A stretch of 64,000 nucleotides of DNA from the IMG/VR virus record IMGVR_UViG_3300005527_003200. One strand, 5' to 3'. Origin of the DNA: a virus. Its lineage: Duplodnaviria; Heunggongvirae; Uroviricota; Caudoviricetes. This document shows, one piece after another, positions 1 to 64,000 of this stretch (within the stretch, counting starts at the first letter, position 1; the number at the start of each line of letters is the position of its first letter). The position numbers and the translations under genes are program-made. The notes below the pieces were generated by a model. That model saw nothing but the letters and a program-made list of their open reading frames with translations. It had not been told where the DNA came from and searched no databases.

Positions 1-152
1 TCCGCCGCCTTCCTGGAGTTTGGTGTAGCCTTATCCCTCACGCTCGATGGTGTCTCGCGCTACTCTTAGGCCCTCCTGCTTCATGGGTATCCGGCTCGAA
101 TCAGCCTTTGTTCACCCCTAACGGACTAGGTAACCCTAATGTGTTTACATAT

Positions 153-180
153 AGTGCCCAGAACTTAATCTGGGGCACTA
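153..180 (+). terminator. Imperfect 10-bp hairpin (TAGTGCCCAG-N8-CTGGGGCACTA) followed by an A/T-rich run; possible terminator or RNA structure
   Basis: Inverted repeat read directly in an ORF-free leader region. The downstream T-run is weak. Confidence 0.25.
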
Positions 181-250
181 TACAAAATTAAATTTTTAAC
201 GAACTTCAAAGTAGTTTCGATCAACTGCCTTTGTTTTCTAACTAGTCTCT

Positions 251-279
251 AGTATAGCATCTCCTGCTTTACTGGTCAA
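251..279 (-). promoter_or_regulatory. Sigma-70-like promoter: -35 TTGACC, 17-bp spacer, -10 TATACT. It fires leftward into the ORF-free region 1-245.
   Basis: The minus strand reads GTTGACC-agtaaagcaggagatgc-TATACT. It is copy 1 of a roughly 90-bp tandem repeat. Confidence 0.5.
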
Positions 280-348
280 CTTGTTTTGTAAATGCCCCGC
301 CTTGTTGCAGGGTCTTTACAAACTTCGCTGTTTTTCTAACTTGTGTCT

Positions 349-377
349 AGTATAGCACCAATCCAATTATTGGTCTA
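349..377 (-). promoter_or_regulatory. Sigma-70-like promoter: -35 TAGACC, 17-bp spacer, -10 TATACT. It is tandem with the promoter at 251-279.
   Basis: This is the second copy of the repeat tgtttt(t)ctaact.gt.tctagtatagca on the plus strand. Spacer length is conserved. Confidence 0.45.
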
Positions 378-384
378 CTGCCAT

Positions 385-415
385 AAAAAAACCCGCCTAC
401 TTGGCGGGTTTTTTG
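385..415. terminator. Bidirectional rho-independent terminator (AAAAAAACCCGCC-tactt-GGCGGGTTTTTTGG)
   Basis: A perfect 7-bp GC stem with a 5-nt loop is flanked by an A7 run and a T6 run. It lies 20 nt downstream of the porin stop. Confidence 0.85.
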
Positions 416-433
416 GTTTGTACTACTTCTGTT

Positions 434-1324
434 TTAGAACTGTACGACCAACCCGCCTGCTACTTGTTTGACATCAGTGGCTGCTGAGGTTCCCTCAACT
501 GTACGATACAAAACTTGTGCATAGGTCTTTTTGCTGAAAGCATACTCAGCACCTACGTTGTAACTCTTGATGCCATTTTCAATGCGACCATAGCTGGCCT
601 TCACTGTGACTGGTCCACCAAGTTTGTGTGCCACGCCGACCAACTGAGCACGGTTGGTGTTGGCAGCAACGCCTTTGTTGTCGCTTGCGCTGGCAAACAC
701 AGTGGTTGCACCAAATTTAGCACGAGCAGCCAACACGTCACTGGTTTCTGCGCCAGCTTCGTAACGAGCATAAGTCAACACAGCAGGTCCAACTGCGGCA
801 ATCACGGATGCGGCATAAGGATCAGCGGCAGTGCCAACAGCACCAGTGCTACGATCAAAGTTAGCAGAGACATTGCCAAAGTTCACAGAAGTGAAAGCGG
901 CATTGCTCAAACGCAAACCACGCAGGTTATGCACGTCGGCAGCTGAGCTACCAATCAATGTGCCAAATGGATCATTGTCGCTGATGGCCAAGAAGTGAGT
1001 GTGAACATTGCGACCAAGATCAACGCTACCCATTTTGTGAGCAATACCCACGGTGCTTTGGCGATCGCCAAGTCTAGTGTCAGTACCAGTGTCTGGGCTG
1101 TTGGCTTGGATGCCGGTCTCGTATGTGGCACGAGCTGTTAATCCGCCACCTAAGTTTTCAGTAGCACGAATGCCAAAGTGACTCAAGTCATTGGCCATGC
1201 CTTGCACGGTGGAAGCACCAGTTTTGGTGTTGTCAAGGTAAGTGCCAACACGACCATAGATACCAACTTGTGCGCTTGCAACACCAGCAACTGCCAGGGT
1301 CAACGCAATTAGAACTTTCTTCAT
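434..1324 (-). CDS. Outer-membrane porin, Gram-negative general porin family (betaproteobacterial OpcP/Omp32-like)
   Basis: There is a signal peptide ending in ASA-Q, a Gly/Ala/Thr-rich beta-barrel composition and a C-terminal ...VVQF with terminal Phe. The N-terminal VGIYGRV resembles the porin TLYGR motif. Confidence 0.75.
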   Translation of the reverse strand: MKKVLIALTLAVAGVASAQVGIYGRVGTYLDNTKTGASTVQGMANDLSHFGIRATENLGGGLTARATYETGIQANSPDTGTDTRLGDRQSTVGIAHKMGSVDLGRNVHTHFLAISDNDPFGTLIGSSAADVHNLRGLRLSNAAFTSVNFGNVSANFDRSTGAVGTAADPYAASVIAAVGPAVLTYARYEAGAETSDVLAARAKFGATTVFASASDNKGVAANTNRAQLVGVAHKLGGPVTVKASYGRIENGIKSYNVGAEYAFSKKTYAQVLYRTVEGTSAATDVKQVAGGLVVQF

Positions 1325-1372
1325 AAGTAATTTTTCCTTGTTAATGAAATGATCAAATGTCGATCATAGAGT

Positions 1373-1402
1373 ATTATATAGCACAAACACTGAGAATGTC
1401 AA
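1373..1402 (-). promoter_or_regulatory. Sigma-70 promoter for the porin gene: -35 TTGACA, -10 TATATAAT
   Basis: The minus strand reads cTTGACAttctcagtgtttgtgcTATATAAT. This gives a leader of about 45 nt with an AAGGAAAA RBS before the ATG. Confidence 0.65.
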
Positions 1403-1404
1403 AG

Positions 1405-1430
1405 AAAATGGCTACTTTCGCAGCCATTTT
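1405..1430 (-). terminator. Hairpin (AAAATGGCT-N8-AGCCATTTT) followed by TTTTCTTT on the minus strand; terminator insulating the porin promoter from upstream transcription
   Basis: A 9-bp stem and a T-rich tail on the minus strand sit immediately upstream of the -35 element. Confidence 0.5.
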
Positions 1431-1805
1431 GGTGGTTTCTGTTACGAGGTATTTCCTACCCTAGACGACCTTAAGCGGCCATCAAGAATTTTTCATCATT
1501 TGCAGATAAAAGTTTTGCTTGATTTACGGTCATCGCCTACCGTGCTGTCCACTCTGTTACTCTTTGCCCTGTCGAATCTAGGTCAGGCCCATCATAAAGA
1601 AACTTAATCTACGCTTAATGTTGTTAACAACAAGCATAATATTGGAAAAACAATTAATAAAAATTTTGCTAAATTTTCCATATTACCATAACTCACAGTT
1701 TTTTATTTTCTCTTCGTCCAATGTGGTATCACGTGTAAAATAAAATACACCAAACACTAACCAAAATAACAAAAATAAAACATAACCTATCATTAAACTT
1801 CCTTA

Positions 1806-1837
1806 TGGTGGACCTGGGGGGATTCGCACCCCCGTCC
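1806..1837 (-). other. tRNA-like 3' minihelix: T-arm (GGGGG-TGCGAAT-CCCCC) plus 7-nt acceptor 3' strand plus A plus encoded CCA. No matching 5' half was found.
   Basis: The minus strand reads GGACGGGGGTGCGAATCCCCCCAGGTCCACCA. No GGACCTG-type 5' acceptor (wobble allowed) occurs within 350 nt upstream. Confidence 0.3.
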
Positions 1838-2055
1838 AGAACACTTTTCTCTCGGCTTCATACAGCAATAACTCGCAGTATATATTTATTCTTTGGGCTT
1901 GTCAACTGCTTTGGAGATGATGTCATACACTTGTGCGTATGCATCAGTAATTTTGTCTAGTTGTTGTTCCGACACCAAGTCTGTGTCCTCCAGACTGACC
2001 AAGTCTCGGGCTAGATTTTCTTGTAGTTTTTTTATGGGATTGAGCACATACCTAT

Positions 2056-2589
2056 TTATTCATCCCCGCTATCTACTGGGATCCAGCCCAACTTAAAAAA
2101 GTCTTCCTGGATTTCTTCTGTGACATGTCCTTCGGGTACATATCTTTTAACACCGTCAGCATCACCATTGCCCAGTCCATCGCCTATGCCCGAACAGTAC
2201 CAATCAATATAGTCACCTTGTTCACGCATGTCGGCAACAATACCCCCGGCATAGCGCCACGAACAACTGTAGGTCTCTCCCTTTAGCAAAGGCCATACTT
2301 CGTTGCGTTGCCAGTCTTGATTGCACAAGGCTGCGTAGATGTTTTGAGCGTAGGTATCGCTGGCCTTGGCTTTGTCGCAAACCCACTTGGTGCTACGCAA
2401 ATCATATTCAAGATTGTTTTCTCGCCACCGTTCGTCGGCTTCGCGTTGAGCCTGATGTTCGTTGATCATGCGTTCAAGATCTAAAGCTCGTTGAACATCT
2501 TCGTCAGTGGCAGGATCTCCTCCTTCCGCAATGACATCTTCAATTCTGCATTGACTGTGAAAGGTTCCGCGAGTAGGACTTTTGTTCAT
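2056..2589 (-). CDS. Hypothetical protein (178 aa; acidic C-terminus)
   Basis: The track ORF was trimmed to an internal Met (MNKSPTRG...) because the listed start runs into tRNA-Leu. Confidence 0.55.
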   Translation of the reverse strand: MNKSPTRGTFHSQCRIEDVIAEGGDPATDEDVQRALDLERMINEHQAQREADERWRENNLEYDLRSTKWVCDKAKASDTYAQNIYAALCNQDWQRNEVWPLLKGETYSCSWRYAGGIVADMREQGDYIDWYCSGIGDGLGNGDADGVKRYVPEGHVTEEIQEDFFKLGWIPVDSGDE

Positions 2590-2595
2590 AATGTT

Positions 2596-2681
2596 TGGTA
2601 CCAGAGACGGGACTCGAACCCGTATGCCCTTGCAAGCGGCAGATTTTAAGTCTGCTGTGTATACCATTCCACCACTCTGGC
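2596..2681 (-). tRNA. tRNA-Leu (anticodon TAA), long variable arm
   Basis: A manual cloverleaf gives GCCAGAG acceptor, anticodon loop CTTAAAA, variable arm CGCTTGCAAGGGCATAC, T-arm GGGTTCGAGTCCC and an encoded CCA. Confidence 0.85.
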
Positions 2682-2699
2682 TTTGCGTTATTTAATACA

Positions 2700-2774
2700 T
2701 GGTCCGGCGTAGAGGAATCGAACCTCTATAATGACTTTAGAAGAATCATGTCCTATCCGTTGAACGAACGCCAG
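2700..2774 (-). tRNA. tRNA-Arg (anticodon TCT)
   Basis: Manual fold: the acceptor CTGGCGT pairs with ACGCCGG, the anticodon loop is CTTCTAA, the T-arm is AGAGGTTCGATTCCTCT, and CCA is encoded. Confidence 0.8.
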
Positions 2775-2779
2775 ATGTT

Positions 2780-2854
2780 TGGTGGGCCAACTTGGAATTG
2801 AACCAAGACTCGACCGATTATGAGTCGGTTGCTTTACCATTAAGCTATTGGCCC
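2780..2854 (-). tRNA. tRNA-Met (anticodon CAT; elongator Met, initiator, or lysidine-modified tRNA-Ile not resolved)
   Basis: Manual fold gives GGGCCAA acceptor, anticodon loop CTCATAA, T-arm CTTGGTTCAATTCCAAG, and an encoded CCA. Confidence 0.8.
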
Positions 2855-2877
2855 TGTGCTACATTGTAGCAGGAAAA

Positions 2878-3258
2878 CTATTTAGTGTCAACTGTTCCGT
2901 CGGCCAGGTGGTCATGTTTGATTTCTTTTACAGGATGCCCTAAAATGCTGGCAACAGAATTTTTGTAAGCAATACGTTTGTTGTTATGATCTCTAATGGC
3001 AATGGCTCGGCGACCAATCTCCTGAAGGCTCAACATTTGCTCCACGCCTGATTTGAGCTGCCATTCTAGATCCCAGATAGCATGATGGATGTCGGTCATT
3101 GCTTGAATGTCCTCATCTAGTTCTGCGCTTTGTGGTAGTTGTCGAAACTTGTCCTCGTACCAATCAAGTTCAACTTGGTTGGCGCCTTTGGTTCGTGCAT
3201 GTTTTACTCTGGCAATGCAGAGTCGATCAATTAGTTCTAATACTGGAAGAAATTCCAT
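2878..3258 (-). CDS. Hypothetical protein (126 aa)
   Basis: This ORF has its own consensus promoter and an AGGG RBS. No confident domain was seen. Confidence 0.6.
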   Translation of the reverse strand: MEFLPVLELIDRLCIARVKHARTKGANQVELDWYEDKFRQLPQSAELDEDIQAMTDIHHAIWDLEWQLKSGVEQMLSLQEIGRRAIAIRDHNNKRIAYKNSVASILGHPVKEIKHDHLADGTVDTK

Positions 3259-3287
3259 AGCATACCCTTTCTATTTTGTATAGAATT

Positions 3288-3316
3288 ATTATACAAAAAT
3301 GCTAAGTGTTTGTCAA
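3288..3316 (-). promoter_or_regulatory. Consensus sigma-70 promoter: TTGACA, 17-bp spacer, TATAAT
   Basis: The minus strand reads cgTTGACAaacacttagcatttttgTATAAT. The -10 element is 30 nt upstream of the ATG at 3258. Confidence 0.7.
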
Positions 3317-4077
3317 CGGTCTTTGTCAGTTCTTACCAATTGAATTAAGCGGTATCCAGGATCAAATTCCCACCATTTTTTGCCAAACTGTGGATCTGCG
3401 GCAGCGGCGTGATGATTGTTGTGCCAGCCCTCTCCACCAGTCAAATATCCTACCAGCAGGTTATTTGAACTTTGATCACGTGTGTCAAAATTTCTATATC
3501 CTGATGGACTGTGAGTGAGAGAGTTGGTCAGTGAACTGGCATGTTGCAACAATAGTGACGGAACCAAATAAGCATACACTACTGCATAAGGATCTATCAT
3601 GTAAACTGCCACCCCGACCAAGATAGTGTACAACCAATGATTGTAGTACATGTGCATGTGAAATTTGGATTTCACAATCTCTGGAGCATAACTTAATTTT
3701 GGAGTAGCAGGTGTGAGTCTAAATTGCACGGCTAGATAACCGTATACCGCAGGTGAGTGCGGATCATCTTTTGTGTCAGAGTGTCTATGATGCGCTCGAT
3801 GTATTGCTACCCAATACAACATTGGTAAAGTTGTGCCAGGAATAGCAATCAATGTTCCTAGATATTCAAACCATTTTGGTGCTTGAAAAGAACGATGGGT
3901 GATCAGCCGATGAACTGTTACAGTTCCGACTACCATCTTGATATAGTAGACCAACAGACATATTGCCCACTGCCATGCTTCACTGTTGAAGATAAAGTAG
4001 ACCAGGATCACATGTAGACAGGCACTGTATGCAATCATTTCGTTGTGCGAAGGCACAAACCAGTTTTTCTTTTTCAT
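3313..4077 (-). CDS. Membrane fatty-acid/lipid desaturase (histidine-box di-iron family)
   Basis: Three His boxes are present (HRLITH, HRAHHRH, HNNHH) together with multiple TM segments. Confidence 0.8.
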   Translation of the reverse strand: MKKKNWFVPSHNEMIAYSACLHVILVYFIFNSEAWQWAICLLVYYIKMVVGTVTVHRLITHRSFQAPKWFEYLGTLIAIPGTTLPMLYWVAIHRAHHRHSDTKDDPHSPAVYGYLAVQFRLTPATPKLSYAPEIVKSKFHMHMYYNHWLYTILVGVAVYMIDPYAVVYAYLVPSLLLQHASSLTNSLTHSPSGYRNFDTRDQSSNNLLVGYLTGGEGWHNNHHAAAADPQFGKKWWEFDPGYRLIQLVRTDKDR

Positions 4078-4085
4078 GCAGATAC

Positions 4086-4244
4086 TTATGCATCTACTTG
4101 CAGTAGGTCAGCCTCTTGATCCATTTCCATTTCGGTAATCAGCAGGTCAGCAAATTGCTGACAGAAGATAGCAAACCAAAGTTGGTCCATCGCTTCTTCG
4201 GGTGCGCCAGCGGCCCGCACCAGGCGTTCAAGTTCAGTATTCAT
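4086..4244 (-). CDS. Small hypothetical protein (about 52 aa), paralogue of the genes at 5968..6195 and 6562..6855
   Basis: The unlisted ORF starts MNTELERLV...FADLLITE. It shares the MNE.I..LA..AG...FAELIV pattern with the two listed paralogues. Confidence 0.45.
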   Translation of the reverse strand: MNTELERLVRAAGAPEEAMDQLWFAIFCQQFADLLITEMEMDQEADLLQVDA

Positions 4245-4537
4245 AGCCTGGAATCATAAGTGAAGGCAGCAAGATATCGCATGCTGGCACGGCTGGGAAT
4301 GTGCTGATTACAGAACCGTTGGTATGCCGCACGCCAACGCTTTTGGACAGGTGCTGGCGCATGGCAAGCAAGATAATGCAAGTGGCCAAATCTGCGCCCA
4401 ATGCTGATGTGATTGGGCTTCCAGCCTGCAGGATACCATTTGTCGCGAGTTTGCCAATTGTAGTTTACCCAGACACCCATTCGGCGTTCTTGCATGATAT
4501 ACTTTTTAGATATATCTTGTGGTCTAAATCGGTTCAT
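4241..4537 (-). CDS. Hypothetical protein (98 aa)
   Basis: It shares an ATGA overlap with the upstream SPFH gene. Orientation is consistent with the operon. Confidence 0.45.
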   Translation of the reverse strand: MNRFRPQDISKKYIMQERRMGVWVNYNWQTRDKWYPAGWKPNHISIGRRFGHLHYLACHAPAPVQKRWRAAYQRFCNQHIPSRASMRYLAAFTYDSRL

Positions 4538-5328
4538 TTTTGCATCATCAGCGCATTGAAGTTTGCAGGAACAACAATTGTTTGCACACGACCGTTCTTG
4601 ATACCTTCTGAGATATTCATCATAGCCTGCGCTTGCATGTAAGCAATTGACTGAGCACCTTGATTACTCAATGCTTGCATACGTTCTGCTTCCATCTTAG
4701 CAGTCTTAACTTCAACTTCTTTTTGTTTCAATTCATTCTTGGCACGAACCAACTCATTTGCACTCGCAACCACAGAATCTGCAGGTACAATATTCCGAAT
4801 CAACACTTGACCAACAACCAAACTACCATCAAGTTTTTCATCAGCCAAACTCTTTTGAATTTGTTCTTTAATTGCTTGTTCCATCACTTGGCGATTATCA
4901 GCCATGTCTAGTGCCTCGTACTTTCGGGCTTCTTTGTAGATGGCATTACGAGTGGTTTGAACCATATAGTTGTACATCAAGTAGATGTCGCCGTTGTGCC
5001 GAGCATGGAATGCTTGACTCTTTTGGCTATACAACTCGGCTACCTGTGCTTGATTGATGTTATAGATAACCACTGCATCAAAGTCTTTCATTGTTGAGTT
5101 ATCTTTAGCAACAGGTGTCATGTCCTCCAGTTTGACATTAACGTCCTTGATTGGGAATGTAAGAACATCACCCCAAAAGGTTTGATTAAACGAGCCAGGC
5201 ATTAATTCACCTTGCTGGACTTGTTTATCAAAGCCAACACGTACACCAACTTCACCTGTTTCGATACGAGTACAACCTGTTGCCAGCACAGCCGCGGCAA
5301 GAACGGAGAGAGTCAAAATACGTTTCAT
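4534..5328 (-). CDS. SPFH/Band-7 (prohibitin/HflK-like) lipoprotein
   Basis: A lipobox (LATGC) is followed by the SPFH-domain pattern and a coiled-coil C-terminus. Confidence 0.7.
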   Translation of the reverse strand: MKRILTLSVLAAAVLATGCTRIETGEVGVRVGFDKQVQQGELMPGSFNQTFWGDVLTFPIKDVNVKLEDMTPVAKDNSTMKDFDAVVIYNINQAQVAELYSQKSQAFHARHNGDIYLMYNYMVQTTRNAIYKEARKYEALDMADNRQVMEQAIKEQIQKSLADEKLDGSLVVGQVLIRNIVPADSVVASANELVRAKNELKQKEVEVKTAKMEAERMQALSNQGAQSIAYMQAQAMMNISEGIKNGRVQTIVVPANFNALMMQK

Positions 5329-5337
5329 TTTATTTCC

Positions 5338-5526
5338 TTAAAAAAGTACCACAAGGGCAAGTAGACTACCAAAAGTAAGTATAGCACAAAATGCACTGTA
5401 AGTCAAGAGTTTTACCAAACTCCACGATTCTTTTCCGGACATGTTCCGTAGGTACTGAATGCCGAAAAAGAACATGCCAAACACAACAACAAAAGCCAAT
5501 AGGATTCTAATCATCACACTCTCCAA
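5338..5526 (-). CDS. Small two-TM membrane protein, possible NfeD-like partner of the SPFH protein
   Basis: The 62-aa product has two hydrophobic helices and lies directly downstream of the SPFH gene. Confidence 0.45.
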   Translation of the reverse strand: MESVMIRILLAFVVVFGMFFFGIQYLRNMSGKESWSLVKLLTYSAFCAILTFGSLLALVVLF

Positions 5527-5987
5527 ATTTCTTCAAAACCTTCCGACAAGTCTGGCTCTTCCCAGTCCCGAATCATGCGAGCAATCACCTCAGATGGGAT
5601 TGTTTTGCCCGGACGGCCGGCCAATCGTCTAGCCAATTCTTCAGGCTCGGGCGTTCGAAATACCACAGCAATGGCCGAGTATTCCGGCAACATGCGAAAC
5701 TTTTTGGCCCGGCTTGCCCGTGTGGTGCTGGTCTGATCCCAGATGATGTCGTTGTTGTTAGCCTGTGCAGTCAACGCATGGTTGGTCATCAGGCGAACAG
5801 CAATAGGCATGTATTCTTCAAACACTTCTGAATAGGTCTTGCCTTGGCTCCGGGCATAATCTTCCACCCAGGGGTCTGTGCTGACCACACTCAAGCCCAA
5901 GGCCCAGACCTGGTCTTTGATCCAGGTGCTTTTGCCTGATCCTGGCACTCCTACCAACATGTACAATTTAGGCACTTTCAACTCCAA
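5514..5987 (-). CDS. P-loop kinase (AAA_33 / polynucleotide-kinase- or zeta-toxin-like NTPase)
   Basis: A Walker A motif (VGVPGSGKST) lies near the N-terminus of a protein of about 155 aa. Confidence 0.65.
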   Translation of the reverse strand: MELKVPKLYMLVGVPGSGKSTWIKDQVWALGLSVVSTDPWVEDYARSQGKTYSEVFEEYMPIAVRLMTNHALTAQANNNDIIWDQTSTTRASRAKKFRMLPEYSAIAVVFRTPEPEELARRLAGRPGKTIPSEVIARMIRDWEEPDLSEGFEEIWRV

Positions 5988-6195
5988 AATGTTCTTTGAT
6001 ATTCTTTGCAGAAAAGGTCAACGCTCTATCCCATTGATTATTACCGTGCCCGTTACCAATGCTTGCTTGTTCAATACATTCTCTCACAATCAACTCGGCG
6101 AATTTTTTACACTCTGGCATATCCCAGTGTCCAATGCCAAACATATCTTTTTCGTAGCCAGCCTGTTCAGCAAGTTGTCGAATTCGTTCGTTCAT
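5968..6195 (-). CDS. Small hypothetical protein (75 aa), KFAELIVREC paralogue family
   Basis: It shares MNE.I..LAE.AG and KFAELIVREC with the gene at 6562..6855. Confidence 0.55.
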   Translation of the reverse strand: MNERIRQLAEQAGYEKDMFGIGHWDMPECKKFAELIVRECIEQASIGNGHGNNQWDRALTFSAKNIKEHFGVESA

Positions 6196-6401
6196 ATCAT
6201 ACCCTCAAACAATTTTTTAACCGATATCGCCTGACCTGTAGTATAAACAATATCAAAACTATCATTCTCAATGTGATACCGATTGCGGTTGCAATTTACA
6301 TACTCACCCTTGTCATCAGTATACACTTGTCGCATCTGTGTATAGGTTTTATCCACAGCACCATCAAAGATAACCCGTGTAGTGATTTTACGCTTGTTCA
6401 T
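6192..6401 (-). CDS. Hypothetical protein (69 aa)
   Basis: It shares an ATGA overlap with the upstream gene. Confidence 0.45.
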   Translation of the reverse strand: MNKRKITTRVIFDGAVDKTYTQMRQVYTDDKGEYVNCNRNRYHIENDSFDIVYTTGQAISVKKLFEGMI

Positions 6402-6403
6402 TC

Positions 6404-6564
6404 TTCAACCTCTGTTTCAAAAGTAGAAATTTCTTGATCTTCTGTCAGATCCAGACTTTCTAGTGCGTATTCTAAATTGTTCCTGGATGCAAACACACGG
6501 ACACTCACATCGGGCACTTCACTGTCTTTGTCAAATGTTTGAACAGCATAGCCGTAGACTTTCA
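6404..6564 (-). CDS. Small hypothetical acidic protein (about 54 aa; MKVYGYAVQTFDKD...)
   Basis: This ORF is unlisted because it is under 60 aa. Its start overlaps the stop of the upstream paralogue. Confidence 0.35.
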
Positions 6565-6855
6565 TTCTTCAACTCCAAATTTCTTTTTCGCTAATTCTTG
6601 TTCGCATTGAGCAATGGAGGCGTCAAGCATAGCAGTTGTGATTTCTTTGGGATTCATTCCAAAATGCAATTTAATCAAATCTACTCCCTGACCGCGACTG
6701 ATCATGTCACGCAACATGGGATTCAATGCTATGCAACATTCCCGCACAATCAACTCGGCGAACTTTTCAATTTCGTCATCTAACAATGAAACAGCATGGT
6801 CATTGCTGTATACTGCGCCAGCCTCAACCGCAAGTAGTTTAATTTGTTCGTTCAT
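6562..6855 (-). CDS. Small hypothetical protein (97 aa), KFAELIVREC paralogue family
   Basis: It shares its N-terminal half with the gene at 5968..6195. Confidence 0.55.
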   Translation of the reverse strand: MNEQIKLLAVEAGAVYSNDHAVSLLDDEIEKFAELIVRECCIALNPMLRDMISRGQGVDLIKLHFGMNPKEITTAMLDASIAQCEQELAKKKFGVEE

Positions 6856-6856
6856 T

Positions 6857-6960
6857 TTACATCCTTATATAACCATCGGCGGAATCTTGTTGATACTGTT
6901 GTTAGCACATTTATGCCAATAATAACAACGACTGCAATAACAATAACAATTTCAATCATT
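6857..6960 (-). CDS. Micro-ORF encoding a single-TM peptide (about 35 aa; MIEIVIVIAVVVIIG...)
   Basis: A GGAG RBS lies 7 nt upstream. Its start overlaps the upstream stop and its stop overlaps the downstream start (ATGA-type coupling). Confidence 0.35.
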
Positions 6961-7066
6961 CTTTAACTCCAAAATGTTTTTTACATTTGTGAAATGGCAT
7001 AATACGACCAAGCCATCCAATCAGTTCACCGCAATTTTGGCAACAGTATGATGGGTATTTCTTCAT
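6956..7066 (-). CDS. Micro-ORF encoding a zinc-ribbon-like peptide (about 36 aa; CCQNCG...HKC)
   Basis: This is the internal Met of track ORF 6956..7144. Its start overlaps the stop of the gene at 7063..7341. Confidence 0.35.
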   Translation of the reverse strand: MKKYPSYCCQNCGELIGWLGRIMPFHKCKKHFGVKE

Positions 7067-7341
7067 TTCAAATCGCCACGCAGGGTGTGCCACATTTTGG
7101 GATCGGTGCCCAAGTAGATGCGATACTTTTGATAATTGCGCCACTGGCTCAGTCGGTTCACACCACGCTCGACCCAGTCAAACATGGCACTGCGGAACCA
7201 CAAGGGATTCACAATGGCCACAATCAGTGCTGCCGCCACAGGCACAATCAGCACAGCCACAACCACCCAATGAAATGTCATGGCACGGTAGTAACGGCCA
7301 CCACCAGGCACCAGTTCAATTTCTTTACTCATATTTGCCAT
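7063..7341 (-). CDS. Small membrane protein (92 aa, one long TM segment)
   Basis: It contains the hydrophobic stretch WVVVAVLIVPVAAALIVAIV. Confidence 0.5.
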   Translation of the reverse strand: MANMSKEIELVPGGGRYYRAMTFHWVVVAVLIVPVAAALIVAIVNPLWFRSAMFDWVERGVNRLSQWRNYQKYRIYLGTDPKMWHTLRGDLK

Positions 7342-7742
7342 TCCTTTTTTGTTTTGCGTTTGAAAGTTGTTGGGTCAATCACTGCCGACAGGGCTTGCGT
7401 GACATCTTCCGCAGTGTCTGGGTCAGTGCTCTTTTTGAGTCCTAGTGCAACCTTTTCTTCTGCTGTGAGTTTACGCAGGGCCGCACGCCGCAGGCGCAGA
7501 CGCTCTTGTTTGCGTTCTTCCTTTTCGCGGGCCTTGCGGTCTGCTTCTTTGTGTTTAGCCCACCATTCACGCACCTCGTCATCACGGAGCAACAACAGAT
7601 CTTCAATCTTGTTGTTTTCCAGTTCAGTCATGGCCTTGCAGGCAATGCGAGCCAGCATGTCAGCACGGTCTTTGAGATCGCGATACTGCCAACTGTCAGT
7701 GGGGCTGGAATAACTGTCTGATGCATAATCTCTACAGGGCAT
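7329..7742 (-). CDS. Hypothetical basic coiled-coil protein (137 aa)
   Basis: The product is K/R/E-rich. It is operon-consistent. Confidence 0.5.
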   Translation of the reverse strand: MPCRDYASDSYSSPTDSWQYRDLKDRADMLARIACKAMTELENNKIEDLLLLRDDEVREWWAKHKEADRKAREKEERKQERLRLRRAALRKLTAEEKVALGLKKSTDPDTAEDVTQALSAVIDPTTFKRKTKKEWQI

Positions 7743-7743
7743 G

Positions 7744-8136
7744 TTACTCTCCTTGTGTCTGCAGGGCTTTCAAAAACTCCACACATGCGGCCTCGGTGCG
7801 CTTGGTCACTACCACCCGGCCACCCCAGAAGCCCACATACAGACTGCGGTGCTCCACAAACTTCACTTCACCGTCAGCACCAGTATGCTTTTGACGAGCC
7901 GCTGGCTTTGCAGGCACTGCCTTTTTTGCAGGTGCTTTAGGCACTGCGGCCACCACAGGCTTTGCTGTCACTGCCTTTGCAGGTGCAGGCACTGCAAGCG
8001 GACGATGCTCAAAGCCATGTTTCTTATCATACTTGGCAATGGCTTTTTCATCCATGCCCCATGTGGCCAGTAGTCGGCGAACTTCAGTGCCGGGCAGTTG
8101 ATTCCAGTGTATGATAGGGTCAGTCCAGTTGGTCAT
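7744..8136 (-). CDS. Hypothetical protein with an Ala/Pro/Lys-rich linker (130 aa)
   Basis: It contains AKP repeats of the form PAPAKAVTAKPVVAAVPKAPAKK. Confidence 0.5.
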   Translation of the reverse strand: MTNWTDPIIHWNQLPGTEVRRLLATWGMDEKAIAKYDKKHGFEHRPLAVPAPAKAVTAKPVVAAVPKAPAKKAVPAKPAARQKHTGADGEVKFVEHRSLYVGFWGGRVVVTKRTEAACVEFLKALQTQGE

Positions 8137-8146
8137 GTTGGGCTCC

Positions 8147-8347
8147 TTAATAAGATTGATGTGAATGTCCGATACGATACACGGGTGCGCCTGGCGTCAA
8201 ATCATTTTCCGGAGTATACACTTCCGGCAACATGATATCCGCAAACTCACCGTAGGAGTAATAACCAGACTCGGTCACTACCAAGCGAGCATCAGCGGGC
8301 AGGGCACGGAGTGCCTCAATCATTTGTGCTACAGTTATAGTGGTCAT
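8147..8347 (-). CDS. Small hypothetical protein (66 aa)
   Basis: The listed ORF was trimmed to a Met that has an AAGGAG RBS and lies directly behind a consensus promoter. Confidence 0.55.
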   Translation of the reverse strand: MTTITVAQMIEALRALPADARLVVTESGYYSYGEFADIMLPEVYTPENDLTPGAPVYRIGHSHQSY

Positions 8348-8374
8348 CTCAAGCTCCTTAGTGTCTATGTGTGT

Positions 8375-8403
8375 ATTATAGCAAATTGGGAATTTTTGGT
8401 CAA
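8375..8403 (-). promoter_or_regulatory. Sigma-70 promoter: TTGACC, 17-bp spacer, TATAAT, with a conserved ACACACATAGACA leader
   Basis: The minus strand reads gGTTGACCaaaaattcccaatttgcTATAATacacacatagacactAAGGAGcttgagATG. Confidence 0.75.
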
Positions 8404-8600
8404 CCGTGCAGAGCAGTCCAGGTTTCCCAGGGCTGATCGCGAATGTATTGTATTGCCTTAACACCACCTTTAACCCTGCAGGCATACTGCATGGCTGTGG
8501 CAAATTTGCCACGCTGACGATGTGTTTTGCGAGCTAATCCTACCGGATTGAGCTTCCATTTCCACAGCGAGTCATATTTGCCGCGAATCATCTTGTGCAT
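8400..8600 (-). CDS. Small basic hypothetical protein (66 aa)
   Basis: It has its own promoter and a GAGGAG RBS. Confidence 0.55.
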   Translation of the reverse strand: MHKMIRGKYDSLWKWKLNPVGLARKTHRQRGKFATAMQYACRVKGGVKAIQYIRDQPWETWTALHG

Positions 8601-8628
8601 GGTGGCTCCTCTGTTGTCTATGTGTGTA

Positions 8629-8657
8629 TTATAGCAAAACGGTGATTTGGTGTCAAC
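8629..8657 (-). promoter_or_regulatory. Consensus sigma-70 promoter: TTGACA, 17-bp spacer, TATAAT, with the same conserved leader
   Basis: The minus strand reads gGTTGACAccaaatcaccgttttgcTATAATacacacatagaca. The -35 element overlaps the stop codon of the upstream gene. Confidence 0.75.
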
Positions 8658-8982
8658 CGTTTTGCTTCACGCGAACGTCCGTGTTCAGCGCAGGTGCATA
8701 CTTTTGTATTAACTCGCGCTCCAACTTATGTGCGGCATCTTTGCCACGCACAATGTCCACGATAGCCACGTTCATTGCTTCAGTACCGTTTGCGCGAATT
8801 GCTTCGTACAAGTTCCAGCCTTTGTCTTCTGTGCGGCTACGGTAGATGTGCTTGTTCACACGGCTACGGAGCGACATGTTGATTGTGCGCTGGGTTTTTG
8901 CGGTAATACCAATGTAGTACTCAAATCCAATTTGGATCATGTACACTATGTGGCTGCGATCAGTACGTTTCTTTCTCATCAT
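8653..8982 (-). CDS. GIY-YIG domain protein (small, YhbQ-like, no obvious DNA-binding extension)
   Basis: It carries a VYMIQ...YYIGIT (GIY-YIG) motif plus conserved R and E residues. Its ATG lies only 6 nt downstream of the -10 hexamer. Confidence 0.65.
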
Positions 8983-8988
8983 GTGTGT

Positions 8989-9017
8989 ATTATAGCATTT
9001 TGGGCATTTTTGGTCAA
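8989..9017 (-). promoter_or_regulatory. Sigma-70 promoter: TTGACC, 17-bp spacer, TATAAT. It predicts a leaderless or near-leaderless mRNA for the GIY-YIG gene.
   Basis: The minus strand reads gGTTGACCaaaaatgcccaaaatgcTATAATacacacATGATG. Confidence 0.65.
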
Positions 9018-9045
9018 CCGAAATGCCTGTTGCAAAAATACAACA

Positions 9046-9085
9046 AAAGTACTACTTTTTTTAGCCCTAAAAGTAGTACTTTTTT
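9046..9085. promoter_or_regulatory. Perfect 15-17-bp palindrome (AAAAGTACTACTTTT / AAAAGTAGTACTTTT) between divergent transcription units; bidirectional terminator or operator
   Basis: An inverted repeat with an 8-nt loop is flanked by A/T runs on both strands. Confidence 0.5.
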
Positions 9086-9110
9086 CAGCAAAAATTGAAT
9101 ATTTGGTCAA
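9082..9110 (-). promoter_or_regulatory. Degenerate fourth copy of the promoter repeat: TTGACC -35 with a poor -10 (TGAAAA)
   Basis: It shares GGTTGACCAAA...TTTTGC with the copies at 8375, 8629 and 8989. Confidence 0.25.
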
Positions 9111-9136
9111 CCAAAGTGTGGGCTATAAGTAACAGC

Positions 9137-10210
9137 ATGGACACTGATCTTTACCACGACATTTACACTAGCGAAATTTTTGACACCAGCCAATGCATAT
9201 GGCACGAAAATAATACCATGAATTTCTTTCACAGTTTGTTGATCAAACTGGGATATGAGCCTGTGCAAGATGGACACAAAACATGGCGCCGTGGAGACCG
9301 TACTGTGGTGCTGTGTCTGGTAGACGACTACATCTCTACCACATACGACTATGACACACCAGTGGCATATCGATTTGATCGCAATACCACAGTGATCACA
9401 GACAACTATGTTACCAGTCCAACCTTGTACAAGGTGTTTCAACTGCCATCCAGTTTCTTTGGCATCTATCATTATGAACCCAAGCTGACCAATTTCAATC
9501 CCACACGCAGATTTAATTTTTCAGTCAATCGCATTGATTCCAAACGCATGTTGACCATGCTGGAAATTGCGTTGCGTTGTGAAAAGTATCCAGATGCTGA
9601 AACGTTGGACTTTATCAATTTCAACTGCTGGAGTTGGGAAGGTGACAATTCCACAGCTGAAGGATGCAATCAAAATTTCAGAGATGCCTACGAAAAACTA
9701 GAGCCACAATACAAAGCAGTGTATGGTGACACTTTTGAACGCATTGCTCAAACCATGCCATTTAAAAATCATGACATGTCAGTTGAGCAGGCACACCTCA
9801 GTGCTTATGTGAACATGGTAATTGAAACCTACTCCAGTGACAGTTCAATTGCTCTCAGCGAGAAGATATTCCGTGCATTGGTCACTCCGGCACCCTGGCA
9901 AGTGTATGCTGGCCGCCATGCAGTGGCCTATCTGGAAAGTCTAGGATTTGACACACTCAAAGACATTGTCAATCACAGTTACGATGTCATGATGGAAAAC
10001 AAAACTGCTGCCTATGGTGACAAACTGGTTGAATACATCTTTGCTGGCGCAGATACATTTACCAAACTCAGTGCTATGGATCGCACAGAACTGCGACATC
10101 GTTGCCTTACTGCCAGCAGACAAAATCAAAAGGTGCTCAAAGACATGAGTGCTCGTTGGCCTGCAGAGTTTGCCGCTTGGTTGCCGGCTGTTATAGACCA
10201 TATCAAATAA
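9137..10210 (+). CDS. Putative glycosyltransferase, GT10-like (alpha-1,3-fucosyltransferase-type C-terminal motif), paralogue A
   Basis: Its C-terminus (ETYSSD...SEKIFRAL...PWQVYAG...LGFDTLKDIVNHSYD) resembles the GT10 FEN...TEK...PVV motif. It is shared with the genes at 12398, 28080 and 49134. The listed ORF was trimmed to its first ATG. Confidence 0.5.
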   Translation: MDTDLYHDIYTSEIFDTSQCIWHENNTMNFFHSLLIKLGYEPVQDGHKTWRRGDRTVVLCLVDDYISTTYDYDTPVAYRFDRNTTVITDNYVTSPTLYKVFQLPSSFFGIYHYEPKLTNFNPTRRFNFSVNRIDSKRMLTMLEIALRCEKYPDAETLDFINFNCWSWEGDNSTAEGCNQNFRDAYEKLEPQYKAVYGDTFERIAQTMPFKNHDMSVEQAHLSAYVNMVIETYSSDSSIALSEKIFRALVTPAPWQVYAGRHAVAYLESLGFDTLKDIVNHSYDVMMENKTAAYGDKLVEYIFAGADTFTKLSAMDRTELRHRCLTASRQNQKVLKDMSARWPAEFAAWLPAVIDHIK

Positions 10211-10211
10211 C

Positions 10212-11753
10212 ATGTGTGGTGTTCTATACGTAAAAAGCACCACTGATATACCGCTAGAAAAGCACAACCAAGCTCTAGAAATTTTAAAAGATCGCGGTCC
10301 AGATTTTACCTGTTACCAACATCATGGTCGTGTGTTCTGTGCGCAAACAGTTCTGCACATCACTGGCAACACACAATTTTACAATCGACAGTCAGATGAT
10401 TTTTTTGCATTCAATGGCGAAATCTACAACTATCGCTGGTTTGGTTCCTACAGCAACGACACTGAGCTGATGTATCGTGCTGTAAAAGACGCACCAGTAA
10501 AAAAACTCAAATACTTTGAAGGACCGTGGGCGTGGGTGTATGCTCAAGGCGACCAAGTGATATATGCCACTGATCCACAAGGCGAAAGATGCCTGTACAG
10601 ATATCAAGACAACAACATACTGATTGTGAGTTCTGAGGTGGCAGCTATTTTGGTATACATCCGACCAAAATTACAAGACATTGATTACACAACCAAACAC
10701 TATCCAATTTGGCAAAACACGCCTTGGCAAGGAATTGAACGATGTGTGCCAGGTGTGATGTATGATCAGTCGGGCAACACCACAGTGATTGACAGTATCT
10801 TTTCATGGGCCAAACCCAGTAGTATTCAAACATTGGACCAGGCCTGGGAAGAATATCAACCCTTGTGGGAACGGGTAATCACTGACATGCGGCCAGAAAC
10901 ATCTTATGCCTGCACATTCAGTGGTGGGCTTGATTCTGGCGTGGTTGCAAAAAGTCTTCCACAAAGTCAGCACTATTATACCACCAACATGCTGGGCAAA
11001 GACCCAGTGAGTGAACAATCTCAACGTATGTTGGAAGGCAGTCAACGAGACAAAATCATCAACATTGGTGTTACAGAACAGCAATGGGCCGATGCATTTG
11101 AGCAAGTGTGTCGTCGCACACTGATGCCAGTTCAAAGCTACAGTTTTGTTGGCCAGTGGATAATTGCTCAACACTGCAAAGAACGTGTGTTGTTTACTGG
11201 TGTAGGCGCTGATGAACTGTTTGGTGGCTATGGCGTTTACTCACAGCTTGAATACACCACACAAACAAGTGCAAGTCCTTACAGTTCATTTGGCAATGAC
11301 ACTCACGCTCAACAACTGTGGCAACAATGTTTGCATGCACATCAAGGTCAAGCAGAGCCAGCCACTCTGTTGATGGATTATATCACTCAAATTTGTGCAA
11401 TAGACATGCGTGGCATTGACGTTTGTACCATGGCACATGGCATTGAACCACGCTCGCCATTTGTGCATCCTAAGATCATTCGGTTTGCACTTGGCCTTCC
11501 CATGCACCTGAGGCGCGGCAAACCTTTGATTCGTCGACAGTTTTTGGCCTCCTGGCCTGAAGAAATGATACTTCCCAAAAAAGGATTCACTGGACATTGC
11601 AATGATTCATTGCCTTGGATGAAATTCACTGTGCCAGATCAGGCTCGGGCACCACAGTGGAAGCAAATTGTCAAAACTGGATTTAGATATTATGCCAATC
11701 AATATCTTGATCAAACCACTCAGGACTTATCCGCACATGCGGATGTTGCTTGA
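10212..11753 (+). CDS. Asparagine-synthetase-B-like glutamine amidotransferase (class-II GATase plus PP-loop ATP pyrophosphatase)
   Basis: Cys is the first residue after the initiator Met. A PP-loop SGGLDS is present, and the C-terminal MAHGIEPRSPF matches the AsnB E.R.PFLD motif. Confidence 0.75.
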   Translation: MCGVLYVKSTTDIPLEKHNQALEILKDRGPDFTCYQHHGRVFCAQTVLHITGNTQFYNRQSDDFFAFNGEIYNYRWFGSYSNDTELMYRAVKDAPVKKLKYFEGPWAWVYAQGDQVIYATDPQGERCLYRYQDNNILIVSSEVAAILVYIRPKLQDIDYTTKHYPIWQNTPWQGIERCVPGVMYDQSGNTTVIDSIFSWAKPSSIQTLDQAWEEYQPLWERVITDMRPETSYACTFSGGLDSGVVAKSLPQSQHYYTTNMLGKDPVSEQSQRMLEGSQRDKIINIGVTEQQWADAFEQVCRRTLMPVQSYSFVGQWIIAQHCKERVLFTGVGADELFGGYGVYSQLEYTTQTSASPYSSFGNDTHAQQLWQQCLHAHQGQAEPATLLMDYITQICAIDMRGIDVCTMAHGIEPRSPFVHPKIIRFALGLPMHLRRGKPLIRRQFLASWPEEMILPKKGFTGHCNDSLPWMKFTVPDQARAPQWKQIVKTGFRYYANQYLDQTTQDLSAHADVA

Positions 11754-12399
11754 AATATTTTTCAACCCAATCCAAGCATTGTGATTCGCTAGGAGTCACT
11801 GACCTAGTGCGAGAACTGTTGAATTCATACCAGTACAACCCGTATGGTGCCTGAGAATCTGTAAATCTAAAAGTAAACAACTGTCCGGGATCTGCTCCGC
11901 ACAGTTTGGCAAATCTATCAAAAGTTGTGATTGGTTCAAAGTCTGAATACAAGTGTGCTCGACTGTGATGTGTGGTAATAAATCCTGGCACAGTTTGTAT
12001 TTCGGGCAATCGTTCTAGACATCGCAATCGTGAATCTCCATTGCCAGCAAGATATGTGCCATCACCCTGATCTAACACCAAAAATGGTTTTATAATGCCC
12101 TGTGCTCGTATGTCTCGTATCCACATGTTGAGCTTGACAAGATTGGCAATGTCATAGTGATTGCGCGGCTCAGCTAGAAACCCTGCTGGCCCATCATGAT
12201 CTAGCCACTGATTGGCCCATTCGCAAAGATCATTCAGTCGTTGGTTGGTTGAAAAGTGTCGAAATTCGCAACTGGGATTCCAGAACAAGCAATGCATGCC
12301 TTGATTTGAACTGATCTGAATGGGATCTTGTTTGCTGGGCCAGTGAAATTCCACAAGAGGATTATTCCAATACATAGATCTACTTAGTAAATAGGTCAT
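11683..12399 (-). CDS. Hypothetical protein on the opposite strand, possibly ParB/sulfiredoxin-like (GNGDSRL)
   Basis: It is a 238-codon ORF in an otherwise unassigned 640-nt gap. Its start codon overlaps the divergent start of the gene at 12398. Confidence 0.4.
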   Translation of the reverse strand: MTYLLSRSMYWNNPLVEFHWPSKQDPIQISSNQGMHCLFWNPSCEFRHFSTNQRLNDLCEWANQWLDHDGPAGFLAEPRNHYDIANLVKLNMWIRDIRAQGIIKPFLVLDQGDGTYLAGNGDSRLRCLERLPEIQTVPGFITTHHSRAHLYSDFEPITTFDRFAKLCGADPGQLFTFRFTDSQAPYGLYWYEFNSSRTRSVTPSESQCLDWVEKYFKQHPHVRISPEWFDQDIDWHNI

Positions 12400-13357
12400 G
12401 GACTATACATCTTTGTTTGCCAACACACTCTCTGGCTTGGGGTTTGATCTGCATGCAGTTTACAACTGCTTTGATCCGCCATATCGTCCAGAAACTGGTT
12501 GGCCGTTAAAGTTGCCCAACATTGAATTCAAACACAACACACTGCTGTTGTTGCATTTTCAAGATTTCATAACACCATGTCAGGGTCGCATACTTGAACT
12601 GGAACAAGTAGAACGCCACTATGGCGCCAATGCACATCGTGTGCTGGTAACTTATTGGAGTCATAATTTACAAAAATACTATCAAGGACCAGTGAACCTT
12701 ATCGAATTCAGCAATCACAACATGGCCACTGTGACTGCTATCCAAGCTCGTGAGTCACAATGGACCAATTCAATAAATGCAAAAACTTCAGCATGGCAAT
12801 GCCTCAATGGTCGCATGTGCTTGCATCGTCGACGTGCTGTGGACATCTTGCAACATTGGCCTAATGGTGTGTTAAGTTACGGCAACGACATTCCACTTGA
12901 TGCTTGGGCTTATGACACCTATCGCGGCACAGAAAACGAAGATAACTTCATGCGACTGTTGCCGGTATATGCAAAATGTCAAGTGAACATTGTGACTGAA
13001 ACACAGTATGATGAGCCGCCAGGCATTGTGAGCGAAAAAACATTGATGGCGATGATTGCACAGCAGGTACCCATTGTGATTGGTCACCAAGGTATTGTGC
13101 AAGACTGTAGAGAGCTTGGGTTTGACATGTTTGACGACCTGGTGGACACCAGCTATGATAGCATGTCCAATGACGTTCGAGTCGAACAAGCCATAATGAA
13201 AAATCAAGATCTCATACTGGGAAAAATTAACCTTGCGCCATACCAAGAGCGACTGCAAAAACAAAGAAGTTTTTTGCTTGATGAATTTATAACTGGCACA
13301 CAACAACGGTACATTCAAGACGTTGAACAGTTGGCTAAAAAACTAAGTGCGATTTAA
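12398..13357 (+). CDS. Putative glycosyltransferase, GT10-like, paralogue B
   Basis: It has the C-terminal motif NIVTETQYDE...SEKTLMAM...PIVIGHQG...LGFDMFDDLVDTSYD. Confidence 0.5.
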   Translation: MDYTSLFANTLSGLGFDLHAVYNCFDPPYRPETGWPLKLPNIEFKHNTLLLLHFQDFITPCQGRILELEQVERHYGANAHRVLVTYWSHNLQKYYQGPVNLIEFSNHNMATVTAIQARESQWTNSINAKTSAWQCLNGRMCLHRRRAVDILQHWPNGVLSYGNDIPLDAWAYDTYRGTENEDNFMRLLPVYAKCQVNIVTETQYDEPPGIVSEKTLMAMIAQQVPIVIGHQGIVQDCRELGFDMFDDLVDTSYDSMSNDVRVEQAIMKNQDLILGKINLAPYQERLQKQRSFLLDEFITGTQQRYIQDVEQLAKKLSAI

Positions 13358-13708
13358 AAACTTCAACCACTTTTCTAGATCGCCGTACATGGCCAACATC
13401 ACTGCCTGCTGACTGCCAAACAAAACAATTTGCGGATGCTTGCCAATTTTAATGTAGTAAGGGCAATCTAACTTTTTATCCAAGGTCAGTAAATGTTTGG
13501 GTTTAGCAACCAAGTCAGAAGGAGCATCAAATGCGTATGTTTCTAAGTCACAAGTACCAATTGCTGTATATCCAGCATTGGTCAGTCTGAATCCGCCGCC
13601 ATCTCTAAAGTTCATCCACCATGACTTGCAGGCTTCGTCGTAGGTCAGTTGGTCTTCCGACGGAAGACCTGTCAGTATGCGTTCGGTAATCTGTTGTTTA
13701 GTTAACAT
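13343..13708 (-). CDS. Hypothetical protein (121 aa)
   Basis: It is in operon orientation. No domain was recognised. Confidence 0.5.
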   Translation of the reverse strand: MLTKQQITERILTGLPSEDQLTYDEACKSWWMNFRDGGGFRLTNAGYTAIGTCDLETYAFDAPSDLVAKPKHLLTLDKKLDCPYYIKIGKHPQIVLFGSQQAVMLAMYGDLEKWLKFLNRT

Positions 13709-14006
13709 TGGGGTACACTTGTTCCCCTTGTGTTAACAGCATGACTGTGAATTTGTCAGTCTTGAACTGTGCATTTAATTTTTTTGCCAAATTTTTAGCA
13801 TGCCCTGGATTTGAGAAACTGACTTTTTTGTACTTGGGTCCGGGGTATTGCGTAAGCATGTTACCAGTCTTGAGATTGATTGGCTTTTGATCGTAAAAGA
13901 CCGCCCACACACCTTCAGAGGCCAATACTTGTTCGGTCTTATAGGTTTGTTTCTCAGTGTGCTCAATTAGAACTAGCGGTTTGGGTCTACTCATATTTTC
14001 TCCCAA
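13698..14006 (-). CDS. Hypothetical protein (102 aa)
   Basis: It is operon-consistent and overlaps its neighbour. Confidence 0.5.
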   Translation of the reverse strand: MGENMSRPKPLVLIEHTEKQTYKTEQVLASEGVWAVFYDQKPINLKTGNMLTQYPGPKYKKVSFSNPGHAKNLAKKLNAQFKTDKFTVMLLTQGEQVYPNVN

Positions 14007-14024
14007 GTTTATTTATCTAATAAA

Positions 14025-14240
14025 CTAGGTGTTTTTGAAGCTTCCGCCTGCGAGTTCTACCGTAATCACTTCATTGGAATTTGTAGCAGTGTTTGACCGT
14101 AGTTCTTCCAAAGTTACCAATAGCTTGGTAATGTCTGCATGCAGATCCTTAGCGTCACGAAGTGTCATGATAAAATCACGTTGGTTGCGTGACTCATGCG
14201 CCTTGATAGAATCAACAAATCGGTGTATGTGTAAACTCAT
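14025..14240 (-). CDS. Hypothetical protein (71 aa)
   Basis: It shares an ATGA-type overlap with MazG. Confidence 0.45.
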   Translation of the reverse strand: MSLHIHRFVDSIKAHESRNQRDFIMTLRDAKDLHADITKLLVTLEELRSNTATNSNEVITVELAGGSFKNT

Positions 14241-14605
14241 TTTTTAAGATATGGGTTGAGATCAGGTGGCGTCCAGCCTACAGGTTTGAGTACCTTACCA
14301 TCTTCGCGCTTGCGAACCTTGCCGGTGTCTCGATCAATCTTGGCAAAGTTAGTTTTCATGACTTCTTTCCAAGCACCTTCGGCATCTGCGCCCATACTGT
14401 GTAATGCACCAATAGTAACAACCAAAATGTCAATAAGTGCATCAACAGTTTCGACTTGGTCGTGTGCTGTGATTGCATCAGCCAATTCGTTGGCTTCTTC
14501 TTCAATCAATGTAACATACAAGTTAAATTGATCTTTGTTAAACTCGTTGACACTTTGGTCGCAAGCCTTCATAAATTTTTCTTGATCTCTAAACGGATTG
14601 GTCAT
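14237..14605 (-). CDS. mazG: MazG-family nucleoside triphosphate pyrophosphohydrolase
   Basis: It carries an EEEANELADAI (EExxE) motif. The start was trimmed to MTNPFRD to remove the overlap with the methyltransferase. Confidence 0.7.
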   Translation of the reverse strand: MTNPFRDQEKFMKACDQSVNEFNKDQFNLYVTLIEEEANELADAITAHDQVETVDALIDILVVTIGALHSMGADAEGAWKEVMKTNFAKIDRDTGKVRKREDGKVLKPVGWTPPDLNPYLKK

Positions 14606-15228
14606 AAGTTCTCCCGAAGTTCCCAAAGTGCTACCCAGCCATTAGATTTTGGAAAATAACTGGTTTGTAATTTATGTGATATTTTTAAATCATATCCCAT
14701 ATTTGACAGTGATTGATTAATAATAAAGAAGGGAGTTTTAAAATTGACCCCACAATGCTTCCAAGATTTTCGAAGTTGTCTCGACCCGCTGATATTAATA
14801 TCTTCTGGTAGATAAGCTAACGGATGCTCGGCAGTTACACAATCAAGCATTATGTATTTTGGTGTATTATAATTTACAAATAGTTCCAACAGATGCAATG
14901 AACTATGATGATGATACAACACACCAAAACAAATTACAACATCAAATGGTTTAGCATCTCTCATAAGCCAAACATCATCAACCACAACTTTGTCTACTCC
15001 AGGAATATCTTCTAATGTAGATTGGTGAACTATATTCCCTTCAATGCATTCTAAGTAACATGGTGCATGTTTTGCAATTAATTTAGTGTGTTTTCCAACA
15101 TGCGGCCCTACTTCAAGTACTCGAGCATTAGCACATACCTTCAAATAGTTTTCATCTATAAAATTATAATATTCAGTCTCATTACCAGTAACAGTTTTTA
15201 CATCTTCTTTAAAGTCATAAGGATGCAT
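14602..15228 (-). CDS. Class I SAM-dependent methyltransferase
   Basis: Motif I reads VLEVGPHVGKHT, followed by an acidic post-I residue. Confidence 0.6.
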   Translation of the reverse strand: MHPYDFKEDVKTVTGNETEYYNFIDENYLKVCANARVLEVGPHVGKHTKLIAKHAPCYLECIEGNIVHQSTLEDIPGVDKVVVDDVWLMRDAKPFDVVICFGVLYHHHSSLHLLELFVNYNTPKYIMLDCVTAEHPLAYLPEDINISGSRQLRKSWKHCGVNFKTPFFIINQSLSNMGYDLKISHKLQTSYFPKSNGWVALWELRENL

Positions 15229-15658
15229 TTGCTTGCTCCTCGGTGTAAAATGGTCCTTGATAGGTATAACGTTCTAGCACAATTAGTTTGGGATTCTGTA
15301 GCACTTTCCAACTGCGATGTTGTTTGATCGAATACCATCCGGCAGCAAACCATGATTTGCTTTTGGTTGTTTTGGTAAACAACGGCAATTTTAACTGCAC
15401 ATTCCACATGCCATTGTGTGTTCGGCAACCTGTAGGATAACCATGCACACAATCTTTTGGAATAGGCGTGACATGTTCTGGTTCAGCAAATTCAATGTTG
15501 GCCTGTCGGCGCAACATTCGAATGGTTTTAAATTTAGCAACCTTGTTGCGGATGGTAAGAGCAAACCCACCATCTACAGCTTGAACGTTGCCAATTTTTT
15601 CATCGTCTTGTTTGAGTATCCAGTATTGATTGTCAATTACCGGTTTTGCTACTATCAT
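15215..15658 (-). CDS. Hypothetical protein (147 aa)
   Basis: It is operon-consistent. Confidence 0.5.
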   Translation of the reverse strand: MIVAKPVIDNQYWILKQDDEKIGNVQAVDGGFALTIRNKVAKFKTIRMLRRQANIEFAEPEHVTPIPKDCVHGYPTGCRTHNGMWNVQLKLPLFTKTTKSKSWFAAGWYSIKQHRSWKVLQNPKLIVLERYTYQGPFYTEEQANASL

Positions 15659-16689
15659 TTTAACACTCCTTGATATGTTTGATTCAGCCAGCGACCAATT
15701 GGTTCGGCTTGGTCACTCAGCTTGGTAAGCTCATACTTGCCACAGAACTTGAGAAAGTGTGCGCCCACCATCCCTATGTCTTTGTTACTGACTTGTTCAC
15801 CAATCACAGCATCCACAGTATCTTTTACTTCTTGTGGTTGTGCAGTAAGGTCAATTAGTGTGACATTGCGTTCGTAGTCTTCGAGCACCTTGTGTTCTTT
15901 TTCTTCGTGGTCGGTCCAACGTTGCAACATGAGATTGTTCCAATTGTAGCCTTTTTTGTTGCGATCTTCAAATGCTTCTGTAATGCCTACACGATTCTTT
16001 GTGCCTTTTACTGGTGCACCAGGGTATGCTGAGAACACATTGTCGCCGGGATCACCGCGCACACATTTCAAGAACAGCACCCATTTCTGATAGTCAGTTG
16101 GGGCCACAAAGCTCCGGTCGGCTTTGCCTACTTTGATCTTTGAATTGCTTTCGATTGTGAAACTCAATTTGTTGCCTTTGGCATCAGTTACGCCATCAAT
16201 ACTGAACAGGTGGTCGTTTATGCCATTGTACAATTGCACATTTGGTGCAACCAACTGAACGAAGTCTGAATCACTGCTGACAATAATATGTTCATCTTGG
16301 GGGTGTAGTGCAATCCAGCGGCCTATGATATCGTCCGCTTCTGCTGTTGCGCAACGAATCACGCTACAATTTGTTTTCTCAGACAAGTATTTAGTCAGCT
16401 CATCATAGGTTTCCCAAAACAACTTGTCCTCTTCTGCTTCAGTTTCACTCATGGCACCACGGGCCACAGCACGATTAGCTTTGTAGGGCTTGTAGTGATC
16501 TTTACGCCAGCTACGCCCTTCTAGTGCAAAAACCACATGGTCTACACCAAAACGCCTAGCTACTTTATTTGCACTCATCATGGTCAAGTGCAGTGCAAAG
16601 CCTAATTTAGTCCATGTGTCGCTGGCCCTGTGTGCTGAATGGCGGGCACGGAAAAACATGTTAGCAGTATCAATCAGTAGATATTTCAT
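15655..16689 (-). CDS. rnh: T4-type RNase H / 5'-3' flap endonuclease (FEN family)
   Basis: The N-terminal LLIDTANMFFR and the acidic clusters IVSSDSDF and GDPGDN match the T4 rnh layout. Confidence 0.8.
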   Translation of the reverse strand: MKYLLIDTANMFFRARHSAHRASDTWTKLGFALHLTMMSANKVARRFGVDHVVFALEGRSWRKDHYKPYKANRAVARGAMSETEAEEDKLFWETYDELTKYLSEKTNCSVIRCATAEADDIIGRWIALHPQDEHIIVSSDSDFVQLVAPNVQLYNGINDHLFSIDGVTDAKGNKLSFTIESNSKIKVGKADRSFVAPTDYQKWVLFLKCVRGDPGDNVFSAYPGAPVKGTKNRVGITEAFEDRNKKGYNWNNLMLQRWTDHEEKEHKVLEDYERNVTLIDLTAQPQEVKDTVDAVIGEQVSNKDIGMVGAHFLKFCGKYELTKLSDQAEPIGRWLNQTYQGVLK

Positions 16690-17398
16690 TAGGGCGGTCC
16701 AGAAGTTTGTGTTCCTTCAAGTATTGTAACACATATTCCGACCAAAATCTATGACCATCGGCTCCAAAGTGATAACTTTTGGGATTCACATGCTCAAATC
16801 CGTTGTTTTTTAGTATGGCATTCCAACTGTGGTCTCTTGAATATGGCTCAATGTAATGCCCTTGCCAATCTCTTAGATTAAATAAATCACTAAATGTACT
16901 GTTGCCACTGTAGAATAAATGTCGTACATTTAGATCTTTCAACCGACAATGCAGGTGCCATATTTTGTTATGCCATTCATCTGTTTTTTGAGTCCAGTTG
17001 ACATCCAAAATGTACTGACGATACCTATCTTCAAGCTCTGGTGGTACCATGTCCACACCACTGGCGTTTACTTGATAGCATCGGCCTTCATACTCCCATT
17101 CTTCTCGTTCCCAAGTGGTCCATTGGATTACCATCACAGTGTCATACAAACGGCTATAGTTCTCATGAATCCACTTGTTAGTGGTACGCAGTATGCGGTC
17201 ATTGCTGGCTGCTGACTCAGCATCACAGTAAAATTCAGTGTTGAGCATTCGGCTCAATTGCTTGCCCCAGCTGGCTTCCAAGTTGATTGGATGAGGTCTA
17301 CGGTCAATGCCATATCTACCATCATCCACAGCAAAGCAATCAGGCACCACTGCTTCGGCAGCCGCTGTATGGCTGCATCCATTTACATACAAGATCAT
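16670..17398 (-). CDS. SGNH/GDSL-like hydrolase paralogue 1 (GCSHT block I)
   Basis: It has an N-terminal VNGCSHT and a C-terminal GADGH(R)FW (DxxH-like block). Confidence 0.5.
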   Translation of the reverse strand: MILYVNGCSHTAAAEAVVPDCFAVDDGRYGIDRRPHPINLEASWGKQLSRMLNTEFYCDAESAASNDRILRTTNKWIHENYSRLYDTVMVIQWTTWEREEWEYEGRCYQVNASGVDMVPPELEDRYRQYILDVNWTQKTDEWHNKIWHLHCRLKDLNVRHLFYSGNSTFSDLFNLRDWQGHYIEPYSRDHSWNAILKNNGFEHVNPKSYHFGADGHRFWSEYVLQYLKEHKLLDRPNEISTD

Positions 17399-17871
17399 TT
17401 TTGTAGCAGTACTTTTTCGGTCTCTGCGGCAACCACACGCTTGCGCAGGCTACTGGATGAGAATGAGTGATCTCGGCCGTTGAATACTAGTTCAATCCCG
17501 CGGTCATAGCATTCGTCGCGACCGGTAAAGTCTTTGTGTTCGTATTCTACTCCCAGTACTCGAACATCTAATGGCAGAATTAGTAGAAGGTCACGTAGAT
17601 CTTGTTCGGTTTGGTACACAACAACTTCATCAACGTAACGGCATGCAGCCAGCTGTATCTGTCTCTCCACAATACTTTGTATCGGACGATTCTTAGTCTC
17701 AGGCCTATCGATAGTTGGGTCCGTTTGGAGCCCACAGATGAGGTAGTCACAGTGATTTTTTGCTTCAGAAAGCATGGCAATGTGGCCTGCGTGGAGCATG
17801 TCAAAGGTTGAGAAAGTGATGCCAATTTTTTTGCCTTCTGCTTTGAGTTGTTTGATGTGATTGAATATCAT
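17395..17871 (-). CDS. Cytidylyltransferase-like nucleotidyltransferase (TagD/HldE-domain type)
   Basis: It carries GITFSTFDMLHAGHIAML (the G.FD..H.GH motif). The ORF was trimmed to MIFNH, whose start overlaps the upstream stop. Confidence 0.7.
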   Translation of the reverse strand: MIFNHIKQLKAEGKKIGITFSTFDMLHAGHIAMLSEAKNHCDYLICGLQTDPTIDRPETKNRPIQSIVERQIQLAACRYVDEVVVYQTEQDLRDLLLILPLDVRVLGVEYEHKDFTGRDECYDRGIELVFNGRDHSFSSSSLRKRVVAAETEKVLLQK

Positions 17872-18269
17872 GATACCTCGCTCCTGCCATCGCCAAGATC
17901 TCGCTTTTGAACATACATGCCGGAGTTCTTGATGGCTTGTTCTTGTTCCCATGTTTCCATCACAACATGGCGGCATACATTTTGAAACCAACGGTCAACA
18001 ATGTCCCCATCAGTGTCTGTAGGTTTCATCATATAGCCAGCCTTTACCAGTCGAGCCACAAAGATTTCATTCCAATCCAACTCAAATGCACCTTGATGCA
18101 GATTGTCAGGATCCACATCCATACTGAGCACAGCCACGTAAGGTTCTCCCTTTTCAGTAGCAAGTTGTTTTTCAGTTTTAGCTGGTGGTTCGGCAACTCT
18201 AGGCTTAGTGACTTTTTCTACCACAGGTGGTGGTTTCTTTTGAGATTTTTTAAACCAATCAAACATCAA
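17868..18269 (-). CDS. Hypothetical protein (133 aa)
   Basis: It is operon-consistent. Confidence 0.5.
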   Translation of the reverse strand: MMFDWFKKSQKKPPPVVEKVTKPRVAEPPAKTEKQLATEKGEPYVAVLSMDVDPDNLHQGAFELDWNEIFVARLVKAGYMMKPTDTDGDIVDRWFQNVCRHVVMETWEQEQAIKNSGMYVQKRDLGDGRSEVS

Positions 18270-18441
18270 TCCTACCCCATTTAATTTTTAACCAAATACG
18301 TTCCATACTGTATTGCAAGAATGCTAACACAATATGGATTGCAACTGCATCACCCAGTCCGGTCCACAATGCAGTAATCAGCAATGCAGCAATTCGATAA
18401 GTTAGAGTTCGGATCCATGTTCTTGTATGAGTTTCTGACAT
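18259..18441 (-). CDS. Small membrane protein (about 60 aa)
   Basis: This is the internal Met (MSETHTRTW...) of the listed ORF, with two hydrophobic segments. It starts 1 nt after the QueE stop. Confidence 0.4.
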   Translation of the reverse strand: MSETHTRTWIRTLTYRIAALLITALWTGLGDAVAIHIVLAFLQYSMERIWLKIKWGRIDV

Positions 18442-18442
18442 G

Positions 18443-19288
18443 TTATTTGCCCCATCCATTACCCCAGAGGTCCACATGCAATCGTGGGCTGTACCAATAA
18501 CCTCGTTTGAGTGCTTCGTCGGCAACGTGAATTCTATTGCCATCATACACACTCACAACACCGCCAACAGGCATCACAAAAACTGGTCCGCTAAATCCAC
18601 GGGTTCGATAGTCGTCAACTACTAGATCAAGCTCTTTGAAATCATCAATGTGACCAACAACAAACTTCAAATAGGTAACACCGTGAGTTTCGTAATCCCA
18701 AATAATGTCAGGTTTGATAGCATCTTCATACTTTTCACCACTGACACTAAGTTTAGGACTTACTGAGAATGTGATCTCGCCAAACCATTCAGACAGATAC
18801 TGTTTGAATTCTCTTGTGAGTTCTTGAGTACCATTGGTTTCAAATGTAATGTGTCGCAGTCCACGTTCGTGCAACAGATTCAACAGTTCAGGATATGCAC
18901 GTTGCCAACCTAGCAATGGCTCGCCACCTGTGATCACAAGATGCACTGAATTGCCGTTTGGTTGTTGCCAGTGGCCATTGGGCAACAGCGCAGCCATTTT
19001 GTCAACTAACTCTTGTGCTGTGTATGTGGGACTTAGATGTTTAAAGTCAGGATGCCAACTTGCATACGAATCGCATCCTGTATTAACCAACGGGAGCTCT
19101 TCAAAAGTCTTGTAGAGATGAACGCTCTTTGCGACGTCATCTGCCTCAGTGCTCTTATCACCGGGTTGGCATCCAAATCCCGAACACGTAAAGTTGCAAC
19201 CGAAGGTTCGTAAGAAGATAGAAGGAACTCCAATATAGCGTCCTTCGCCCTGAGCAGAATAAAATAGTTCACTTACTTTTAATTTCAT
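18443..19288 (-). CDS. queE: 7-carboxy-7-deazaguanine synthase QueE (radical SAM)
   Basis: The N-terminal ...SAQGEGRYIGVPSIFLRTFGCNFTCS carries the QueE-type C..C...C cluster. Confidence 0.8.
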   Translation of the reverse strand: MKLKVSELFYSAQGEGRYIGVPSIFLRTFGCNFTCSGFGCQPGDKSTEADDVAKSVHLYKTFEELPLVNTGCDSYASWHPDFKHLSPTYTAQELVDKMAALLPNGHWQQPNGNSVHLVITGGEPLLGWQRAYPELLNLLHERGLRHITFETNGTQELTREFKQYLSEWFGEITFSVSPKLSVSGEKYEDAIKPDIIWDYETHGVTYLKFVVGHIDDFKELDLVVDDYRTRGFSGPVFVMPVGGVVSVYDGNRIHVADEALKRGYWYSPRLHVDLWGNGWGK

Positions 19289-19291
19289 TGT

Positions 19292-20002
19292 TTATAACCT
19301 TGTTACCTTTGACATTCCCGACTTGCGGGGATTCTTATTTAGATTGATACTTTCATCATGCATTTTAACACGAGTAGATTGTTTTGTCACCCAACCCGGT
19401 AATACTGCATCTAAATAGGCCAAATGTTCTTCGGGGCTGGGATGTGGGTCACCGTTTCTATTAGGATATCCAGTGTTTTTAAATACAGTTTTGTCATACC
19501 CTGGTTTGATACTTAAAACCACATTTTCGTACAATCGCATGACATCTCTGTGTTTGCTAACATTGTCGGACGGAAATGGCATGGCCATTAATTCTACCAT
19601 ACTCAAAAATTCCCATTTTAGATTGTGTCGAGATTCCAGTAGAGTTTTAACTGCTTTGATGCATGCCAGATCTCTAATTAGGAATCCTCTTTCATCCATG
19701 TGTGTTTTAAGGTATTCTTTGTTAAACACATTGGTTGCGAAGTGTGCATTTCCGGGTGTGTGCCATCGACCGTCAACATATCGATCCTCTCGATCTAAAC
19801 TGGTCCAGCATACAACAACAGTATCTCCGTCACCAAAACAATGCCTTTGATCAGCCTCCATGACTGAATTGAAAATATATTGATTTCCTCCTCCTGCCTG
19901 GCCCCAATTTTCAAAGTGATCAAATTCTGGAGCAAGACAATCTGCCCAGGTGCTCCAGCGATAGTTTGTAAAACTACAACCAAACGTAAACAGTCGGCGC
20001 AT
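19292..20002 (-). CDS. SGNH/GDSL-like hydrolase paralogue 2 (GCSFT)
   Basis: It has FTFGCSFT at the N-terminus and GDPHPSPEEH near the C-terminus. Confidence 0.5.
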   Translation of the reverse strand: MRRLFTFGCSFTNYRWSTWADCLAPEFDHFENWGQAGGGNQYIFNSVMEADQRHCFGDGDTVVVCWTSLDREDRYVDGRWHTPGNAHFATNVFNKEYLKTHMDERGFLIRDLACIKAVKTLLESRHNLKWEFLSMVELMAMPFPSDNVSKHRDVMRLYENVVLSIKPGYDKTVFKNTGYPNRNGDPHPSPEEHLAYLDAVLPGWVTKQSTRVKMHDESINLNKNPRKSGMSKVTRL

Positions 20003-20004
20003 TG

Positions 20005-21987
20005 TTAGGCTGCTAGTTTTGCCCTGGCGCCAGCATCTCCGCGTTTGGCAACGTCTACCTGCGTGTCAGCGTTCAAGCATTCAACTGTGGCTTTTCCAAA
20101 ATTTCTACGTCTAGCAAAATAAAATAGTTCTAAGAAACGTGGAAAGCTCATAGTTTTATCTTCTGGAAACTCCAGTTGATATTCTCTTGGCGCATGTACA
20201 AGTTTGTGATCAAAGCTGAGATATTCCCAGATGTTGTAGTCTAATTCTAAAACCTCAGGATAAGTGTTCATAGCATCGTAAGCCACATGGTATCTGCGTT
20301 GGAATCGCATGATGTTCTCCAACAACACAGGCGGTAAATCATAACGACTCATGAACTTTTCTAACATGTCAAAGATATTGTGATTTTGTTTTTCCACATG
20401 CATGTTCAACACAGTTCTGTGTATGAGGTTCCATCCGTGAATTTCAATGCCAATCTTGGGATGATTGATTCGGCCATTGGTCATCCAACTGCGATAGTAC
20501 TCGCGAACTTCTTCTTGTTCGCGGTGGATCCATTCATGACCTTGCACGTATTCAAACAGGTCTGCATAAAACTCGCTGTAGGGCACACCCTGATACTTGA
20601 ACACCAATCGACTCAACAGTGTGCTGATGCCATTGATGTGGAAGGTATTGATAAACCATGAAAAAATATGTGCTTCCATCATGACATCAAACGGCATGTC
20701 TTTGGTGCCAGTGATAATGTCAATGGCTTCTTCAATGTGTTCGTTGGAGTATGATCCAGAAAAATAGTCTGTTACACTTTGATTGGTAATCTTAAACAAC
20801 TTCTTCTGCAACAGGTTCATTTCGGCATTTTCCAACAACTGAGCCTGGAACACCGTGAGACCAGTATGATTGCCCATTTCAAACAAAGTCCAAAAGTTTT
20901 TCTTCCAAGACTCAAGACTTTCACCAGGTAGGCCCAAGATAAGTTCAGTGTAGGTTGGAATGTTACGTTGCTCACACAGCTCAAATACTTCGTTGAGCTT
21001 GTTCATTTCCATGTTTTTGCGACGAATGTTTTCCAATACATCCAAGTCAAGACTTTGCACACTCAGCGTTAGACCTTGATTGAAGCCTCGGGCATCCAGC
21101 AATTTTTTAACAATGTCCACAACTTCTTTCTTTTGATTCTTGGCCCAGGCCACAGAGAAAGTTCTCGGAGAACCATACTTTTCTTGACATTCAATAATCT
21201 TGTCTGCAATCAAACTGTCACGTTCGGCAAACATGCCAAAGTTAGCGTCAGTAATTGATATGAAATCAAAGTTGTGCTTAGCCATCCATTCCAACTCATG
21301 GTACACACGTTCTAAACCAAACTTCTTGACCTTGTTGTATGTCAAGCTACCCCAGTCACAAAACGTACAAGCAAATGGGCAACCACGAGAAGTTTCTAGT
21401 GTGCCTTGCCACATGATGTCAGGATTTGCAGCCATTAGGTCATCAAATACACCTGCCAGATACGGGCTAGGAATATCTTCAAGAGTTTCAATGCGCTTGG
21501 CATCACCTGTGCTTATAGCTTCGCCGTCTCGATTGATCAGCAAGCCAGGTATTGACTCCCAGTCTTTGCTGTCATATGCCAGCATGAGATTTCTAAATGT
21601 GATTTCACCTTCGTAGCAAATCACAATGTCCATGAATGGTTCTTTGCGAAACAGATCTTTGTCTGTGATTGCAGGTTCGGGACCGCCAAATATGGTCAAC
21701 ACGCCAGGATTGATCTCCTTGAGCCTGCGAGCCAATGCATAGTTGAAATTGTGATTCCACACATAAGTGCTAAAAGTCACAACATCATTTTCAGCCAGTC
21801 GTTGTGCAATTGGCTCTATGTTGTCCCGGCGCCACACCCATTCAGTCACTTGCCATGCATCACGTATGCTGGGTTCCGCAACTGCATAACTCCAAATCAC
21901 ACCTGCTGAGTATGGCAGGTAGTAGGCATTGAGTTCTTTAGGACCTTGTTGGAAGTTTGGTTGTACCCAGGCAATTTTTCTTTTCAT
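20005..21987 (-). CDS. B12-binding-domain radical SAM enzyme (class B radical SAM; methyltransferase-type)
   Basis: An N-terminal B12-binding-like domain is followed by RGCPFACTFCDW (C...C..C) and a long C-terminal extension. Confidence 0.7.
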   Translation of the reverse strand: MKRKIAWVQPNFQQGPKELNAYYLPYSAGVIWSYAVAEPSIRDAWQVTEWVWRRDNIEPIAQRLAENDVVTFSTYVWNHNFNYALARRLKEINPGVLTIFGGPEPAITDKDLFRKEPFMDIVICYEGEITFRNLMLAYDSKDWESIPGLLINRDGEAISTGDAKRIETLEDIPSPYLAGVFDDLMAANPDIMWQGTLETSRGCPFACTFCDWGSLTYNKVKKFGLERVYHELEWMAKHNFDFISITDANFGMFAERDSLIADKIIECQEKYGSPRTFSVAWAKNQKKEVVDIVKKLLDARGFNQGLTLSVQSLDLDVLENIRRKNMEMNKLNEVFELCEQRNIPTYTELILGLPGESLESWKKNFWTLFEMGNHTGLTVFQAQLLENAEMNLLQKKLFKITNQSVTDYFSGSYSNEHIEEAIDIITGTKDMPFDVMMEAHIFSWFINTFHINGISTLLSRLVFKYQGVPYSEFYADLFEYVQGHEWIHREQEEVREYYRSWMTNGRINHPKIGIEIHGWNLIHRTVLNMHVEKQNHNIFDMLEKFMSRYDLPPVLLENIMRFQRRYHVAYDAMNTYPEVLELDYNIWEYLSFDHKLVHAPREYQLEFPEDKTMSFPRFLELFYFARRRNFGKATVECLNADTQVDVAKRGDAGARAKLAA

Positions 21988-22853
21988 GCATTATTTACTT
22001 GTTTTTGATCAGTATCTTTTTTTGCAAAATGTGTATGCGGGTTGGCAAATTGAACCATTTGACTGTTTACATCATTCTGTGCTAGTTTTTCCCAGGGATC
22101 TTGACTGCCGTTGAACACGTTGGTAAAGAATGAAAGATCCATACCTAATTCACTGCGCATGTATGTGGCCAATTTTGCACAGTCTCGGTGTCGCAGGTCC
22201 ATTTGCTGAACGCTGTGAAAGTCCAACGGATCATCGGGGCGACCTTCTAGCATGGCACGATTTTTAAATGTTTCATCGCCGTTGTTGCCAGTCAAGTCGT
22301 GGCGATCATGTTCTACCCATACTGGAATTCTTTCCCAAATGTCCAGCATGTATGCCTGTTGACTCAACCACCCATCTTGTGTGGGATGGGGACTGATGTA
22401 TCCCAACAGTTCATACCATTTGCGTGGAACTATTGGAAAAATTGAGTAGGGGTGGTCGTTGTGAGTATGGAATGCCAGCAATCTAAACTTGCCATTGTAT
22501 TTCAAAATCTCACTGTCCCACCCCTGGGTTTGCATGATGGCATCATCATTCCAAATAACAAACCAAGGAGCCAGGGCTTTCTCAGCCATCTTGTTGTTGT
22601 AGATATGCAATCTGATATATCCCAATGGGTCAAACAACATGGCGGTATAGTGATAACCGTGTGAGTCTAACCAAGGCTGCAATTCAGTTTGGAAGTACGT
22701 TTTGCCTTTGTCATCGTCTTTGTCAAATCCAAACATGATTTGCAAACGATGAGGATTGTCAGCCAGTTCAAACAAACTGCGAACACTTTTGCCCAACGCT
22801 TCTGTACGACCTCGAGTGGCCAACAGTAAAGATATATCAAATTCTTGTGCCAT
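21984..22853 (-). CDS. GT-A-fold glycosyltransferase (family-2-like)
   Basis: It has ISLLLATRGR at the N-terminus and an acidic NDDA motif in the DxD position. Confidence 0.5.
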   Translation of the reverse strand: MAQEFDISLLLATRGRTEALGKSVRSLFELADNPHRLQIMFGFDKDDDKGKTYFQTELQPWLDSHGYHYTAMLFDPLGYIRLHIYNNKMAEKALAPWFVIWNDDAIMQTQGWDSEILKYNGKFRLLAFHTHNDHPYSIFPIVPRKWYELLGYISPHPTQDGWLSQQAYMLDIWERIPVWVEHDRHDLTGNNGDETFKNRAMLEGRPDDPLDFHSVQQMDLRHRDCAKLATYMRSELGMDLSFFTNVFNGSQDPWEKLAQNDVNSQMVQFANPHTHFAKKDTDQKQVNNA

Positions 22854-22876
22854 AAATTCCTACCAATTTGATGTAA

Positions 22877-23497
22877 TTATGCTTGATTGTCTGCAGCCAG
22901 CTTTTTCTGCAAGTGATTCAACAAGAAACCATACGCAGGCAGAATAACCAACAGACTCACAATGATCTTACTGATTGAATTGTTGGTTGCAACAATGTGC
23001 CAGTTAGCAGCCATGAACTCATTTGCGCCACCAGCAAAGGCAGTAAAGAAGAACACATAGGTATCAAAGAATGTGCTCACAATTGAACTCAATGCAGGAG
23101 CAATCCACCAAGTGGCGTACTTTTCACGAATGTATTGGAACACGTACACATCAAGCAAGTTGCTCACAAAGTATGCAACACCCGAGCCAAGACCAATGCG
23201 GAAAGCAACTGAGTCAGGAGCACCGCCCAGTTTGACCACTGCCATTGACACAATGATAGCAGGGATGAATGCCAATGCAATCACCGCACGACCAGTTTGT
23301 TTGCCTAACATTCGCACAGTCAAGTCGGTCAACACAACCACTAGTGGGAATGTGAATGCGGCTGCTGCCAATGGTGCACCAAACACTGAGAATTTGAATT
23401 GCACAATGTAGTTGCTGATAGCAATGATAATGATATGTGCCAGCATGAGCTTGTAGGCCAATGCACGGTCAACGCCACTTAAGATTCGATCTAACAT
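22877..23497 (-). CDS. YhhQ/VUT-family queuosine-precursor (preQ0/preQ1) transporter
   Basis: It has six or more TM segments and a COG1738/DUF165-like pattern with a conserved FF/Y-rich core. Confidence 0.6.
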   Translation of the reverse strand: MLDRILSGVDRALAYKLMLAHIIIIAISNYIVQFKFSVFGAPLAAAAFTFPLVVVLTDLTVRMLGKQTGRAVIALAFIPAIIVSMAVVKLGGAPDSVAFRIGLGSGVAYFVSNLLDVYVFQYIREKYATWWIAPALSSIVSTFFDTYVFFFTAFAGGANEFMAANWHIVATNNSISKIIVSLLVILPAYGFLLNHLQKKLAADNQA

Positions 23498-23514
23498 GAT
23501 TTTTCCTTGTTATA

Positions 23515-24021
23515 TTAAACGAATAGATCTTCCATCCACTCGCGATGGCCTTCTCTAAAAGCCATATTGCTCTGTGTTTCGCGCACTTCCACACGATAGC
23601 ACCAGAGACGCTCTGCTTCACCCGGTCCCCACAGGTCCGGAATGTAAACACCGTTCACATACTTGTACAGCATGTCTGCCAAGCCTTCACACCCTAAGCG
23701 TGGCAGGATTGTGAGTTTGGCCATTTTTTTCTCTTGCAAGAGCTTGTATGTCGCCAGCTCTGGATCATCTGCAGACACCAGCAAGGTATGATCAAATTGA
23801 TCTTCTAATGTCTTTTTAAGTTCTTTGAGACCGCCATAGTCAGCGGCCCAGTTACGCACATCCAGGTTGTCTGTGCCAAAGTAGAACTTCATTGAGAATG
23901 AGTAACCGTGAATTAGATTGCAGTGGCTGTCGGCACGCCATTGACGGTATGCGCAGGGAAAAGCATCATGATACTCTTTGGTGCTGGTGTACTTGTATTG
24001 TACTGGTTGATTTGTTGCCAT
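23515..24021 (-). CDS. queD: 6-carboxytetrahydropterin synthase QueD (PTPS family)
   Basis: It carries the C..H.NLIHGY zinc/catalytic motif (CxxxHGH). At 168 aa it has the typical QueD/PTPS size. Confidence 0.75.
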   Translation of the reverse strand: MATNQPVQYKYTSTKEYHDAFPCAYRQWRADSHCNLIHGYSFSMKFYFGTDNLDVRNWAADYGGLKELKKTLEDQFDHTLLVSADDPELATYKLLQEKKMAKLTILPRLGCEGLADMLYKYVNGVYIPDLWGPGEAERLWCYRVEVRETQSNMAFREGHREWMEDLFV

Positions 24022-24036
24022 ATTGTCCTCCTATGT

Positions 24037-24065
24037 ATTATAGCATAGGCAGCAGAGTTTGTATA
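24037..24065 (-). promoter_or_regulatory. Sigma-70-like promoter: weak -35 TATACA, 17-bp spacer, -10 TATAAT. It precedes an AGGAGG RBS for queD.
   Basis: The minus strand reads gcTATACAaactctgctgcctatgcTATAATacatAGGAGGacaatATG. Confidence 0.5.
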
Positions 24066-24123
24066 GCGGGATGATGCCGGACAGGCCGCTTAGAGAAATA
24101 CTTATATTAAATATCAACAGAGG

Positions 24124-24780
24124 TTAAGGTTCACGCCAGGTTTCTATTGAAAGAAACTCTTTAGACCAAGTTTCTCGATCATATGTGACATCGCCCCATT
24201 GGCACGATCCGTGCCATTGGAAACTTTCAAACGCAATTAGATCACCAGGTGACTCCCATTTTATGATTTTTCTTACACTGAAATTTCTTGCTTCTTCAGT
24301 GTATTGGTCAGAATACGCTGGCAAGATGTTTGGCATATCTGTATATAATGGTTCATTCAAATTGGCTGGACAACTATAAAATGCAGTACCAGGAGTATGA
24401 CCGTCTTTCCACCACAAAGGAATTAAAAAAGTAAGACCTTCTTTGAAACCTTTGCTTTTATTTTCTTTGAGCCAATCGACTCCTCTAATGTCGCTATGTG
24501 GCAAAATTGGTGCTGACAAATATCGGATACTGGAATCGTGGATGATAAACTCACCAAAGTCTGTTTTTAACTGGTTGACTATTTTATGAATAGGACTTCG
24601 GGGCAGTTCATAGTGCAACTGACGATCCCAACAACTTGCCCATCCCAGTTTAGATTTTGGATTAGGATAAGGTCCAGCTGAGTCTAACAATGAATCATTT
24701 ATTTTTTCATAGTATGATTTTATATCATTGACAACGCTCAATGAAATATACTTTTTTTTGTATATAATTTTTTTTTGCAT
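24124..24780 (-). CDS. Hypothetical protein, possibly a 2OG-Fe(II)/cupin-like oxygenase fold
   Basis: HSD and a distal WHG residue suggest a His-x-Asp...His triad. This is a weak call. Confidence 0.4.
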   Translation of the reverse strand: MQKKIIYKKKYISLSVVNDIKSYYEKINDSLLDSAGPYPNPKSKLGWASCWDRQLHYELPRSPIHKIVNQLKTDFGEFIIHDSSIRYLSAPILPHSDIRGVDWLKENKSKGFKEGLTFLIPLWWKDGHTPGTAFYSCPANLNEPLYTDMPNILPAYSDQYTEEARNFSVRKIIKWESPGDLIAFESFQWHGSCQWGDVTYDRETWSKEFLSIETWREP

Positions 24781-24785
24781 GTTAA

Positions 24786-25190
24786 TTATGGTTTTTGGTA
24801 ACTACCTGTTTTGTAGTTAGCTTGTCCAATAATAACCCCACGTACTCCGCCCACTGGGTCAGCACAGTCACCTGCTCGGCGTGGAATCAAATGCACATGT
24901 GGATACATCACAGTTTGACCTGCTTCACGACCCATGTTGATGCCGATATTAAATGCATCACATTCGCCATTGACAACCATTCTGCGACCATGCAGCATGG
25001 CTGATTCAAAACAGTCCATGATTACCGCATCGTTATTGTACTGTGGCACAAACAACAAATGACCGGGTGTGACAGGATAACGATCACGAAACACAGCCAC
25101 GTGATAGTCTGACAGTTCTGTCACACGGTCGTCCCAGGGTGCAATATCTTGTTGATATGCAATTTCTAAATCAGTCATAATAGTTTTCAT
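24786..25190 (-). CDS. HIT-family (histidine triad) nucleotide hydrolase/transferase
   Basis: It carries the HVHLIP (HxHxHxx) motif. Confidence 0.7.
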   Translation of the reverse strand: MKTIMTDLEIAYQQDIAPWDDRVTELSDYHVAVFRDRYPVTPGHLLFVPQYNNDAVIMDCFESAMLHGRRMVVNGECDAFNIGINMGREAGQTVMYPHVHLIPRRAGDCADPVGGVRGVIIGQANYKTGSYQKP

Positions 25191-25633
25191 TCAATTGGTA
25201 ACGGAAAAACTCTTCCAGTCAAGCTGAATCTAGTATGTCCAGATTCTATGCCTTCTACACTATGATATCTGCTGGCATGCAATATGTGCCATTGATGTGT
25301 TGGAATAACAAAACTGTGTGTTATGGTAGTTTTATCATCTTCAAAAAAATTGGTCCTAACATTGCTTCCACCAGCGTCAATCAAATACGTTAATTTTACT
25401 TCAGTACCAACATCTTTGTGTGCAATGATATCGTTGTTCATAAACTGAAATCCCCAATGCATAGTGTCACAAATATTTTGCTTGCACCATGTATCTATCT
25501 GTTGGGTAAAATCGTCTGACCACTTGTAAGCACCGTTAAGATAGTTGGCCTTAAACGAGTATTGATCAAAATTGTAATTGAGGCTGTCTAAAATCTCAAC
25601 TGGAATTTTAGGCAGATTCAGATATCTAATCAC
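25187..25633 (-). CDS. Hypothetical protein (148 aa)
   Basis: It shares an ATGA overlap with the HIT gene. Confidence 0.5.
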   Translation of the reverse strand: MIRYLNLPKIPVEILDSLNYNFDQYSFKANYLNGAYKWSDDFTQQIDTWCKQNICDTMHWGFQFMNNDIIAHKDVGTEVKLTYLIDAGGSNVRTNFFEDDKTTITHSFVIPTHQWHILHASRYHSVEGIESGHTRFSLTGRVFPLPIE

Positions 25634-25635
25634 TC

Positions 25636-25806
25636 TTGATCCAAGGCCTCAATAGCATTGTCATATCCACGTTGGAAGTCGTCAGCATCTGCTTCGGCAT
25701 CTTCCAGTTTCAAATAGGGGTTGAGGCATTTTTCGCCGGCCTTGGCCTGCTCATAGCCTTGTTGATAAGGCGCTTGTTCATAAGGAGTGATTTTCTTAGC
25801 CATTAT
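25636..25806 (-). CDS. Small hypothetical protein (about 56 aa; MAKKITPYEQAPYQQGYEQAK...)
   Basis: This unlisted ORF fills a 170-nt gap. Its start overlaps the upstream stop. Confidence 0.4.
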
Positions 25807-26141
25807 TCTGCCCTTTCAATTTCAGTTGCTTCACGAACCAACACCAACAGTTCGTCTACAGTGTCAACGATGATCTTGGAAGTTTTCCAGTTGTCTTCAT
25901 CGTCCCTACCGCTTACTTCAATCATGTAGCCATTGTCATACATGTTGATGCTAAAGTTTTCGTTAACTTTGACCAGCTTGTCGCTGAGTTTTTTTACAGA
26001 CCCTTCAGTCTTTGTTTTTGCTTTTGATTTTGCCATTTGATTTTCCTCTGTAGTAAATGTAGTTAGTGCTTCAAATTCCAGTTTTAACTCTTCAAGAGCT
26101 AATAGTTCTGCTTTGGACACCATTGGTTTTCGTCCGGCCAT
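25803..26141 (-). CDS. Hypothetical acidic protein (112 aa)
   Basis: It is operon-consistent. Confidence 0.5.
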   Translation of the reverse strand: MAGRKPMVSKAELLALEELKLEFEALTTFTTEENQMAKSKAKTKTEGSVKKLSDKLVKVNENFSINMYDNGYMIEVSGRDDEDNWKTSKIIVDTVDELLVLVREATEIERAE

Positions 26142-26251
26142 TTAGATCTCCTCCAAATGGTATTGTGAGTAGGGATAGTTCGCTTGCAACCATTCCAACA
26201 ATCCTTCTTCAACTGGAAATTGAATGTTGCCAGTATAATTAGTAATAATTA

Positions 26252-26662
26252 TCATACGCAAACTTCCTCTTTGAGATATCGTTTGAGTTCTTTGTCATTG
26301 GGTTCTACAGTATAGTTCTTCTTGAAAAAAATTTCATAACTATCACTGCCGTATTTGCCAATGCCGTACAAATCGGTAGCATCATCACCATTCCAAGTCA
26401 TGTAGTCTTGACTCATTTTTTTCAATCTGGTGTATCTTACATTAGCCATACCTAATGGTGCAATAATGCTTTTTACAAAATCTTCATCGGCTGCGATCAA
26501 TGCTTCCGGCGTTGGGAACCAGTATAAAAATTCTGGCAAGGTTGTTTTTACAGATTTGCGGCCTGTTTGATTCAACATGATCACTCCAACCATGTGTTCC
26601 CATGAGTTAGAGATTTGTTGTTGAACCATCAGATCATCTCGTAATGCATGAAAAAATATCAT
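26252..26662 (-). CDS. HhH-GPD superfamily (endonuclease-III-like) DNA-glycosylase-fold protein, short form without an FeS domain
   Basis: VIMLNQTGRKSV...LYGIGKYGSDSYEIF aligns by eye to the EndoIII VLLSAQATDVSV...LPGVGRKTANVV segment. Its start overlaps the FolE stop. Confidence 0.5.
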   Translation of the reverse strand: MIFFHALRDDLMVQQQISNSWEHMVGVIMLNQTGRKSVKTTLPEFLYWFPTPEALIAADEDFVKSIIAPLGMANVRYTRLKKMSQDYMTWNGDDATDLYGIGKYGSDSYEIFFKKNYTVEPNDKELKRYLKEEVCV

Positions 26663-27351
26663 CGTGGTGCAAAGTCCTGTTGTAGTTTGATGTTGTCAAA
26701 GAATTCTTTTTTTACACTTTGGTCTGATTTAAACGCACCGTGTAAAACTGTTGTTTGGGTGAGACTAGAGTGAGCCATGATACCGCGATTCTCACAACAA
26801 CCATGGGTAGCTTGTATATAAACTGCAACATCCTTGGACCCGGTCGCGAATTCAATTTCGCGAGCAATATCCATACATAGCTCTTCTTGGAGAGTGCCTC
26901 GACGGGCACACCATTGCGCAATCCTGGTATACTTGGATAGACCAATAAGTTTGGGGCCAGCAATGATTCCAATATAAGCCACACCCGTAACAGGCTGGTG
27001 ATGATGCGAACACATGCTCTTAAGCTCTGAACGCACCACAAGCATACCTTCGTATGCTCCGTCCGTATCGTTTGGGAAAGCCGTAGCATTAGGGCTCGTC
27101 TCATAGCGACCAGCCATAATTTCATTGAAGTACATTTTTGCAAGGCGTTGCGCCGTGCCTTGTGAGTTAGGATCATTTTCCCTGTCAATTAGTAGTGTAT
27201 CGAGAACTTGTTCAAATGCTTGAGTGGCCTCCATAATCAAATGTTCACGATCTGACTCAGCAACATAATCACTGATGTTGTCACCAGCCCAGAATCTCTT
27301 GCCGTCTGCCTTCATGCGTTCGCGAAGGACTTGTGATAGATTTTTTTCCAA
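26659..27351 (-). CDS. folE: GTP cyclohydrolase I (FolE)
   Basis: It carries SMCSHHH and IQATHGCCENRGI, matching the FolE Cys/His zinc site and the H.C...RG motif. Confidence 0.8.
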   Translation of the reverse strand: MEKNLSQVLRERMKADGKRFWAGDNISDYVAESDREHLIMEATQAFEQVLDTLLIDRENDPNSQGTAQRLAKMYFNEIMAGRYETSPNATAFPNDTDGAYEGMLVVRSELKSMCSHHHQPVTGVAYIGIIAGPKLIGLSKYTRIAQWCARRGTLQEELCMDIAREIEFATGSKDVAVYIQATHGCCENRGIMAHSSLTQTTVLHGAFKSDQSVKKEFFDNIKLQQDFAPR

Positions 27352-27418
27352 TTGTTATTCTCCGAGTTATAAGACGTGGATGTCTATGTGTTAATTGTAA
27401 ACTATTTAGATTGACTTG

Positions 27419-28129
27419 TCAATAGATTAATTGATTTGTGACCCATCTAATTAACCTATCTGCTATAACTTGATGGCCCAGTTGATTGGGATGGCCACCA
27501 CTACTGCTAAACAATTCATGTCCTCGTTCCATACTGGTAAATTTCACTCCCAGTATGTCAGCACAAGTTACCTTGCCATTCTCATACATGTATCTAGTGT
27601 CTACTTCAGACCAAAATTTTATCTTTTGCCAGCCAGCAACAAATAGTGCATTTACCCTGGCTTCTCTGCAAATTCCTTGCACAGTCAAGATAGCAGTGTT
27701 CACAGCATAATCGTGTGCGGCATCGCTAGAAAAATACTTGTAATACAATTCGTTTAGATTGTGTTCTGTGGGATTGGCATTGGGCACAGCCACTCCGTTG
27801 GGTTGCAAATGTACCAGCCGATCATGCCAGGTCATGTGACGTTGTTGAGAAGTCAAAAACACCAATACAGTGTACCTATTGTCTGGATTTTCTCTTTCAG
27901 TGCGGTACTTGTCTAAAAAGCCTTTGAGTTGCAACACTGTGTGAGGAATGCTGGATCCAGGTACTGCAACATTATCCACACTGGTCACATTCAAACGGTC
28001 ACCAATGATCTGGCCAAATGATTTTTCGCCTGGCTCAAGTTCTGCACCATATGCCCAACTGTCTCCTAAAATAGCAAGTCTATGAATCATTCTTATCAAA
28101 CTCTGTTTCCACGCGGCTGTACCAAGCAT
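27419..28129 (-). CDS. SGNH/GDSL-like hydrolase paralogue 3 (canonical GDSW block I)
   Basis: It has ILGDSWAYG at the N-terminus and GGHPNQLGH (DxxH-type) near the C-terminus. Confidence 0.6.
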   Translation of the reverse strand: MLGTAAWKQSLIRMIHRLAILGDSWAYGAELEPGEKSFGQIIGDRLNVTSVDNVAVPGSSIPHTVLQLKGFLDKYRTERENPDNRYTVLVFLTSQQRHMTWHDRLVHLQPNGVAVPNANPTEHNLNELYYKYFSSDAAHDYAVNTAILTVQGICREARVNALFVAGWQKIKFWSEVDTRYMYENGKVTCADILGVKFTSMERGHELFSSSGGHPNQLGHQVIADRLIRWVTNQLIY

Positions 28130-29081
28130 CTACGTCTCGTGCATATTCTCTCAACAGATTATAGTTGTTTTCAATGCGTGTGGACAACTGTTGTTTTAAC
28201 TCACAACATTGTCCCACAGTCAATTGATCTAGCCTGTGTATTTCTTTCAGCACAGCATGTAATCTCTGATCTTCATCTGTGATGTTGTCATAACTGTGTG
28301 TGACAATGTCATCAAACACATCAAACCCCAGTTTACGCACTTCAGCAACCAGACCAGGAACTGCAAACCAAATTGGAATTTGTCTCAAGCCAAATGCCTT
28401 GAATGTTTTTTCACTGATAAAATGACTGCGCCACACGCCAACATCAGACTGACTGCCAGACTCTGCAACAATATTGAACATGCAGGTTTTGAACATGCTG
28501 TTGGTTTGGTCATGTTCTAGCCCAGTTGATCGTTCCACAATCCCATCCAACAACAGCGGCAATTCTCTTGGTATAATTTCTCGGTATTCGTTGGTAATGT
28601 TATTGGCACCCATGCTACCAAAGCTGAGTCTGACACTAGAGATGTCCGTCAACCCAGCAGCAAGTCTAGCACGACTTATACTGGGCCTACGAATCAAACA
28701 CAAAAACTTTGTGTCAATGCCAGTAGCGGCACCAGACGCATCAAGACGATCAAACCAACCGGCAAAATTTGTTAGAAAAGTAGGTTGCGACAGTGCTTTG
28801 TACGAAAGGCCATCAACGTCAACCACAGCGTTGAATACCACCAGGATATCTTCAACTGGTAGTGTTTGCAAATACGTAATTAGATTGCCGATCACTTTGT
28901 CACACTGGCCTTCGGCTCTAAAATCTACTATGAGTTTTTTGCCGTGCAAGTCGGCTCGTGACATTCCGCTGGTTGCTAAATCTTGTTCTACTCTAGGACC
29001 AGGGTTATCAAGATACCATTGTGCCATGTGCAATGCACCATAATGCACAAGATTGCGTCTTGAAAAACTAAACCACTTCAT
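28080..29081 (-). CDS. Putative glycosyltransferase, GT10-like, paralogue C
   Basis: It has the C-terminal motif NIVAESGSQSD...SEKTFKAF...PIWFAVPG...LGFDVFDDIVTHSYD. Confidence 0.5.
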   Translation of the reverse strand: MKWFSFSRRNLVHYGALHMAQWYLDNPGPRVEQDLATSGMSRADLHGKKLIVDFRAEGQCDKVIGNLITYLQTLPVEDILVVFNAVVDVDGLSYKALSQPTFLTNFAGWFDRLDASGAATGIDTKFLCLIRRPSISRARLAAGLTDISSVRLSFGSMGANNITNEYREIIPRELPLLLDGIVERSTGLEHDQTNSMFKTCMFNIVAESGSQSDVGVWRSHFISEKTFKAFGLRQIPIWFAVPGLVAEVRKLGFDVFDDIVTHSYDNITDEDQRLHAVLKEIHRLDQLTVGQCCELKQQLSTRIENNYNLLREYARDVDAWYSRVETEFDKNDS

Positions 29082-29674
29082 TCAACAATCTTGATATTTC
29101 TTAGATCAGGATATGGCACATACACAGGTTTAGGATTGTGTTCCTTGACACCTTGTAGCAATGCCACACCTTGAATGGCATCTTCAATACTGGGCTTGTA
29201 GTGATAGCCCACATGAAATGTCTTTTGGTCCTGCCAAGGTGCCACAGTCAAGTCTCTGCCATCATAGCGTTGGCGCAATATGGTTTCATATGCTTTTTTA
29301 TCATCCAACAATATAGCACCACCATGCCCAATAGCCAATGGCTTTGTATGTCCAAAACTCAAACACTGCATGGTGCCTGGCCGATACATATCCTGTTCCA
29401 ATCTGCGAGCTGAGTCCCAAATTCTAGTGTAAGTGAATTCATACTCGCCTTCCCAATGCTGCCAGTCAATATCGTGATAGACATAGTGAATGCCTAACTT
29501 GTGCATGGTCATAGGAATGCTCAAATAAGTGTAAGGTGTAAACTTACAAGCTCGTACTCGATCATATCGCAAGCAAAGTTCAATGGCATGTGTACAGCAA
29601 TCAGTCATGATTGCATACGGTGCTCCTGTGAACTCTGCTAGTTCTTCTTCAAACTTTTTTATCTTGTCGAACAT
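29078..29674 (-). CDS. DegT/DnrJ/EryC1-like (sugar aminotransferase fold) protein, short form
   Basis: The N-terminal FEEELAEFTGAPYAIMTDCCTHAIELCL resembles the DegT N-terminus, and SFGHTKPLAIGHGGAIL resembles the Lys-PLP region. The internal segment is shortened. Confidence 0.45.
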   Translation of the reverse strand: MFDKIKKFEEELAEFTGAPYAIMTDCCTHAIELCLRYDRVRACKFTPYTYLSIPMTMHKLGIHYVYHDIDWQHWEGEYEFTYTRIWDSARRLEQDMYRPGTMQCLSFGHTKPLAIGHGGAILLDDKKAYETILRQRYDGRDLTVAPWQDQKTFHVGYHYKPSIEDAIQGVALLQGVKEHNPKPVYVPYPDLRNIKIVE

Positions 29675-30611
29675 ACCAGTTCCATGCGTGTTGAATCATG
29701 TCATCTAGCTCATAATGACGCCATGCTCCTGCTATCAAATTAAACTTTTCTGAACTGGCAGTAAGTACAGGAGGGTCACCGGCTCTACGCTTGCCAACAA
29801 CAACATTCAATGGTTGTTGTGTTTCATCAAGTGCGGCTTCAATAATGCCGTGATTGCTTGTGCCCATGCTGGAGCCAAGATTGTAAACGCCCGCAGGGAT
29901 TTTGTGATATAACGCCAGAACGTGGGCCCGGGCAATATCATCCACATGCACGTAATCACGCACACATGTACCATCCTCAGTGGGGAAATCGTTTCCGTTT
30001 AACACAAAATCTTTTTGATCCCTTATGCTTTCAAGCACTCTAGCAATAATATGTGTGGCACCAGGCTCTTGACCATGCCTGCCTTTGGGGTCTGCACCAC
30101 ATGCATTGAAATAGCGAAAACTAACATAGTCAAGACCGTATGCCCGGTGATAGCTTTCCAGCATCATGTCAATCATCAGTTTAGATTCGCCATAAGGACT
30201 AACAGGTTCGTTGGGATCCACTTCATGTATGGGATTCATGACGGGCTCACCGTATGTGGCTGCTGAACTTGAAAACACCAATCTACAACGAGGCATGCTT
30301 TGTTTAACAATATCCAACAACTTCAATGTTTTGGCCACATTGTTGTTGTAGTATTCTGAAGGGTTCTGTACTGAAGGCCCCACAAGGCTGGTGCCAGCAC
30401 AATGAATGATAGCATTGGGTTGCTTTTGTATGATCCAACTCAGTGCTACATCACTTGCAAAGTCCTGATACAAGAATCCATCGGGCACACCTCTAAGATG
30501 TTCAGGAGGCTGTCTGCGATCAATGCCGTATACTTCATGCCCGGCATCTTTCAATGCCAGCATGGTCTGACCACCAATGTACCCGGCTGATCCAGTTACA
30601 ATTACAATCAT
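29649..30611 (-). CDS. galE: UDP-sugar 4-epimerase (GalE-like NAD-dependent epimerase/dehydratase)
   Basis: It has a TGSAGYIGG Rossmann motif and a YGESK catalytic dyad region. Confidence 0.75.
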   Translation of the reverse strand: MIVIVTGSAGYIGGQTMLALKDAGHEVYGIDRRQPPEHLRGVPDGFLYQDFASDVALSWIIQKQPNAIIHCAGTSLVGPSVQNPSEYYNNNVAKTLKLLDIVKQSMPRCRLVFSSSAATYGEPVMNPIHEVDPNEPVSPYGESKLMIDMMLESYHRAYGLDYVSFRYFNACGADPKGRHGQEPGATHIIARVLESIRDQKDFVLNGNDFPTEDGTCVRDYVHVDDIARAHVLALYHKIPAGVYNLGSSMGTSNHGIIEAALDETQQPLNVVVGKRRAGDPPVLTASSEKFNLIAGAWRHYELDDMIQHAWNWYVRQDKKV

Positions 30612-31822
30612 TTTTCAATCTTTACAACTTGATATTTTTCGTGAGAAGCGTGGTCACGATAGCGGTTGCCCGCTCTATTCCATTGCTCACCGCTACCACT
30701 AATAATATCAATAACGCGATCCACAGTGGCATTGTTCCAATCTGAAATAAGTCCCATGTTGTGGTGCGGCTCGCGAAGTAGGTTTTGCATTTTGTGATAA
30801 GCATCATCTATGCTCCAGGGAATATACAGTCTATTGGGATCGTTCGCGAAGGTTTCAGGAAAACTGCGATACGCTGGATATAGCACATTGCATCCAACAG
30901 TATCGGCCTCTGATACGGTGTTTGAAACCCAATCTTGTAAAGCACAATTAAACAACACACGAGTATTGTTGAGATGACTATAGTATTCATTCTTGCTTAT
31001 ATTGTCGTAGATCTTGAGCTTGCCTTCTGCCTCCATACGGAGGGCACGTTCAATATAGTCTGGATTGTTGGATCGGAGAGGTCCGCCACTGTATATTGCA
31101 AACTCACACGGTTCGGAGGTAAGCTCACCATACATCTCAATAAGGTCCATGAAGAATCCAGGTTGTTTTTCCTGATCGAAACGGGCTGCAAAACCCACTC
31201 GTCTCGGTCTTTCAGCAAACGGCGTGATATTCTCTGTACCGCCAATTCTTTCCAGAACCTCTGATTTTCCAAATGCCAGACCGGAAATGTTGTAGATTGG
31301 AGCAGTCCATCCAGCGATGCGCATGTGCGCGACCATTTCTTCATTGGTAGCCAATACTGCACCCCCCGAGAAAGCCACCATCTCATTGACCATTTGTTCA
31401 TACAAGTTCATCCACTTTGCCATACCCCACACATGCACAAAGTCATCAGGATCAATGGCCTGTGCCAAACAACGAACATAAATCTTTGGACATTGTTCTT
31501 GTGGAATCTGATTCATGATGTAACCAAGGCTTTCAAAGCCCGGCTGGAACATGTCTTCAAAGTAGATCACATCGTCACCGGTAACATCGCCGTTCTTCAT
31601 GAGCTGAACCAAGTTCATCATTTGGCTCATGGCAAAGAAACTGCGTCCGTGTGCGTCTAACACTTGACCTACTGAGATAGCTTGTGTGTTGTCAATTGTA
31701 GTGCCAGGCACATACACAACATCAAGACCTCTGCGGTCAAACACACGTCGATTCCACTCTGTGAGTTGTAGTGTGTAGCGGGCTTCATAACTTTCCAAGC
31801 CCATGTAAAATAGTTTTCTCAT
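30608..31822 (-). CDS. GT-B-fold glycosyltransferase (GT4/GT1-like)
   Basis: The C-terminal domain carries an E..K-type motif (FAARFDQEKQPG). Confidence 0.55.
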   Translation of the reverse strand: MRKLFYMGLESYEARYTLQLTEWNRRVFDRRGLDVVYVPGTTIDNTQAISVGQVLDAHGRSFFAMSQMMNLVQLMKNGDVTGDDVIYFEDMFQPGFESLGYIMNQIPQEQCPKIYVRCLAQAIDPDDFVHVWGMAKWMNLYEQMVNEMVAFSGGAVLATNEEMVAHMRIAGWTAPIYNISGLAFGKSEVLERIGGTENITPFAERPRRVGFAARFDQEKQPGFFMDLIEMYGELTSEPCEFAIYSGGPLRSNNPDYIERALRMEAEGKLKIYDNISKNEYYSHLNNTRVLFNCALQDWVSNTVSEADTVGCNVLYPAYRSFPETFANDPNRLYIPWSIDDAYHKMQNLLREPHHNMGLISDWNNATVDRVIDIISGSGEQWNRAGNRYRDHASHEKYQVVKIEK

Positions 31823-32526
31823 TGATGTTCCTGTAAAAATTTTATCACTGTGGGTTTTAAATGTTCTGCAAACAGTACATTGCCTTTGAAGTTTGGATGA
31901 ACATTGTTGAACAAATCTTGTGTTTCAAGTTGTTTCCAAAAAAAGAATGTGTCCCACACACTGTCTACCAAACTTGGTTCTGGATCGATGTTAGGGGTTT
32001 CGTGCATGAACCTGTGTATAACTTCAGCACCCCAACAATGATGCATATCAAATTCTGTGCCATCGTTTAGTATAACACAAACCGACCCATTATTAATAGT
32101 CATTCCGGCTTTGTCTGCTAGAAATTTTTGCCAGGAAAGATGTCCTATAGTAATGTTTGGATAATTGCAATTAACAATGTCACTGTGTGCTCCAATTAAC
32201 AACACAGGTTTATTTAAACTGTTGATTTTGTTCAGACAAAATTGATTGCATTCTTCCCAAATATCTTTCCAGTCTGAACGCTGAATAAATTCTTTGAAAG
32301 TTAACTTAGTTGCATCTTGTAAACACAAAATAGGTTCATTATAGATCCAAATTACAGGTACATTAGGCGATCGTACCAATCTAATATAACTTCCCAACAC
32401 ACTAGTTCCAGATTGAGCATGGTCATAGAACTCAAACCCCCATTCCTTGGCAAGATTAGTTGTTGGTACATCCAGCGGCCAACTAGATGCCGCCCAACTT
32501 GGTCCAGTGTATGTAAATTTTTTCAT
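31819..32526 (-). CDS. SGNH-like paralogue 4 (degenerate block I)
   Basis: It shares a C-terminal pattern with the other paralogues. The ORF was trimmed to MKKFTY, downstream of the stop at 32534. Confidence 0.4.
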   Translation of the reverse strand: MKKFTYTGPSWAASSWPLDVPTTNLAKEWGFEFYDHAQSGTSVLGSYIRLVRSPNVPVIWIYNEPILCLQDATKLTFKEFIQRSDWKDIWEECNQFCLNKINSLNKPVLLIGAHSDIVNCNYPNITIGHLSWQKFLADKAGMTINNGSVCVILNDGTEFDMHHCWGAEVIHRFMHETPNIDPEPSLVDSVWDTFFFWKQLETQDLFNNVHPNFKGNVLFAEHLKPTVIKFLQEHQ

Positions 32527-32533
32527 CAGCCAC

Positions 32534-32761
32534 TTAGTTACGAAATGCTCCGGCAAAGCGACGAGTGTCTTCGTCCCACATGTTCTTGGCATTCTTGCCT
32601 TGTGAAAACTTGTTGAACTGCTGCCAGGCATAACTCTTAAAGTTATACAAATCGGCTTCGTTGTAACGATAACCGTAGTCTTGGCAGAACTCCTGGAAGT
32701 GCTCAAGATGCTCAAAGAGCTCGGCCACACGTGGGTTAGATTTAATAGCGATTTTTGCCAT
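32534..32761 (-). CDS. Hypothetical protein (75 aa)
   Basis: It is operon-consistent. Confidence 0.45.
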   Translation of the reverse strand: MAKIAIKSNPRVAELFEHLEHFQEFCQDYGYRYNEADLYNFKSYAWQQFNKFSQGKNAKNMWDEDTRRFAGAFRN

Positions 32762-32772
32762 TTTGTTTCCTA

Positions 32773-33216
32773 TTAGATAGCAATGTTAATACTAGGGCGG
32801 TGAGTTTCATACTTAATAAGAGCTCCGTTTTCACCATCTTCGGAGACCTCAATCCAGACTGAGCGTTCTGGATACCGTGCGGCAATTTGCAAATACAAAT
32901 CGTCTGACATCATTTCACATGACTTGTAGTCGAGTTGGACGGTTCCTGACTCGTAGAGTTTTTGTAGCCATCGTTTGAACTGGATGAATTCAATGTCTCG
33001 ATCATTGTGTACAACATCAATCCACACCCGGAAGTGGAAGATATGACGGTGAGGAGTACCAAGGAAACTAACATCATACTCATCGCCCGTCTTAAGGGCT
33101 GGATCTGTTGCGGCTGCGGGGTAGAAGTGGATGCCTTCTTTTTGGAAGGTAACCCAGATTCTTCTTTGTGCGGCATATTTGATTCTTTCAATTTGTTCAC
33201 GTTCATCTTGTATCAT
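32773..33216 (-). CDS. Hypothetical protein (147 aa)
   Basis: It is operon-consistent. Confidence 0.5.
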   Translation of the reverse strand: MIQDEREQIERIKYAAQRRIWVTFQKEGIHFYPAAATDPALKTGDEYDVSFLGTPHRHIFHFRVWIDVVHNDRDIEFIQFKRWLQKLYESGTVQLDYKSCEMMSDDLYLQIAARYPERSVWIEVSEDGENGALIKYETHRPSINIAI

Positions 33217-33746
33217 TTGATTACTTCATCCTTTGTGTATTGGTCCCAAGAGGTAAATGTTTTTCTATCCAGCAAGTCATGCAGGCTGTGACACCATACT
33301 CCTGGGTTGGTTGCTTTGAAATCTTTGTCGTCTAGCTTGATAGTGGCATTGTAGCCTAGCAGTTTAATATAAGGCAGTTTCACTGAAATCATAGGAACAA
33401 ATTGTGCTTGTTCGCACAAGCTACCTTCGCACAATCCTTCCACAGCACTTGAATCAAGATCCAAGGTACACCAGTATCCTCGATCCAGCCACGGTTGAAT
33501 CATCTGTTCCCAGGCAGTCCAGACTCCAGCATCGTTCATAGTGGGGTTTGGAAAACTTTGATTGGCGCCAAAGTAGATGTGTGTGATTGGATTTTTACTC
33601 TTGTGGTCTGACTCACCCAGTTGCCACATGATTTGATCTGCATCTTGCAGTCCGACCACAAACAATGTACGGTGACCGGCTACAGGACTGGCCTCAACTT
33701 CTGTACCTACAAAGAAATTGGTATCTTCGTGTCCGGGTCTATTCAT
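33213..33746 (-). CDS. Hypothetical protein (177 aa)
   Basis: It has ATGA overlaps at both ends. Confidence 0.5.
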   Translation of the reverse strand: MNRPGHEDTNFFVGTEVEASPVAGHRTLFVVGLQDADQIMWQLGESDHKSKNPITHIYFGANQSFPNPTMNDAGVWTAWEQMIQPWLDRGYWCTLDLDSSAVEGLCEGSLCEQAQFVPMISVKLPYIKLLGYNATIKLDDKDFKATNPGVWCHSLHDLLDRKTFTSWDQYTKDEVIK

Positions 33747-34720
33747 AATGTAATCTCAAATAAGTTAGATAAATGTTTGTTGTTTGCTTTTTTGTCTGTC
33801 TTAGTTTTTTTCATGCCAGGGTGTACCTTTTTATTTTTAAATTCAGTAGCATCAAAAATTGATCTTGGCACAAAGAAACGATCCATAACTCCAGATACTT
33901 TGGTATAACTTTTACCAAGGTCATTGCCGTTAAAATCACACATCACATAATCACCTAACCCCATCATAAGATTGATAATATCATTGCAAGTGTACCCAAA
34001 TCGTTTACAATGTGTATCTCGCAGTTCGACCTGAACCACGGGTTGATACTTAGCAATGGTTTGTGTTGCACCTTCTAATGCAAACAGTTCAGAACCTTCA
34101 ATATCAATCTTAATAAGATCAACATTTTCAAACCCAAAACTGTCAAGTGTGCGTTGCTCTGCAGTCTGTGTGGGATTGTTGGTAGTTTTGCCATCAAGTA
34201 ACACAGCATCACCGCGACTGCACTCGTTGGTTTTTTGTTCCATGGTAATAATTCCAGCGACTTTACCTAATGCATATTCAAAAAACTCAATCTCTCCTAT
34301 CAAGTCAAGACTGGCAAATGTGCCATTGGGGAACTTGAACCAGCCATCTGGACGATCCGGCTGATGTCTTACTTGTTGCAGTTTGCTATCCCAATAACGA
34401 CCTTGAAGTTTTGCATTTTTTGCAATGTCTACATTGAGTTTCATTAGTTCCATGCTAGACTGCATGGGCTCAAAGGTTTTTACATGTTGGCACCAGGTGG
34501 CATATTCAATTGCGTTCATGCCAATGTTGCCACCAATGTCAATTACAGTTCTTGCATTAGGTAGCAAGCGACGATTCATTACCAAATTGCGAGCCTGGTA
34601 TGGACCGTTTTCTCTTGCCATACGCTGTTCATAAAGTTTGTCATTGTCCCAGATCCAATATTGCCTGCCTATGCGGTTTGTTACTAGTTTTTTGTTGTTG
34701 ATATCAAATAGTTGTGCCAT
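33743..34720 (-). CDS. FkbM-family methyltransferase
   Basis: It carries VIDIGGNIGMNAIEYA and DLIKIDIEGSELFALEGA. Confidence 0.7.
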   Translation of the reverse strand: MAQLFDINNKKLVTNRIGRQYWIWDNDKLYEQRMARENGPYQARNLVMNRRLLPNARTVIDIGGNIGMNAIEYATWCQHVKTFEPMQSSMELMKLNVDIAKNAKLQGRYWDSKLQQVRHQPDRPDGWFKFPNGTFASLDLIGEIEFFEYALGKVAGIITMEQKTNECSRGDAVLLDGKTTNNPTQTAEQRTLDSFGFENVDLIKIDIEGSELFALEGATQTIAKYQPVVQVELRDTHCKRFGYTCNDIINLMMGLGDYVMCDFNGNDLGKSYTKVSGVMDRFFVPRSIFDATEFKNKKVHPGMKKTKTDKKANNKHLSNLFEITL

Positions 34721-34791
34721 GTTGTTGCCTTATAAAGAAATCCTGCATACATATTTAACAGTATACAGGATCACGAGAGAGAAAGCAAGAG

Positions 34792-35715
34792 TTACTTCTT
34801 CTTTTTCCAACGATCTTTGAAGGCATCAGGGCACCATCTGGTTGCAATTTCCATTGGATCATTTTGAGCCAATACATCTAATGCTTCAGGAGTCAAATCG
34901 ATTAACTTGCGTTCTGTCGAACCAGGAGTTATATTGTAGAGACTCTGCTTTGTTTCTTCCCTAACATCTTCAAAATTTGAATCAGGAAGATCTTCAAACA
35001 AGCAAATAAATTCCTTGTAGTAAGAATTACGATTCCATCTATTATAGGTTACTTCTTGTATTGTTGCATTGGTTACGTCAATGAATCTTCCGTCAACATA
35101 CTGTAACACTCCGTCGTTATATTTTTCAAACGGACGTAAATTTTCGTTAGTAGTGGGACCACCGTGTGTTCTTTCTGACGTATGAACGGTCGTTGCTAAA
35201 GCATGATTCATTGCATATCTAGCCATGTCTTTAGGGCTGACTCTCCTGCTGTTTTCGATCACTTCTCGAATTAAATCTTTTTCAATTTGTTTAATAGGAT
35301 ATGTGTGCTCGCAATGCCATTCATTGGCAAAGTTATCACCTGATAAACCGGCCAACCCTAGCTCATGCATTCTTCCAATGGCCTTGCCAGTGATTAGATC
35401 TGTACCGCTATTGCCGGTAGCATGTTGTAATCCCATAACATCTGAATGAAATTTTCTGATACCGCCATTACTCCAATGCACAGTGTCACCAGAAATGCTC
35501 GCCTGGTTATATTCAGGTCCTGCGGCAAAACCACCATTGAAAAATCTTTTGTAATAGCAATATTCTTTGAGTTCTTCGATTGTGCGGGCTTTAACATGAT
35601 TAGCAAATTTTCGCAAGTCGCCGGCCATAAATGCTAATCTTACACCGGCCGTTATAGCCTTTAGAACGGCTTTGTTGGGATCTTGTGCAAGTAGTTTCTG
35701 AATATTCAAAACCAA
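34792..35715 (-). CDS. Hypothetical protein (307 aa) immediately downstream of dpdA, with its own promoter
   Basis: No domain was recognised. The promoter at 35740-35768 precedes it. Confidence 0.55.
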   Translation of the reverse strand: MVLNIQKLLAQDPNKAVLKAITAGVRLAFMAGDLRKFANHVKARTIEELKEYCYYKRFFNGGFAAGPEYNQASISGDTVHWSNGGIRKFHSDVMGLQHATGNSGTDLITGKAIGRMHELGLAGLSGDNFANEWHCEHTYPIKQIEKDLIREVIENSRRVSPKDMARYAMNHALATTVHTSERTHGGPTTNENLRPFEKYNDGVLQYVDGRFIDVTNATIQEVTYNRWNRNSYYKEFICLFEDLPDSNFEDVREETKQSLYNITPGSTERKLIDLTPEALDVLAQNDPMEIATRWCPDAFKDRWKKKK

Positions 35716-35739
35716 CTCCTAAGTTGTTACAATGCACAC

Positions 35740-35768
35740 ACTATAACACAAGAACAATTTTGAGTCAA
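35740..35768 (-). promoter_or_regulatory. Sigma-70-like promoter: TTGACT, 17-bp spacer, TATAGT
   Basis: The minus strand reads tTTGACTcaaaattgttcttgtgtTATAGTgtgtgc. Confidence 0.55.
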
Positions 35769-35790
35769 TCAAATTGTTAAAATAAAAGTA

Positions 35791-37329
35791 TTATATTTCT
35801 GTGCTCAGGTTGTCCAATTTGTCACTGTCCAAATCTACTTCGTCGGGCTCCGACTCACTGTCCTCATATTCAAACAATGCATTGAATTGAGTAGTAGCAT
35901 TCACAGTCTTCTTGCCCTTAAAGCCTCGTGTGCCCACAATCTCCATCCAATATGTACTGTATTTCTCAACAATAGATTCGGCTTGTTCTCTTGTGGGTGC
36001 AGTGAAAATATCTTCCACAATGTCTTCAAAGTAAGCATAGTCACCAGTGCTACGACGCATCATGGCAGGATGTTCTCCTGCATCAAAACGTCTATTGGCT
36101 TCTTGTACTGCGGTCAAGTGCATCCAGACATTATGGCCCATGAGTAAAGCATATGAGAAACTGTCCCACGATGTCTTGCCTTCTTTACCATTTTTATTTA
36201 GGTCGCCTGGCTTGTAGATACAGATGTCTTTCATCTTGAGAAGTTTGCTTATGGGGCTATCTTCCCAACGTGGTACTACTCCATCGGCAACTATACTTGT
36301 ACCCCAGGCACGTGTGTCAGTGGCGTACTTTTTGTCGTCGGCTGTAGGAGCCATGCGATACGACCATTTTGAGTTGTTTTCAAAGACATTTTCAAAGTAG
36401 ACCTGTCCGTTTGCTGTTGCAAGGAACGGACTGGCGCAGTCAAACGAGATTGTGAAGTTTGGATTGACATATTTTCTCACGGCCCTTTGGATTACAGTTA
36501 ATAAAACAGCCCACTCCAGTTTGGAGGTTCCCAAGAAGTGCATCCAATCATGGACACCTTCTTGAAGTAAATTGTCATAGCGCAATGCCACAATACGTTT
36601 GAGTACCAAGTGAACATCACACATGTTTTGTCCGCCCATGGCCCAGCCATTGAAATGCGTATCTGGATATTTTTGTGGATCGCAATAATCCTTCATCATC
36701 TGATACCATTCTTCTGCATGAGTATGGTTACCACCTTGCAACACATTCAAGAACTTGGTACCACCGTTTGCCACACCCTTGCGATGTTTCATGAAGTATT
36801 CGTTGTTGTAATGTGTTGCCTTGACTGCCTCATCCAAAGTGCTAATGCCAGACTTCCATCCATTCTTTTCATTGATAACAAAACTTGGAATATCAAGTGT
36901 CATAGCATAGTCTGCTATACCATCTAACCAGGCTAGTGCTTGTTCTCGTTTGGCCTGAGCCTTGGCACAACCTGAGTTGGCTCGCCAATCACCTTCCCAC
37001 ACACCTTTAGCAATCTGGAAACCACCAGAGTCGCCCAGCATGATTGTGCCAGGCTCTCTGTTCCGTACCATGTCTTCTGACCAGTCTTGTTTAGCAAGAT
37101 CGAGATTTGCATGCCCTCCAGAGTATAGGGACCAACGGTAAGGGAAAAGTGCTTTGGTAGAGTTAAGCCAATTAAGTTGCTCCATGTCACTAAGGCCCTG
37201 AGGCAATCTCGCCGGATCCACATATGGTTCATTCCTTTGCTTGCCTATGAACGTGGCATAGAACCCGCTGATGGCCGGAAGGAACACAGCGTAGTCCGAT
37301 TGCTTGGCAGTTAAGTCGTCTTGGGTCAT
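35791..37329 (-). CDS. dpdA: DpdA-like DNA-guanine transglycosylase (tRNA-guanine transglycosylase superfamily)
   Basis: It has IMLGDSGGFQ (TGT catalytic Asp motif) and ISFDCASPF (the second Asp motif, xFDCxxP). A C-terminal acidic tail is present. Confidence 0.75.
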   Translation of the reverse strand: MTQDDLTAKQSDYAVFLPAISGFYATFIGKQRNEPYVDPARLPQGLSDMEQLNWLNSTKALFPYRWSLYSGGHANLDLAKQDWSEDMVRNREPGTIMLGDSGGFQIAKGVWEGDWRANSGCAKAQAKREQALAWLDGIADYAMTLDIPSFVINEKNGWKSGISTLDEAVKATHYNNEYFMKHRKGVANGGTKFLNVLQGGNHTHAEEWYQMMKDYCDPQKYPDTHFNGWAMGGQNMCDVHLVLKRIVALRYDNLLQEGVHDWMHFLGTSKLEWAVLLTVIQRAVRKYVNPNFTISFDCASPFLATANGQVYFENVFENNSKWSYRMAPTADDKKYATDTRAWGTSIVADGVVPRWEDSPISKLLKMKDICIYKPGDLNKNGKEGKTSWDSFSYALLMGHNVWMHLTAVQEANRRFDAGEHPAMMRRSTGDYAYFEDIVEDIFTAPTREQAESIVEKYSTYWMEIVGTRGFKGKKTVNATTQFNALFEYEDSESEPDEVDLDSDKLDNLSTEI

Positions 37330-38084
37330 GCTTGGTAAAAGTTTACTGTTTCAAATAGTTCACAGTCCTCTTTATAGAAACTGCGAAGTCTATTTAGATA
37401 GTCTGGATTGCTTGAAAGTTTTTCATTGATACGATCTACTATATTTTGTTGTAACTCTGTAGTGAACAATTCTGTCACTGTGGGGTTGATCTTTTTAGTA
37501 ATATTAAACACATTGGTAGGATCTTGATCTTCTGTTGTGAGATTAAACGGTGTACCAGTAAACTGTTCCATCATCTTGCCAAAGTTTTTGGCCAGCTCAT
37601 CATCACACCGTAACCAAGTGATCTTAGAATGATCGATACCTTTAATAAAATCACATTGTGGTTGAGTGTGACTGTCGAACATTACAGTATCGAATATCAT
37701 ATCCCAATCAACATTGTTTATATGCAATGGATGTTCTGGATCCCATCCTTGCAGATACTGTGCTAGTCCAGTCACCCACCGATTGATAGGATCTCTAAGT
37801 ATCACAGCATACTGGGCATTCTGTAAATGTTCTGACCATGTTGAAACGTTGATATTGTATTGTGTTGGAATATCTTCGTAAAATTTTTGTGTACGGTAGT
37901 TAAACAAATATCCCGGTGTATGATGCTTGGTCCAGCTGCTGGCATTTTTAGGAATGTGAACGTAAATCAAACATCTTGATGGATTATCTTTGACAATGCA
38001 ATAGCTTTGTCCATTCCCAGCTTGGTTAGGTCCTGCCGGATCACCATCATCAACAAATTTAGGTCCTGTTGGTTTTTTAAACAT
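37326..38084 (-). CDS. Sulfotransferase (Sulfotransfer_2 / carbohydrate sulfotransferase-like, PAPS-dependent)
   Basis: The 5'-PSB-like motif LIYVHIPKNASSW and the 3'-PB-like motif ILRDPINRWVTGLAQY are present. The ORF was trimmed to MFKKPTG. Confidence 0.55.
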   Translation of the reverse strand: MFKKPTGPKFVDDGDPAGPNQAGNGQSYCIVKDNPSRCLIYVHIPKNASSWTKHHTPGYLFNYRTQKFYEDIPTQYNINVSTWSEHLQNAQYAVILRDPINRWVTGLAQYLQGWDPEHPLHINNVDWDMIFDTVMFDSHTQPQCDFIKGIDHSKITWLRCDDELAKNFGKMMEQFTGTPFNLTTEDQDPTNVFNITKKINPTVTELFTTELQQNIVDRINEKLSSNPDYLNRLRSFYKEDCELFETVNFYQA

Positions 38085-38085
38085 A

Positions 38086-38808
38086 TCACTTGCTTTGTGC
38101 TGGTAAGATATAATTGTAAACAGCAATGCCACTATCCACCGTGATCTTGGCAGCACCATCATCACTGATACGAACGGTCTTGTCCCCAGTCAATGACAGG
38201 ATACTCATGACTTGTTGAGCAGGCCACGACCAAGCACGTTTCAATTGACCATTTACACCTGGGTGGAACACAAAGTTACCAGCATGTGTGCTATGATCAC
38301 CAAAGAAAAACTTCAAGTCTCCGTTTTCAGTCTTGGCCTGGAAATGTGGTTCTTCAGCATTGGCCTGTGCTTGCATACGCAGGCGTTGGATGGCAGCCAC
38401 AGTGGGTTCAAATTCAATGTGCCAGTTTACACCTTTGAACTTGGGCGTCTTGAGTTTTTCAGTCACAATGGCTTCGGCCATGAAACGATAGTTGTTTTGA
38501 AAATCGCCTGCGGCATTTTCAAACTTGATGCCATCTGGCTCGCCGCCTGCTCGGCGACTCAAGCTGAGTTTGGCGTTTTCTTTGTACTCCTGCAAGTTCA
38601 ACAGAATTTTGATCTTGGCCAAGTTTGGCATGCCAAATGTGCCCACAAAGTCTGGATGTGGATTTTTGAATTCACCTTCCACAACCACGCTCATGTCTTC
38701 AGCAAGGCCTACAATTTGTGTGGCTTTGTCATCGCCTACAATCTTGATCAAATCAATGCAGCCAAGATCGTGTGTGTGTTGTACTAAGTCTAATAGATAA
38801 TCTCTCAT
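38086..38808 (-). CDS. Hypothetical protein (240 aa); possible sliding-clamp-like accessory protein (unsupported)
   Basis: It lies in the DNA-polymerase operon. No motif was recognised. Confidence 0.5.
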   Translation of the reverse strand: MRDYLLDLVQHTHDLGCIDLIKIVGDDKATQIVGLAEDMSVVVEGEFKNPHPDFVGTFGMPNLAKIKILLNLQEYKENAKLSLSRRAGGEPDGIKFENAAGDFQNNYRFMAEAIVTEKLKTPKFKGVNWHIEFEPTVAAIQRLRMQAQANAEEPHFQAKTENGDLKFFFGDHSTHAGNFVFHPGVNGQLKRAWSWPAQQVMSILSLTGDKTVRISDDGAAKITVDSGIAVYNYILPAQSK

Positions 38809-38841
38809 TTTGTATACTCCTAATGTTTAAGTTTAACAGGT

Positions 38842-39786
38842 TTATTTAGAATTTGCAACTATTCTGGCTAATGTTTGTCCGCCTCTAAGCGAATCTATTT
38901 CTCCAGGTTTTTGGAACTCAAACCATGCAACGTCAGCAGGGCCATTGTGACGATGCATGAGCTCAAATCCCAATGTTTCAGCATGTTCTTGAATCAACGA
39001 TCCTGGAGTGTAGCACATGTAACTGCGCTCGGCCAATGCAACTCCGTGAGCACGATCACAGTCGTTGTAGGTAAAAAACACCACTCCGCCAGGCCGAAGT
39101 TTTTTCCACAGCTCATCCAAGTACTGACATATCAATTCCAATGGTTTGTAATTGAAGTAATTGTAAGCAAAGCAATATCCAAACTGAGCATCTGGCAACA
39201 GTGCAAGTATTGGTTTGCCTAGAATCTCTTCAGCTGTGTATAATCTCAGTCTACGTCGATATTCTTCAGTAAATCCTTGACAGGCAGGTTCTAGCAATTC
39301 AAGATTGTTGTCAATCATGTACAACGGGTCCAATGGTACCAATTGCTCCACGTGTTGTTCCAGTGCTGGTCTGAAAATCAATCCAGGCACACGCCAATCT
39401 GTGTAGCGTAAAATTCTACCTTGTAGTAGTTCAGCACTTTCGGGATCGCAACGTAGCCTACGATTAAGAATGTGTTCGGTAGTGTCATAACACATTTCAT
39501 GCTGGAACAATCTCAAACTTTCACGCAAGTATTCTGGATGCTGTGCAGTCATAGCGTCAATCACGTGACTGCGTATAGCGTCAATGGTATGATTGAATTG
39601 CTGGAAACTTTCATTAATTTTGTTACCATTGGCAATGATGCCTTGTGTAAATTTGTTAAATTGCACATTGTGGTTGGCAATTTTGTGTATCACAGCATCA
39701 AGTCTGTGACGGGCTTCTTGATGAATTTGACCTAACTCAAATTCATCAATGTGGTTCAAGTAATCAACAAGTTCGCTCAGTTTCAT
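38842..39786 (-). CDS. Putative SAM-dependent methyltransferase-like protein
   Basis: The C-terminal LRPGGVVFFTYND resembles the methyltransferase motif. Its ATG overlaps the polymerase TGA stop. Confidence 0.45.
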   Translation of the reverse strand: MKLSELVDYLNHIDEFELGQIHQEARHRLDAVIHKIANHNVQFNKFTQGIIANGNKINESFQQFNHTIDAIRSHVIDAMTAQHPEYLRESLRLFQHEMCYDTTEHILNRRLRCDPESAELLQGRILRYTDWRVPGLIFRPALEQHVEQLVPLDPLYMIDNNLELLEPACQGFTEEYRRRLRLYTAEEILGKPILALLPDAQFGYCFAYNYFNYKPLELICQYLDELWKKLRPGGVVFFTYNDCDRAHGVALAERSYMCYTPGSLIQEHAETLGFELMHRHNGPADVAWFEFQKPGEIDSLRGGQTLARIVANSK

Positions 39787-42443
39787 TCGAATGAAAATAG
39801 TGATGTAAAAGTATTTTCTGTGTTGGTAGCAGACGCAAGGTCCCATTCCAACACACCCAGCAAGTTGTCGACCTTTTGATCCACAACAGTTGCTTCCATT
39901 AGCCCATCGTCAAACGGCAGTTCAGTAAACCATGCAGGCAATCTTTGCTCATCTGTAGGATAGCCAATTGATGTCCATCCAAGTGCATTTGATTTGAGTT
40001 TGCACACAATGGTTTTCATACCATCCACAACCTGCATTGAGTAGTTGTCTGAATTCATTCTACGCATTTGATTCCAATTCATTGCGGCACGAACGTGTCC
40101 TGGCATGTTTGCTTTGCCCAGGCGTGCTTCCTCTGCCGCATATTTGGTCAAGTTGTTCACACGCTTAGGCGATCCTTTTTCCCAGCCTGGACGCTCTTTA
40201 AACTCATACTTGAATTCTCTAATGCGTTCAATGATCTCATCTCGTTGTGTACCTGCCAGTACTTTATTTAGAATTTCTAACAGGAAGTCTTGAATTACTT
40301 TGGGGGTATCTGAACGCTTGAGATCCAAGCCCATGGCCTTGGTCTTGCCAATCTTGCCGTCTACATCCAGTCGCTTGCCTTCCAAGTCAATGATGTTCAC
40401 AGCATAACGCTTCTTGGTAATGAACAAACTGCGGTCAGCAACCAGTTCACGACCTGCTTTGATCAACGCACCCATGTCTCGGGGACAATGGAACGCCTGT
40501 TCCATAAACGCTGGAAAGCTCTCATTCACTTGATCAGCAATTGAGTCGTACAGTTGGATGCAGATTTCTTTTGACCATTCCATCCGTCCTTCTGCAACTT
40601 CTTTTTCCAGTATGGGCCACGCAGAAAAATAGCATGAGTCTGTATCACCATAGATGATGGCCTTGCCTGTGTGATCATATTCGCCTGTGATGCACTCATT
40701 GATGTGAGCATCCATGTGCTTGGCAATACTTCGACCTGCCAGTGTGGTTGACTGCCCAATACGCTTGTCAAAGAATCTACAGCCTGGATTCAAAATAGCA
40801 CCATACAAGCTATTCAAGTTAATCTTCTTGACCAATTGACGTTTGTCCCAGAACGCAATCTCTTTGGGATCCTTGGTCTGCTTCTTCTTGGCTTGCAGTT
40901 CTTGTCGTTCACGATACCAGCGTTCCAGCAGGCCAGGGATGATACCTTTCTTCTCGTAAGTGAGAATGGTACCATTGGCAGTAAGGATCCAAGGTTGATT
41001 TGAGTCAAAGATCATGTGCCAGATTTCCATAGCAGAGTGTACTGACTCTTCGCCACCTTCCCAGTCAATGGTAATTTCTGTACCACGTTGCTGTTCCATC
41101 ACAGCAGTATACTCTAAACTGGCAAACAAGCCTTCCCATGCAGCCGCAAAACTTTGTCCCTTGGCCATGTTGGATTTGATCAACTGATCAGTCATGGTTT
41201 GCCGCAATTGGCCCACCACAGTTTCTGGACCCATGTTCATGGCACGAATTGCAGATGGATATAGACTGTTGATGTCCACTGACCCAATCCACATGTGCAG
41301 GCCCTTTTTAGGATATGCCACATAAGCACCTGCGGCCTGGGTGTCATCATCTGTAAGGCGTTGCTTACGATTGGGCACAACCATTCCACGCTCGTGTGCT
41401 TCATTGATAATGGCCTGTTCAGTCACTGCCACAGCACCCATTGTGGTTTGTAGCAACACAGTATTGGCGTGTGCCAGTTCATTGGCTAGGTCCAAGAAAC
41501 GCAATTTCTTGTCTAACTTGGCAATGATCATGGTGTCTTGGCGGTTGTACTCAATAAACTTTTTGAAGTGCTGGTTGTACAACTGATCCAGTGTGCCTTC
41601 AAATTGTGTTTTGCGTTCACCCAGCTCGTACTCGCCGATAGCATCCAAACTATATGAGTGGCGTTCCTCGTATGTGTACTTGCGATACAACTGCATGTAG
41701 TCCATATGCACACGACCGACTAAGTCGTAAGTTTGATTCTCTGCGCCAAAGCGTTCAAACATTCTTTGCTTGGGAAACTGTCCCCACAAACAAAAGCGTC
41801 GTGTGTCATCCTTGCTGAGTATTCTTGTGGTACGATTTACTGTGTAAGGAATGTCGTAACCTTCTGAGTTCCAACCTGTAAGTACATCCGCACCTTCAAT
41901 CACATCCAAGAACATTTTGATCATGTCTTCTTCACGCTCAAACAAGATGGTATTTTCAAACTCGGCCACCAGCTCTTGTGCAGTATCCCAGCTTAGATGT
42001 TTAGGCGGCACCGCCAGTGTGATCATCTGATCCAGCCAATCTAAATATACAGATATAGCAGTGATAGGATTGAAGGGATCTGCCACAGGCGAGAATCCAC
42101 GCTCTGCATCAAACGCAACTTCGATGTCAAAAAATGCTGTGTGCAGTTCTGGAGCATCTTGGTCTTTGTAGTTCTCTTCCAAACATCTAAAGATAGGATT
42201 GATGTCTGATTCATACAACTGCTTGCCCGACTGGCTGCGAACTTCCTTGCGAAATTCTTTGTTGTTGCGCGATGAGAATCTATTTACAGGTGTGCCGTAG
42301 ATGCTTTGAAACTTGCCTCTAGGATCGTCATAATAGAAAATGTAGTTGGCAGGATATTCCTTGTAGACTCGTTCGCCATCGCGGCGTTCTACTACATGTA
42401 TGCGATCGTGTTCACGATCAAAAAGTGCGTCGATATAACTCAT
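39783..42443 (-). CDS. Family-B DNA polymerase, T4 gp43 type
   Basis: It has exo I FFDIEV, exo II and polymerase motifs, a YGDTDS (pol C) motif, and an N-terminal layout like T4 gp43. Confidence 0.9.
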   Translation of the reverse strand: MSYIDALFDREHDRIHVVERRDGERVYKEYPANYIFYYDDPRGKFQSIYGTPVNRFSSRNNKEFRKEVRSQSGKQLYESDINPIFRCLEENYKDQDAPELHTAFFDIEVAFDAERGFSPVADPFNPITAISVYLDWLDQMITLAVPPKHLSWDTAQELVAEFENTILFEREEDMIKMFLDVIEGADVLTGWNSEGYDIPYTVNRTTRILSKDDTRRFCLWGQFPKQRMFERFGAENQTYDLVGRVHMDYMQLYRKYTYEERHSYSLDAIGEYELGERKTQFEGTLDQLYNQHFKKFIEYNRQDTMIIAKLDKKLRFLDLANELAHANTVLLQTTMGAVAVTEQAIINEAHERGMVVPNRKQRLTDDDTQAAGAYVAYPKKGLHMWIGSVDINSLYPSAIRAMNMGPETVVGQLRQTMTDQLIKSNMAKGQSFAAAWEGLFASLEYTAVMEQQRGTEITIDWEGGEESVHSAMEIWHMIFDSNQPWILTANGTILTYEKKGIIPGLLERWYRERQELQAKKKQTKDPKEIAFWDKRQLVKKINLNSLYGAILNPGCRFFDKRIGQSTTLAGRSIAKHMDAHINECITGEYDHTGKAIIYGDTDSCYFSAWPILEKEVAEGRMEWSKEICIQLYDSIADQVNESFPAFMEQAFHCPRDMGALIKAGRELVADRSLFITKKRYAVNIIDLEGKRLDVDGKIGKTKAMGLDLKRSDTPKVIQDFLLEILNKVLAGTQRDEIIERIREFKYEFKERPGWEKGSPKRVNNLTKYAAEEARLGKANMPGHVRAAMNWNQMRRMNSDNYSMQVVDGMKTIVCKLKSNALGWTSIGYPTDEQRLPAWFTELPFDDGLMEATVVDQKVDNLLGVLEWDLASATNTENTFTSLFSFE

Positions 42444-42539
42444 TGTTCTCCGTTTGTGGCCGGTAAGCCATGATTCATGCTCGTAACGAGAGCGACTCGC
42501 AGATATTTATATTAGACAGTGTGTTGACAGGAAATCTTA

Positions 42540-43604
42540 TCATGCTCGACTCAAGTCGTTTGTGATACAGTGTATACCAGCGTCCCAAAAATAACGATGC
42601 CTAAACGGCGACACATGAACTTCAATACCGTGTCTAGCACAGGCTTTTTCAACTTGATCATTGTGGCTGGATACCACAATGTTCTTTTGATCTATCACAA
42701 GTATGTTGACATCAAACACAGTTTCACTAGCATTGCCTACCCAAGACTCAAAGTAATGTTCAACCATGTGTACAAGATTAGGATCTGATTCAAAGCCCGG
42801 AATGTTCCAGCGGCCTCGATTGTGCTTCATGCTGGCTCGAAATTCCGCAGTGTCTGCATAATCACTTGGTGGCAAGTACACCACTTCCCATCCAGGAAAA
42901 GTGTCTGCGTAAGTTGGCACATCTCGTAGGCTAATGATCAATCCAGGAGTAACTGGGCAATAGGTAGCATCTCCGTGACCGCCAGCATTCACAATGCGAT
43001 TGCGTGTGCGCGGGAACAGTTGATTGACTTTGGCCAACAGTTGTGTTTGATCTTCATCATAACTTTGAGTGGCAAAATACAAGTCTTGACCAATGCGACT
43101 CACAAAGCATCCTGACACTACATCAAGATCTGTATGTCGTACTGTGTTGCCTTGTGACAACACATGCTCAACGACGTTTTGATAACAACTCAATTTAGCA
43201 CGATGTTGTGCAAGATCTCTATGTTGAAATTCTGTCCAAGTCAGTTCAGTTTGATTGGCGTATGCTCTTTGAGCATGTGAGCTGTTTGGCTGTTGCGGAA
43301 CCCACAGTTCATCATGAATCATGATGAAATAATCTCTTGGAGTTACAGGCGGTGGCACCCAATGATCATGAATTTTCAAAGCACTGAGATCCTCAGGCAG
43401 TTGAGGCCGCAACACACGGATTCCGAACCGGCTTTGCAATAGTGCAATAAGGGCTTGATAATCTTGTTCAGTTTCTTCTGCCAACGTTTGGAAACGTTGG
43501 CGTGTGTTGCGATCTTGGATCCAATAGTAATAATCCGGCGGGTACGTCATACCGACCACGCATACCTGTAATGGATCCCAGTGTTGAAAAACTTGATAGC
43601 TCAA
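42540..43604 (-). CDS. Agmatine-deiminase / Porphyromonas-type peptidylarginine-deiminase fold enzyme (guanidino-group-modifying superfamily)
   Basis: The C-terminal FWDAGIHCITNDL matches the catalytic-Cys motif GG.IHC.T. It is about 350 aa long. Confidence 0.6.
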   Translation of the reverse strand: MSYQVFQHWDPLQVCVVGMTYPPDYYYWIQDRNTRQRFQTLAEETEQDYQALIALLQSRFGIRVLRPQLPEDLSALKIHDHWVPPPVTPRDYFIMIHDELWVPQQPNSSHAQRAYANQTELTWTEFQHRDLAQHRAKLSCYQNVVEHVLSQGNTVRHTDLDVVSGCFVSRIGQDLYFATQSYDEDQTQLLAKVNQLFPRTRNRIVNAGGHGDATYCPVTPGLIISLRDVPTYADTFPGWEVVYLPPSDYADTAEFRASMKHNRGRWNIPGFESDPNLVHMVEHYFESWVGNASETVFDVNILVIDQKNIVVSSHNDQVEKACARHGIEVHVSPFRHRYFWDAGIHCITNDLSRA

Positions 43605-43861
43605 AGAGTTTTACCAACTGTTTCTAAAATAGTTTCCAGGGTTTCGTGATCCTGTTTGGCTTTGCCAAATTCAGCTTTGTGTGCCAGCTTGATTGCTTTT
43701 TTAAGTACAGCAGGCTTGATTTCCAGTTCTTCAGCCACAGCCTTGATGGTGTCAGTAAGTCCGCCGTTGAGAGTTTCAATTTCGTGCATGACTTGCATGC
43801 CTTCGTTGATGATCTGAGTGAGTTTGAGTTTTTGCTCGCCGTTAAATGTTTTGCCGCTCAT
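43601..43861 (-). CDS. Hypothetical protein (86 aa)
   Basis: It has its own promoter and a TAGGAGG RBS. Confidence 0.55.
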   Translation of the reverse strand: MSGKTFNGEQKLKLTQIINEGMQVMHEIETLNGGLTDTIKAVAEELEIKPAVLKKAIKLAHKAEFGKAKQDHETLETILETVGKTL

Positions 43862-43879
43862 AGAGCCTCCTAAAACAAT

Positions 43880-43908
43880 AGTATATAGATTTATTTAAAG
43901 AAAGTCAA
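43880..43908 (-). promoter_or_regulatory. Sigma-70-like promoter: TTGACT, 17-bp spacer, TATACT
   Basis: The minus strand reads caTTGACTttctttaaataaatctaTATACTattgttttAGGAGGctctATG. Confidence 0.6.
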
Positions 43909-43993
43909 TGTATGGTTGCTCGTTTTGGATCATTGGGTAGCGAATCCAATGACCCGGGCAGAAGCCGCCCACTCGGTCCTAAGGCCAGAGTTC

Positions 43994-45538
43994 TTATGTA
44001 CGACGGATTTGTTTGATTAGGTGGCGGCTTGGATCAAAGTTTTTGCTCCAAGTCAAAGTTTCTGCAACAATCTTCTCTCTTAGTTTTTTCTTTTTAGTCT
44101 TTGTGGGCAGAGTTTTTGTTTGCTTTGTAGGCAGTTTGACCTTGCGACCTGTGTATCCAGGAACCTTGCCGGCTGCTCCTGAGCCAGAGGCGTCTGCTGG
44201 AGCAGGTGCGGGTGGTCTACTAGCTCTTTTTGCTATCTCAGCATCAAGAACTGCTTTCATTTTTGGATGTAAATCTGTTCTTGCGGCAAATCTGGATAAT
44301 ACTTCATCAGGTCCTTTCTGAACATCTCTAACTAAATTAGCTATTTGAACATCACTTGGTTCATGTGCTGTCGCTCCTGGTGCTGGCGCTGGTGCTGGAG
44401 CAGGCTCTGCTGCTGTGACTCCCAGTTGATTTACAAAACTCAACAATGCTTTGGCATCTTCTACTGACAGATTGGCCAATTCAACTTGTATATCGTCCCA
44501 GCTCAATTCGCCTTGCCCTACATACTTGGTACCAGCTTGTTTGCCTTTAGCGTATGCTTGTGACATTCCAGTGAATGCACCTCTTGTGGCACCAGCAGCA
44601 GTTGAAAGCGCACGTGGTGTTGCAGCAATTGCTGAACCTGTGGTTTTTAGAGCTTGTTTGCCCATGTCGTATGCTTGGCTCATTCTGCTTTTGTTTGGTA
44701 CCACAGGTGCGACTGTAGGAGGCAAACGTTCTTCCAATGCACCAGCGGCCTTTTTAGACAATATCTGTTTGACTATTTCCAACTGCTTGGCGTCAAGAGC
44801 TTGAATGGATTGCACTAGAGGTTTGTTTTGCATCACTTGTGATGCGGCAATTTTGGCATACAACGGATCGCTTGGAGAAATCTTTTGTCCACCAATGCTG
44901 ACTGTTTCAGGCTTGCCACCAGTTGGGGTTCCTGCAATTGCTGATCCCAATGCACCGGTTGCGGGTTCTGCAGTAGGTTCTGTGCCAGCATCACCAGCAG
45001 GTGTTGATGACAGTGCTTCAAGTTCTTTGTTTAGCGCATTGCGTCTTGTTTTGTAGGCTGCATCTAAATTGCGCAGTTCTGTTTTGACTGTGTCAGCATC
45101 TCGTGTGGCTGCTGCGCCACCGCCACCGCCAGAAGCAGCAGGTGCAGGTGTTGCTGTTGCACTACCACCTGACGGCCCAGAAAAATCACTAGGCACATAG
45201 GGCTTGCCGGTACGAGGATTAATCGTATTAGATCCAATTGGCATTTCTGCTTTACCGCCGGCCTTGGCGCCAGATGTGTCACCATAGGCTGCGCCGGGCA
45301 CTGTGCTGCCAGCATCATCTTCGCCACCAATGCCTTTTACTGATCCACGATAACCTTTTTTAATTGCTCGACCCAGGCCTTGCGGAATACCTGCCACAGC
45401 GCCTGCTGTTTTACCAATGCCGCCGACAAGGCCGCCAATGCCTCGACCAACCTGGTCCAGGCTAATTTCGTCAAGCTGTTGCTCGTTGATTGTGGTAGTT
45501 GGTTTGATTAGATCAGTGTATATCATTTTAGCGTTCAT
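43994..45538 (-). CDS. Ala/Gly/Pro-rich low-complexity protein (514 aa), probable virion/internal protein
   Basis: It has a compositionally biased middle and a basic C-terminal tail. Confidence 0.55.
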   Translation of the reverse strand: MNAKMIYTDLIKPTTTINEQQLDEISLDQVGRGIGGLVGGIGKTAGAVAGIPQGLGRAIKKGYRGSVKGIGGEDDAGSTVPGAAYGDTSGAKAGGKAEMPIGSNTINPRTGKPYVPSDFSGPSGGSATATPAPAASGGGGGAAATRDADTVKTELRNLDAAYKTRRNALNKELEALSSTPAGDAGTEPTAEPATGALGSAIAGTPTGGKPETVSIGGQKISPSDPLYAKIAASQVMQNKPLVQSIQALDAKQLEIVKQILSKKAAGALEERLPPTVAPVVPNKSRMSQAYDMGKQALKTTGSAIAATPRALSTAAGATRGAFTGMSQAYAKGKQAGTKYVGQGELSWDDIQVELANLSVEDAKALLSFVNQLGVTAAEPAPAPAPAPGATAHEPSDVQIANLVRDVQKGPDEVLSRFAARTDLHPKMKAVLDAEIAKRASRPPAPAPADASGSGAAGKVPGYTGRKVKLPTKQTKTLPTKTKKKKLREKIVAETLTWSKNFDPSRHLIKQIRRT

Positions 45539-46253
45539 CCAAATAATCTTGTTGGCTTGTTTGTTGAGCCTGTTGTTTCATTGCTCTGCGTTTTTGAAAC
45601 AACTTTACTGCCATGTCAGCATGGTCTAGGTTTTTAAATTTGCTGGGCATGGATCTATTACCTTGCCGCAGTTCAAATCCATCCTTTTCGTTGCCATAAC
45701 ATTCAAAGGTAACACCATATTCCATGGCGTAACTTTTTACCGGAGCAGATGATGTTTCTGACATGTCATTGATAGGCTGTTGTGGGTTGCCTAGCTGAGT
45801 GTCTACTTTGTCCTCGATGCCATGCACTGTGCTGGGATCTGTCAACTCGTAGTCATCTTCTTCAATTTCTTCTTCGGCTTGACCTTTTTCCACAGCGTCA
45901 ACTGCTTTGTCTTTGAGTTCACGATCAACTCGAACTTTTTGTTCCAACTGATCAAGATATTGTGTAAGGTCCTTCTTGACCTTGCTCAACATATCTTCTT
46001 CAACTTCTTGCATGGCTTCTTCTAGTGCGGATTTTCTGGGCTCTACAGAATCACCCACCATGTATCCATCCATTGGATGTGCTGGATCTTTTTTGGCACG
46101 CAACGCAGGACTGGCTGATTTAGGCTTGAACAGCGCAGGCAACTGTGGCACACCTTTTTGTTGTGTGTTAAGCCCATGCTTGACGCCTACTGGCGTAAGT
46201 TTACCTTCTACCGCCGCAAGGCGTTCCAGTATTGATCTAATGTCCGAACTCAT
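45528..46253 (-). CDS. Acidic coiled-coil hypothetical protein (241 aa)
   Basis: It is operon-consistent. Confidence 0.5.
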   Translation of the reverse strand: MSSDIRSILERLAAVEGKLTPVGVKHGLNTQQKGVPQLPALFKPKSASPALRAKKDPAHPMDGYMVGDSVEPRKSALEEAMQEVEEDMLSKVKKDLTQYLDQLEQKVRVDRELKDKAVDAVEKGQAEEEIEEDDYELTDPSTVHGIEDKVDTQLGNPQQPINDMSETSSAPVKSYAMEYGVTFECYGNEKDGFELRQGNRSMPSKFKNLDHADMAVKLFQKRRAMKQQAQQTSQQDYLDER

Positions 46254-46690
46254 GCTCTTTCTTCTTTCAGGTAACTTCTCAGCATCCAGCCATGCTTTTG
46301 ATGAGCATCGATGCGTTCAGCAATGAAGTTAGCAATACCTTGTTGGTTTTCTTCAGTTGCTACTTGGAAGACTTGATTGAGAAGATCCAACATTTGGCCG
46401 TTGTTGGCCAAGAGTTCTTCTAGCATGAGTCGGGCACGTGGAATTTTTGTTTGGCCCTGTATTTTTGTTAATTCTACAAATCGTTCAAAACTACCAGGAG
46501 CATAGTCGCCCAGGGCACGTATGTATTCTGCTGTGGGATCTGTAGCACCATAAACATCGTCATGGATTGCGTCAAAGAAAGCGTGAAGCTGGCCAAAGTC
46601 TGGGCCTTCAACGTTCCAGTGGAACTGTTTGGCTTTGAGAGCAAAAGCCTCCTCAGTTGCCAGGAGTGTTTTTAAAGCGTCCGCTAACAT
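46250..46690 (-). CDS. Dps/ferritin-like DNA-protection protein
   Basis: It carries the Dps ferroxidase-site pattern KQFHWNVEGPDFGQLHAFFD. The ORF was trimmed to MLADALK. Confidence 0.7.
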   Translation of the reverse strand: MLADALKTLLATEEAFALKAKQFHWNVEGPDFGQLHAFFDAIHDDVYGATDPTAEYIRALGDYAPGSFERFVELTKIQGQTKIPRARLMLEELLANNGQMLDLLNQVFQVATEENQQGIANFIAERIDAHQKHGWMLRSYLKEERA

Positions 46691-46865
46691 TCTTATTCCT
46701 TTTGTATTCCTTGGGCGTGTTAGGCGTAGGATCAGTTGTATATTTACCACTCAACAAGGATCCGCCTGATCTTGACACCATGCCTAAGGCCTGGCTCACA
46801 GGTGCTATACTACCAGCACTGGTGCCGCCCACTGACGCATTTTCCATGATTTCTTGAATTTTCAT
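46653..46865 (-). CDS. Low-complexity Gly/Ser/Thr-rich small ORF (70 aa), uncertain
   Basis: It fills a 170-nt gap but overlaps the Dps start by about 37 nt. Confidence 0.3.
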   Translation of the reverse strand: MKIQEIMENASVGGTSAGSIAPVSQALGMVSRSGGSLLSGKYTTDPTPNTPKEYKRNKNVSGRFKNTPGN

Positions 46866-47164
46866 TATAGTATTTCCAACTCGCCGCCGCTGTCTATCAT
46901 GCCCGGGCCATCAACCACACGCCAATTCAGCTGCTGTATTGACGCTAATGTTCCAGGCAATAATTCATAGCGCAACTTGTACTTACCTGGTTCTGCGGCA
47001 ATTTGAAAAGACTCTTCCAAATGCTGATCACGCCAAACCCAGGTGCGTTCGGTAAACAATTCATTATTGACATAAGCTCGGTAGGTTGGAGGGTCAGTCC
47101 AACCTTGGCAATAAACTTCGCAAATTACCTTGACAAACTTTTTGTTCATAAAGATATTTATCAT
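46865..47164 (-). CDS. Hypothetical protein (99 aa)
   Basis: This is the last minus-strand gene before the plus-strand block. Confidence 0.5.
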   Translation of the reverse strand: MINIFMNKKFVKVICEVYCQGWTDPPTYRAYVNNELFTERTWVWRDQHLEESFQIAAEPGKYKLRYELLPGTLASIQQLNWRVVDGPGMIDSGGELEIL

Positions 47165-47186
47165 TAAGTGGGTCTATAAATATTGC

Positions 47187-48233
47187 ATGCTAAAATTGAA
47201 TGATATACGCAAAGTGCATGTGGAATTGACCACTAGATGCAATGCCAGATGCCCCATGTGCATGAGAAACTATCGAGGGTATGATTACAATAGTGGATAT
47301 CCGCTGTGTGAACTCAGTGTTGGAGATTTCAAGAAAATTCTAACTCCTAACGTTTTAGCACAACTAATTCAGCCCGATCCGCCCATTGGAGATCGTGTGC
47401 CAATCATATATGAATTTAGAGGTGTGGCATTCAATGGAAATCTGGGTGATTTTGCTTCTGCACGTGATGCTGTTGAAATAGTAGAATACCTGGTAGAGCA
47501 TCAGGTACCTGTTATTATCAATACCAATGGTTCTGTGCGCAGTCCAGAATGGTGGGCAAGACTGGCTCTACCCAAAGTTACAGTGGGTTTTGCCATTGAT
47601 GGCCTAGCAGACACGCATCATTTGTATCGCCAAGACACAGACTGGCATAGAATAATTTCACATGCTCAAGCACTGATCAACGCTGGTGGACAAGCTGTAT
47701 GGAGGTTTGTGCCGTTTGATCATAACCGTCATCAGGAACAGGCCTGCAGAGATATGGCTGCCCAAATGGGCTTTGCAAAGTTTGAAAATATCTATGATGG
47801 AAGAGATCGCACGTCGGTATACAATCGAGACGGCACATTCAGTCACAAGATTGGTCCAGACCCTGGCGGTCTTACCAATCAAACAGTGCATCCTTTTTTG
47901 GAAAGTCATATCACTTGGTACGATGCCAAAACAATCACACATCACAAAGATACTCCTGTGCTAGACATGCAGTGTCATCACAAACGCAATCGAGAAATAT
48001 ACATAGCTGCCGACGGCTCTGTTTATCCCTGCTGCTTTTTGGGGTTTTATCCGCATACCATGAATCATCCCGGCAATCAAGAACTGGCTCCATTAGTAAC
48101 AGAAAACAATGCATTGGAATATCCTCTTGAACACTGTCTTGAATGGTTTGAACGTGTGGAACAAACCTGGAATGAGTCTAGCATTGCGGCTGGCAGAACT
48201 TATCAATGTGTAGTAACTTGTAATCGAACATGA
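47187..48233 (+). CDS. Radical SAM / SPASM-like domain protein
   Basis: It has TTRCNARCPMC (C...C..C) and a C-terminal Cys-rich region (YPCCFLGF...C..C). Confidence 0.65.
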   Translation: MLKLNDIRKVHVELTTRCNARCPMCMRNYRGYDYNSGYPLCELSVGDFKKILTPNVLAQLIQPDPPIGDRVPIIYEFRGVAFNGNLGDFASARDAVEIVEYLVEHQVPVIINTNGSVRSPEWWARLALPKVTVGFAIDGLADTHHLYRQDTDWHRIISHAQALINAGGQAVWRFVPFDHNRHQEQACRDMAAQMGFAKFENIYDGRDRTSVYNRDGTFSHKIGPDPGGLTNQTVHPFLESHITWYDAKTITHHKDTPVLDMQCHHKRNREIYIAADGSVYPCCFLGFYPHTMNHPGNQELAPLVTENNALEYPLEHCLEWFERVEQTWNESSIAAGRTYQCVVTCNRT

Positions 48234-48276
48234 ATAAAGATCTACAACAATTCATGAATCAAATTGTCAACTTGTT

Positions 48277-49146
48277 ATGACTGTAGCAAGAGTATTGTTC
48301 CTAGCAAGATATCGTGTGCCACATGCATGTTTTGCCATGCAGTGGGACCATAATTTACTGGGCATAGATTACACCATAATAGCTTCGCCAGTGCCACAGC
48401 ATGAACTATGGCCAGTGTTTGAACGCTATGGTATTGATACTTCACAGCTAAAGTACATGAATGACAGTGTGATATACCAACGCTATCCTGAAGTCAACAA
48501 CTGGGTGTTTGACCATGACTATCGGGGCTGGTGGTTGCGACAACAAGCAATCAAACTGGCCTACCGAGACCTGTTGGAAGAAGATGTCATACTCATGCAT
48601 GACTGTGACACTTTTATGATTGAACCTTATAGATGCTGGGATGGTGAACAACTGAATTATCTTGTGATACCTGACACCAAGCACGGCAGTTATCATGGGG
48701 TATTTGAAAGCATTACTGGATTGCCAGAGGCCAGCCCGCATTGTTTTGTGTCAGAGCTTGTGCCTGTACTGCGCACACACTGGCTTGAATTGCGCAAACT
48801 GCTGGCCCAACGTTGGCCCAACAAACTGTGGCTGGACGCTATTATTGACGCTGTTCCTGGCATGCCCACAATACCTCCCTGGGGCACAGGCGAAATAATC
48901 AAATGGTTTTCAGAATATGAATTGATAGGAAACTGGGCAGCATGTTGTGATCCCATCAACTACACTTTTCAGAAACGTTTTGAATACAATCAATTGGAGC
49001 TGTTGTCTACATTGAATGCCAAAGAGTTCAATGCAGTATGTGATGCTGTGCCGGACCTAAGTCAAAGCATGCAACTTGATTGGGACACATTGGACATACC
49101 TAATTTTGAACATTATCAACACATGGTGAAGCAATGTACACAATAA
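48277..49146 (+). CDS. Hypothetical protein, possible GT-A-like transferase
   Basis: An HDCD acidic motif is present. This is a weak call. Confidence 0.45.
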   Translation: MTVARVLFLARYRVPHACFAMQWDHNLLGIDYTIIASPVPQHELWPVFERYGIDTSQLKYMNDSVIYQRYPEVNNWVFDHDYRGWWLRQQAIKLAYRDLLEEDVILMHDCDTFMIEPYRCWDGEQLNYLVIPDTKHGSYHGVFESITGLPEASPHCFVSELVPVLRTHWLELRKLLAQRWPNKLWLDAIIDAVPGMPTIPPWGTGEIIKWFSEYELIGNWAACCDPINYTFQKRFEYNQLELLSTLNAKEFNAVCDAVPDLSQSMQLDWDTLDIPNFEHYQHMVKQCTQ

Positions 49147-50261
49147 CATACCCAGCAAAGTTCCGATATCCTGTGTATCAACCTGCATCACAAAGTATTG
49201 ATGTCACAGCTGATTGGGGTCTGGGCAGATTTGAAACTACCAACGATCCTGCACTGGCGCTGAGTCAACCGTGGTCTGTAGCAGCATTTCGTGTGCTGTG
49301 CAACGAGCCCGGCGTGTTTGATTATGATCCAGCACTGGCTGACATGGATCTCAGTCAGTTTGATTTGGTACTGCTGAGTGACATTGAATACTACAGTGTT
49401 AAAGAAATACGTGCCTGGATTGAAAAAAACAAAATTCAACGTTATGTGTTGGCAGTAGGCGGTCTTGTGCAAGGAGAAGAATTGGATCAATCCTGCATGG
49501 TGTATCGCCCTTGGTGGGCTTACAATCTCTTGCGACACAACGAATACCAAGACACCTACCAAGATCAAAAACCCTACATGTTTGAAGCACTGTTAGGAGC
49601 ACGTAGACCGCACCGTGACTATGTGATGATGGCCATGGACAAAACTGGGCTGTTGGATCGTAGCATTGTGACCTACAGAGATTGCTTTGAAGGCAAATTG
49701 ATTGACAGAAACTGTGATCAATTTCAGCAGACTTTTTATGACACTCCGCTAAAGTGGCCTTACGTGAGTGCAAACTTAAATCCTGCATGGGAAGTCACGG
49801 ACAACATCACTCGCAGTATCAGTCCATATGTGCCCTGGAACATCTATCAACGCAGTCATTACAGCATTGTGTGTGAAACACTGGGCACTGGCACAACATT
49901 TTTCTGGAGTGAAAAAGTTACCAAGTGTTTGTTAGCCAGAAGAATTTTTGTGTTTTTTGGCGCACAAGGATTTCTTGCTCGCATGCGCGAACTAGGGTTT
50001 GAAACATTTAGCAGTATCCTTGACGAAAGCTACGATGAACATCCTGTGGACAGCATACGATTTGAACGGGCCATGCATCAGGTATTGCAGTTGGCATATT
50101 TTGAAAATCCCAAAGTGTTGTATGAACGCATACAAGCCATACTGGATCACAACCAAGCTAGATTGCGCAGTTACCAGATTCAGTTTCAAGCCACAATGTC
50201 TGATCTACTGCATCAACACATTGAAGGTGGCCATTGGTTATGGGATGACGAAGTGGGTTGA
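49134..50261 (+). CDS. Putative glycosyltransferase, GT10-like, paralogue D
   Basis: It has the C-terminal motif YSIVCETLGTG...SEKVTKCL...IFVFFGAQG...LGFETFSSILDESYDE. Confidence 0.5.
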   Translation: MYTITYPAKFRYPVYQPASQSIDVTADWGLGRFETTNDPALALSQPWSVAAFRVLCNEPGVFDYDPALADMDLSQFDLVLLSDIEYYSVKEIRAWIEKNKIQRYVLAVGGLVQGEELDQSCMVYRPWWAYNLLRHNEYQDTYQDQKPYMFEALLGARRPHRDYVMMAMDKTGLLDRSIVTYRDCFEGKLIDRNCDQFQQTFYDTPLKWPYVSANLNPAWEVTDNITRSISPYVPWNIYQRSHYSIVCETLGTGTTFFWSEKVTKCLLARRIFVFFGAQGFLARMRELGFETFSSILDESYDEHPVDSIRFERAMHQVLQLAYFENPKVLYERIQAILDHNQARLRSYQIQFQATMSDLLHQHIEGGHWLWDDEVG

Positions 50262-51053
50262 AATGTGCTGATAGAAGTTTTCAGCAATTTTTTCCTGTCC
50301 TTCGGGACCAGAATGATATCCAGGGTCGTCTCCTGAAAATGGGTAACTGCCACATATGGCTTGAGGACTTTTAGTTGTGTCCAATTGTATGTAGTGATCA
50401 GGGATAAGTTTAGGAAACGCATCACGCCATAAGGTATGATTGTCAGGATCGAATGGCCACAGCAAGTTGGGTAGCACTAAAAACTTGATGTCATCCAAGA
50501 ACATGGTAATCACACCTTCTCGGATCATCCACTCGTCCTGTTGCTTTTTCCAAGCATTGTCATAGATTGAATCAATCCAGTGACGTATGCCGTTCTGCGC
50601 TTGTTTGGTAATGCGGCCCTGTCTGTACGGATGATCAAAGTTTTCTGCAAGAGTAAAAATAGTTTCGCAGATCATGTTTGATGGCTCCCGACCATAATTT
50701 ACATTGCGTATGCCATCTTGTCTGTTGTAGCCATTGCCCAGTTTTCTATTTTGTAGGTGTCGTTCTAGTGGAGGATTTTCCCCGGCGCTGGGTGCCTGTG
50801 ACCAATCATATGGCACAGAGTTTGCAGGTATTTCCATACGATCCCAGAAGGTAGGACCAATCACAGCAAAGTCTGGACGCTGTCTGCGTATCTCGTCTAT
50901 TTGTATACGGATGCCGCCGTTTGAACAACCTTGGCGTGCTAGGTTAACCAACTCCCAGCCACCTAGTTTTTCGGCCAAGCGTTCACTCCAAGCAGTGCCT
51001 GGCAAAGTTTGACTCACTGCCGAAAACGAGCAGCCTGCTACCATTAATTTCAT
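50238..51053 (-). CDS. SGNH/GDSL-like hydrolase paralogue 5 (GCSFS)
   Basis: It has MVAGCSFS at the N-terminus and DDPGYHSGPEGQ near the C-terminus. Confidence 0.5.
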   Translation of the reverse strand: MKLMVAGCSFSAVSQTLPGTAWSERLAEKLGGWELVNLARQGCSNGGIRIQIDEIRRQRPDFAVIGPTFWDRMEIPANSVPYDWSQAPSAGENPPLERHLQNRKLGNGYNRQDGIRNVNYGREPSNMICETIFTLAENFDHPYRQGRITKQAQNGIRHWIDSIYDNAWKKQQDEWMIREGVITMFLDDIKFLVLPNLLWPFDPDNHTLWRDAFPKLIPDHYIQLDTTKSPQAICGSYPFSGDDPGYHSGPEGQEKIAENFYQHISTHFVIP

Positions 51054-51562
51054 AGTGTTTCCTTGTAACTGTTTCGGTGTTCTTCGCTGTGAAAACTAGC
51101 AATAATTTCTTTGTGCATGGGCAATTCGTCTAAGTTGTATGTGCCAGGTGGAATTGTATGTGTAACTCCTTCACCAGGCCGTGCAAAAGTTACCAGTCTA
51201 GGATGCCACTGCACTGCACGATGTACCAGCACATGATGTATGTGTCCATAGTCTCCTAGTTCGTCATGGGTGAGCACTAGATCATAATCACGAGCAAGGT
51301 GCCAGCAGGCACGGTCGGCAGATTCTTCAGCCCAGCGTGTGAATACTTTTTGCTCGTTGTCATGCCAGTGGTCTTCAAAGCCCAAAAACACACAGTCGAT
51401 TCCCCGACGTTTCCAAAACGCCAAAAGTTCTTGGCCTCGGGGATCATGCTCAGTGTACGTTAAATAGCCAATGGTCCATTTGTGCTCAGGGTGCGCATGA
51501 ATATAACTGTAACCAAATATCACACAGTCATCTGGATGCGCTACCATACACAATGCGTTCAT
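51050..51562 (-). CDS. PIG-L / LmbE-family N-acetylglucosaminyl deacetylase
   Basis: It has the N-terminal AHPDD motif and a His-rich metal site. Confidence 0.65.
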   Translation of the reverse strand: MNALCMVAHPDDCVIFGYSYIHAHPEHKWTIGYLTYTEHDPRGQELLAFWKRRGIDCVFLGFEDHWHDNEQKVFTRWAEESADRACWHLARDYDLVLTHDELGDYGHIHHVLVHRAVQWHPRLVTFARPGEGVTHTIPPGTYNLDELPMHKEIIASFHSEEHRNSYKETL

Positions 51563-52404
51563 TCAAGTTCCCAAGCAGCAAAATGGCCGCGATCAATCAA
51601 CAACATCTTAAATGCAGTTTTTTGTTCTGGTAACATTTTTGACCAAGCATTTCGATGAATACTCACTGTGAGAGCATTTTTATCACGCATGAGTTCAAGT
51701 TTCTTATCAAACTGGTCAACTTCGCTATGACAAACATTTACCACACCGCCAAGTGTGTTTTGTTTGGTATAAAAATGATCCAAATGTCCATACTTGTATT
51801 GACAAAATCCTGAGTACAACATGAATTCTGTCAGCATGCCTTGGCGCTGAAACCATGTGGGAAAACTTTCATGTGTTTTGATTGTGGTATCAGCAATCAT
51901 AAAGCGTACAGTGTCATTGTGGAAGAAAAATGGCACACCGCCAGGGCCAGCTTGTTTGGTCATGTTGATGTCAAACAGCTGATCCACAATGTTCTTACTG
52001 GGTTTAAAAACATCAAATATATCCAATTGTCCCACAGTAAGCTGACCTTGTTCGTTAACCAATTTGGATATTTCCAAGGGTCTAACAAATATAGTCTTGG
52101 CGTCTAATACCATGGTGTAGACATTGTAACTTATAGACGCGGTGAGAAGTTTTAGAATCTGCTGGCTTACCCAGCCGTTTGCTATCCAAGCACTGCTGAA
52201 TGCTGTGCGCGGCACTACCAAGACAGAGCTTGCTAGATCACCCCACCATGCTGGATCAATTTTTTCCGCTAGGGTTTCGTAATCATTGAGCACCACATAG
52301 ATATTTCTTATGCCTATGTTGCGACAATAATTGTTTATGCTTTGTGCCTGAATTTTAAGGATCGGCAGTTCCTGTTCAAATACTACTGTGCAGATATCAA
52401 TCAT
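51559..52404 (-). CDS. Hypothetical protein (281 aa)
   Basis: It shares an ATGA overlap with the deacetylase. Confidence 0.5.
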   Translation of the reverse strand: MIDICTVVFEQELPILKIQAQSINNYCRNIGIRNIYVVLNDYETLAEKIDPAWWGDLASSVLVVPRTAFSSAWIANGWVSQQILKLLTASISYNVYTMVLDAKTIFVRPLEISKLVNEQGQLTVGQLDIFDVFKPSKNIVDQLFDINMTKQAGPGGVPFFFHNDTVRFMIADTTIKTHESFPTWFQRQGMLTEFMLYSGFCQYKYGHLDHFYTKQNTLGGVVNVCHSEVDQFDKKLELMRDKNALTVSIHRNAWSKMLPEQKTAFKMLLIDRGHFAAWELE

Positions 52405-52437
52405 GCAGTTATGTATTTGGGTTTTGGGGTGGCCTAA

Positions 52438-52794
52438 TTATTTTCCTGCTGCAAACAGTGCGGCACCGCGATTGAAACTGTCGCTCCAACTTGCAGGTTG
52501 TCGGCCACCGCGCTTTTGACTCCAGGCATATCCTGCTCTGTGACCAGAACAGTCTTTGGTGCATTGTGAACCTAGAAAACTTAATTCACGCAGTTGCTCG
52601 CGGGTCCACTTGTCTGGAATTGTGCCGTGTTTTTTCACAAACTCGTCGTGCAGTTGTTTGCCAGTAATGCCGTAGTCACGAGCAATGGTTTGCATCATGT
52701 GATCAATTGCGCTGTAGCTCTTGGGATCATCTAGATCTTTTTCCAAATCTTCTACAGCGCCTTCTTTCAACTGTGCAAACTCGTATGCTCTCAT
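52438..52794 (-). CDS. Hypothetical protein (118 aa)
   Basis: It is operon-consistent. Confidence 0.5.
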   Translation of the reverse strand: MRAYEFAQLKEGAVEDLEKDLDDPKSYSAIDHMMQTIARDYGITGKQLHDEFVKKHGTIPDKWTREQLRELSFLGSQCTKDCSGHRAGYAWSQKRGGRQPASWSDSFNRGAALFAAGK

Positions 52795-54626
52795 TTTTTA
52801 GGTTGCACCGCTGTGGGCATGTTGCGATACACACGCTTTTGGGGATCATACACAGTTTTAAGTGGGCCCAAGCCAGCCAGTTTCTTTACTCTAGCAATCA
52901 TGTCTTGATAATCATCACCGTAGTCGGCTTCTTTTTCTTTGGGAGTTGATTTGCTTTCGTCAGCCTTTTTAGGCAAGTCTGCATAGTCCTGCTTGCGATC
53001 AGCACCGTGGAACTCTTGAGCAACGTCTTGGCTGATGCCAACTTTTTTTGCAAATTCAGGATTGTGTGCGGCTGCTGCCATGGTGCGGAATTGTGCTTGG
53101 CTGGTTGACTTTTCATTCAAGTCACCTTCTTGCATGTTCTTTAATAGTTCTTTTGCTTTTTCAACACTAACCATTGGTCTTGGGTGCTTGCCGTCTATTA
53201 CACTTTGTAAATATTCTTTGCTAAAGCCTTTTGGTGCTTCTGCAGCCGGTTTATTATCAGCAGGTGATGTCATTGTTGCACTTGGCTTGAATCCGCCAGT
53301 GAAACCGCCTTGGCCATCAGGAGTAACTCTAGCATTGGCACCACCTGCGCCCAGTGCCATTGCACCTGCCAATGCCGCGCCACCTAATTTTTCTTTCCAG
53401 CCTTCGTCAAGATCACCTTCCGCTACACCTTGTTCTCTTACACTACTGCGGAAATGTCTGGCATCATTTGCATCGTGTTTGCCGCGTTCTAATCCTTTGG
53501 CCCATTCGTCATTTTTACGGGCTTCTCTTGTGGCACTATATGGATTGTCTCTGATGGTCATACCTTGTTTGTATGCTCGACGACCCAGTTCGTATGCTAC
53601 GCCAACACCTGCTAGTTCATACTCTTCCGCCATGCCTTTCTTCTTCAATGCTTCCTTATTTCTCACCCAGCCTTTGCCACCGCATTCTGGGCACTCATCA
53701 TCGTGTGTATCTATTCCAGTGCCATCGCAAGAACCACATTCATGCTTTTCACCAGTGTTACCGTAAGCATCTGACTCCGAGCCTTCCGCCATGCCTTGTC
53801 CTAGATTGGCTATGTAACCATCAGGGCCAGTCCATTGATCTTTATAGTCTTGCCATTCTTTTAGACCCCAAGCTATAGGAAACTGATGCCAAGCCCACAT
53901 TCCGTGGGTATTAAACTCGCTAGAAAATTCCTGTATGTCAGCCTGTGTAATGCCTGAGGTATTGGATTGTTTGGCGACCTCAATCAACCAGTGCGCCATA
54001 GTTTCGCCACCGTCGTCAAGATTACCTACTTTTTCTAATTTATTAAACCTATCTACACCTTGCCTTTCAAAGTTGCGGCAAATTTTTTCAAGCCAATTTA
54101 TAAATTCCTGGCCCCATTTGGCCAATGCTGTTTCTGGGTCGCTGCCTGTTCTTGCAGTGAGAGACTTATTCAAACTATCTACACTTTGCCTAGCAGTAGC
54201 ACCACCTGTGATCTGACCCATCATTGAGTCAAACTTTTGATCGCCAGTTGCTTCCGCCACACCTTGCTTCTTGTTTAACTCTTTGTTTAGAATCTTTTCA
54301 GCATCCTTGGCTACTTTTTTAGCAGTGGTTGCTTTAGCAGTGTATTCTTTTTTGCCGCCTTCATCGTTACTACCATCACGCCCTGGAGGTGTTTGTGATT
54401 TGTCCATTTCCATCACACCTTCAGACTTGTTGCCATAATTGCCAGCGCCTTTTTTGCGACACTGAACCAAGCGTCCAGATGCATAGGCTGATGGCCATAC
54501 TTTTGCTGACGCTTTTACTTTGTAGTAGCAGGCGTCTTTCTTTTCCATCATCAGCATTTCACTGAACATGGGACCACCACAGTGTGGGCATGACTGTGAG
54601 GCTTCAAATAAGTCGTCTATAATCAT
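52791..54626 (-). CDS. Large hypothetical protein (611 aa) with a DnaJ-type CxxCxGxG zinc-finger pair, probable virion/internal protein
   Basis: It carries HECGSCDGTG...ECPECGGKG and an N-terminal CPHCGG motif. A Gly/Ala-rich segment is present. Confidence 0.55.
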   Translation of the reverse strand: MIIDDLFEASQSCPHCGGPMFSEMLMMEKKDACYYKVKASAKVWPSAYASGRLVQCRKKGAGNYGNKSEGVMEMDKSQTPPGRDGSNDEGGKKEYTAKATTAKKVAKDAEKILNKELNKKQGVAEATGDQKFDSMMGQITGGATARQSVDSLNKSLTARTGSDPETALAKWGQEFINWLEKICRNFERQGVDRFNKLEKVGNLDDGGETMAHWLIEVAKQSNTSGITQADIQEFSSEFNTHGMWAWHQFPIAWGLKEWQDYKDQWTGPDGYIANLGQGMAEGSESDAYGNTGEKHECGSCDGTGIDTHDDECPECGGKGWVRNKEALKKKGMAEEYELAGVGVAYELGRRAYKQGMTIRDNPYSATREARKNDEWAKGLERGKHDANDARHFRSSVREQGVAEGDLDEGWKEKLGGAALAGAMALGAGGANARVTPDGQGGFTGGFKPSATMTSPADNKPAAEAPKGFSKEYLQSVIDGKHPRPMVSVEKAKELLKNMQEGDLNEKSTSQAQFRTMAAAAHNPEFAKKVGISQDVAQEFHGADRKQDYADLPKKADESKSTPKEKEADYGDDYQDMIARVKKLAGLGPLKTVYDPQKRVYRNMPTAVQPKK

Positions 54627-54976
54627 TTCTTTTTAGTGGCCACGTTGATGGCCTTTCCTGTGCGGTTGGGGTTGGGATCTTGTCTGCGTTTTCTTGCGGC
54701 TGCTGACGCACGACCTTTTTTGCCCAGGGCATGTGCTTTGGCTTGCGGCAAACACTTGGGCTTGCCTTCTTTTGAACTGCCTCTAGCACAATCACCACGG
54801 ATCTTGCCGTCGGGCCCAAAGCGTACCCACTTGTCTTTGAACCAATCACGGAGATTTTCTTCCAACTCGGTTTCGCTCACAGGCACACAATTGGGCACCT
54901 GACGACCACCTTTGTTTTTCATGCCTGCTTGGCGATAACCAGTCCAGCAGGCTTCAAGAATTTCTTTATATCTCAT
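54623..54976 (-). CDS. Basic hypothetical protein (117 aa)
   Basis: It is Lys/Arg-rich and shares an ATGA overlap with its neighbour. Confidence 0.5.
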   Translation of the reverse strand: MRYKEILEACWTGYRQAGMKNKGGRQVPNCVPVSETELEENLRDWFKDKWVRFGPDGKIRGDCARGSSKEGKPKCLPQAKAHALGKKGRASAAARKRRQDPNPNRTGKAINVATKKK

Positions 54977-54982
54977 GATGGG

Positions 54983-57900
54983 TTATTTATTGCGTTTGGC
55001 TCGAGCCCGTCCAGCCTTCATGTTGGCCATCCAGTGTGCCAATTGTCCTTTGCGACCGCCTTGTTTGGCCACTTTACGCAGGGTGCTTACTGATGCTTTG
55101 GTGGGCACGCCGTGTCGCTTTGAATCGCCTTTGTCTTGGGGATTCCGACCGTCAGCAAAGTTTTCACCTACGTTGTATGTGGGATCAGTTTTTTGACGCT
55201 TGATGCCAGCAGGTTGATTGGGATCTACAGGATCAATGTCAGTGGTGGTTAACCCTAGTTTTTCCAACTGCTTGATGTATTCATGTTCAAGATCTTCGTC
55301 GCCAAAACTCACAATAGTACTGGGTGGTCCTTTGCCAAAATCGTCAGTGTTATCTCTGTCTAAGTTAGCAATGTTCTTGCCCAACTTGTACCAGTCATAC
55401 ATGTCTGACACATCCACTCGCACAGTGCCCGCTGGCATTGTGGGTCGGCTTTCAGGACCAGGAGGATCAAAGTTTCCGTAGCGATCCTTGCCTTCGGCTA
55501 CACCTTCTGTCATGATTGGCACAACTTCAAAGCCTTCGCCTGACACTCCCCGACCATTGTTTCGCAACCATTGAGCCGCTACACGGTTAGCATCGCCTTG
55601 ATTGTTGCCCACGCCTGAAAATCTATGAACTTCTTCACCATTGACCAACACCTTCCATGCACCAGAGAATGTGCCTGGCGTGGCTCGCTGTTGTGCCAAG
55701 GCTGCTGTGCTTCCAGGGTAGACCACCTCTATATCTGGTTCAATGTCAATGATACCACCCGATGCTGCATCTGCAGGCCGATCCCATTGTTCAGTATCCA
55801 CCACCATGTAGTCAGCAGCAACCACATTGTTTCTAGCAGCCCAGGCTTGGAGAACATATCTGCCTTGTGCCTGTTCCGCTGGATTGCCCATGTTAAATCT
55901 AAACTGATAGTCAGGTGCTGGGCCAGTAAAACTGCCATACAGGCCTGGATCCGAGCGTAGCACAATGGCATAGCGACCGTTGGGGTCATTGGGGCGGCCA
56001 CCACCTTGAGAACCTGGCGGTGCAGTAAAGGCACTAGCTGTGTCGTCGTCTTGTGTAGATTGTGCATCCAAATTATACGGACGCACAGGTTCAGCCACAA
56101 TAGATTGTCGTGTGTTGGCCCAAGACGGATAGCCATCATCCCCCAAGGCTTTTTCAATGGCTTCTTCTCGAGAGGTGGCAACAACTTCTACACTGGCATA
56201 ACTATTGCCAGGATTGGAAACGTTCCACCACATCTTTTCACCGCTTGTTTTATTACGCTCCGTCTTGCGTTGTAGTTGTGCTTGCTTGACAAAACTACGC
56301 AAGGCAGCCTTGGGAATCTTGCCAGCCACATAGTCAGCAAAGTATCGGATTGTGTCTGACCCTTTTTGATCCTGAGTCAACAGTTTGTATAGTTTCTTTT
56401 GATACTCTTCTCGATAGGCTTCAGGGTTAAGTGCTGCACTCATGGCCACTGTGAAACGCAACAGAGTGTTTTCAATCTTGTCAAAGTTGTCATCCAGCCA
56501 GTCACCACCCGGCGAACGGAATTCAATGTGTCCGCTCTTGGTGTTGATTGATGTGTACTTGTCTGTGCTGCCTGAATGGATGGCCTTGGAAGCCAGTTCA
56601 CCCATTTGACCTTTCATCTTGTCCAGCAAACGCTGTGCGTCTTCGGGGTTGGACCGCACACGATCACGCACCTTGCCTAGTGCTGATTTGGTGTAGGTAT
56701 TGGAACTGCGACCAAATTGTTTGAGCACATACTCGTCGCCCAACAGCAAGGCCAGTTTTACATAGTCCAAACGATCTAAACTGTAGTCAGGCACTGATAT
56801 GTTGATGTGCAGGCCAGTCGAACTGTTGGTATAAACGCCCATGCGTCCAGCCCAGGCCTTCACGGCATTTAAATCTTTCAGCAGTTCATCTATGGGCATG
56901 GGCGGGCTCACAAACTCCAAGCCTTCGTCGCCGTCATTGTCGCCTTCCAAACTGGCGTCTGGTTCTACTACATAGAATTGATTGTTGGGTCCAGGTCTGT
57001 CGCCGGACTGATGATATCTTGTGTTCACTCGCACTTCACGACCCACAGCCTGACTGAATTCGTCAGCCACTTGATCTGCGTCAATCTCGCCGCTGTTCAT
57101 GCTAGTCCAGTAGGGCCAATTCATTCCATACATTTGCTCAACCTCACTCATTCTGTCAAGGTCTGTGGCGTCTAACCAGTCGCTTTCGTCATAATTTTCT
57201 TGGAATTCTTCCCGCCATTCATCAAAGGCTTCATTGTAGTAAGTACTCGAAGGATCAGCGTCTACATTGGCTGCAAATTCATCAAATGCTTCGTTTCGTT
57301 CATCACCAGTTAACTCGTTAGGATTCCATTCATCTTCATTTACATTATTCCGAAGCCAGTCACGAATGTAATCTTGGCTTTCACCGCCCCAGTCATCGCG
57401 AAGTTTTTCATCCAGCCATTCCTGGAAATCGTCCTGCATTCTTTCACGCAGGCGTTCAACATCTCTACGGCCGTTGTAGTCGCCATCATGAAAGAATCGC
57501 ACAGCATCATCAATGCTAACACAGCGTTCATCCTGATCATAGTCTGGTTCCATTTCAGGATCTTCGGATTCCATACCAGGCACAATCATTTCAAATTCCA
57601 TGCCAGCAATGGCACCTGTTTTGGCAGCTTCCCTGCGCAAATTTTTGCTGCCCATGTTTATTTCAAACAGGTCTTGTTCTTCAAACAGTTCAAATTCTTG
57701 TGCTAGACTTTCTGCTAACTTTACCTTGCCATCTGCTCGCAACAGTTGTGGATGGCCTTGCGAATCAGTGGCCAGTCGCATCTTGTTGGCTTCTGTGCCA
57801 GTTTGTCCTGGATGCACATCCACACTCAGTGCCATTTCAAATCGAGGATCGTTGCGTTCGGCCCAGGTGGGAATGTATCCAGATGACTCACGAATGTCTT

Positions 57901-59152
57901 CATGGTCAAACAGTTCTGGGTGTGCATCAGCAAAGTCTCGCATGATAATGCCAGCCACAGCGTTTGCTTCGTTCTCCACAGGAGAGCCTGTGTTGCCAGA
58001 TGTGTGATCCAATTGTTCTAATTCCTGTTGGCGGCAGTGTGCCAGTTCGTGTGCCACAGTGCGAAGAATATCCATCACATGTCGATCGCGCAGATTCACA
58101 TGCAAAACATGCAGCTCTGGTTGGTACATGCCAAATGAACGATTTTGTTCACTCCATCCGTCATTGTCATGTAGTACAATTTCAGGCATGCGTTCAATGC
58201 CCAAGCGTTCAGCAGTGTCTTGAATAAACTGTTGCACCATGCTCTCAGTGTCATCTTCATTCAAGAACATTTGTGTGCTGGCAGCAACACCATCTTCTGA
58301 ACTGTAGGGTTGTCCTTGATGGCCTTCGCGCATGCTTTCGCCACCACCACCGTCACCACCTTCGCCTGATTCTCCTCCGTAGCCAAATCCAGGAGACCAA
58401 TAGCTGCCAAATCCATAACGCACTCGGGATTTCTTTTTTCGGCGTTCTTGTAGACTCAGCTCGTGATCTTGTGCGGCTGTTCTAGCTGTGCGCAAATCCT
58501 TGATGCAACCTTTGTTACGCAGGATTTTGAACACAATGTTTTCACACCCAAACTCGCCGTGAGCATCCAAGCCACTTTGGCGCATGGCCTTGATCTTGTC
58601 CCACAGTCTGCTCATGGATTCAGCGTTGCCAGATTCAATTGCTGAATGTATTCTAGCATCCAAATCTTCGACCTTGGCTCGCACACAGGTGTCGTCAATT
58701 CTGGCACGTTTTCTGCGTGGCACTTGAATCCATTCGTCACGTGGGATAGAATACTCACCTTGACTCACAGGAGACTCGGCTGCATTTTGCACATACAGTT
58801 CCACAGGCACGCCGCCGATGCTCAACTTGTGTTCATCGTTATATTGGTATTTTTTGGCATTGAACAGTTCCTGATAAACTTCGTCGTCAGCAGGAAACTC
58901 CACCACAAGGTGTAGATCAATGTCGGAATATGGGGTATAGCTGTAGGCAGCATTACTGCCTGAGATGGTTATGTCACGGACGTCAAGGTCACCTACGCCA
59001 AGAAATTCGCGAAAATTGTCAGCAATGGCCAACAGCTTTTCGCGTACTTCGGGTAACAATTGCTCGTCCCTGCCCCAGATTTTAGGGTTGAGACGATTGT
59101 GAAACTTTACAGCATCACTCAGCTTGAAGGAATCCAGTTCGTTGATGTTCAT
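54983..59152 (-). CDS. Giant multidomain protein (1389 aa): minimal nucleotidyltransferase (GS...D.D) plus HExxH...E zinc-metallopeptidase; candidate injected polyvalent protein
   Basis: It has ITISGSNAAYSYTPYSDIDLHL (the Pol-beta-type NTase signature) and VAHELAHCRQ followed by ENE (gluzincin-like). A Gly-rich linker and a basic C-terminus are present. Confidence 0.6.
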   Translation of the reverse strand: MNINELDSFKLSDAVKFHNRLNPKIWGRDEQLLPEVREKLLAIADNFREFLGVGDLDVRDITISGSNAAYSYTPYSDIDLHLVVEFPADDEVYQELFNAKKYQYNDEHKLSIGGVPVELYVQNAAESPVSQGEYSIPRDEWIQVPRRKRARIDDTCVRAKVEDLDARIHSAIESGNAESMSRLWDKIKAMRQSGLDAHGEFGCENIVFKILRNKGCIKDLRTARTAAQDHELSLQERRKKKSRVRYGFGSYWSPGFGYGGESGEGGDGGGGESMREGHQGQPYSSEDGVAASTQMFLNEDDTESMVQQFIQDTAERLGIERMPEIVLHDNDGWSEQNRSFGMYQPELHVLHVNLRDRHVMDILRTVAHELAHCRQQELEQLDHTSGNTGSPVENEANAVAGIIMRDFADAHPELFDHEDIRESSGYIPTWAERNDPRFEMALSVDVHPGQTGTEANKMRLATDSQGHPQLLRADGKVKLAESLAQEFELFEEQDLFEINMGSKNLRREAAKTGAIAGMEFEMIVPGMESEDPEMEPDYDQDERCVSIDDAVRFFHDGDYNGRRDVERLRERMQDDFQEWLDEKLRDDWGGESQDYIRDWLRNNVNEDEWNPNELTGDERNEAFDEFAANVDADPSSTYYNEAFDEWREEFQENYDESDWLDATDLDRMSEVEQMYGMNWPYWTSMNSGEIDADQVADEFSQAVGREVRVNTRYHQSGDRPGPNNQFYVVEPDASLEGDNDGDEGLEFVSPPMPIDELLKDLNAVKAWAGRMGVYTNSSTGLHINISVPDYSLDRLDYVKLALLLGDEYVLKQFGRSSNTYTKSALGKVRDRVRSNPEDAQRLLDKMKGQMGELASKAIHSGSTDKYTSINTKSGHIEFRSPGGDWLDDNFDKIENTLLRFTVAMSAALNPEAYREEYQKKLYKLLTQDQKGSDTIRYFADYVAGKIPKAALRSFVKQAQLQRKTERNKTSGEKMWWNVSNPGNSYASVEVVATSREEAIEKALGDDGYPSWANTRQSIVAEPVRPYNLDAQSTQDDDTASAFTAPPGSQGGGRPNDPNGRYAIVLRSDPGLYGSFTGPAPDYQFRFNMGNPAEQAQGRYVLQAWAARNNVVAADYMVVDTEQWDRPADAASGGIIDIEPDIEVVYPGSTAALAQQRATPGTFSGAWKVLVNGEEVHRFSGVGNNQGDANRVAAQWLRNNGRGVSGEGFEVVPIMTEGVAEGKDRYGNFDPPGPESRPTMPAGTVRVDVSDMYDWYKLGKNIANLDRDNTDDFGKGPPSTIVSFGDEDLEHEYIKQLEKLGLTTTDIDPVDPNQPAGIKRQKTDPTYNVGENFADGRNPQDKGDSKRHGVPTKASVSTLRKVAKQGGRKGQLAHWMANMKAGRARAKRNK

Positions 59153-59169
59153 ACGAACTGTATTTACCG

Positions 59170-60030
59170 TTACTTGGCTGTAGCTGGTTCTTCCACGGGC
59201 ACAACATCCACAGGGGTGCTGGATGCCATGATTTCAGGCTCAGTTATATCAACTGGTTGCTTGGCTGCATCATGTGCATTGGCAATCTTAGGAGCAGCAA
59301 TAGCATGCAAGTCTTGGTACAACTTGTCCTGTGTTTGCGCATCAAACACATAGGTGCCCACGTGTTTCAACAACACACGTTTGTCGATATACACTTTGCC
59401 GCCTAGATCACGCCAGTTTTCGCAGAATGTCCAGTCTTCTGAATAGTAGCGGTTTTCACGCACAGCAGTGTCAAAGTAGGTTTTCATGTACTTGTCCAGC
59501 GCAGGATCTAGACCAATGTCATTGTTGAAATGACGCACAGCAGGGTGTGCATTCAGTTTGTCAAACACATCTTTCTTGATCAACAAGAATCCTGTGCCAG
59601 TCTTGGTAACTTCTACCAAGTTGTCCACGCCTTCTTCTTGACCTGGAATGCCATTCACACACCATTTAACTGGCAGTGATTTCATGGGATACAATCCACC
59701 AATCACATCCACTTGGCGATTTAGCAACACCAACAAATGCCAGGGTTCCCAGCCAATGTCCGCGTCAATAAACATCAAGTGTGTTGAACCTTCTGTATTC
59801 AAAAACTTTGCAGTCAGAGTGTTTCTAGCACGACTAATCAAACTTTCATTAGTCATGGTTTCTACAGTCCAATCAATGCCTAGTTGTCGGCAGGTATTGC
59901 CCCATTTGATAAAACTCATGAATGTTGCTTCTGTCAGCTGGCCCCCATAACAGGGCATACAGATGTGAACACGAGTGGTTTTTAGATATTCAAGGTCGAC
60001 TTGAATTTGAACTTGTTGTGGCTCTGCCAT
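59170..60030 (-). CDS. GT-A-fold glycosyltransferase-like protein
   Basis: It has an N-terminal Rossmann-like ICMPCYGG and a FIDAD acidic motif. Confidence 0.45.
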   Translation of the reverse strand: MAEPQQVQIQVDLEYLKTTRVHICMPCYGGQLTEATFMSFIKWGNTCRQLGIDWTVETMTNESLISRARNTLTAKFLNTEGSTHLMFIDADIGWEPWHLLVLLNRQVDVIGGLYPMKSLPVKWCVNGIPGQEEGVDNLVEVTKTGTGFLLIKKDVFDKLNAHPAVRHFNNDIGLDPALDKYMKTYFDTAVRENRYYSEDWTFCENWRDLGGKVYIDKRVLLKHVGTYVFDAQTQDKLYQDLHAIAAPKIANAHDAAKQPVDITEPEIMASSTPVDVVPVEEPATAK

Positions 60031-60086
60031 TTAGATCTCCGTAAAAAAGTGTAGTATTTACGGATTATACAGCCAAGGCAAAATTT

Positions 60087-60803
60087 TTACGACCTAGACT
60101 CTTCCATGTAGTCAATAACGGGCTGATTTTCTCTAGCTTGATAGCCTGCCTTCATGCCACCCACACTCAGTTGATTCTCGCTGGTAAATGTCGCGGCCCA
60201 GCCTTGATTCTCAGCCACAGTACCAATGGCAGTGTCCAACAGTTTGACAACATTAGCAGCCAATTTGGGATTCTTTTGTGTTGCTGGATACAAGCTCATC
60301 ACAAGAGCTGTTTTGCGTTTTTCGTTTAGTGTGGGCCATGCGCCACGAATCTCTGTGGCCGACGTCATGCCTGGACCAAACTCCACTGTGGGTAGGTAGG
60401 CCATGTAGGCATGTTTTGCAAATGGCTCTAATCGCTTTGCACCTATCAGTGGTTGCAAGTATGCAGGATTGCCATCTTTCTTTATGCCGCCTGCTTGTGG
60501 AGGTTTGTTGGCGTCTTTATCAGAACGCACAAAAATTAATGTGTCTGTAGCAGGGTTAAATTGCGCAGTAATTTCTTCAGCACGAAACGGTGATTTGACC
60601 TGCACAAAATGTCCAGCATCTACTCCAGCCAGCTTGGCCAACTTTTCTTTTACTGCAAATGGAAATGGTCTAGCTGAGGTATCGTTTGTGGCCGCAACAA
60701 AAACTTCAGCATCAGGGAATGCCCGTTGTGCGGATTGATAAAGTGCTAGGTGCCCTGCATGGAAAGGATGAAATCCCCCGGGCATGATTACTACAGTGCT
60801 CAT
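60087..60803 (-). CDS. HxGH-motif nucleotidyltransferase (cytidylyltransferase-like; NMNAT/NadM-type is possible)
   Basis: It has an N-terminal IMPGGFHPFHAGH motif. Confidence 0.6.
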   Translation of the reverse strand: MSTVVIMPGGFHPFHAGHLALYQSAQRAFPDAEVFVAATNDTSARPFPFAVKEKLAKLAGVDAGHFVQVKSPFRAEEITAQFNPATDTLIFVRSDKDANKPPQAGGIKKDGNPAYLQPLIGAKRLEPFAKHAYMAYLPTVEFGPGMTSATEIRGAWPTLNEKRKTALVMSLYPATQKNPKLAANVVKLLDTAIGTVAENQGWAATFTSENQLSVGGMKAGYQARENQPVIDYMEESRS

Positions 60804-60819
60804 ACACTGTATTTAGTGC

Positions 60820-61260
60820 TTACATGTGTTCCAGCAACCACAGATAAAATGGTGTGGTAAATTCAAGTGTTATTGAGCCGTTACAGCCCATGGCTCCATA
60901 GAACTTGTCTTTTATGGGATCTTGTGTGCCATTGAAATCGTGTGCATAATCTGCTGTTTCATTCAACAACTGAGTGATATCAACTCCGTCAATTGACACA
61001 GTATCAATGGTCAACATGGCATCAGCAGTGATATTGCCCTGATCATCAACTTGTGTGTGTTCTGTAGTTTTGCCTGACATCACCAGTTGTAGTTTTTGTT
61101 CAGTGTCATCTGTATCTGGAATGTCAAATGTTACCTGACAGTTATCAGTCACATGATCTAACTTAAAAACACTTTGGCCATTTAGTAAAGCTTCAAAACT
61201 CAGTGGTGCAGCGGACGAGGTGGTGCCTAACGTACACTGAAATTTAACAACTTCTGACAT
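60820..61260 (-). CDS. Hypothetical protein (146 aa)
   Basis: It is operon-consistent. Confidence 0.5.
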   Translation of the reverse strand: MSEVVKFQCTLGTTSSAAPLSFEALLNGQSVFKLDHVTDNCQVTFDIPDTDDTEQKLQLVMSGKTTEHTQVDDQGNITADAMLTIDTVSIDGVDITQLLNETADYAHDFNGTQDPIKDKFYGAMGCNGSITLEFTTPFYLWLLEHM

Positions 61261-61268
61261 GGATTTCC

Positions 61269-61631
61269 TTAGTAAGTGGCGGTGACAGAATTTATAGTGC
61301 CACCAGAAAAGTTTTCAATTCTGCAACGCAGCCACACAAAATTACCAGTTATTGTTGCAGGATGGTAATCAGTTATTGGTATAGTAGACCCATCATCAAA
61401 AATAAATGTGTTAAACCAAGTGGCTGATTCTGGTAGTGTATCCAGCGTGGCGTCAAGATAAATGGTACCTTCAAAATTTTCAACACTAAAAGTCACAGTT
61501 TGCAAGCCGCCACGGCCGCGATAATAACTGGCTGCTGGCACAGCGTCTGATGCCCAGTCTTGACTTGACCCGTCGTAGTTGCCCGAAGGTTCTCCGTAAA
61601 CTGTGGTGCCAAGAATGATTTCAGTGGTCAT
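61269..61631 (-). CDS. Hypothetical protein (120 aa)
   Basis: It is operon-consistent. Confidence 0.5.
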   Translation of the reverse strand: MTTEIILGTTVYGEPSGNYDGSSQDWASDAVPAASYYRGRGGLQTVTFSVENFEGTIYLDATLDTLPESATWFNTFIFDDGSTIPITDYHPATITGNFVWLRCRIENFSGGTINSVTATY

Positions 61632-61633
61632 TA

Positions 61634-61795
61634 TGCGCGATCAGCTTCCACAACAACACCGCTGCCGGCTAGTTCTTCTGCAACTGATTGCAGGGCTGCC
61701 ACAATGTCATCAGTGGCAATTGCTTCTGCTGTTGCATCGTCTTTGACCAATTTTGATAGTTTGATCACAACTATTTCTTCATGTATTTTTGCCAT
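61634..61795 (-). CDS. Small acidic hypothetical protein (about 53 aa; MAKIHEEIVVIKLSKL...)
   Basis: This unlisted ORF fills a 170-nt gap. Its stop overlaps the downstream start (TAATG). Confidence 0.4.
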
Positions 61796-61805
61796 AGTGT
61801 GTTAT

Positions 61806-62501
61806 TTATTGTTTTTTCACTATGGGCAGAGTTTTCCTAACCATGCCCGGGCATACCATACTCAGCATGGTTTCATATTGTAGGCTATTGTGCTCGATGT
61901 AGTAATAGCTTTCAGTAACATCATTGCGCCACCAATACACCCGTGTTGGCCTAATTTCAATATCTAAAAATTCTCGCAAACTCTTGCTGGCTGCAACGTC
62001 ATTGCCCTGGGTGGTTATCCATGCAGCCAGTCGAGACTTTTGTGTTTTGCCAAGTGATCGCCCACGGAAATAAGTGCGGTATTGATACTGTGGATTTTTT
62101 AATAAAATTGTATCAGGTGGCAAATTGAGTTCTGCTCGTTTGAGATCTACAGACTCAATCCAATCGCATGCCATCAATCGACCATGCAAGCCAAGATTGT
62201 TTGTGTACACTGTGAGATAATTGTTGAAAAACACCATTTTCTTTGGGGGAGTTTCTGCTGCCAACAGTGCTCGCATGCCTTCTAAATTGTCACAACAGCG
62301 TGTGGTAAATTTGCTTATAAATTTTTCGCCATAGCGTTGGTAATGAGAATTTCTACTAGCTTCGTACTCCATTCTCACGCGAATGTGTGACTGCATTTTC
62401 TTTTGATCAAGACTGCGAATACACCCAATTTCGTCCTGCTGCCAGGTCATGGCATATTCATATGCGTTGTAGTACAACGAACTACGCGATTCACTTCTCA
62501 T
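61806..62501 (-). CDS. Hypothetical protein (231 aa)
   Basis: It overlaps the ClpA-like gene by 11 nt. Confidence 0.5.
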   Translation of the reverse strand: MRSESRSSLYYNAYEYAMTWQQDEIGCIRSLDQKKMQSHIRVRMEYEASRNSHYQRYGEKFISKFTTRCCDNLEGMRALLAAETPPKKMVFFNNYLTVYTNNLGLHGRLMACDWIESVDLKRAELNLPPDTILLKNPQYQYRTYFRGRSLGKTQKSRLAAWITTQGNDVAASKSLREFLDIEIRPTRVYWWRNDVTESYYYIEHNSLQYETMLSMVCPGMVRKTLPIVKKQ

Positions 62502-64000
62502 TGTCCACCACTATAATTCCATCAACATTTACACTTGCAATCACTTCCACAGGTGCGTCCGCTTGAACATCAAACACAATTTTGTCCGCCACAACATCCG
62601 CAGTGATAGTACAATCACGCAAGCGATCAAACAGGATCTTCTTGCTCAACGGCACACGAATCAGTTCATCAATCTTCCTCGAGAGTGGTCGCGCACCCAG
62701 CTTCGAATCATAGCCCTTGTCAGCAAGCAGGTCAACTGCGCCTTCGGATAAGTTGAGACGTATACCTTTTGCAAGCAAACTCGTTTTGAGTTCATCCACA
62801 AACTTGACCACAACTTTCTTGATTGCCAAAGTATCCAGCTTGGAGAATTTAACAATTTGGTCGATTCTGTTGCGTAGTTCAGGCTTGAAAAACTCTTTGA
62901 GAGCTCGGTCGTCCTCACCAGTCTTTTCAAAGCTGCCAAAGCCAATGTTGTTTGCTTCACTGTCCCGTGCTCCTAAGTTTGAAGTCATGATAATGATGGT
63001 ATTCTTGCAGTTGGCTTTCTTGCCGTTCGAACTGGTAATAACACCTTCATCCAGCATCTGCAACAAGATGTTGGTAACATCAGGGTGCGCCTTTTCAATC
63101 TCATCAAACAATATTACTGCGAAGGGATTCTTGCTGATGTCAGAGATCAGTTTGCCGCCACCTACATTGCCATCTTCAAATCCCACATAACCCGGAGGCG
63201 CACCAATAAGGCTGCTGACTGAATGACGCTCTTGGAATTCACTCATGTCATATTTCAGCAGTTTCATATCCAAATTGTCACTCAACAGTCGTGCTAGTTC
63301 TGTTTTACCTGTGCCTGTTGGGCCCAAGAACAAGAAACTCGCCATGGGCTTTTTGTCATTGGCAATGCCAGCAAAGTTGATGTACACACGTTCCAGCACT
63401 GAATCAACTGCTGAATCTTGTCCGTACAATTTCTGCTTGATGTTGCCTTCAAGATCCACAATCTTAGCTGAACGTTCGTTTTGCAGTTTGTCTGTGGGCA
63501 CACCAGTCACACGAGTCAACTGTTCTTCAATCATGGCCTTGGTAACTACTACTGTGCCCAGATCTTTCACACGCTCTCTAGCACAGGCTGCATCAATCAA
63601 GTCAATTGATTTGTCAGGATTCTTACGATCGTGTATGTAACGATTGGCCAGTTCCACAGCCGCAGTCATTGCTTCAGTTTCAATCAGCACATTATGAAAC
63701 GTTTCGAGCCGGGGAGATAGACCAATAAGAATCTGCTCCGTGGTTGCAGTATCTGGTTCATCAATTGACAAGCGGTAGAATCTGCGCATGAGTGCGCGAT
63801 CTTTCTCAAATGATTCATAGTATTCTTCCCAGGTGGTCGACGCCACAACTTTCAAGTTGCCTTTGGTAATAGCAGGTTTCAGCATGTTAGCAAAGTCAAG
63901 TGAACTGTTAGAGCCTGAACCTGCGCCACGCATGGTGTGTGCTTCGTCAATGAACAAGATACATTTCTTCTTGGTTTCAAGAGCAGCTATTACTGCTTTG
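62491..64000 (-). CDS. ClpA/ClpB-like AAA+ chaperone ATPase (partial; the N-terminus lies beyond the window edge)
   Basis: It has the D1 Walker B/sensor region (ILFIDEAH) and a D2 Walker A motif (GPTGTGKT). Translation continues without a stop codon to position 64000. Confidence 0.8.
   Translation of the reverse strand, partial: KAVIAALETKKKCILFIDEAHTMRGAGSGSNSSLDFANMLKPAITKGNLKVVASTTWEEYYESFEKDRALMRRFYRLSIDEPDTATTEQILIGLSPRLETFHNVLIETEAMTAAVELANRYIHDRKNPDKSIDLIDAACARERVKDLGTVVVTKAMIEEQLTRVTGVPTDKLQNERSAKIVDLEGNIKQKLYGQDSAVDSVLERVYINFAGIANDKKPMASFLFLGPTGTGKTELARLLSDNLDMKLLKYDMSEFQERHSVSSLIGAPPGYVGFEDGNVGGGKLISDISKNPFAVILFDEIEKAHPDVTNILLQMLDEGVITSSNGKKANCKNTIIIMTSNLGARDSEANNIGFGSFEKTGEDDRALKEFFKPELRNRIDQIVKFSKLDTLAIKKVVVKFVDELKTSLLAKGIRLNLSEGAVDLLADKGYDSKLGARPLSRKIDELIRVPLSKKILFDRLRDCTITADVVADKIVFDVQADAPVEVIASVNVDGIIVVDNEK

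Follow-up and report, generated by a model that had tools for sequence, protein, structure and literature searches.

The locus examined here raises the question of which carboxylate serves as substrate for an AsnB-like protein encoded by a phage that also carries genes of 7-deazaguanine synthesis. We addressed it within a stretch of 64,000 nucleotides of phage DNA (hereafter, the window), starting from the following features:

10212..11753, plus strand: AsnB-family glutamine amidotransferase / PP-loop adenylating enzyme, 513 aa, with Pfam and NCBIfam matches
10920..10937, plus strand: PP-loop motif SGGLDS, the ATP pyrophosphatase signature, residues 237-242 of the AsnB-like protein

The protein begins MCGV and consists of an Ntn glutaminase domain (about residues 1-200; Pfam GATase_7, 3.8e-8) and a synthetase domain (residues 224-459; Pfam Asn_synthase, 2.6e-23). 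This two-domain layout, with Cys right after Met, is common to E. coli AsnB and human ASNS (PF00733 plus class-II GATase). The open reading frame and its Pfam domains thus agree with the preliminary description of this DNA, which had reported a 513-aa AsnB-like protein with a Met-Cys start and a class-II glutaminase domain. The same description had called it the sole PP-loop ATPase of the window, and translation in all six frames indeed shows a single SGGxD[ST], at 10920-10937. Its reading of the C-terminal 'E.R.PF' motif as AsnB-like and not QueC-like also holds, as the segment reads GIEPRSPF, of the AsnB type. PP-loop activation of a carboxylate is common to the QueC family, and Gat-QueC likewise carries an N-terminal class-II glutaminase domain; the synthetase domain here is nevertheless PF00733 Asn_synthase and not PF06508, and neither PF06508 nor the NCBIfam QueC models matched it at E <= 1 or at any threshold tried, in line with the earlier statement that this is not Gat-QueC.

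Although identity to AsnB is only ~24% and the phage protein is ~40 residues shorter, NGEIYN, D98, SGGLDS, the DE..GGY segment, E.R.PF and Lys429/Lys449 are all shared. Across 28/28 aligned family sequences, Cys2 and the SGGxDS PP-loop are unchanged. N68-G69-E70 and D83 (E. coli AsnB N74, G75, E76 and D98) are invariant, and the equivalents of E. coli D351, E352, Y357, K429 and K449 are kept, with K429 and K449, the ATP/PPi lysines, invariant. By contrast, the position of E. coli R49 is occupied by Val in 28/28 sequences. We take Arg49, Asn74, Gly75, Glu76 and Asp98 to be the glutamine-site set of AsnB, with Arg49 presumably binding the glutamine carboxylate; with Val in its place in every member aligned, activity as a glutaminase is not assured. 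The position of Glu348, which we assume to be catalytic in AsnB, holds a variable hydrophobic residue (V/A/L/I), and positions 376, 384 and 387, where E. coli has K376, D384 and R387 (presumably the aspartate-binding residues), are variable in the family, the alignment being less certain around 376-387.

These observations bear on one possible explanation, an ordinary asparagine synthetase acting as an auxiliary metabolic gene. The asparagine synthase label given to homologues by JGI and the top NCBIfam model (asn_synth_AEB, TIGR01536, 5.9e-40) speak for it. The score against that model is, however, 137.7 bits, about half of the equivalog cut-off of 267.1, PRK09431 gives 77.2 bits against a cut-off of 499, and human ASNS is matched at just E = 2e-6. 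The loss of Glu348, the unconserved putative aspartate-binding positions, and the restriction of the family to phages, where it is bound to a fixed gene module, also count against this explanation, which we regard as very improbable. As judged from its sequence, the protein joins an Ntn glutaminase to a PP-loop synthetase in the manner of AsnB; it is neither Gat-QueC nor a real asparagine synthetase, and we infer that it amidates a carboxylate other than aspartate.

Homologues with 46-71% identity form >120 clusters at 90% identity. In IMG/VR, the family is found at 166 loci, and every contig concerned belongs to one jumbo-phage lineage, whose genomes measure roughly 330-360 kb; near-complete contigs of this lineage include IMGVR_UViG_3300034104_005687 (349 kb), IMGVR_UViG_3300021964_000012 (328 kb) and JGI Ga0620987_00246 (347 kb). 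Among the 80 cellular matches listed, the best is 27% identical (E = 2e-66) and all others have E >= 1e-24, so that the protein does not cluster with asparagine synthetases of the host, a point left for checking by the preliminary description. The genes around that closest cellular homologue encode a CMP-sugar cytidylyltransferase, a HAD phosphatase, a sugar epimerase, a nucleotidyltransferase and an ABC exporter. Megablast of positions 7000-14000 against phage genomes matched nothing, and tblastn against cultured phages gave 8 matches, all weak, the best being the 'ASNS' gene of Synechococcus phage S-SCSM2R (26% identity), whose neighbours are uninformative and whose downstream gene is not ParB-like. 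By these sequence searches, the AsnB-like protein belongs to a phage-only family without a close cellular orthologue.

The gene is embedded in a module of four genes, at the head of which lies a further small ORF:

8728..9132, plus strand: conserved short ORF of 134 aa, the first of the plus-strand block; tblastn matches in 52/85 loci
9137..10210, plus strand: GT-B-fold glycosyltransferase-like protein, 357 aa, assigned by structure prediction; ATG at 9137, the mechanical ORF starting from TTG 9095
11683..12399, minus strand: ParB/Srx N-terminal-domain-like protein, 238 aa; Pfam ParB_N 0.003
12398..13357, plus strand: GT10-like (fucosyltransferase-type motif) glycosyltransferase paralogue, 319 aa; profile match to plant FucTA 9s6a

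The stop codon of the upstream glycosyltransferase gene lies 1 nt ahead of the AsnB-like ATG, and the ParB-like gene is convergent with the AsnB-like gene, their 3' ends overlapping by 71 nt. The upstream glycosyltransferase profile found no match among PDB sequences, nor did Pfam give a consistent match over 52 members of this glycosyltransferase-like family. The GT10-like profile matches plant FucTA at the E..VTEK..aG.iPvv.G motif (E = 0.02), and the C-terminal region of this protein is similar to the upstream glycosyltransferase (E = 9e-7). The profile of the ParB-like family gave a weak match in the PDB to the Noc/ParB N-terminal domain (E = 0.0056); its identification as DpdB/DGQHR was rejected, as NCBIfam gives no match. 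The 134-aa ORF has no Pfam or PHROG match.

We then counted partners in the gene context of 85 related loci (+-10 kb each). The AsnB-like gene is accompanied by the ParB-like gene in 85/85 loci, by the upstream glycosyltransferase in 81/85 and by the downstream one in 70/85. In the window, genes for a MazG-like protein, a 5'-3' exonuclease, DUF6071 and a cytidylyltransferase lie between the module and QueE. At loci L083, L085 and L086, the glycosyltransferase, AsnB-like, ParB-like and GT10-like genes are still together, away from the QueE block: none of these four intervening genes, nor QueE, was found within +-10 kb. The window is moreover rich in sugar genes, encoding a DegT aminotransferase, an NAD epimerase/dehydratase, two cytidylyltransferases, an FkbM methyltransferase, a PIG-L deacetylase and four glycosyltransferase paralogues. 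No uronic-acid-forming dehydrogenase was found in the window, and a UDP-sugar-dehydrogenase-like gene is present in ~12/85 loci.

The deazaguanine genes, the transglycosylase candidate among them, lie on the opposite strand, 6.7-25 kb from the AsnB-like gene:

18443..19288, minus strand: QueE (7-carboxy-7-deazaguanine synthase), outside the module; PHROG 2076 5e-55
22877..23497, minus strand: YhhQ-family preQ0/preQ1 transporter; NCBIfam PRK11212 4.7e-49, Pfam Vut_1
23515..24021, minus strand: QueD (6-carboxytetrahydropterin synthase); Pfam PTPS 1.6e-14, PHROG 2389 1e-35
26659..27351, minus strand: FolE (GTP cyclohydrolase I); Pfam 2.8e-38, NCBIfam 6e-41
35791..37329, minus strand: TGT-fold, DpdA-like transglycosylase, 512 aa; hhalign and AlphaFold/Foldseek

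The inventory given earlier, FolE, QueD, QueE and a DpdA-like gene, is confirmed; it had missed the YhhQ transporter, which scores 102 bits against TIGR00697 (cut-off 51 bits). QueE is matched by five of the NCBIfam models for this enzyme (1e-10 to 3e-14), none of which reaches its cut-off. Every related locus reaching far enough has a QueE, and two distinct types of it occur; L070-L073, considered as a QueE-less exception, were found to have a different, canonical QueE.

The putative DNA transglycosylase has no match in Pfam, NCBIfam, PHROGs or PDB sequences. The protein carries motifs of the TGT type (DSGGFQ, GWAMGG, HFLG and FDC), and hhalign of its profile with E. coli Tgt gave 87% probability (E = 3.7e-6). 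In Foldseek searches with an AlphaFold model (pLDDT 88.6), the sole strong PDB matches were TGT (6yry, E = 5e-7) and archaeosine-TGT (ArcTGT, about 1e-4). D100 and D297, which align with the two Asp presumed to be catalytic in TGT, are invariant in 41 diverse homologues; the genes of this family form 965 clusters at 50% identity. The TGT fold is thus shown by hhalign and the predicted structure, while transglycosylation of DNA would be its candidate function. Sequence-model searches, rather than direct comparison with DpdA1-4, set the protein apart as what appears to be an undescribed subfamily.

QueC had been described as missing, and it is not seen in any frame of the window: PF06508 has no match among the called genes, and E. 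coli QueC gave none by tblastn and phmmer (best E = 0.06). The genome being roughly 350 kb long, this result covers about a fifth of it. None of the best 80 loci (+-10 kb) in a QueC-profile scan of IMG/VR lies on a contig bearing the AsnB-like gene; an exonuclease-seeded scan comprised 8 loci only. Two cultured phages are informative for comparison. PA5oct has FolE, QueD, QueE and the DpdA-like gene; QueC was not found in 96% of its genome (all but 200001-210990 and 236281-236783), and it has no AsnB-like gene. Its TilS-like PP-loop protein was considered as a hidden QueC and rejected, having TilS motifs only. A QueC-less set, as seen in that 96%, therefore needs no replacement by an AsnB-like gene. 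Vibrio phage 2.275.O has an ordinary QueC and a separate Ntn protein, indicating that an Ntn-plus-PP-loop solution exists in this phage group; its DpdA-like gene is one gene away from QueF-YhhQ-QueC-Ntn-FolE.

Given that the conserved four-gene module contains glycosyltransferases, the most likely substrate is a sugar or glycoconjugate carboxylate, and glutamine-dependent amidation of such a carboxylate is the reading that we tentatively favour as the best available. From the chemistry of the family, the N-terminal Cys of the Ntn domain would hydrolyse glutamine and the ammonia would pass to the C-terminal PP-loop domain, which would convert the substrate carboxylate, via an acyl-adenylate, into a carboxamide with AMP and PPi. 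The genomic context suggests that the GT-B glycosyltransferase, the AsnB-like enzyme, the ParB-like protein and the GT10-like glycosyltransferase may work together. The sugar carboxylate would become an amide, in the way that uronic acids are amidated by WbpS/WbqG, and the product would serve a glycan or hypermodification built by the many sugar genes of the phage, with DNA, the virion or the host envelope as candidate acceptors.

This best reading is supported by the active site, with its kept catalytic residues and lost E348, K376, D384 and R387, by the module, the sugar genes of the window, the sugar-nucleotide context of the closest cellular homologue among those listed, the absence of an AsnB-like gene from PA5oct, which is QueC-less in the 96% covered, and the WbpS precedent. 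WbpS, WbqG and PGN_1234 (TIGR03108 group) are AsnB-like proteins that are also encoded beside glycosyltransferase and sugar-nucleotide genes, and PGN_1234 is required for uronamide formation, in which a sugar carboxylate becomes an amide (PMC7468200). Against it, the phage protein scores 45.3 bits with TIGR03108 (cut-off 816.9), and a uronic-acid dehydrogenase, as noted, is lacking in the window. The ParB-like partner, foreign to the WbpS-type systems, plays no part in ordinary sugar pathways and points to DNA instead. The Val at the Arg49 position, with its bearing on glutamine use, also weighs against this reading.

Since the genes that constantly accompany the AsnB-like gene encode a ParB-like protein and enzymes that transfer sugars, a role in guanine modification stays a minority possibility, and we consider amidation of CDG (7-carboxy-7-deazaguanine), in its free-base and DNA-level forms together, to be unlikely. 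In the DNA-level form, the DpdA-like enzyme would insert CDG, and the AsnB-like enzyme, with the ParB-like protein as DNA-binding partner, would convert 2'-deoxy-7-carboxy-7-deazaguanine to its 7-amido form with glutamine-derived ammonia, bypassing QueC. The gene content of the window, with FolE, QueD, QueE and a TGT-fold enzyme and without QueC, is consistent with this, as are the constant presence of the ParB-like gene and a sister lineage (L179-L184) that, in the region seen, lacks the AsnB-like and ParB-like genes and also QueE. In the absence of QueC, a phage DpdA is able to place CDG in DNA (PMC10516641, Table 2). CmoY of Synechococcus phage S-B43, an AsnB homologue of the CmoA/CmoX/CmoY DNA hypermodification system, ligates an amine, glycine, onto a carboxylate of a DNA base without a glutaminase domain; ParBc proteins are frequent on CmoX contigs, as a ParB-like gene is beside our family, and the ligase subgroup A0A7T0Q3R0 retains the glutaminase domain and is predicted to use ammonia (PMC12783734). 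However, similarity to CmoY is not detectable past the superfamily level, the evidence for a ParB-like domain is weak (E = 0.003-0.006), the module adjoins no que gene and also occurs away from the QueE block, PA5oct does without the AsnB-like gene, and this form gives no part to the glycosyltransferases on either side. We hold it to be quite improbable, and rank slightly lower the version in which the AsnB-like and ParB-like proteins provide a QueC-independent, post-insertion route to dADG on DNA and the flanking GT-Bs might glycosylate that base, so that the DNA would contain a glycosylated deazaguanine.

The original proposal, that free CDG is amidated to ADG with glutamine, replacing the first half-reaction of QueC, and that the transglycosylase then inserts ADG, is plausible as chemistry and would fill the pathway gap within the window with its only PP-loop enzyme. 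The Ntn-plus-PP-loop pairing of Vibrio phage 2.275.O and the presence of QueE in the related loci are in keeping with it. Nevertheless, the AsnB-like gene is not clustered with the que genes, its conserved partners are of another kind, the search for QueC covered ~20% of the genome, so that one may lie elsewhere, and PA5oct, in which QueC was not found over 96% of the genome, manages without the AsnB-like gene; in addition, host QueC could supply preQ0, which the phage could obtain with its YhhQ transporter (PMC6884629). We judge this form a shade more doubtful than either DNA-level version. Even further down, and the least probable of all, is a glutamine-dependent CmoY-type ligase acting on 5-carboxymethylcytosine, which CmoA and CmoX, encoded in another part of the genome, would make. 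A large cluster of putative AsnB-like ligases that bear a glutaminase domain is described from CmoX contigs, where ParBc proteins are often nearby (PMC12783734), but the three genes cmoA, cmoX and cmoY are adjacent in phage S-B43. Here, neither cmoA (Cx-SAM synthase) nor cmoX (C5-methyltransferase homologue) is present in the window or within +-10 kb at the 85 loci: the window has no C5-methyltransferase (no PF00145, and no PPC motif in a real ORF), and a search with E. coli CmoA gave no homologue at E <= 1 there or at any of the loci.

The AsnB-like family is abundant in this jumbo-phage lineage and has no characterised member. If a sugar is amidated, the family would mark a glycan or DNA-glycan pathway that is encoded by the phage and includes, unusually, a ParB-like protein. 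If it is true that CDG or dCDG is amidated, amido-deazaguanine DNA would be reached by a new route, and CmoY would no longer be the one example of an AsnB-type enzyme that tailors DNA bases. The DpdA-like TGT-fold enzyme, found in PA5oct-like, Phosso-like and related jumbo phages, is a by-product of this analysis that may be of more immediate use: the study of PA5oct listed QueE and PTPS and named no transglycosylase (PMC12191111), and this enzyme is a candidate for the transglycosylase step missing from that account.

The gene at 10212-11753 (plus strand) was confirmed as a real ORF encoding a 513-aa AsnB-like protein that, as the preliminary description had noted, starts with Met-Cys (MCGV). 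Pfam detects an Asn_synthase domain over residues 224–459 (2.6e-23) together with GATase_7 (3.8e-8), and in PHROGs the protein belongs to phrog_16728, a group of unknown function. The best NCBIfam model was asn_synth_AEB, at 137.7 bits far under its 267.1-bit cut-off. The stop codon of the upstream gene lies 1 nt before the ATG, and the 3' end shares 71 nt with a convergent gene. Translated in all six frames, the window contains a single SGGxDS, within this ORF, in agreement with the earlier view that it encodes the only PP-loop ATPase there.

We compared the family residue by residue with E. coli AsnB (E. coli numbering), with the roles of these positions taken from the AsnB literature. In the glutaminase domain, Cys1, Asn74, Gly75, Glu76 and Asp98 are invariant and Arg49 is replaced by Val in 28 of 28 sequences. 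In the synthetase domain, the PP-loop, Asp351, Glu352, Tyr357, Lys429 and Lys449 are conserved; Glu348 becomes a variable hydrophobic residue (Val in the window), and Lys376, Asp384 and Arg387 are not conserved. Grouping with host asparagine synthetases was not observed, no close cellular orthologue being found in bacteria and archaea (one genome per species). The top cellular match, on a Pelagibacteraceae single-cell contig, is 27% identical, all others have E values of at least 1e-24, and human ASNS is matched only at E = 2e-6. Its sequence makes it an adenylating AsnB-superfamily amidotransferase in a new phage-restricted branch, with a substrate predicted to be other than aspartate. Asparagine synthetase, recent acquisition from a host and Gat-QueC, which the preliminary description had already set aside, were each considered and rejected; that the enzyme makes asparagine is very improbable, even with an asparagine synthetase model as its best NCBIfam match.

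The AsnB-like gene belongs to a module of four genes, two of which have GT-like paralogues elsewhere in the window:

9137-10210, plus strand: upstream gene (~357 aa), GT-like
10212-11753, plus strand: AsnB-like gene
11683-12399, minus strand: ParB-like gene (238 aa)
12398-13357, plus strand: downstream gene (319 aa), GT-like
28080-29081, minus strand: GT-like paralogue
49134-50261, plus strand: GT-like paralogue

The window's genes were scored in 85 related loci, each taken with flanks of up to 10 kb. The ParB-like gene accompanies the AsnB-like gene in all 85, the upstream gene in 81 and the downstream gene in 70. In three loci (L083, L085 and L086) all four occur together, and neither QueE nor any gene that separates it from the module in the window was detected within ±10 kb; L004 and loci related to it instead have a gene of the upstream type on the downstream side. 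Since the module stays intact apart from the QueE block and tolerates this relocation, the four genes behave as a unit. The four GT-like paralogues, detected by no Pfam model, have the motif ET..SEK..GFD..D..SYD in common; the upstream and downstream proteins share a C-terminal motif, at which the downstream profile matches GT10 fucosyltransferase (E = 0.02). Genes for a DegT aminotransferase and an epimerase adjoin one of the four paralogues. The resemblance of the 238-aa protein to ParB/Srx is weak (0.003 in Pfam; 0.0056 for its profile with Noc/ParB), and the protein matches no DpdB/DGQHR model.

The deazaguanine genes reported earlier, FolE, QueD and QueE, are indeed present, together with a transporter gene that had gone unmentioned:

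18443-19288, minus strand: QueE
22877-23497, minus strand: YhhQ-family preQ0/preQ1 transporter, directly beside QueD
23515-24021, minus strand: QueD
26659-27351, minus strand: FolE

The reported lack of QueC also holds for the window, as no called gene matches PF06508 and searches with E. coli QueC (tblastn and phmmer) were negative. YhhQ is also encoded by Vibrio phage 2.275.O, where QueF and QueC flank it. The phage of the window may thus salvage deazaguanine precursors. The window's QueE has unusual Cys spacing (CNFTC, a long insert, then the next Cys). Between QueE and YhhQ lies a B12-binding radical-SAM C-methyltransferase of the KedN5 family (20005-21987, minus strand; 258 bits), which adjoins QueE again in ~15 related loci and could add a further modification to the deazaguanine base or to a sugar. 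An HhH-GPD DNA-glycosylase-like gene (26252-26662, minus strand) overlaps the end of FolE; PA5oct, too, encodes an Endonuclease III-like protein (EST35_0283).

The window's DNA polymerase, of family B, shares 51% identity with its counterpart in Sinorhizobium phage Phosso and 42–47% with those of Atu_ph07, Vibrio phage 2.275.O and other jumbo phages of 355–378 kb (e.g., Cronobacter GAP32 and Pectobacterium CBB). Homologous contigs reach 329–362 kb, so that the window represents about one-fifth of the genome. A QueC profile scan of IMG/VR, from which the best 80 loci were retained, placed none of these on a contig bearing the AsnB-like gene. The loci nearest to QueC of the Vibrio phage come from another group of phages (L091 and L103–L105; longest contigs ~164 kb), in which compact QueE-QueD-FolE...QueC clusters occur. 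QueD and FolE of this group are 75–85% identical to the window's (maxima 85% and 83%, respectively), whereas the polymerases are very different (28–31%), which suggests that que genes were recently exchanged among phage lineages in the same samples.

Other features include a permuted, two-piece tmRNA (1428-1909 and 2596-2854, minus strand; RF04321, 115 bits against a 47-bit gathering score), with the ARAGORN-predicted tag ANDEKFLMAA and adjoining tRNA-Leu(taa), tRNA-Arg(tct) and tRNA-Met(cat). Host-like cargo (434-1324, 3313-4077, 4534-5328, 46250-46750 and 62491-63957, all minus strand) comprises a Gram-negative porin, a fatty-acid desaturase, Band 7/SPFH, Dps/ferritin-like and ClpB-like AAA+ proteins; related contigs encode TctC and DctP solute-binding proteins. 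A 1389-aa protein (54983-59152, minus strand) has a central Amidoligase_2 domain (3e-8).

For the AsnB-like enzyme, the best-supported reading, which we hold tentatively, is that it amidates the carboxylate of a sugar or glycoconjugate in a glutamine-dependent manner, within the GT and ParB-like module; given the ParB-like partner, DNA is a real possibility as the acceptor. AsnB-like WbpS enzymes make uronamides (PMC7468200), and the neighbours of the closest cellular homologue encode a CMP-sugar cytidylyltransferase, HAD phosphatase, PhyH dioxygenase, sugar epimerase, APS kinase, nucleotidyltransferase and ABC exporter. The preliminary description had proposed a QueC replacement that amidates 7-carboxy-7-deazaguanine (CDG). 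This is possible, but the context does not favour it; we regard it as unlikely for DNA-borne CDG and slightly less likely for the free base. In its favour, QueE is found in every related locus extending far enough, and at this position L070–L073 hold a different QueE of the canonical CxxxCxxC type (e.g., L071:18393-19268, minus strand), which looks like in-place replacement keeping CDG synthesis. Moreover, no QueE was seen in the region covered of a sister lineage (L179–L184), which keeps the downstream GT and has no AsnB-like, ParB-like or upstream GT gene. When the host is delta-queC, a phage DpdA can place CDG in DNA (PMC10516641), and the phage AsnB homologue CmoY acts on a DNA-borne carboxylate, ligating glycine to 5-carboxymethylcytosine; ParBc proteins are often found on CmoX contigs, and a large cluster of ligases that carry a glutaminase domain is predicted to use ammonia (PMC12783734).

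Against this stand the WbpS precedent and the surroundings of the closest cellular homologue, and also PA5oct: it encodes FolE, QueE, a DpdA-like protein and two QueD-like proteins, yet neither QueC nor AsnB-like, ParB-like or GT module genes were found in 275.8 of its 286.8 kb. The way in which PA5oct DNA resists restriction enzymes suggests a modified G (PMC12191111). The sole PP-loop protein there, EST35_0433 (L174:40607-41218), is a 203-aa TilS-like N-terminal domain adjoining a tRNA cluster, with no similarity to QueC. Vibrio phage 2.275.O has an ordinary QueC and a separate Ntn protein but no AsnB-like gene, and preQ0 could come from phage YhhQ with host QueC (PMC6884629). We found no AsnB-type enzyme assigned to deazaguanine synthesis in the literature. 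A CmoY-type role on 5cxmC is likewise very improbable: neither CmoA nor CmoX occurs in the window or in any of the 85 loci, which places the enzyme outside the known CmoA/CmoX/CmoY system.

The supposed DpdA of the preliminary description stands as a TGT-fold, DpdA-like protein, although searches of Pfam, NCBIfam, PHROGs and PDB sequences gave no match. This protein and its homologues in the comparison phages are:

35791-37329, minus strand: DpdA-like protein, 512 aa
L170:11995-13617: PA5oct homologue, EST35_0316
L171:11989-13638: Phosso homologue
L089:12217-14007: Vibrio phage 2.275.O homologue

The motifs DSGGFQ, LD.P, FLNVLQG, GWAMGG, HFLG and ISFDC occur in the same order as in TGT, and a profile built from 41 sequences could be aligned with E. 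coli Tgt across 179 columns (87% probability, E = 3.7e-6). The AlphaFold model (pLDDT 88.6) has strong PDB matches only to bacterial TGT (E = 5e-7) and archaeosine TGT (~1e-4), and the Vibrio homologue lies one gene from QueF-YhhQ-QueC-Ntn hydrolase-FolE. Motifs, profile, structure and neighbourhood together identify the product as a TGT-fold, DpdA-like enzyme of an undescribed subfamily. The family, annotated only as hypothetical, is 78–94% conserved in more than 120 clusters of this lineage and comprises 965 clusters at 50% identity overall. The PA5oct study (PMC12191111) names no transglycosylase; this DpdA-like family is a candidate for that enzyme.

Follow-up and report, generated by a model that had tools for sequence, protein, structure and literature searches.

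The 136-residue product of a gene on the minus strand of the window (positions 26252–26662), that is, of the whole 64,000-nucleotide stretch of viral DNA analyzed here, corresponds over its full length to the MBD4 glycosylase domain, of which it is a stand-alone homologue as judged by sequence searches and structural modelling, and it is probably a catalytically competent, monofunctional MBD4-type glycosylase with a predicted role in the repair of deaminated cytosine in phage DNA. MBD4-type glycosylases are known from animals (and plants), where they protect methylated CpG sites from C-to-T mutation, and animal MBD4 removes uracil or thymine mispaired with guanine. The phage protein matches the Pfam HhH-GPD family (PF00730) over residues 25–129 with an E-value of 3.5e-9, scoring 37.4 bits where the gathering score is 26.2. 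Phmmer searches against the PDB matched the glycosylase domains of mouse and human MBD4 with an E-value of 2e-17 over residues 13–129, which corresponds to the whole domain, whereas MutY and Nth were far weaker matches, with E-values of about 0.01–0.2 (the best being 0.009). An AlphaFold2 (AF2) model built from a 108-sequence alignment, compiled out of three homologue searches, has eight helices, a pLDDT of 94.2 and a pTM of 0.89; the single-sequence AF2 model was unusable (pLDDT 51.6). Foldseek searches with this model against the PDB returned MBD4 structures as all of the top 16 matches (E-value 2e-7), with TM-scores of 0.78–0.84 normalized to the query and 0.74–0.83 normalized to the target, the matched MBD4 domains being 136–145 residues long. 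MutY, EndoIII and MIG followed with E-values of about 2e-3 and target-normalized TM-scores of 0.3–0.46. All significant PDB matches are HhH-GPD glycosylases of the all-helical, two-lobed fold, and the HhH-GPD assignment of the first-pass annotation is thus borne out. The phage protein and the MBD4 glycosylase domain agree in fold and in domain boundaries (TM-scores of about 0.8 in both directions) and are 31–36% identical in structure-based alignments.

The first-pass annotation had described the protein as a truncated endonuclease-III-like protein that lacks the FeS domain. The absence of the FeS domain is confirmed, as the protein ends 13 residues past the catalytic Asp and a single Cys (C135) is present among its 136 residues, with no Cys4 motif, so that it cannot hold an FeS cluster. 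The description as truncated is misleading, since the protein spans the whole of an MBD4-type domain, which naturally lacks the FeS loop, and its match to MBD4 is far stronger than those to MutY and Nth. Both of these families could be excluded as candidates. The score against the NCBIfam nth model (TIGR01083) is 19.1 bits with a cut-off of 211.7, the position of the Nth lysine is occupied by Tyr and there is only one Cys; the score against the MutY model (TIGR01084) is 22.2 bits with a cut-off of 286.5, and the protein is too short for the FeS loop and the C-terminal 8-oxoG-recognition domain. Each of the two scores is about one-tenth of its cut-off. Nth, MutY and the thermophilic T:G glycosylase MIG (PDB identifier 1KEA) share the HhH-GPD core and the catalytic Asp with the phage protein, and MIG also shares its predicted G:T/G:U specificity, but these enzymes are 210–350 residues long and carry a C-terminal Cys4 loop for a [4Fe-4S] cluster, and Nth has a Schiff-base Lys. 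The LNQT loop of the phage protein is similar to the LxQQT loop of MutY and Nth with its Gln plug. As the 136 residues comprise the glycosylase domain only, without the methyl-CpG-binding domain and linker of MBD4, we regard the stand-alone phage protein as a domain homologue and not as an MBD4 orthologue. No PHROG family was found for it, and a structural search of BFVD returned no phage entry.

Several characteristic features of the MBD4 domain are shared by the phage protein, viz., the absence of the FeS cluster, the HhH hairpin GIGKYG(S/N)DSY, the catalytic Asp, a Tyr in place of the lyase Lys, the base-reading Val-Gln pair and the Leu-Asn of the intercalating loop. The helix-hairpin-helix (LYGIGKYGSDS, residues 98–108) is encoded at positions 26339–26371 on the minus strand and contains Y104 (codon 26351–26353, minus strand), the equivalent of MBD4 Y540. 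The catalytic aspartate, D123, comes after this motif, in keeping with the superfamily pattern of a helix-hairpin-helix, a Gly-rich loop and a conserved Asp some 20 residues further on; its codon (GAC, confirmed in the sequence) is at 26294–26296 on the minus strand, and the alignment of vepnDkeLkrY with vhpeDhkLnkY places it at human D560 and mouse D534. V13-Q14 (codons 26621–26626, minus strand), located in a conserved LMVQQQ motif, align with human V448-Q449, and L30-N31 with L466-N467. Both D123 and Y104 are present in 120 of 120 sequences in each of three phage clades (360/360 in total), which answers in the affirmative the question raised earlier of whether the catalytic Asp is retained, and D123 is kept in 131 of 133 family representatives. 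Q14, which could be scored in the freshwater and marine clades only (119–120 aligned sequences per clade), is shared by all 120 of the freshwater and all 119 of the marine homologues (239/239). In a 33-sequence family alignment, G100, G102, Y104, D123 and L126 are invariant.

Crystal structures of MBD4 with DNA and mutant analyses provide a framework for these residues. Q449 and V448 of MBD4 recognize a flipped thymine or uracil through its O4, N3 and O2 (PMC3479182, PMC3458566), Y540 replaces the Schiff-base Lys of bifunctional glycosylases and contacts O2 (PMC3458566), and the D534N, Q449A and Y514F mutants are inactive or nearly so (PMC3479182, PMC3458566). The enzyme excises thymine and 5-hydroxymethyluracil (5hmU) opposite guanine, and G:U is a good substrate (PMC3458566). 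Residue differences from MBD4 are seen in the phage protein, viz., Gln in place of R468, Met in place of the Leu508 wedge, and D-K-E in place of D-H-K starting from the catalytic Asp. The first of these, Q32 (codon 26567–26569, minus strand; LNQTGRK as against LNRTSGK in MBD4), occupies the position of the MBD4 arginine finger and is Gln in 120/120 freshwater homologues. This position is Leu or Gln in the marine clade, Leu in the clade of phage Xp12 and Gln, Lys, Arg or Leu across the wider family, so the Arg is a mark of the animal enzymes and not of the family as a whole. At the position of MBD4 K562 the phage protein has E125, preceded by K124; the freshwater and marine clades have Glu there and the Xp12 clade has Lys. 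K562 of MBD4 stacks on the flipped base, and the K536A mutation lowers activity only 5–10-fold (PMC3458566). Given the changes of R468 to Gln and of K562 to Glu, the substrate range and kinetics of the phage enzyme may differ from those of MBD4.

By analogy with MBD4, the HhH hairpin would bind and kink duplex DNA, and a uracil, thymine or 5-substituted uracil (such as 5hmU) opposite guanine would be flipped out and read by V13 (through its backbone), Q14 and Y104. D123 would then act in the cleavage of the N-glycosidic bond, leaving an abasic site that may be mended by phage or host AP endonuclease, polymerase and ligase. The biological role most likely lies in correcting deaminated cytosine, or deaminated modified cytosine, in the phage DNA.

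The gene has been under long-term purifying selection. Of the 84 pairs formed with the window sequence, 82 show saturation at synonymous sites, yet amino acid identity is still 78–86%; because of this saturation dN/dS is mostly unusable, and the value of about 0.07 from the two usable pairs is cited solely as a sign of such selection. In the same loci, identity of the glycosylase exceeds that of PolB (65%), the HIT-family protein (about 60%) and the 5'-3' exonuclease (50%). These observations bear on a suggestion made in the first-pass annotation, that the protein could be an anti-repair decoy guarding modified DNA against the glycosylases of the host; as such it would be a catalytically inert DNA binder. 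Host enzymes of this kind that attack phage DNA carrying 7-deazaguanine do exist (bioRxiv 10.1101/2025.10.29.685425), and the protein is small and predicted to bind DNA. However, an inert shield would not need the catalytic Asp and Tyr, invariant in the three clades compared, or the base-reading Gln, invariant in the two clades in which it could be scored, and this invariance, together with identity near 80% despite saturated synonymous sites, argues against a dead decoy. Stoichiometric shielding of a genome of well over 100 kb also seems implausible for a lesion-specific fold, and homologues occur in phages without deazaguanine genes. We therefore consider an anti-repair or anti-defence decoy to be scarcely credible.

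Homologues of the protein are widespread in phages. In a set of 5.8 billion proteins 4065 homologues were found at an E-value of 1e-3 or below, and their number and conserved identity are far beyond chance; going by these searches, the stand-alone MBD4-type gene is common in aquatic phages, with thousands of variants, and in abundant myoviruses of fresh and marine waters it is one of the better-conserved accessory genes. A scan of GTDB genomes with the single protein gave one match, to a viral contig that had been mis-binned. When 50,697 phage records were searched by tblastn, matches came from phages of the Xp12 group and from the cyanophage S-TIM54; among cultured phages only the latter has a close homologue, at 48% identity. 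When 12 kb around the gene were compared with the same 50,697 records using megablast, no match was obtained, and the nearest isolates by PolB (tblastn) are jumbo T4-like phages, about 51% identical. Related contigs reach 150–280 kb. The carrier belongs to an uncultured, T4-related aquatic phage lineage and probably has a genome of well over 100 kb. Since the gene is accessory and patchily distributed, like many counter-defence genes, and G:U is a good substrate of MBD4 (PMC3458566), the protein might be envisaged as a counter-measure against host attack of the cytosine-deaminase type, clearing the uracils that such a defence puts into phage DNA, or as a weapon that nicks host DNA at mispairs and so furthers its degradation. 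Yet PADLOC gave nothing meaningful for the protein and no linked nuclease is seen, G:T or G:U sites in host DNA are few, and the very high conservation across lineages and habitats is unlike that of fast-evolving counter-defence genes. Such a role is, in our estimation, very improbable.

Deamination of 5-methylcytosine gives rise to G:T mispairs, the canonical substrate of MBD4. In the DNA of Xp12, 5-methylcytosine replaces all cytosine (PMC9206674, PMC7653180), and the DNA of phage AXL1 probably also contains 5-methylcytosine (PMC9206674). Both phages encode an 'ENDO3c domain' protein (QNN97216 in Xp12 and gp65 in AXL1) that belongs to the same family as the window protein (tblastn E-value of about 1e-8, 28% identity) and is likewise stand-alone, uncharacterized and equipped with the invariant Asp, Tyr and HhH motif. 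It differs in belonging to another clade, in having Leu at the finger position and in keeping the MBD4-like Lys562, and its gene is always joined to an NTP-pyrophosphatase module of 5-methylcytosine phages and never to folE. In Xp12-clade loci, a PRA-PH NTP pyrophosphatase gene abuts the glycosylase gene in 11 of 11 cases, and a thymidylate-synthase-like gene and a dCMP deaminase gene then follow in 10 of 11, the glycosylase homologues thus heading a PRA-PH/thymidylate-synthase-like/dCMP-deaminase/DHFR cluster in 10–11 of the 11 loci. In Xp12-type phages the gene stands first in the operon for 5-methyl-dCTP synthesis. Neither the active site nor the relationship to MBD4 was recognized in the AXL1 paper, whose 'ENDO3c' remark is the only mention that we found of phage MBD4-like glycosylases, with no experimental characterization (PMC9206674). 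The literature that we found had not linked the Xp12-type gene to MBD4 or to G:T repair.

These neighborhoods raise the possibility of a special case of the deaminated-cytosine repair proposed above, viz., that the enzyme is specialized for a genome with C5-modified cytosine, from which it would remove the deamination products thymine and 5hmU that host uracil-DNA glycosylase cannot. The gene order of the Xp12 clade and its association with 5-methylcytosine DNA (PMC9206674) are consistent with this, as is the excision by MBD4 of both thymine and 5hmU opposite guanine (PMC3458566). The annotation of S-TIM54 lists ThyA-like and ThyX genes, along with a deaminase, a DNA methylase and a 'DNA alpha-GT'. 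Many freshwater relatives also have a small gene of the PRA-PH family that lies against the glycosylase gene or overlaps it, and the window has a copy of this PRA-PH/MazG-like NTP pyrophosphohydrolase gene on the minus strand at 14237–14626, 11.6 kb from the glycosylase gene (phmmer match to the gene downstream of the Xp12 glycosylase, E-value 2e-11; weak NCBIfam match). MazG-like genes, however, are common in aquatic phages irrespective of DNA modification. Searches of the 64-kb window, and of up to 10 kb around the gene in about 140 freshwater and marine loci, revealed neither a thymidylate-synthase-like gene nor a cytosine methyltransferase gene, nor any other sign of modified cytosine. In the clade of the window, Glu stands at the position of K562, a residue that contacts the 5-substituent and is retained in MBD4 and the Xp12 clade. 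For the window phage we hence regard specialization for modified cytosine as unlikely, though it deserves to be kept in mind, and favor the more general role in repair of deaminated cytosine.

A functional parallel to the Xp12-clade arrangement is offered by Vsr, a small enterobacterial enzyme that acts on G:T mispairs arising from 5-methylcytosine deamination and whose gene overlaps that of Dcm, which makes 5-methylcytosine. The likeness is one of functional analogy only, as Vsr has an unrelated fold and is an endonuclease and not a glycosylase, and no cytosine-methylating gene lies beside the window gene. If the predicted activity holds, phages would have independently paired cytosine methylation with G:T repair, as have eukaryotes (MBD4) and enterobacteria (Vsr-Dcm), and the gene could mark modified-cytosine genomes in viromes. 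The predicted T/U:G glycosylase, being compact (130 residues) and free of FeS, may also serve as a reagent.

The start of the glycosylase gene was noted previously to overlap the stop of folE, and the sequence confirms an ATGA overlap at 26659–26662 on the minus strand, where the ATG of the glycosylase gene (26662–26660) shares bases with the TGA of folE (the minus strand reads ...CGATGATA...). The folE gene (GTP cyclohydrolase I; 26659–27351, minus strand; Pfam PF01227 GTP_cyclohydroI, E-value 2.8e-39; phmmer match to phage 9g FolE, E-value 1e-18) is the upstream neighbor, and the two genes are probably on the same transcript. A promoter-like site (TTGACA-17-TACAAT; 27394–27422, minus strand) lies directly upstream of folE; it is a consensus match only, at 11 of 12 positions, and such sites are not enriched in the region overall (7 as against 4.9 expected). 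The junction in relatives is variable, with the same ATGA in one locus (L011), TAATG in two (L023 and L026) and a 12-nt gap in another (L052), whereas in two further loci (L043 and L073) it is another small ORF whose start overlaps the stop of folE. The proposed coupling to folE thus stands for the window and its closest relatives, to which the ATGA coupling is limited, but does not extend to other relatives. Of 88 freshwater loci only 4 have folE directly next to the glycosylase gene, and no marine locus does; among the 37 freshwater loci with at least 5 kb on both sides, 16 (43%) show no FolE within the 5–10 kb of flank.

Other genes of the window are also related to deazaguanine synthesis, all on the minus strand: a QueE-like radical-SAM gene (18443–19288; PHROG 2076 'QueE-like radical SAM domain', E-value 5e-55; phmmer match to 9g QueE, E-value 3e-11; N-terminal motif read), a QueD/PTPS-like gene (23515–24021; Pfam PTPS, E-value 5e-16) and a Vut_1/YhhQ-like transporter gene (22877–23497; Pfam Vut_1, E-value 2e-21). 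A HIT-family gene (24786–25190, minus strand; Pfam HIT, E-value 7.5e-10) is, by synteny, a recurrent neighbor of the glycosylase gene in the lineage. In loci of the lineage the glycosylase gene is often within about 3 kb of folE, the queE-like gene, a phosphoribosyltransferase gene or the HIT gene, in shuffled order, and in abundant marine relatives it overlaps the phosphoribosyltransferase gene. The variable accessory island of the lineage usually also holds folE and the queE-like gene, and a looser link to deazaguanine is possible. This island is a general accessory-gene hot-spot between conserved replication genes, and clustering there is therefore weak evidence.

The first-pass annotation had proposed that the protein could be an accessory factor of DpdA. 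DpdA/TGT proteins (for example, gp03 of phage 9g) resemble it in flipping bases, in using an Asp as nucleophile or stabilizer and in that their genes can adjoin folE, but they have an unrelated fold, a TIM barrel with a zinc site, and exchange guanine. No DpdA/TGT homologue was detected by Pfam and PHROG searches of the scanned ORFs of at least 100 residues or by phmmer with 9g DpdA, a search that covers 64 kb of a probably much larger genome and that divergent DpdA subfamilies could escape; the phmmer search found nothing in any retrieved locus either. A scan for hidden DpdA, QueC and Gat-QueC genes, in which about 60 ORFs were compared with Pfam, 10 unannotated ORFs with PHROG and the window with the phage 9g proteins by phmmer, turned up only FolE, QueD, the QueE-like protein and Vut_1. 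None of the known dpdA phages among the 50,697 records carries a homologue of the glycosylase, the dpdA cluster of phage 9g has no HhH-GPD gene, and the complete genomes of Xp12 and S-TIM54, which do carry the gene, have no homologue of FolE, QueD, QueE, YhhQ, DpdA or Gat-QueC. This distribution is the one that the first-pass annotation had named as refuting its proposal, and a partnership with DpdA is not supported.

More broadly, the protein could be a component of a deazaguanine module that aids insertion of 7-deazaguanine by base flipping or excision, with or without DpdA, or that repairs mispairs opposite 7-deazaguanine. Phages with preQ0-pathway genes but no DpdA are known and DpdA-independent insertion has been suggested for them (PMC6884629). 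The window has FolE, QueD, QueE-like and YhhQ-like genes, and neither QueC nor DpdA was found in it. An Asp-linked ribosyl intermediate, which a base could in principle resolve, may form during catalysis by MBD4 (PMC3458566). The shared island, in its several gene orders, and the overlap with the phosphoribosyltransferase gene in marine relatives agree with such a role. On the other hand, besides the phyletic pattern, the frequent lack of folE nearby and the hot-spot nature of the island, the invariant base-binding residues fit a uracil-type pyrimidine and not a purine, and the pathway genes could serve queuosine in host tRNA instead of DNA modification (PMC6884629). Membership of a deazaguanine module is, on balance, improbable. 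Decidedly improbable is the particular version in which an MBD4-type enzyme was recruited to a DpdA-independent 7-deazaguanine route encoded by the island of folE, queD, queE-like, phosphoribosyltransferase, HIT and YhhQ-like genes, either through an abasic or ribosyl-enzyme intermediate or for proof-reading of mispairs opposite modified guanine; if true, it would represent a new kind of base-exchange or modification-maintenance enzyme on the HhH-GPD fold. Under the preferred reading as a deaminated-cytosine repair enzyme, the place of the gene directly behind folE would reflect tight packing in a variable accessory island and no obligatory deazaguanine partnership, and its adjacency to folE should not be taken as indicating a deazaguanine function.

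A conserved gene precedes folE in relatives; its counterpart in the window (o404, 30608–31822) is separated from folE by four sugar-cluster genes. Neither the candidacy of o404 as a DpdA (hhalign probability of 0.4% against 9g DpdA) nor that as a T4-type DNA glucosyltransferase (BLASTP against the S-TIM54 'alpha-GT' was not significant) found support. Its sole match is a weak one to the GT-B glycosyltransferase WlaC (E-value 0.05).

The 136-aa open reading frame (ORF) at 26252..26662 (minus strand) passes the gathering threshold of the Pfam HhH-GPD family (37.4 bits against 26.2) and encodes a single cysteine, which makes an FeS cluster impossible. The first-pass annotation, which had described a truncated endonuclease III-like protein without the FeS domain, was thus correct about the fold and the missing cluster, but not about the truncation. 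In a phmmer search of the protein against all PDB sequences, the glycosylase domain of MBD4 was found far ahead of other families (E-values of 2e-17 to 2e-15 over query residues 13-129), with MutY at an E-value of about 0.01 and endonuclease III at about 0.2, and the NCBIfam mutY and nth models scored about ten-fold under their cut-offs. AlphaFold gave a pLDDT of 51.6 from the single sequence and, using an alignment of 108 sequences from three homologue searches, a pLDDT of 94.2 and a pTM of 0.89. The top sixteen Foldseek matches in the PDB are sixteen MBD4 glycosylase-domain entries (query-normalised TM of 0.78-0.84, target-normalised TM of 0.74-0.83). The next matches are MutY, endonuclease III and the thermophilic T:G glycosylase MIG, with E-values of about 2e-3 and target-normalised TM of 0.3-0.46, the latter being low because of their extra FeS module. 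Together, the phmmer and Foldseek results indicate that the protein is a complete MBD4-type domain as judged from sequence and predicted structure. A fragment of endonuclease III was also considered and ruled out, MBD4 being the best match by both methods.

The key residues of the MBD4 domain, known from crystallography and mutagenesis of the mouse and human forms (PMC3458566, PMC3479182), are the catalytic Asp (mouse D534, human D560); a Tyr (Y514/Y540) that stands where bifunctional glycosylases have their Schiff-base Lys and that hydrogen-bonds O2 of the flipped pyrimidine, its mutant Y514F being nearly dead; human V448-Q449, which reads O4, N3 and O2, with Q449A dead; an Arg finger (R442/R468) that fills the gap of the flipped base; a Leu wedge (L482/L508) that intercalates; and a Lys (K536/K562) that stacks on the base, K536A being 5-10-fold slower. 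Upon alignment, human D560, Y540 and V448-Q449 correspond to D123, Y104 and V13-Q14 (motif LMVQQQ) of the window protein, whereas R468, L508 and K562 correspond to Q32, M72 and E125, respectively, with K124 one position earlier. Residue columns were counted in the best 120 homologues of each of the three phage clades (freshwater, including the window; marine; and that of phage Xp12). No sequence of any clade lacks the catalytic Asp or Tyr (120/120 each), and the base-reading Gln was counted in 120/120 sequences of the freshwater clade and 119/119 of the marine clade. At the finger position, freshwater sequences have Q, marine ones have L or Q and those of the Xp12 clade have L, while 136 family representatives show Q, K, R or L; at the K562 position, the freshwater and marine clades have E and the Xp12 clade has K. 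Thus, the residues for chemistry and pyrimidine reading are kept, but two DNA-contact residues of the animal type are not. A Gln plug is used by MutY and endonuclease III, and so the change at the Arg finger is not obviously disabling. The window protein resembles the MBD4 family over its full length and shares its Asp, Tyr and Val-Gln pair as well as the lack of an FeS cluster; the methyl-CpG-binding domain, Lys562 and the Arg finger are missing. Judged by its glycosylase domain, it belongs to the MBD4 family, and is not an MBD4 orthologue, an endonuclease III or a MutY.

Comparison of the window gene with its freshwater relatives, whose glycosylases are 78-86% identical, revealed saturated synonymous sites in 82/84 comparisons and a dN/dS of about 0.07 in the two usable pairs. 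At these loci, the identity of PolB is about 65%, that of HIT about 60% and that of the 5'-3' exonuclease about 50%. These values argue that the gene encodes a strongly constrained enzyme, and not a decaying remnant or inert decoy; the invariance of D123, Y104 and Q14 likewise speaks against the earlier suggestion of an anti-repair decoy. The best-supported reading, by analogy with MBD4, is that of a working monofunctional glycosylase for uracil-type pyrimidines mispaired with guanine, whose excision would start base-excision repair of deaminated cytosines in phage DNA. Catalytic competence of the predicted fold is supported here by alignment, structure prediction and conservation, while we infer the substrate and the repair role from MBD4. 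Within an incomplete coverage of the literature, no characterisation of a phage member came to light, nor any link between the 'ENDO3c' gene of Xp12/AXL1 and MBD4 or G:T repair.

A search of a 5.8-billion-protein set with the window protein retrieved 4065 homologues; searches centred on S-TIM54 and Xp12 retrieved 3581 (many from Tara Oceans samples) and 254, respectively. A search of 50%-identity representatives gave 1433 clusters, whose members include stand-alone proteins of 125-170 aa and also long proteins that carry this domain at their C-terminal end, as in eukaryotic MBD4. Among 50,697 deposited phage genomes only 16 records matched, namely cyanophage S-TIM54 (48% identity), the Xp12 group infecting Xanthomonas and Stenotrophomonas, Janthinobacterium phage Donnerlittchen and an Aeropyrum virus; the known dpdA or deazaguanine phages are all absent from this list. 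The protein has no match among the PHROG families. The sole homologue in BFVD is baculoviral, an HhH-GPD protein of Clostera anastomosis granulovirus A (U5KBB0; E-value 3.5e-7, 32% identity; the only good match), which suggests that an MBD4-like domain was captured independently by an insect virus. The 185,579 GTDB species genomes contain a single close match, on an 18.7-kb contig (35% GC) of 'MAG: Methanobacteriota archaeon isolate SAT205' (PAOW01000007.1). This contig carries PolB, o240, o512, o177, o147b, o404 (ORFs of the conserved block described below), the glycosylase, HIT, FolE, a QueE-like protein and the 5'-3' exonuclease, and given this phage synteny is almost certainly a viral contig mis-binned into an archaeal MAG. 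Megablast found no close isolate relative of the window, and its PolB is at most 51% identical to those of jumbo T4-like phages.

The gene upstream of the glycosylase is folE, encoding GTP cyclohydrolase I (26659..27351, minus strand; Pfam PF01227, E-value 2.8e-39). The overlap proposed earlier is indeed read at the junction, where the glycosylase ATG (26662-26660) and the folE TGA form an ATGA (minus strand ...TTT GCA CCA CGA TGA TAT...). Of the related loci, L011 also has ATGA at the junction, L023 and L026 have TAATG, and in L052 the two genes are 12 nt apart. In L043 and L073 a different small ORF, inserted between the two genes, takes the folE ATGA; the overlap thus reflects tight packing after folE and is not a property of the gene pair. 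FolE directly abuts the glycosylase in 4/88 freshwater loci and in no marine locus. About 160 loci, annotated with window proteins, deazaguanine proteins of phage 9g and pyrimidine-metabolism proteins of Xp12, fall into three neighbourhood patterns: the window lineage, other aquatic phages and the Xp12 clade. In the window lineage (freshwater and marine branches), a conserved block of PolB-o240-o512-o177-o147b-o404 is followed by a variable island ending at the 5'-3' exonuclease. In it lie the glycosylase gene and folE with a queE-like radical-SAM gene (18443-19288 in the window, minus strand; PHROG 2076, E-value 5e-55) and HIT, often a phosphoribosyltransferase and sometimes queD and a YhhQ-like gene. 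Their order is shuffled among relatives (FolE-QueE-glycosylase-exonuclease; glycosylase-FolE-QueE; glycosylase-HIT-FolE-QueE; phosphoribosyltransferase-glycosylase, overlapping; FolE, zero to three small ORFs, glycosylase), and the island is a general accessory-gene hot-spot.

The window encodes a partial 7-deazaguanine/queuosine-precursor pathway of FolE, QueD/PTPS, the QueE-like protein and a Vut_1/YhhQ-like transporter (18443-19288, 22877-24021 and 26659-27351, all minus strand); no gene for QueC, QueF or DpdA/TGT came up in the 64 kb. The encoded steps would lead no further than 7-carboxy-7-deazaguanine. This gene content places the window among the known phages with preQ0-pathway genes but no DpdA, for which boosting of tRNA queuosine or a DpdA-independent DNA route has been proposed (PMC6884629). 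A direct role of the glycosylase in deazaguanine biology is nevertheless very improbable. The island shared with folE and queE-like genes may provide a looser connection within this lineage, and the HIT and phosphoribosyltransferase genes that keep recurring there are a hint of chemistry at the nucleotide level, but the island is open to accessory genes in general. The DpdA-accessory role proposed in the first-pass annotation finds no partner, with DpdA not found in the window. The phage 9g dpdA cluster has no such glycosylase gene, and the complete Xp12 and S-TIM54 genomes, which both carry one, have no homologue of FolE, QueD, QueE, YhhQ, DpdA or Gat-QueC (phmmer E<=1e-3). Absence from dpdA phages and presence in phages without the pathway is the very distribution that the annotation had named as contrary to its proposal, which is largely deflated. 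The phosphoribosyltransferase (Pfam Pribosyltran) adjoins the glycosylase, sometimes overlapping it, in the folE/queE island of relatives (10852-11448 in L007-L010, 9475-10008 in L167, 2100-2633 in L168); HIT is usually present there too, and the two genes together are a hint that a free (deaza)purine base is turned into a nucleotide. No phosphoribosyltransferase is apparent in the window. A 513-aa asparagine-synthase-like amidotransferase (10212-11753, plus strand; GATase_7 and Asn_synthase; PHROG 16728, unknown function) has no phmmer similarity to Gat-QueC of phage 9g; that its carboxylate-to-amide chemistry would suit conversion of 7-carboxy- to 7-amido-7-deazaguanine is pure speculation.

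In other aquatic phages, a glycosylase about 80% identical occurs with no folE in the 5-10 kb flank (16 of the 37 freshwater loci flanked by 5 kb or more on each side), beside Redoxin/ClpP/ligase genes or 2OG-Fe oxygenases and a carbamoyltransferase. A small gene for a PRA-PH (MazG-like) NTP pyrophosphatase frequently adjoins that of the glycosylase or overlaps it in these loci, as it does in many freshwater relatives. Its window homologue (14237-14626, minus strand) lies 11.6 kb from the glycosylase, and the gene is also present in L032, L039-L041, L044, L060, L067, L077 and L079. It is homologous to the gene after the glycosylase in Xp12, and the pairing is kept across clades only about 28% identical. 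In the Xp12 clade, the pyrophosphatase directly follows the glycosylase in 11/11 well-flanked loci, and a thymidylate-synthase-like gene and dCMP deaminase come next in 10/11; AXL1 has the same order from gp65 to gp61 (PMC9206674). The cluster headed by the MBD4-like gene (7875-10953 in Xp12; also L091-L099, L164 and L165) comprises the NTP pyrophosphatase, thymidylate-synthase-like protein, dCMP deaminase and DHFR. S-TIM54 is annotated with ThyA-like, ThyX, deaminase, DNA methylase and 'DNA alpha-GT' genes. In phages, the family is linked at the deepest conserved level to dNTP-pool/pyrimidine metabolism (PRA-PH, thymidylate-synthase-like protein, dCMP deaminase) and not to folE. The AXL1 protein was described as an ENDO3c-domain protein with no recognisable active site (PMC9206674); our alignment places a conserved catalytic Asp, Tyr and Lys in Xp12-type proteins, as in MBD4. 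Xp12 has 5-methylcytosine in place of all cytosine (PMC9206674, PMC7653180). In the Xp12 clade the pyrimidine linkage makes biological sense: deamination of 5-methylcytosine in such a genome yields thymine, a base that uracil-DNA glycosylase is unable to remove, and the G:T mispair is the signature substrate of MBD4. The family is an abundant and strongly conserved putative phage repair enzyme with a neat, testable association to 5-methylcytosine genomes. That the DNA of the window's phage itself carries modified cytosine is unlikely, as no cytosine-modification gene was found in the window.

Several other window genes deserve mention. The ORF o404 (30608-31822, minus strand; alignment A4) encodes a conserved protein of 350-404 aa and, across the related contigs of this lineage, lies directly before folE, from which four sugar-cluster genes (27419-30611) separate it in the window. 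It matches no Pfam, PHROG or NCBIfam family and shows no similarity to DpdA by hhalign; its profile weakly matches the GT-B glycosyltransferase WlaC in the PDB (E-value 0.05), and it could be a DNA or polysaccharide glycosyltransferase. A sugar/polysaccharide-modifying block (about 27400-38200, minus strand) encodes GDSL-like, DegT-type aminotransferase, NAD-dependent epimerase, FkbM methyltransferase, sulfotransferase-like and several unknown proteins, interleaved with conserved replication-module genes; since most relatives, L007-L010 among them, do not carry the block, it has the look of an insertion particular to this lineage. Several auxiliary genes are host-like (434-1324, 3313-4077, 4534-5328, 46250-46750 and 62491-63957, all minus strand), encoding a Gram-negative porin, a fatty-acid desaturase, a Band 7/SPFH protein, a ferritin-like protein and a fragment of a ClpB-like AAA+ ATPase; they suggest that the host is Gram-negative and the accessory repertoire large. 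Three large enzymes are also encoded, viz., a 660-aa B12-binding radical-SAM protein (20005-21987, minus strand), a 367-aa radical-SAM protein (47130-48233, plus strand; PHROG 21308) and a 1389-aa protein with an Amidoligase_2 domain (54983-59152, minus strand).

Follow-up and report, generated by a model that had tools for sequence, protein, structure and literature searches.

We find that the interval around the dpdA-like gene of this jumbo phage is probably a mosaic, in which one conserved backbone gene, dpdA-like itself, is accompanied by two accessory insertions, and in which the cassette made up of an orphan protein (p307) and an FkbM-family methyltransferase is independent of DpdA. This model builds on the observed fold and motifs, on synteny and indel boundaries, and on counts of co-occurrence. 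Inspection of the open reading frames in the window, by which we mean the whole 64-kb stretch of DNA analyzed, placed all four genes of the interval on the minus strand (Table 1). Here, the four genes, their motifs, the ATGA overlap, and the promoter that had been described from the letters alone were all found.

Table 1. Positions of the genes and other features in and next to the interval, numbered from the first nucleotide of the window.
Feature	Position	Strand	Details
Sulfotransferase-like gene	37326-38084	minus	252 aa; slot A, between p240 and dpdA; GC 37.3%
DpdA-like gene	35791-37329	minus	512 aa
p307 orphan	34792-35709 (originally 34792-35715)	minus	305 aa, most likely TTG start
FkbM-family SAM-dependent methyltransferase	33743-34720	minus	325 aa
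p177, conserved protein	33213-33746	minus	directly after dpdA in 65/76 relatives
DpdL homolog (p147), QueD paralog	32773-33216	minus	
GT4-like (GT-B) glycosyltransferase (p404)	30608-31822	minus	
Promoter before p307, sigma-70-type	35740-35768	minus	TTGACT-17-(TG)TTATAGT
2.1-kb insertion relative to L038	33747-35872	minus	last ~27 codons of dpdA, promoter, p307, and FkbM

The sulfotransferase-like ATG lies 1 nt past the stop of p240, and a longer open reading frame reaching 38165 would overlap that gene. At its other end, the gene shares an ATGA with dpdA, in which its own stop codon and the dpdA start codon overlap, in agreement with the translational coupling that had been proposed. An ATGA overlap is also present at the FkbM/p177 and p177/p147 junctions, and since such overlaps are common throughout this string of genes, the coupling to dpdA is no special mark of partnership.

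The assignment of the 512-aa protein to the TGT family as a DpdA was upheld by its motifs and fold, though no sequence-family model picks the protein up. DSGGFQ occupies residues 100–105 and SFDCASP residues 295–301, the latter stretch aligning with MFDCVMP of E. coli TGT in hhalign, and D100, S101, G103, Q105, S295, and D297 are invariant in an alignment of 66 family members. Moreover, a TGT-type (beta/alpha)8 barrel is predicted for the protein, with DpdA as the top structural match and DpdA and TGTs well apart from other TIM barrels. There was no match to the Pfam PF01702, NCBIfam, or PADLOC Dpd models at E values up to 0.01–0.1, nor did the family profile match any PDB sequence at E values up to 10. 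The CxCxxC...H structural zinc motif is absent from the family alignments; C370 is the only nearly invariant cysteine, with H399 and H404 alongside, and the C-terminal tail (about residues 467–512) is acidic and of low prediction confidence. The gene is real, and its product is, by predicted activity, a very divergent DNA base-swapping enzyme. Because the canonical zinc motif is missing and every sequence model passed the protein over, it may have another substrate (RNA or another base), and would then be a TGT-fold enzyme working on tRNA or something else, comparable to the CBASS protein Cap10, rather than a DNA transglycosylase. We give this only a slim chance: apart from the structural match to DpdA, the replication/modification block in which the gene sits has DNA polymerase on one side of it and DpdL on the other, DpdA is encoded in every deazaguanine-DNA phage studied so far (PMC10516641), and PA5oct, which has a homolog near QueE together with PTPS and DpdL-like genes, possesses DNA that is resistant at G-containing restriction sites (PMC12191111). 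A further homolog, in Vibrio phage 2.275.O, adjoins QueF, QueC, Gat, and FolE.

The deazaguanine-cluster setting of dpdA was borne out as well, with FolE, QueD, and QueE-like genes and a DpdL homolog located in the window. These are accompanied by a B12 radical-SAM enzyme, an AsnB-like amidotransferase, sugar-nucleotide enzymes, and a GT4-like glycosyltransferase, and a Vut_1 transporter gene is also present. A stand-alone QueC was not found in the 64 kb and may lie elsewhere in the ~350-kb genome. The conserved neighbors of DpdA are p177, for which no family or PDB match was obtained, the DpdL homolog p147, and the GT4-like p404, none of which had been named in the original prediction. DpdL is a QueD paralog with LxxxHRHxF in place of CxxxHGH, and has been proposed to decarboxylate 7-carboxy-7-deazaguanine (CDG) (PMC10516641). 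In p147, this signature reads LGTPHRHIF, and the protein is 33% identical to DpdL of phage phiST (CGPG_00067; BLASTP E value of 3e-19), matches phrog_17812, and is kept across the clade and in PA5oct (gp318). The GT4-like gene adjoins DpdL in the clade, in PA5oct (gp317), and in cyanophage BUCT-ZZ01, whose homolog of p404 (64% identical) passes Pfam Glyco_trans_1_4 and Glycos_transf_1, while the p404 family profile gives an E value of 0.0096 with WlaC.

In 80 relatives, the gene order is polB, p334, p240, slot A, dpdA, slot B, p177, DpdL, p75, GT, epimerase, and FolE. No gene occupies slot A in 46 of 79 loci, and slot B is likewise vacant in 65 of 76. These 80 loci are the most similar ones and represent a single lineage, and about 300 further viral relatives remain. 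When the nearest relative, L038, is aligned by blastn, the match runs from 43000 to 35873 and resumes from 33746 to 33119, the flanks being 89% identical in nucleotide sequence, such that the p307-FkbM pair and its promoter appear as a clean insertion that ends on the right precisely at the p177 ATG. The inserted genes have a GC content of 39–40%, and all three accessory genes one of 37–40%, as compared with 44–46% for the backbone.

According to the original prediction, p307 and FkbM were candidate partners of DpdA or tailors of the inserted base, and the occurrence of the pair speaks against this. On the one hand, only two of the 80 DpdA-bearing relatives have it (78 do not), p177 being the gene that typically follows dpdA. 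On the other, 14 of the 19 viral contigs that carry the pair are from unrelated phages, and in the flanks scanned (18 locus records, ~10 kb per side), the 271 kb around the non-jumbo loci contained no DpdA by profile (E values up to 1) and no FolE, QueD, QueE, or DpdL, though a transglycosylase may be encoded outside these flanks. It is thus highly improbable that the sulfotransferase, p307, and FkbM all partner DpdA, or that they sulfate or methylate the inserted deazaguanine, even if the genes are tightly packed immediately beside dpdA and DpdM offers a precedent, as the one case in which methylation of an inserted deazaguanine has been validated (PMC10516641). Further against such a shared role are the low GC content and separate promoter of the insertion, the placement of FkbM outside DUF3109, the known DpdM family, and a CDG/DG end product that would seem to lack an obvious methyl or sulfate acceptor like the preQ1 amine. 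More in its favor, the dpdA slots of relatives house additional enzymes of group transfer and radical chemistry (SPASM and B12 radical-SAM enzymes, GDSL, and TauE), and in one lineage, FkbM is itself followed directly by another sulfotransferase-like gene (sulfo-dpdA-p307-FkbM-sulfo2).

Such slot contents could mean a tailoring hot-spot after all. The slots would then serve to diversify DNA hypermodification, with the GT4-like enzyme, supplied by the co-encoded sugar-nucleotide genes, glycosylating the deazaguanine, and with a strain-specific set of swappable enzymes (sulfotransferase-like proteins, p307-FkbM for O-methylation, and radical-SAM enzymes) decorating the sugar. We attach little credence to this, but were it true, sulfated or O-methylated glycosyl-deazaguanines would be new natural DNA bases, and p307 would be a new-fold adaptor by which several phage lineages bring FkbM to sugars on DNA.

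As for the cassette itself, p307 belongs to no described family by sequence or fold, just as had been claimed, and its confidently predicted fold has no match in the PDB or BFVD. Its extended family keeps E134-H135 (within a ..CEH..P.. stretch), Y197, and R85 (305-aa numbering). While the 307-aa reading frame originally put forward exists, translation most likely begins at the second TTG (35709), since the homologs begin with MNIQK; an AGGAG ribosome-binding site (35716–35720) is followed by this TTG 6 nt later. The FkbM assignment is solid (Pfam Methyltransf_21 at 1.1e-16 and 61.8 bits vs a cut-off of 22.7; TIGR01444 at 8e-16; phrog_8156 at 1e-25), and the Gly-rich SAM motif is IDIGGNIG. In all 18 testable loci, p307 and then FkbM are adjacent, and a p307-family gene is upstream in all eight close FkbM relatives. 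FkbM proteins that are 94–95% identical are paired with p307 relatives of at most 25% identity. We found no description of an FkbM protein obligately paired with an orphan protein.

The dedicated promoter claimed for p307 is indeed there, and includes a TG extended -10 element. It fits 10 of the 12 consensus positions plus the TG, is the top site in the 29–43 kb region, and is unique in the window (shuffling expectation of 0), with both hexamers retained before p307 in four diverged lineages. Seen more broadly, the minus strand has 11 such intergenic TTGAC-16-to-18-TAnnnT sites, this one included, and similar promoters cluster in a small-gene region at 0.2–9 kb. A sigma-70-type host promoter from the class seen in this cluster would suit an early host-takeover or counter-defense module, in which p307 engages a variable target that FkbM methylates; so would the much faster divergence or swapping of p307 as compared with FkbM, a cassette that moves horizontally between phage lineages, and a module confined to phages. 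We judge this role to be rather unlikely, as nothing similar was found among PADLOC or known anti-defense proteins, as the pair lacks a separate promoter in other phages, where it overlaps the gene upstream, and as several foreign loci have an NAD-dependent sugar epimerase/dehydratase after FkbM, which favors a glycan role.

The Sulfotransfer_2-type identity proposed for the slot A protein is sustained by its motifs (HIPKNASSW and LRDPINRW) and by a Pfam score that is above the cut-off, albeit borderline (22.1–22.4 bits vs 22, with profile positions 7–250 of 252 covered). Sixteen of its 26 homologs match Sulfotransfer_2 and no other family, and K46, R97, P99, R102, W103, D137, H139, and Q143 are invariant in the 26, with H139 as the putative catalytic histidine. 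Moreover, the family profile aligns the RDP motif with that of heparan sulfate 3-OST. The 64-kb window showed no genes for PAPS supply. The gene is found in 24 of 79 relatives and missing in 55, and hence DpdA is not dependent on it, whereas its slot between p240 and dpdA is the same in 77 of 77 testable loci (in 67, it directly abuts dpdA). It is an optional, fast-diverging accessory gene that, in this lineage, always lies just upstream of dpdA, and it may thus be linked to DpdA. The suggested partnership thus gains from the constant position and loses from the frequent absence, and from one family member that sits in a phage locus without DpdA. It is possible, if unlikely, that the sulfotransferase-like protein alone is tied to DpdA as a lineage-specific accessory and modifies the inserted base, an attached sugar, or DpdA activity, with p307-FkbM being unrelated. 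Aside from the slot, this is supported by the overlap with the dpdA start and by the invariance of the PAPS-binding motif residues and histidine despite 20–35% identity, which suggests retained activity. Yet, with the loci drawn from one lineage, the adjacency may just be inheritance, the Pfam support is borderline, and we know of no sulfated DNA base.

Returning to the mosaic model, we infer its chemistry, inserted base, and cassette substrate along the following lines. FolE, QueD, and QueE would produce CDG, from which the DpdL homolog would make 7-deazaguanine, as proposed for phage phiST, and the DpdA-like enzyme would swap guanine in replicated phage DNA for this base by means of D100 and D297. 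Slot A is the site of an optional, fast-diverging gene of sulfotransferase fold upstream of dpdA, and slot B that of a self-contained, horizontally moving cassette consisting of a host-type promoter, p307, and FkbM. Going by family precedent, FkbM most likely transfers a methyl group from SAM, typically by O-methylating a sugar or another hydroxyl. Its obligate partner p307 would pick or make the acceptor, and may be exchanged for very remote members of its family with hardly any change in FkbM.

Among known systems, the sulfotransferase-like protein resembles PAPS-dependent carbohydrate sulfotransferases (heparan sulfate 3-O-sulfotransferases) in the IPK..S 5'-phosphosulfate loop, the RDP..R..S 3'-phosphate motif, and the invariant histidine, but is a minimal version of ~200–250 aa with a Pfam score at threshold. 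With the FkbM O-methyltransferases (PF05050, TIGR01444), the FkbM protein of the window has a clear family match and the SAM motif in common, though its identity to isolate-phage proteins does not exceed 26%. It differs from DpdM, the dPreQ1 methyltransferase with DUF3109 and Cys-rich metal sites (PMC10516641), in matching only Methyltransf_21, in having p307 rather than DpdA as its constant neighbor, and in being found at loci without deazaguanine genes in the flanks scanned. The DpdA-like protein shares ~13% identity with bacterial bDpdA, a DNA preQ0 insertase (PDB ID: 7UI4), and, with its N-terminal extension and acidic tail, is much longer than the 259-aa DpdA3. Its family aligned with phiST DpdA3 (CGPG_00065) at an hhalign probability of only 44% over 78 columns, tblastn with the protein did not retrieve phiST or Campylobacter phages, and it forms its own large jumbo-phage clade apart from the known DpdA1-DpdA4 clades. 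Lastly, the gene set of the window matches that of the phiST-type dDG pathway, comprising FolE, QueD, QueE, DpdL, and DpdA3 without QueC (PMC10516641), but the transglycosylase comes from a different clade, and glycosyltransferase, sugar-nucleotide, B12 radical-SAM, Vut_1, and AsnB-like genes are added.

Every gene from 29.6 to 42.4 kb of the window lies on the minus strand, and the four open reading frames of the original prediction (a sulfotransferase-like gene, dpdA, the orphan p307, and an FkbM methyltransferase gene) are all found in their predicted places. The sulfotransferase-like gene and dpdA share an ATGA overlap, which had been read as translational coupling between partners. The FkbM/p177 and p177/p147 junctions (p147 is the DpdL homolog) show the same ATGA; such coupling is the local norm, and we therefore rejected it as a sign of partnership. 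The promoter-like TTGACT-17-TATAGT upstream of p307, with a TG-extended -10, is present as described: it occurs once in the window, is the top-scoring site within 14 kb, and has hexamers that are kept in four lineages. These hexamers resemble 10 other intergenic TTGAC-16-to-18-TAnnnT sites on the same strand. Together, the 11 sigma-70-like sites (-10 mostly TGCTATAAT or TGCTATACT) are of one type, are concentrated at 0.2-9 kb, where the genes are small, and are probably the phage's early promoter class. Since p307 homologs open with MNIQK, its start is most likely the second TTG, which has AGGAG 6 nt before it.

Coordinates of features in the window and in the locus records of relatives (L-numbers)
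Feature	Position	Strand	Remark
AsnB-like amidotransferase/asparagine synthase	10212-11753	+	SGGLDS PP-loop
Cytidylyltransferase-like	17395-17976	-	
QueE-like radical-SAM enzyme	18443-19288		
B12-binding radical-SAM	20005-21987	-	660 aa
Unknown protein	21984-22853	-	289 aa
Vut_1/YhhQ-type transporter	22877-23497	-	queuosine-precursor-like
QueD/PTPS	23515-24021		
FolE	26659-27315		
GDSL-like	27419-28129	-	
DegT-type aminotransferase fragment	29078-29674	-	short
NAD-dependent epimerase/dehydratase	29649-30611	-	
p404, GT4-like glycosyltransferase	30608-31822	-	
DpdL homolog (p147)	32773-33216	-	147 aa; LGTPHRHIF
FkbM methyltransferase	33743-34720	-	
p307	34792-35715 as first called	-	likely true start 35709, 305 aa
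Insertion relative to L038	35872-33747		ends exactly at p177 ATG
dpdA	35791-37329	-	512 aa
Acidic tail of the dpdA product	35791-35930	-	residues ~467-512
Sulfotransferase-like gene	37326-38084	-	ATG 1 nt after p240 stop; TGA overlaps dpdA ATG
p334	38842-39846	-	between polB and p240
TTGAC-16-to-18-TAnnnT sites	279-251, 1402-1373, 1905-1877, 2891-2863, 3316-3288, 5406-5378, 8656-8628, 9017-8989, 27422-27394, 35768-35740, 43908-43880	-	35768-35740 precedes p307
Slot A occupants	L056 8387-9394, L088 9039-10004, L097 6843-7862, L101 5401-6351		
Slot B occupants	L050 7383-8519, L084 7391-8938, L095 11563-12468		
Second sulfotransferase-like paralog	L192-L196 about 6148-6941		directly after FkbM
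Sulfotransferase-like/FkbM co-location	L015 12328-12651, L021 19656-20348		
Broken-up polB	L001 1605-6831, L109 5627-8280, L110 4732-8856		
DpdL and GT4-like neighbors	L001 9617-11140, L111 11638-13167		PA5oct gp318/gp317; T4-like cyanophage BUCT-ZZ01
BUCT-ZZ01 hypothetical protein	L111 10346-11596		416 aa

The 512-aa product of dpdA gave no match in Pfam, PHROGs, NCBIfam, PADLOC, a phmmer search of the PDB, or a family profile search against the PDB, and near-identical DNA was not found among isolate phages. Its family, with more than 7000 metagenomic homologs (protein clusters), many on contigs of ~350 kb, is that of a very large clade of jumbo phages from fresh and marine waters; isolate homologs, all annotated as hypothetical, come from PA5oct (gp316, 36% identity), Sinorhizobium phage Phosso, and Vibrio phage 2.275.O. 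An AlphaFold model built from a 66-sequence alignment reached a pLDDT of 84.7 and a pTM of 0.86, and this alignment keeps DSGGFQ, LDxP, LQG, HxLG, and SFDxxSP. Here, SFDCASP lines up with MFDCVMP of TGT, and the canonical TGT zinc motif is missing. With hhalign, the family gave probabilities of 44% against phiST DpdA3, 18.5% against Escherichia coli TGT, and 8% against a 416-aa BUCT-ZZ01 protein, though the motif columns did align in these low-probability runs. We therefore treat the protein as a DpdA-like enzyme of a new and very divergent clade, on the basis of predicted fold, motifs, and context rather than sequence models. The DpdA assignment gains structural support, for a clade that is new, abundant, and so far unlabelled; the literature searched had nothing under 'DpdA5' and nothing linking 2.275.O to deazaguanine. 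The 416-aa hypothetical protein of the Synechococcus phage BUCT-ZZ01, encoded between FolE and DpdL and given no match by PADLOC, has ADSGGLQ, HVLGIGS, and SYDSTT in TGT order and, going by these motifs, is probably that phage's unannotated DpdA. At its C terminus, the 512-aa protein has a strongly acidic stretch modelled with low confidence (..EYEDSESEPDEVDLDSDKLDNLSTEI), and most aligned relatives likewise carry an acidic tail. Acidic C-terminal tails often dock onto replisome proteins, and dpdA lies just downstream of the DNA polymerase gene.

For comparison, the window's proteins were mapped onto 80 viral contigs whose DpdA-like genes are close to its own (67-82% identity). This revealed a conserved order, polB-p334-p240-[slot A]-dpdA-[slot B]-p177-DpdL-p75-p404-epimerase-FolE-HIT-QueD, with a variable site on either side of dpdA. 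Of 79 loci, 46 have nothing in slot A and 24 have a sulfotransferase-like gene there, mostly just 20-34% identical to the window's. In slot B, 65 of 76 loci have no gene, and p307 with FkbM was found in only 2 of the 80 contigs. Compared with the nearest relative (L038; 89% nucleotide identity in the flanks), the p307-FkbM stretch appears as a clean insertion, and the GC content of the three accessory genes is 37-40%, versus 44-46% for the backbone. Other slot occupants include N-terminal-SPASM, plain, and B12-binding radical-SAM proteins, as well as GDSL-like and TauE/SafE sulfite-exporter-like proteins, and slot A has a sulfur theme (sulfotransferase, TauE, SPASM enzymes). As for the backbone, the p177 family profile drew only spurious PDB matches to designed repeat proteins. 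In addition, p334 is another fast-evolving backbone gene (26-55% identity in most relatives, their polB having 70-97%), with weak matches only, to the PADLOC candidate model PDC-M14B (E 9e-4) and Trm10. The family-B DNA polymerase gene is broken up in some relatives, and in PA5oct it is interrupted by a Hef-like homing endonuclease.

The proposal that p307 and FkbM are DpdA partners or base-tailoring enzymes does not hold, as they accompany 2 of 80 DpdA relatives and occur in 14 contigs of other phages, with no DpdA or deazaguanine gene found in the flanks examined. An exhaustive profile search of 1.84 billion proteins yielded 21 p307 representatives, none annotatable, and the family comprises just 52 homolog clusters, with no relatives in the cellular genomes searched or in isolate phages. 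The p307 fold is confidently predicted but without a match. Among 19 viral contigs with p307 (five in a jumbo-phage context, 14 from other phages), FkbM directly follows in all 18 testable cases. Heme oxygenase, bilin reductase, S21, and ClpS genes occur in one type of non-jumbo phage; in others, FkbM is directly followed by a gene for an NAD-dependent sugar epimerase/dehydratase. Across 271 kb around the non-jumbo loci, we found no DpdA-profile match (E up to 1) and no FolE, QueD, QueE, or DpdL. Conversely, in all 8 close relatives of FkbM (76-95% identity) the gene upstream belongs to the p307 family, though it is extremely divergent in three (25% identity in L036; E 1e-14 to 1e-17 in L191 and L197), and only E134-H135, Y197, and R85 are kept across the extended family. 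Because of this pairing, the 14 other phages, the absence of DpdA and deazaguanine genes from the flanks examined there, and the conserved promoter, the p307-FkbM pair is an autonomous mobile module. In such a module, FkbM would carry out SAM-dependent methylation on a substrate that p307, its obligate and rapidly changing partner, would select or make. An HNH-like reading of the p307 '(C)EH..P' stretch had no tool result in support and was dropped to speculation, PA5oct gp317 was rejected as a p307 homolog, being one of the p404 glycosyltransferase, and PDB sequence searches with FkbM and the sulfotransferase were uninformative.

The sulfotransferase-like gene fared differently. Sequence support for its fold is weak but consistent: Sulfotransfer_2 is the sole family matched by 16 of 26 homologs, residues of two PAPS-binding motifs and one histidine are invariant, and the family profile aligns the RDP motif with heparan sulfate 3-O-sulfotransferases. 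As a putative DpdA partner, it sits between p240 and dpdA in 77/77 testable of the 80 best viral loci (abutting dpdA in 67), but DpdA clearly does not need it (24/79). Since these 80 loci are all of one lineage, their common arrangement could simply be inherited. In an unrelated phage without DpdA, a family member lies 9 kb away from a p307-FkbM pair, and in one jumbo lineage a second paralog directly follows FkbM; the association of the two accessory families may be with each other and not with DpdA. In a minority reading, kept alive by the radical-SAM, GDSL, and TauE/SafE genes of the slots and by the second sulfotransferase-like gene in one lineage, the slots would be a source of chemical variety in a hypermodified base. 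As a mobile module, p307-FkbM is a small and clearly delimited puzzle: a protein confined to phages that is always coupled to a methyltransferase and moves between phage lineages. Gene adjacency alone misleads at the dpdA locus: of the three "partners", two form a mobile cassette.

Around dpdA, the window encodes FolE, QueD/PTPS, a QueE-like enzyme, a Vut_1/YhhQ-type transporter, a HIT protein, a B12 radical-SAM enzyme, and an AsnB-like amidotransferase. QueC was not found in the 64 kb, and the sole PP-loop motif is that of the AsnB-like protein, which is encoded in a three-gene block on the opposite strand and could convert CDG to ADG by amidation or work on a different carboxylate. Of the three genes lying between QueE and QueD in the window, those for the B12 radical-SAM enzyme and the 289-aa protein recur beside QueD in many relatives, and the transporter was matched in only two. 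Sugar-nucleotide-type genes lie among the deazaguanine genes and near p404, whose family profile matches WlaC and whose BUCT-ZZ01 homolog (64% identity) passes two Pfam GT models. In the window's clade, PA5oct (gp317/gp318), and BUCT-ZZ01, p404 adjoins DpdL. This neighboring of DpdL and a GT4-like gene inside deazaguanine clusters of three phage lineages hints at a glycosylated 7-deazaguanine derivative, of which we found no description in DNA in the literature searched; the pairing and the sulfotransferase slot are leads to new DNA chemistry.

Sequence models miss the 512-aa family entirely, and therefore surveys of deazaguanine DNA modification undercount it. The family provides a candidate transglycosylase for the very large jumbo-phage clade that carries it, and likewise for PA5oct-like phages, for which none is named in the literature we found. 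The DNA of PA5oct is resistant to enzymes whose sites contain G, with QueE and PTPS alone pointed out for that phage (PMC12191111); its homolog of the 512-aa protein is encoded near QueE. In Vibrio phage 2.275.O, the homolog is beside QueF, QueC, a Gat domain protein, a Vut_1 transporter, and FolE. A close known counterpart of the pathway is the phiST-type route to 7-deazaguanine DNA, in which the LxxxHRHxF signature defines DpdL (PMC10516641). The window has the same gene set, including a 147-aa protein with this signature and 33% identity to phiST DpdL (E 3e-19), while the similarity between phiST DpdA3 and the 512-aa protein is marginal.
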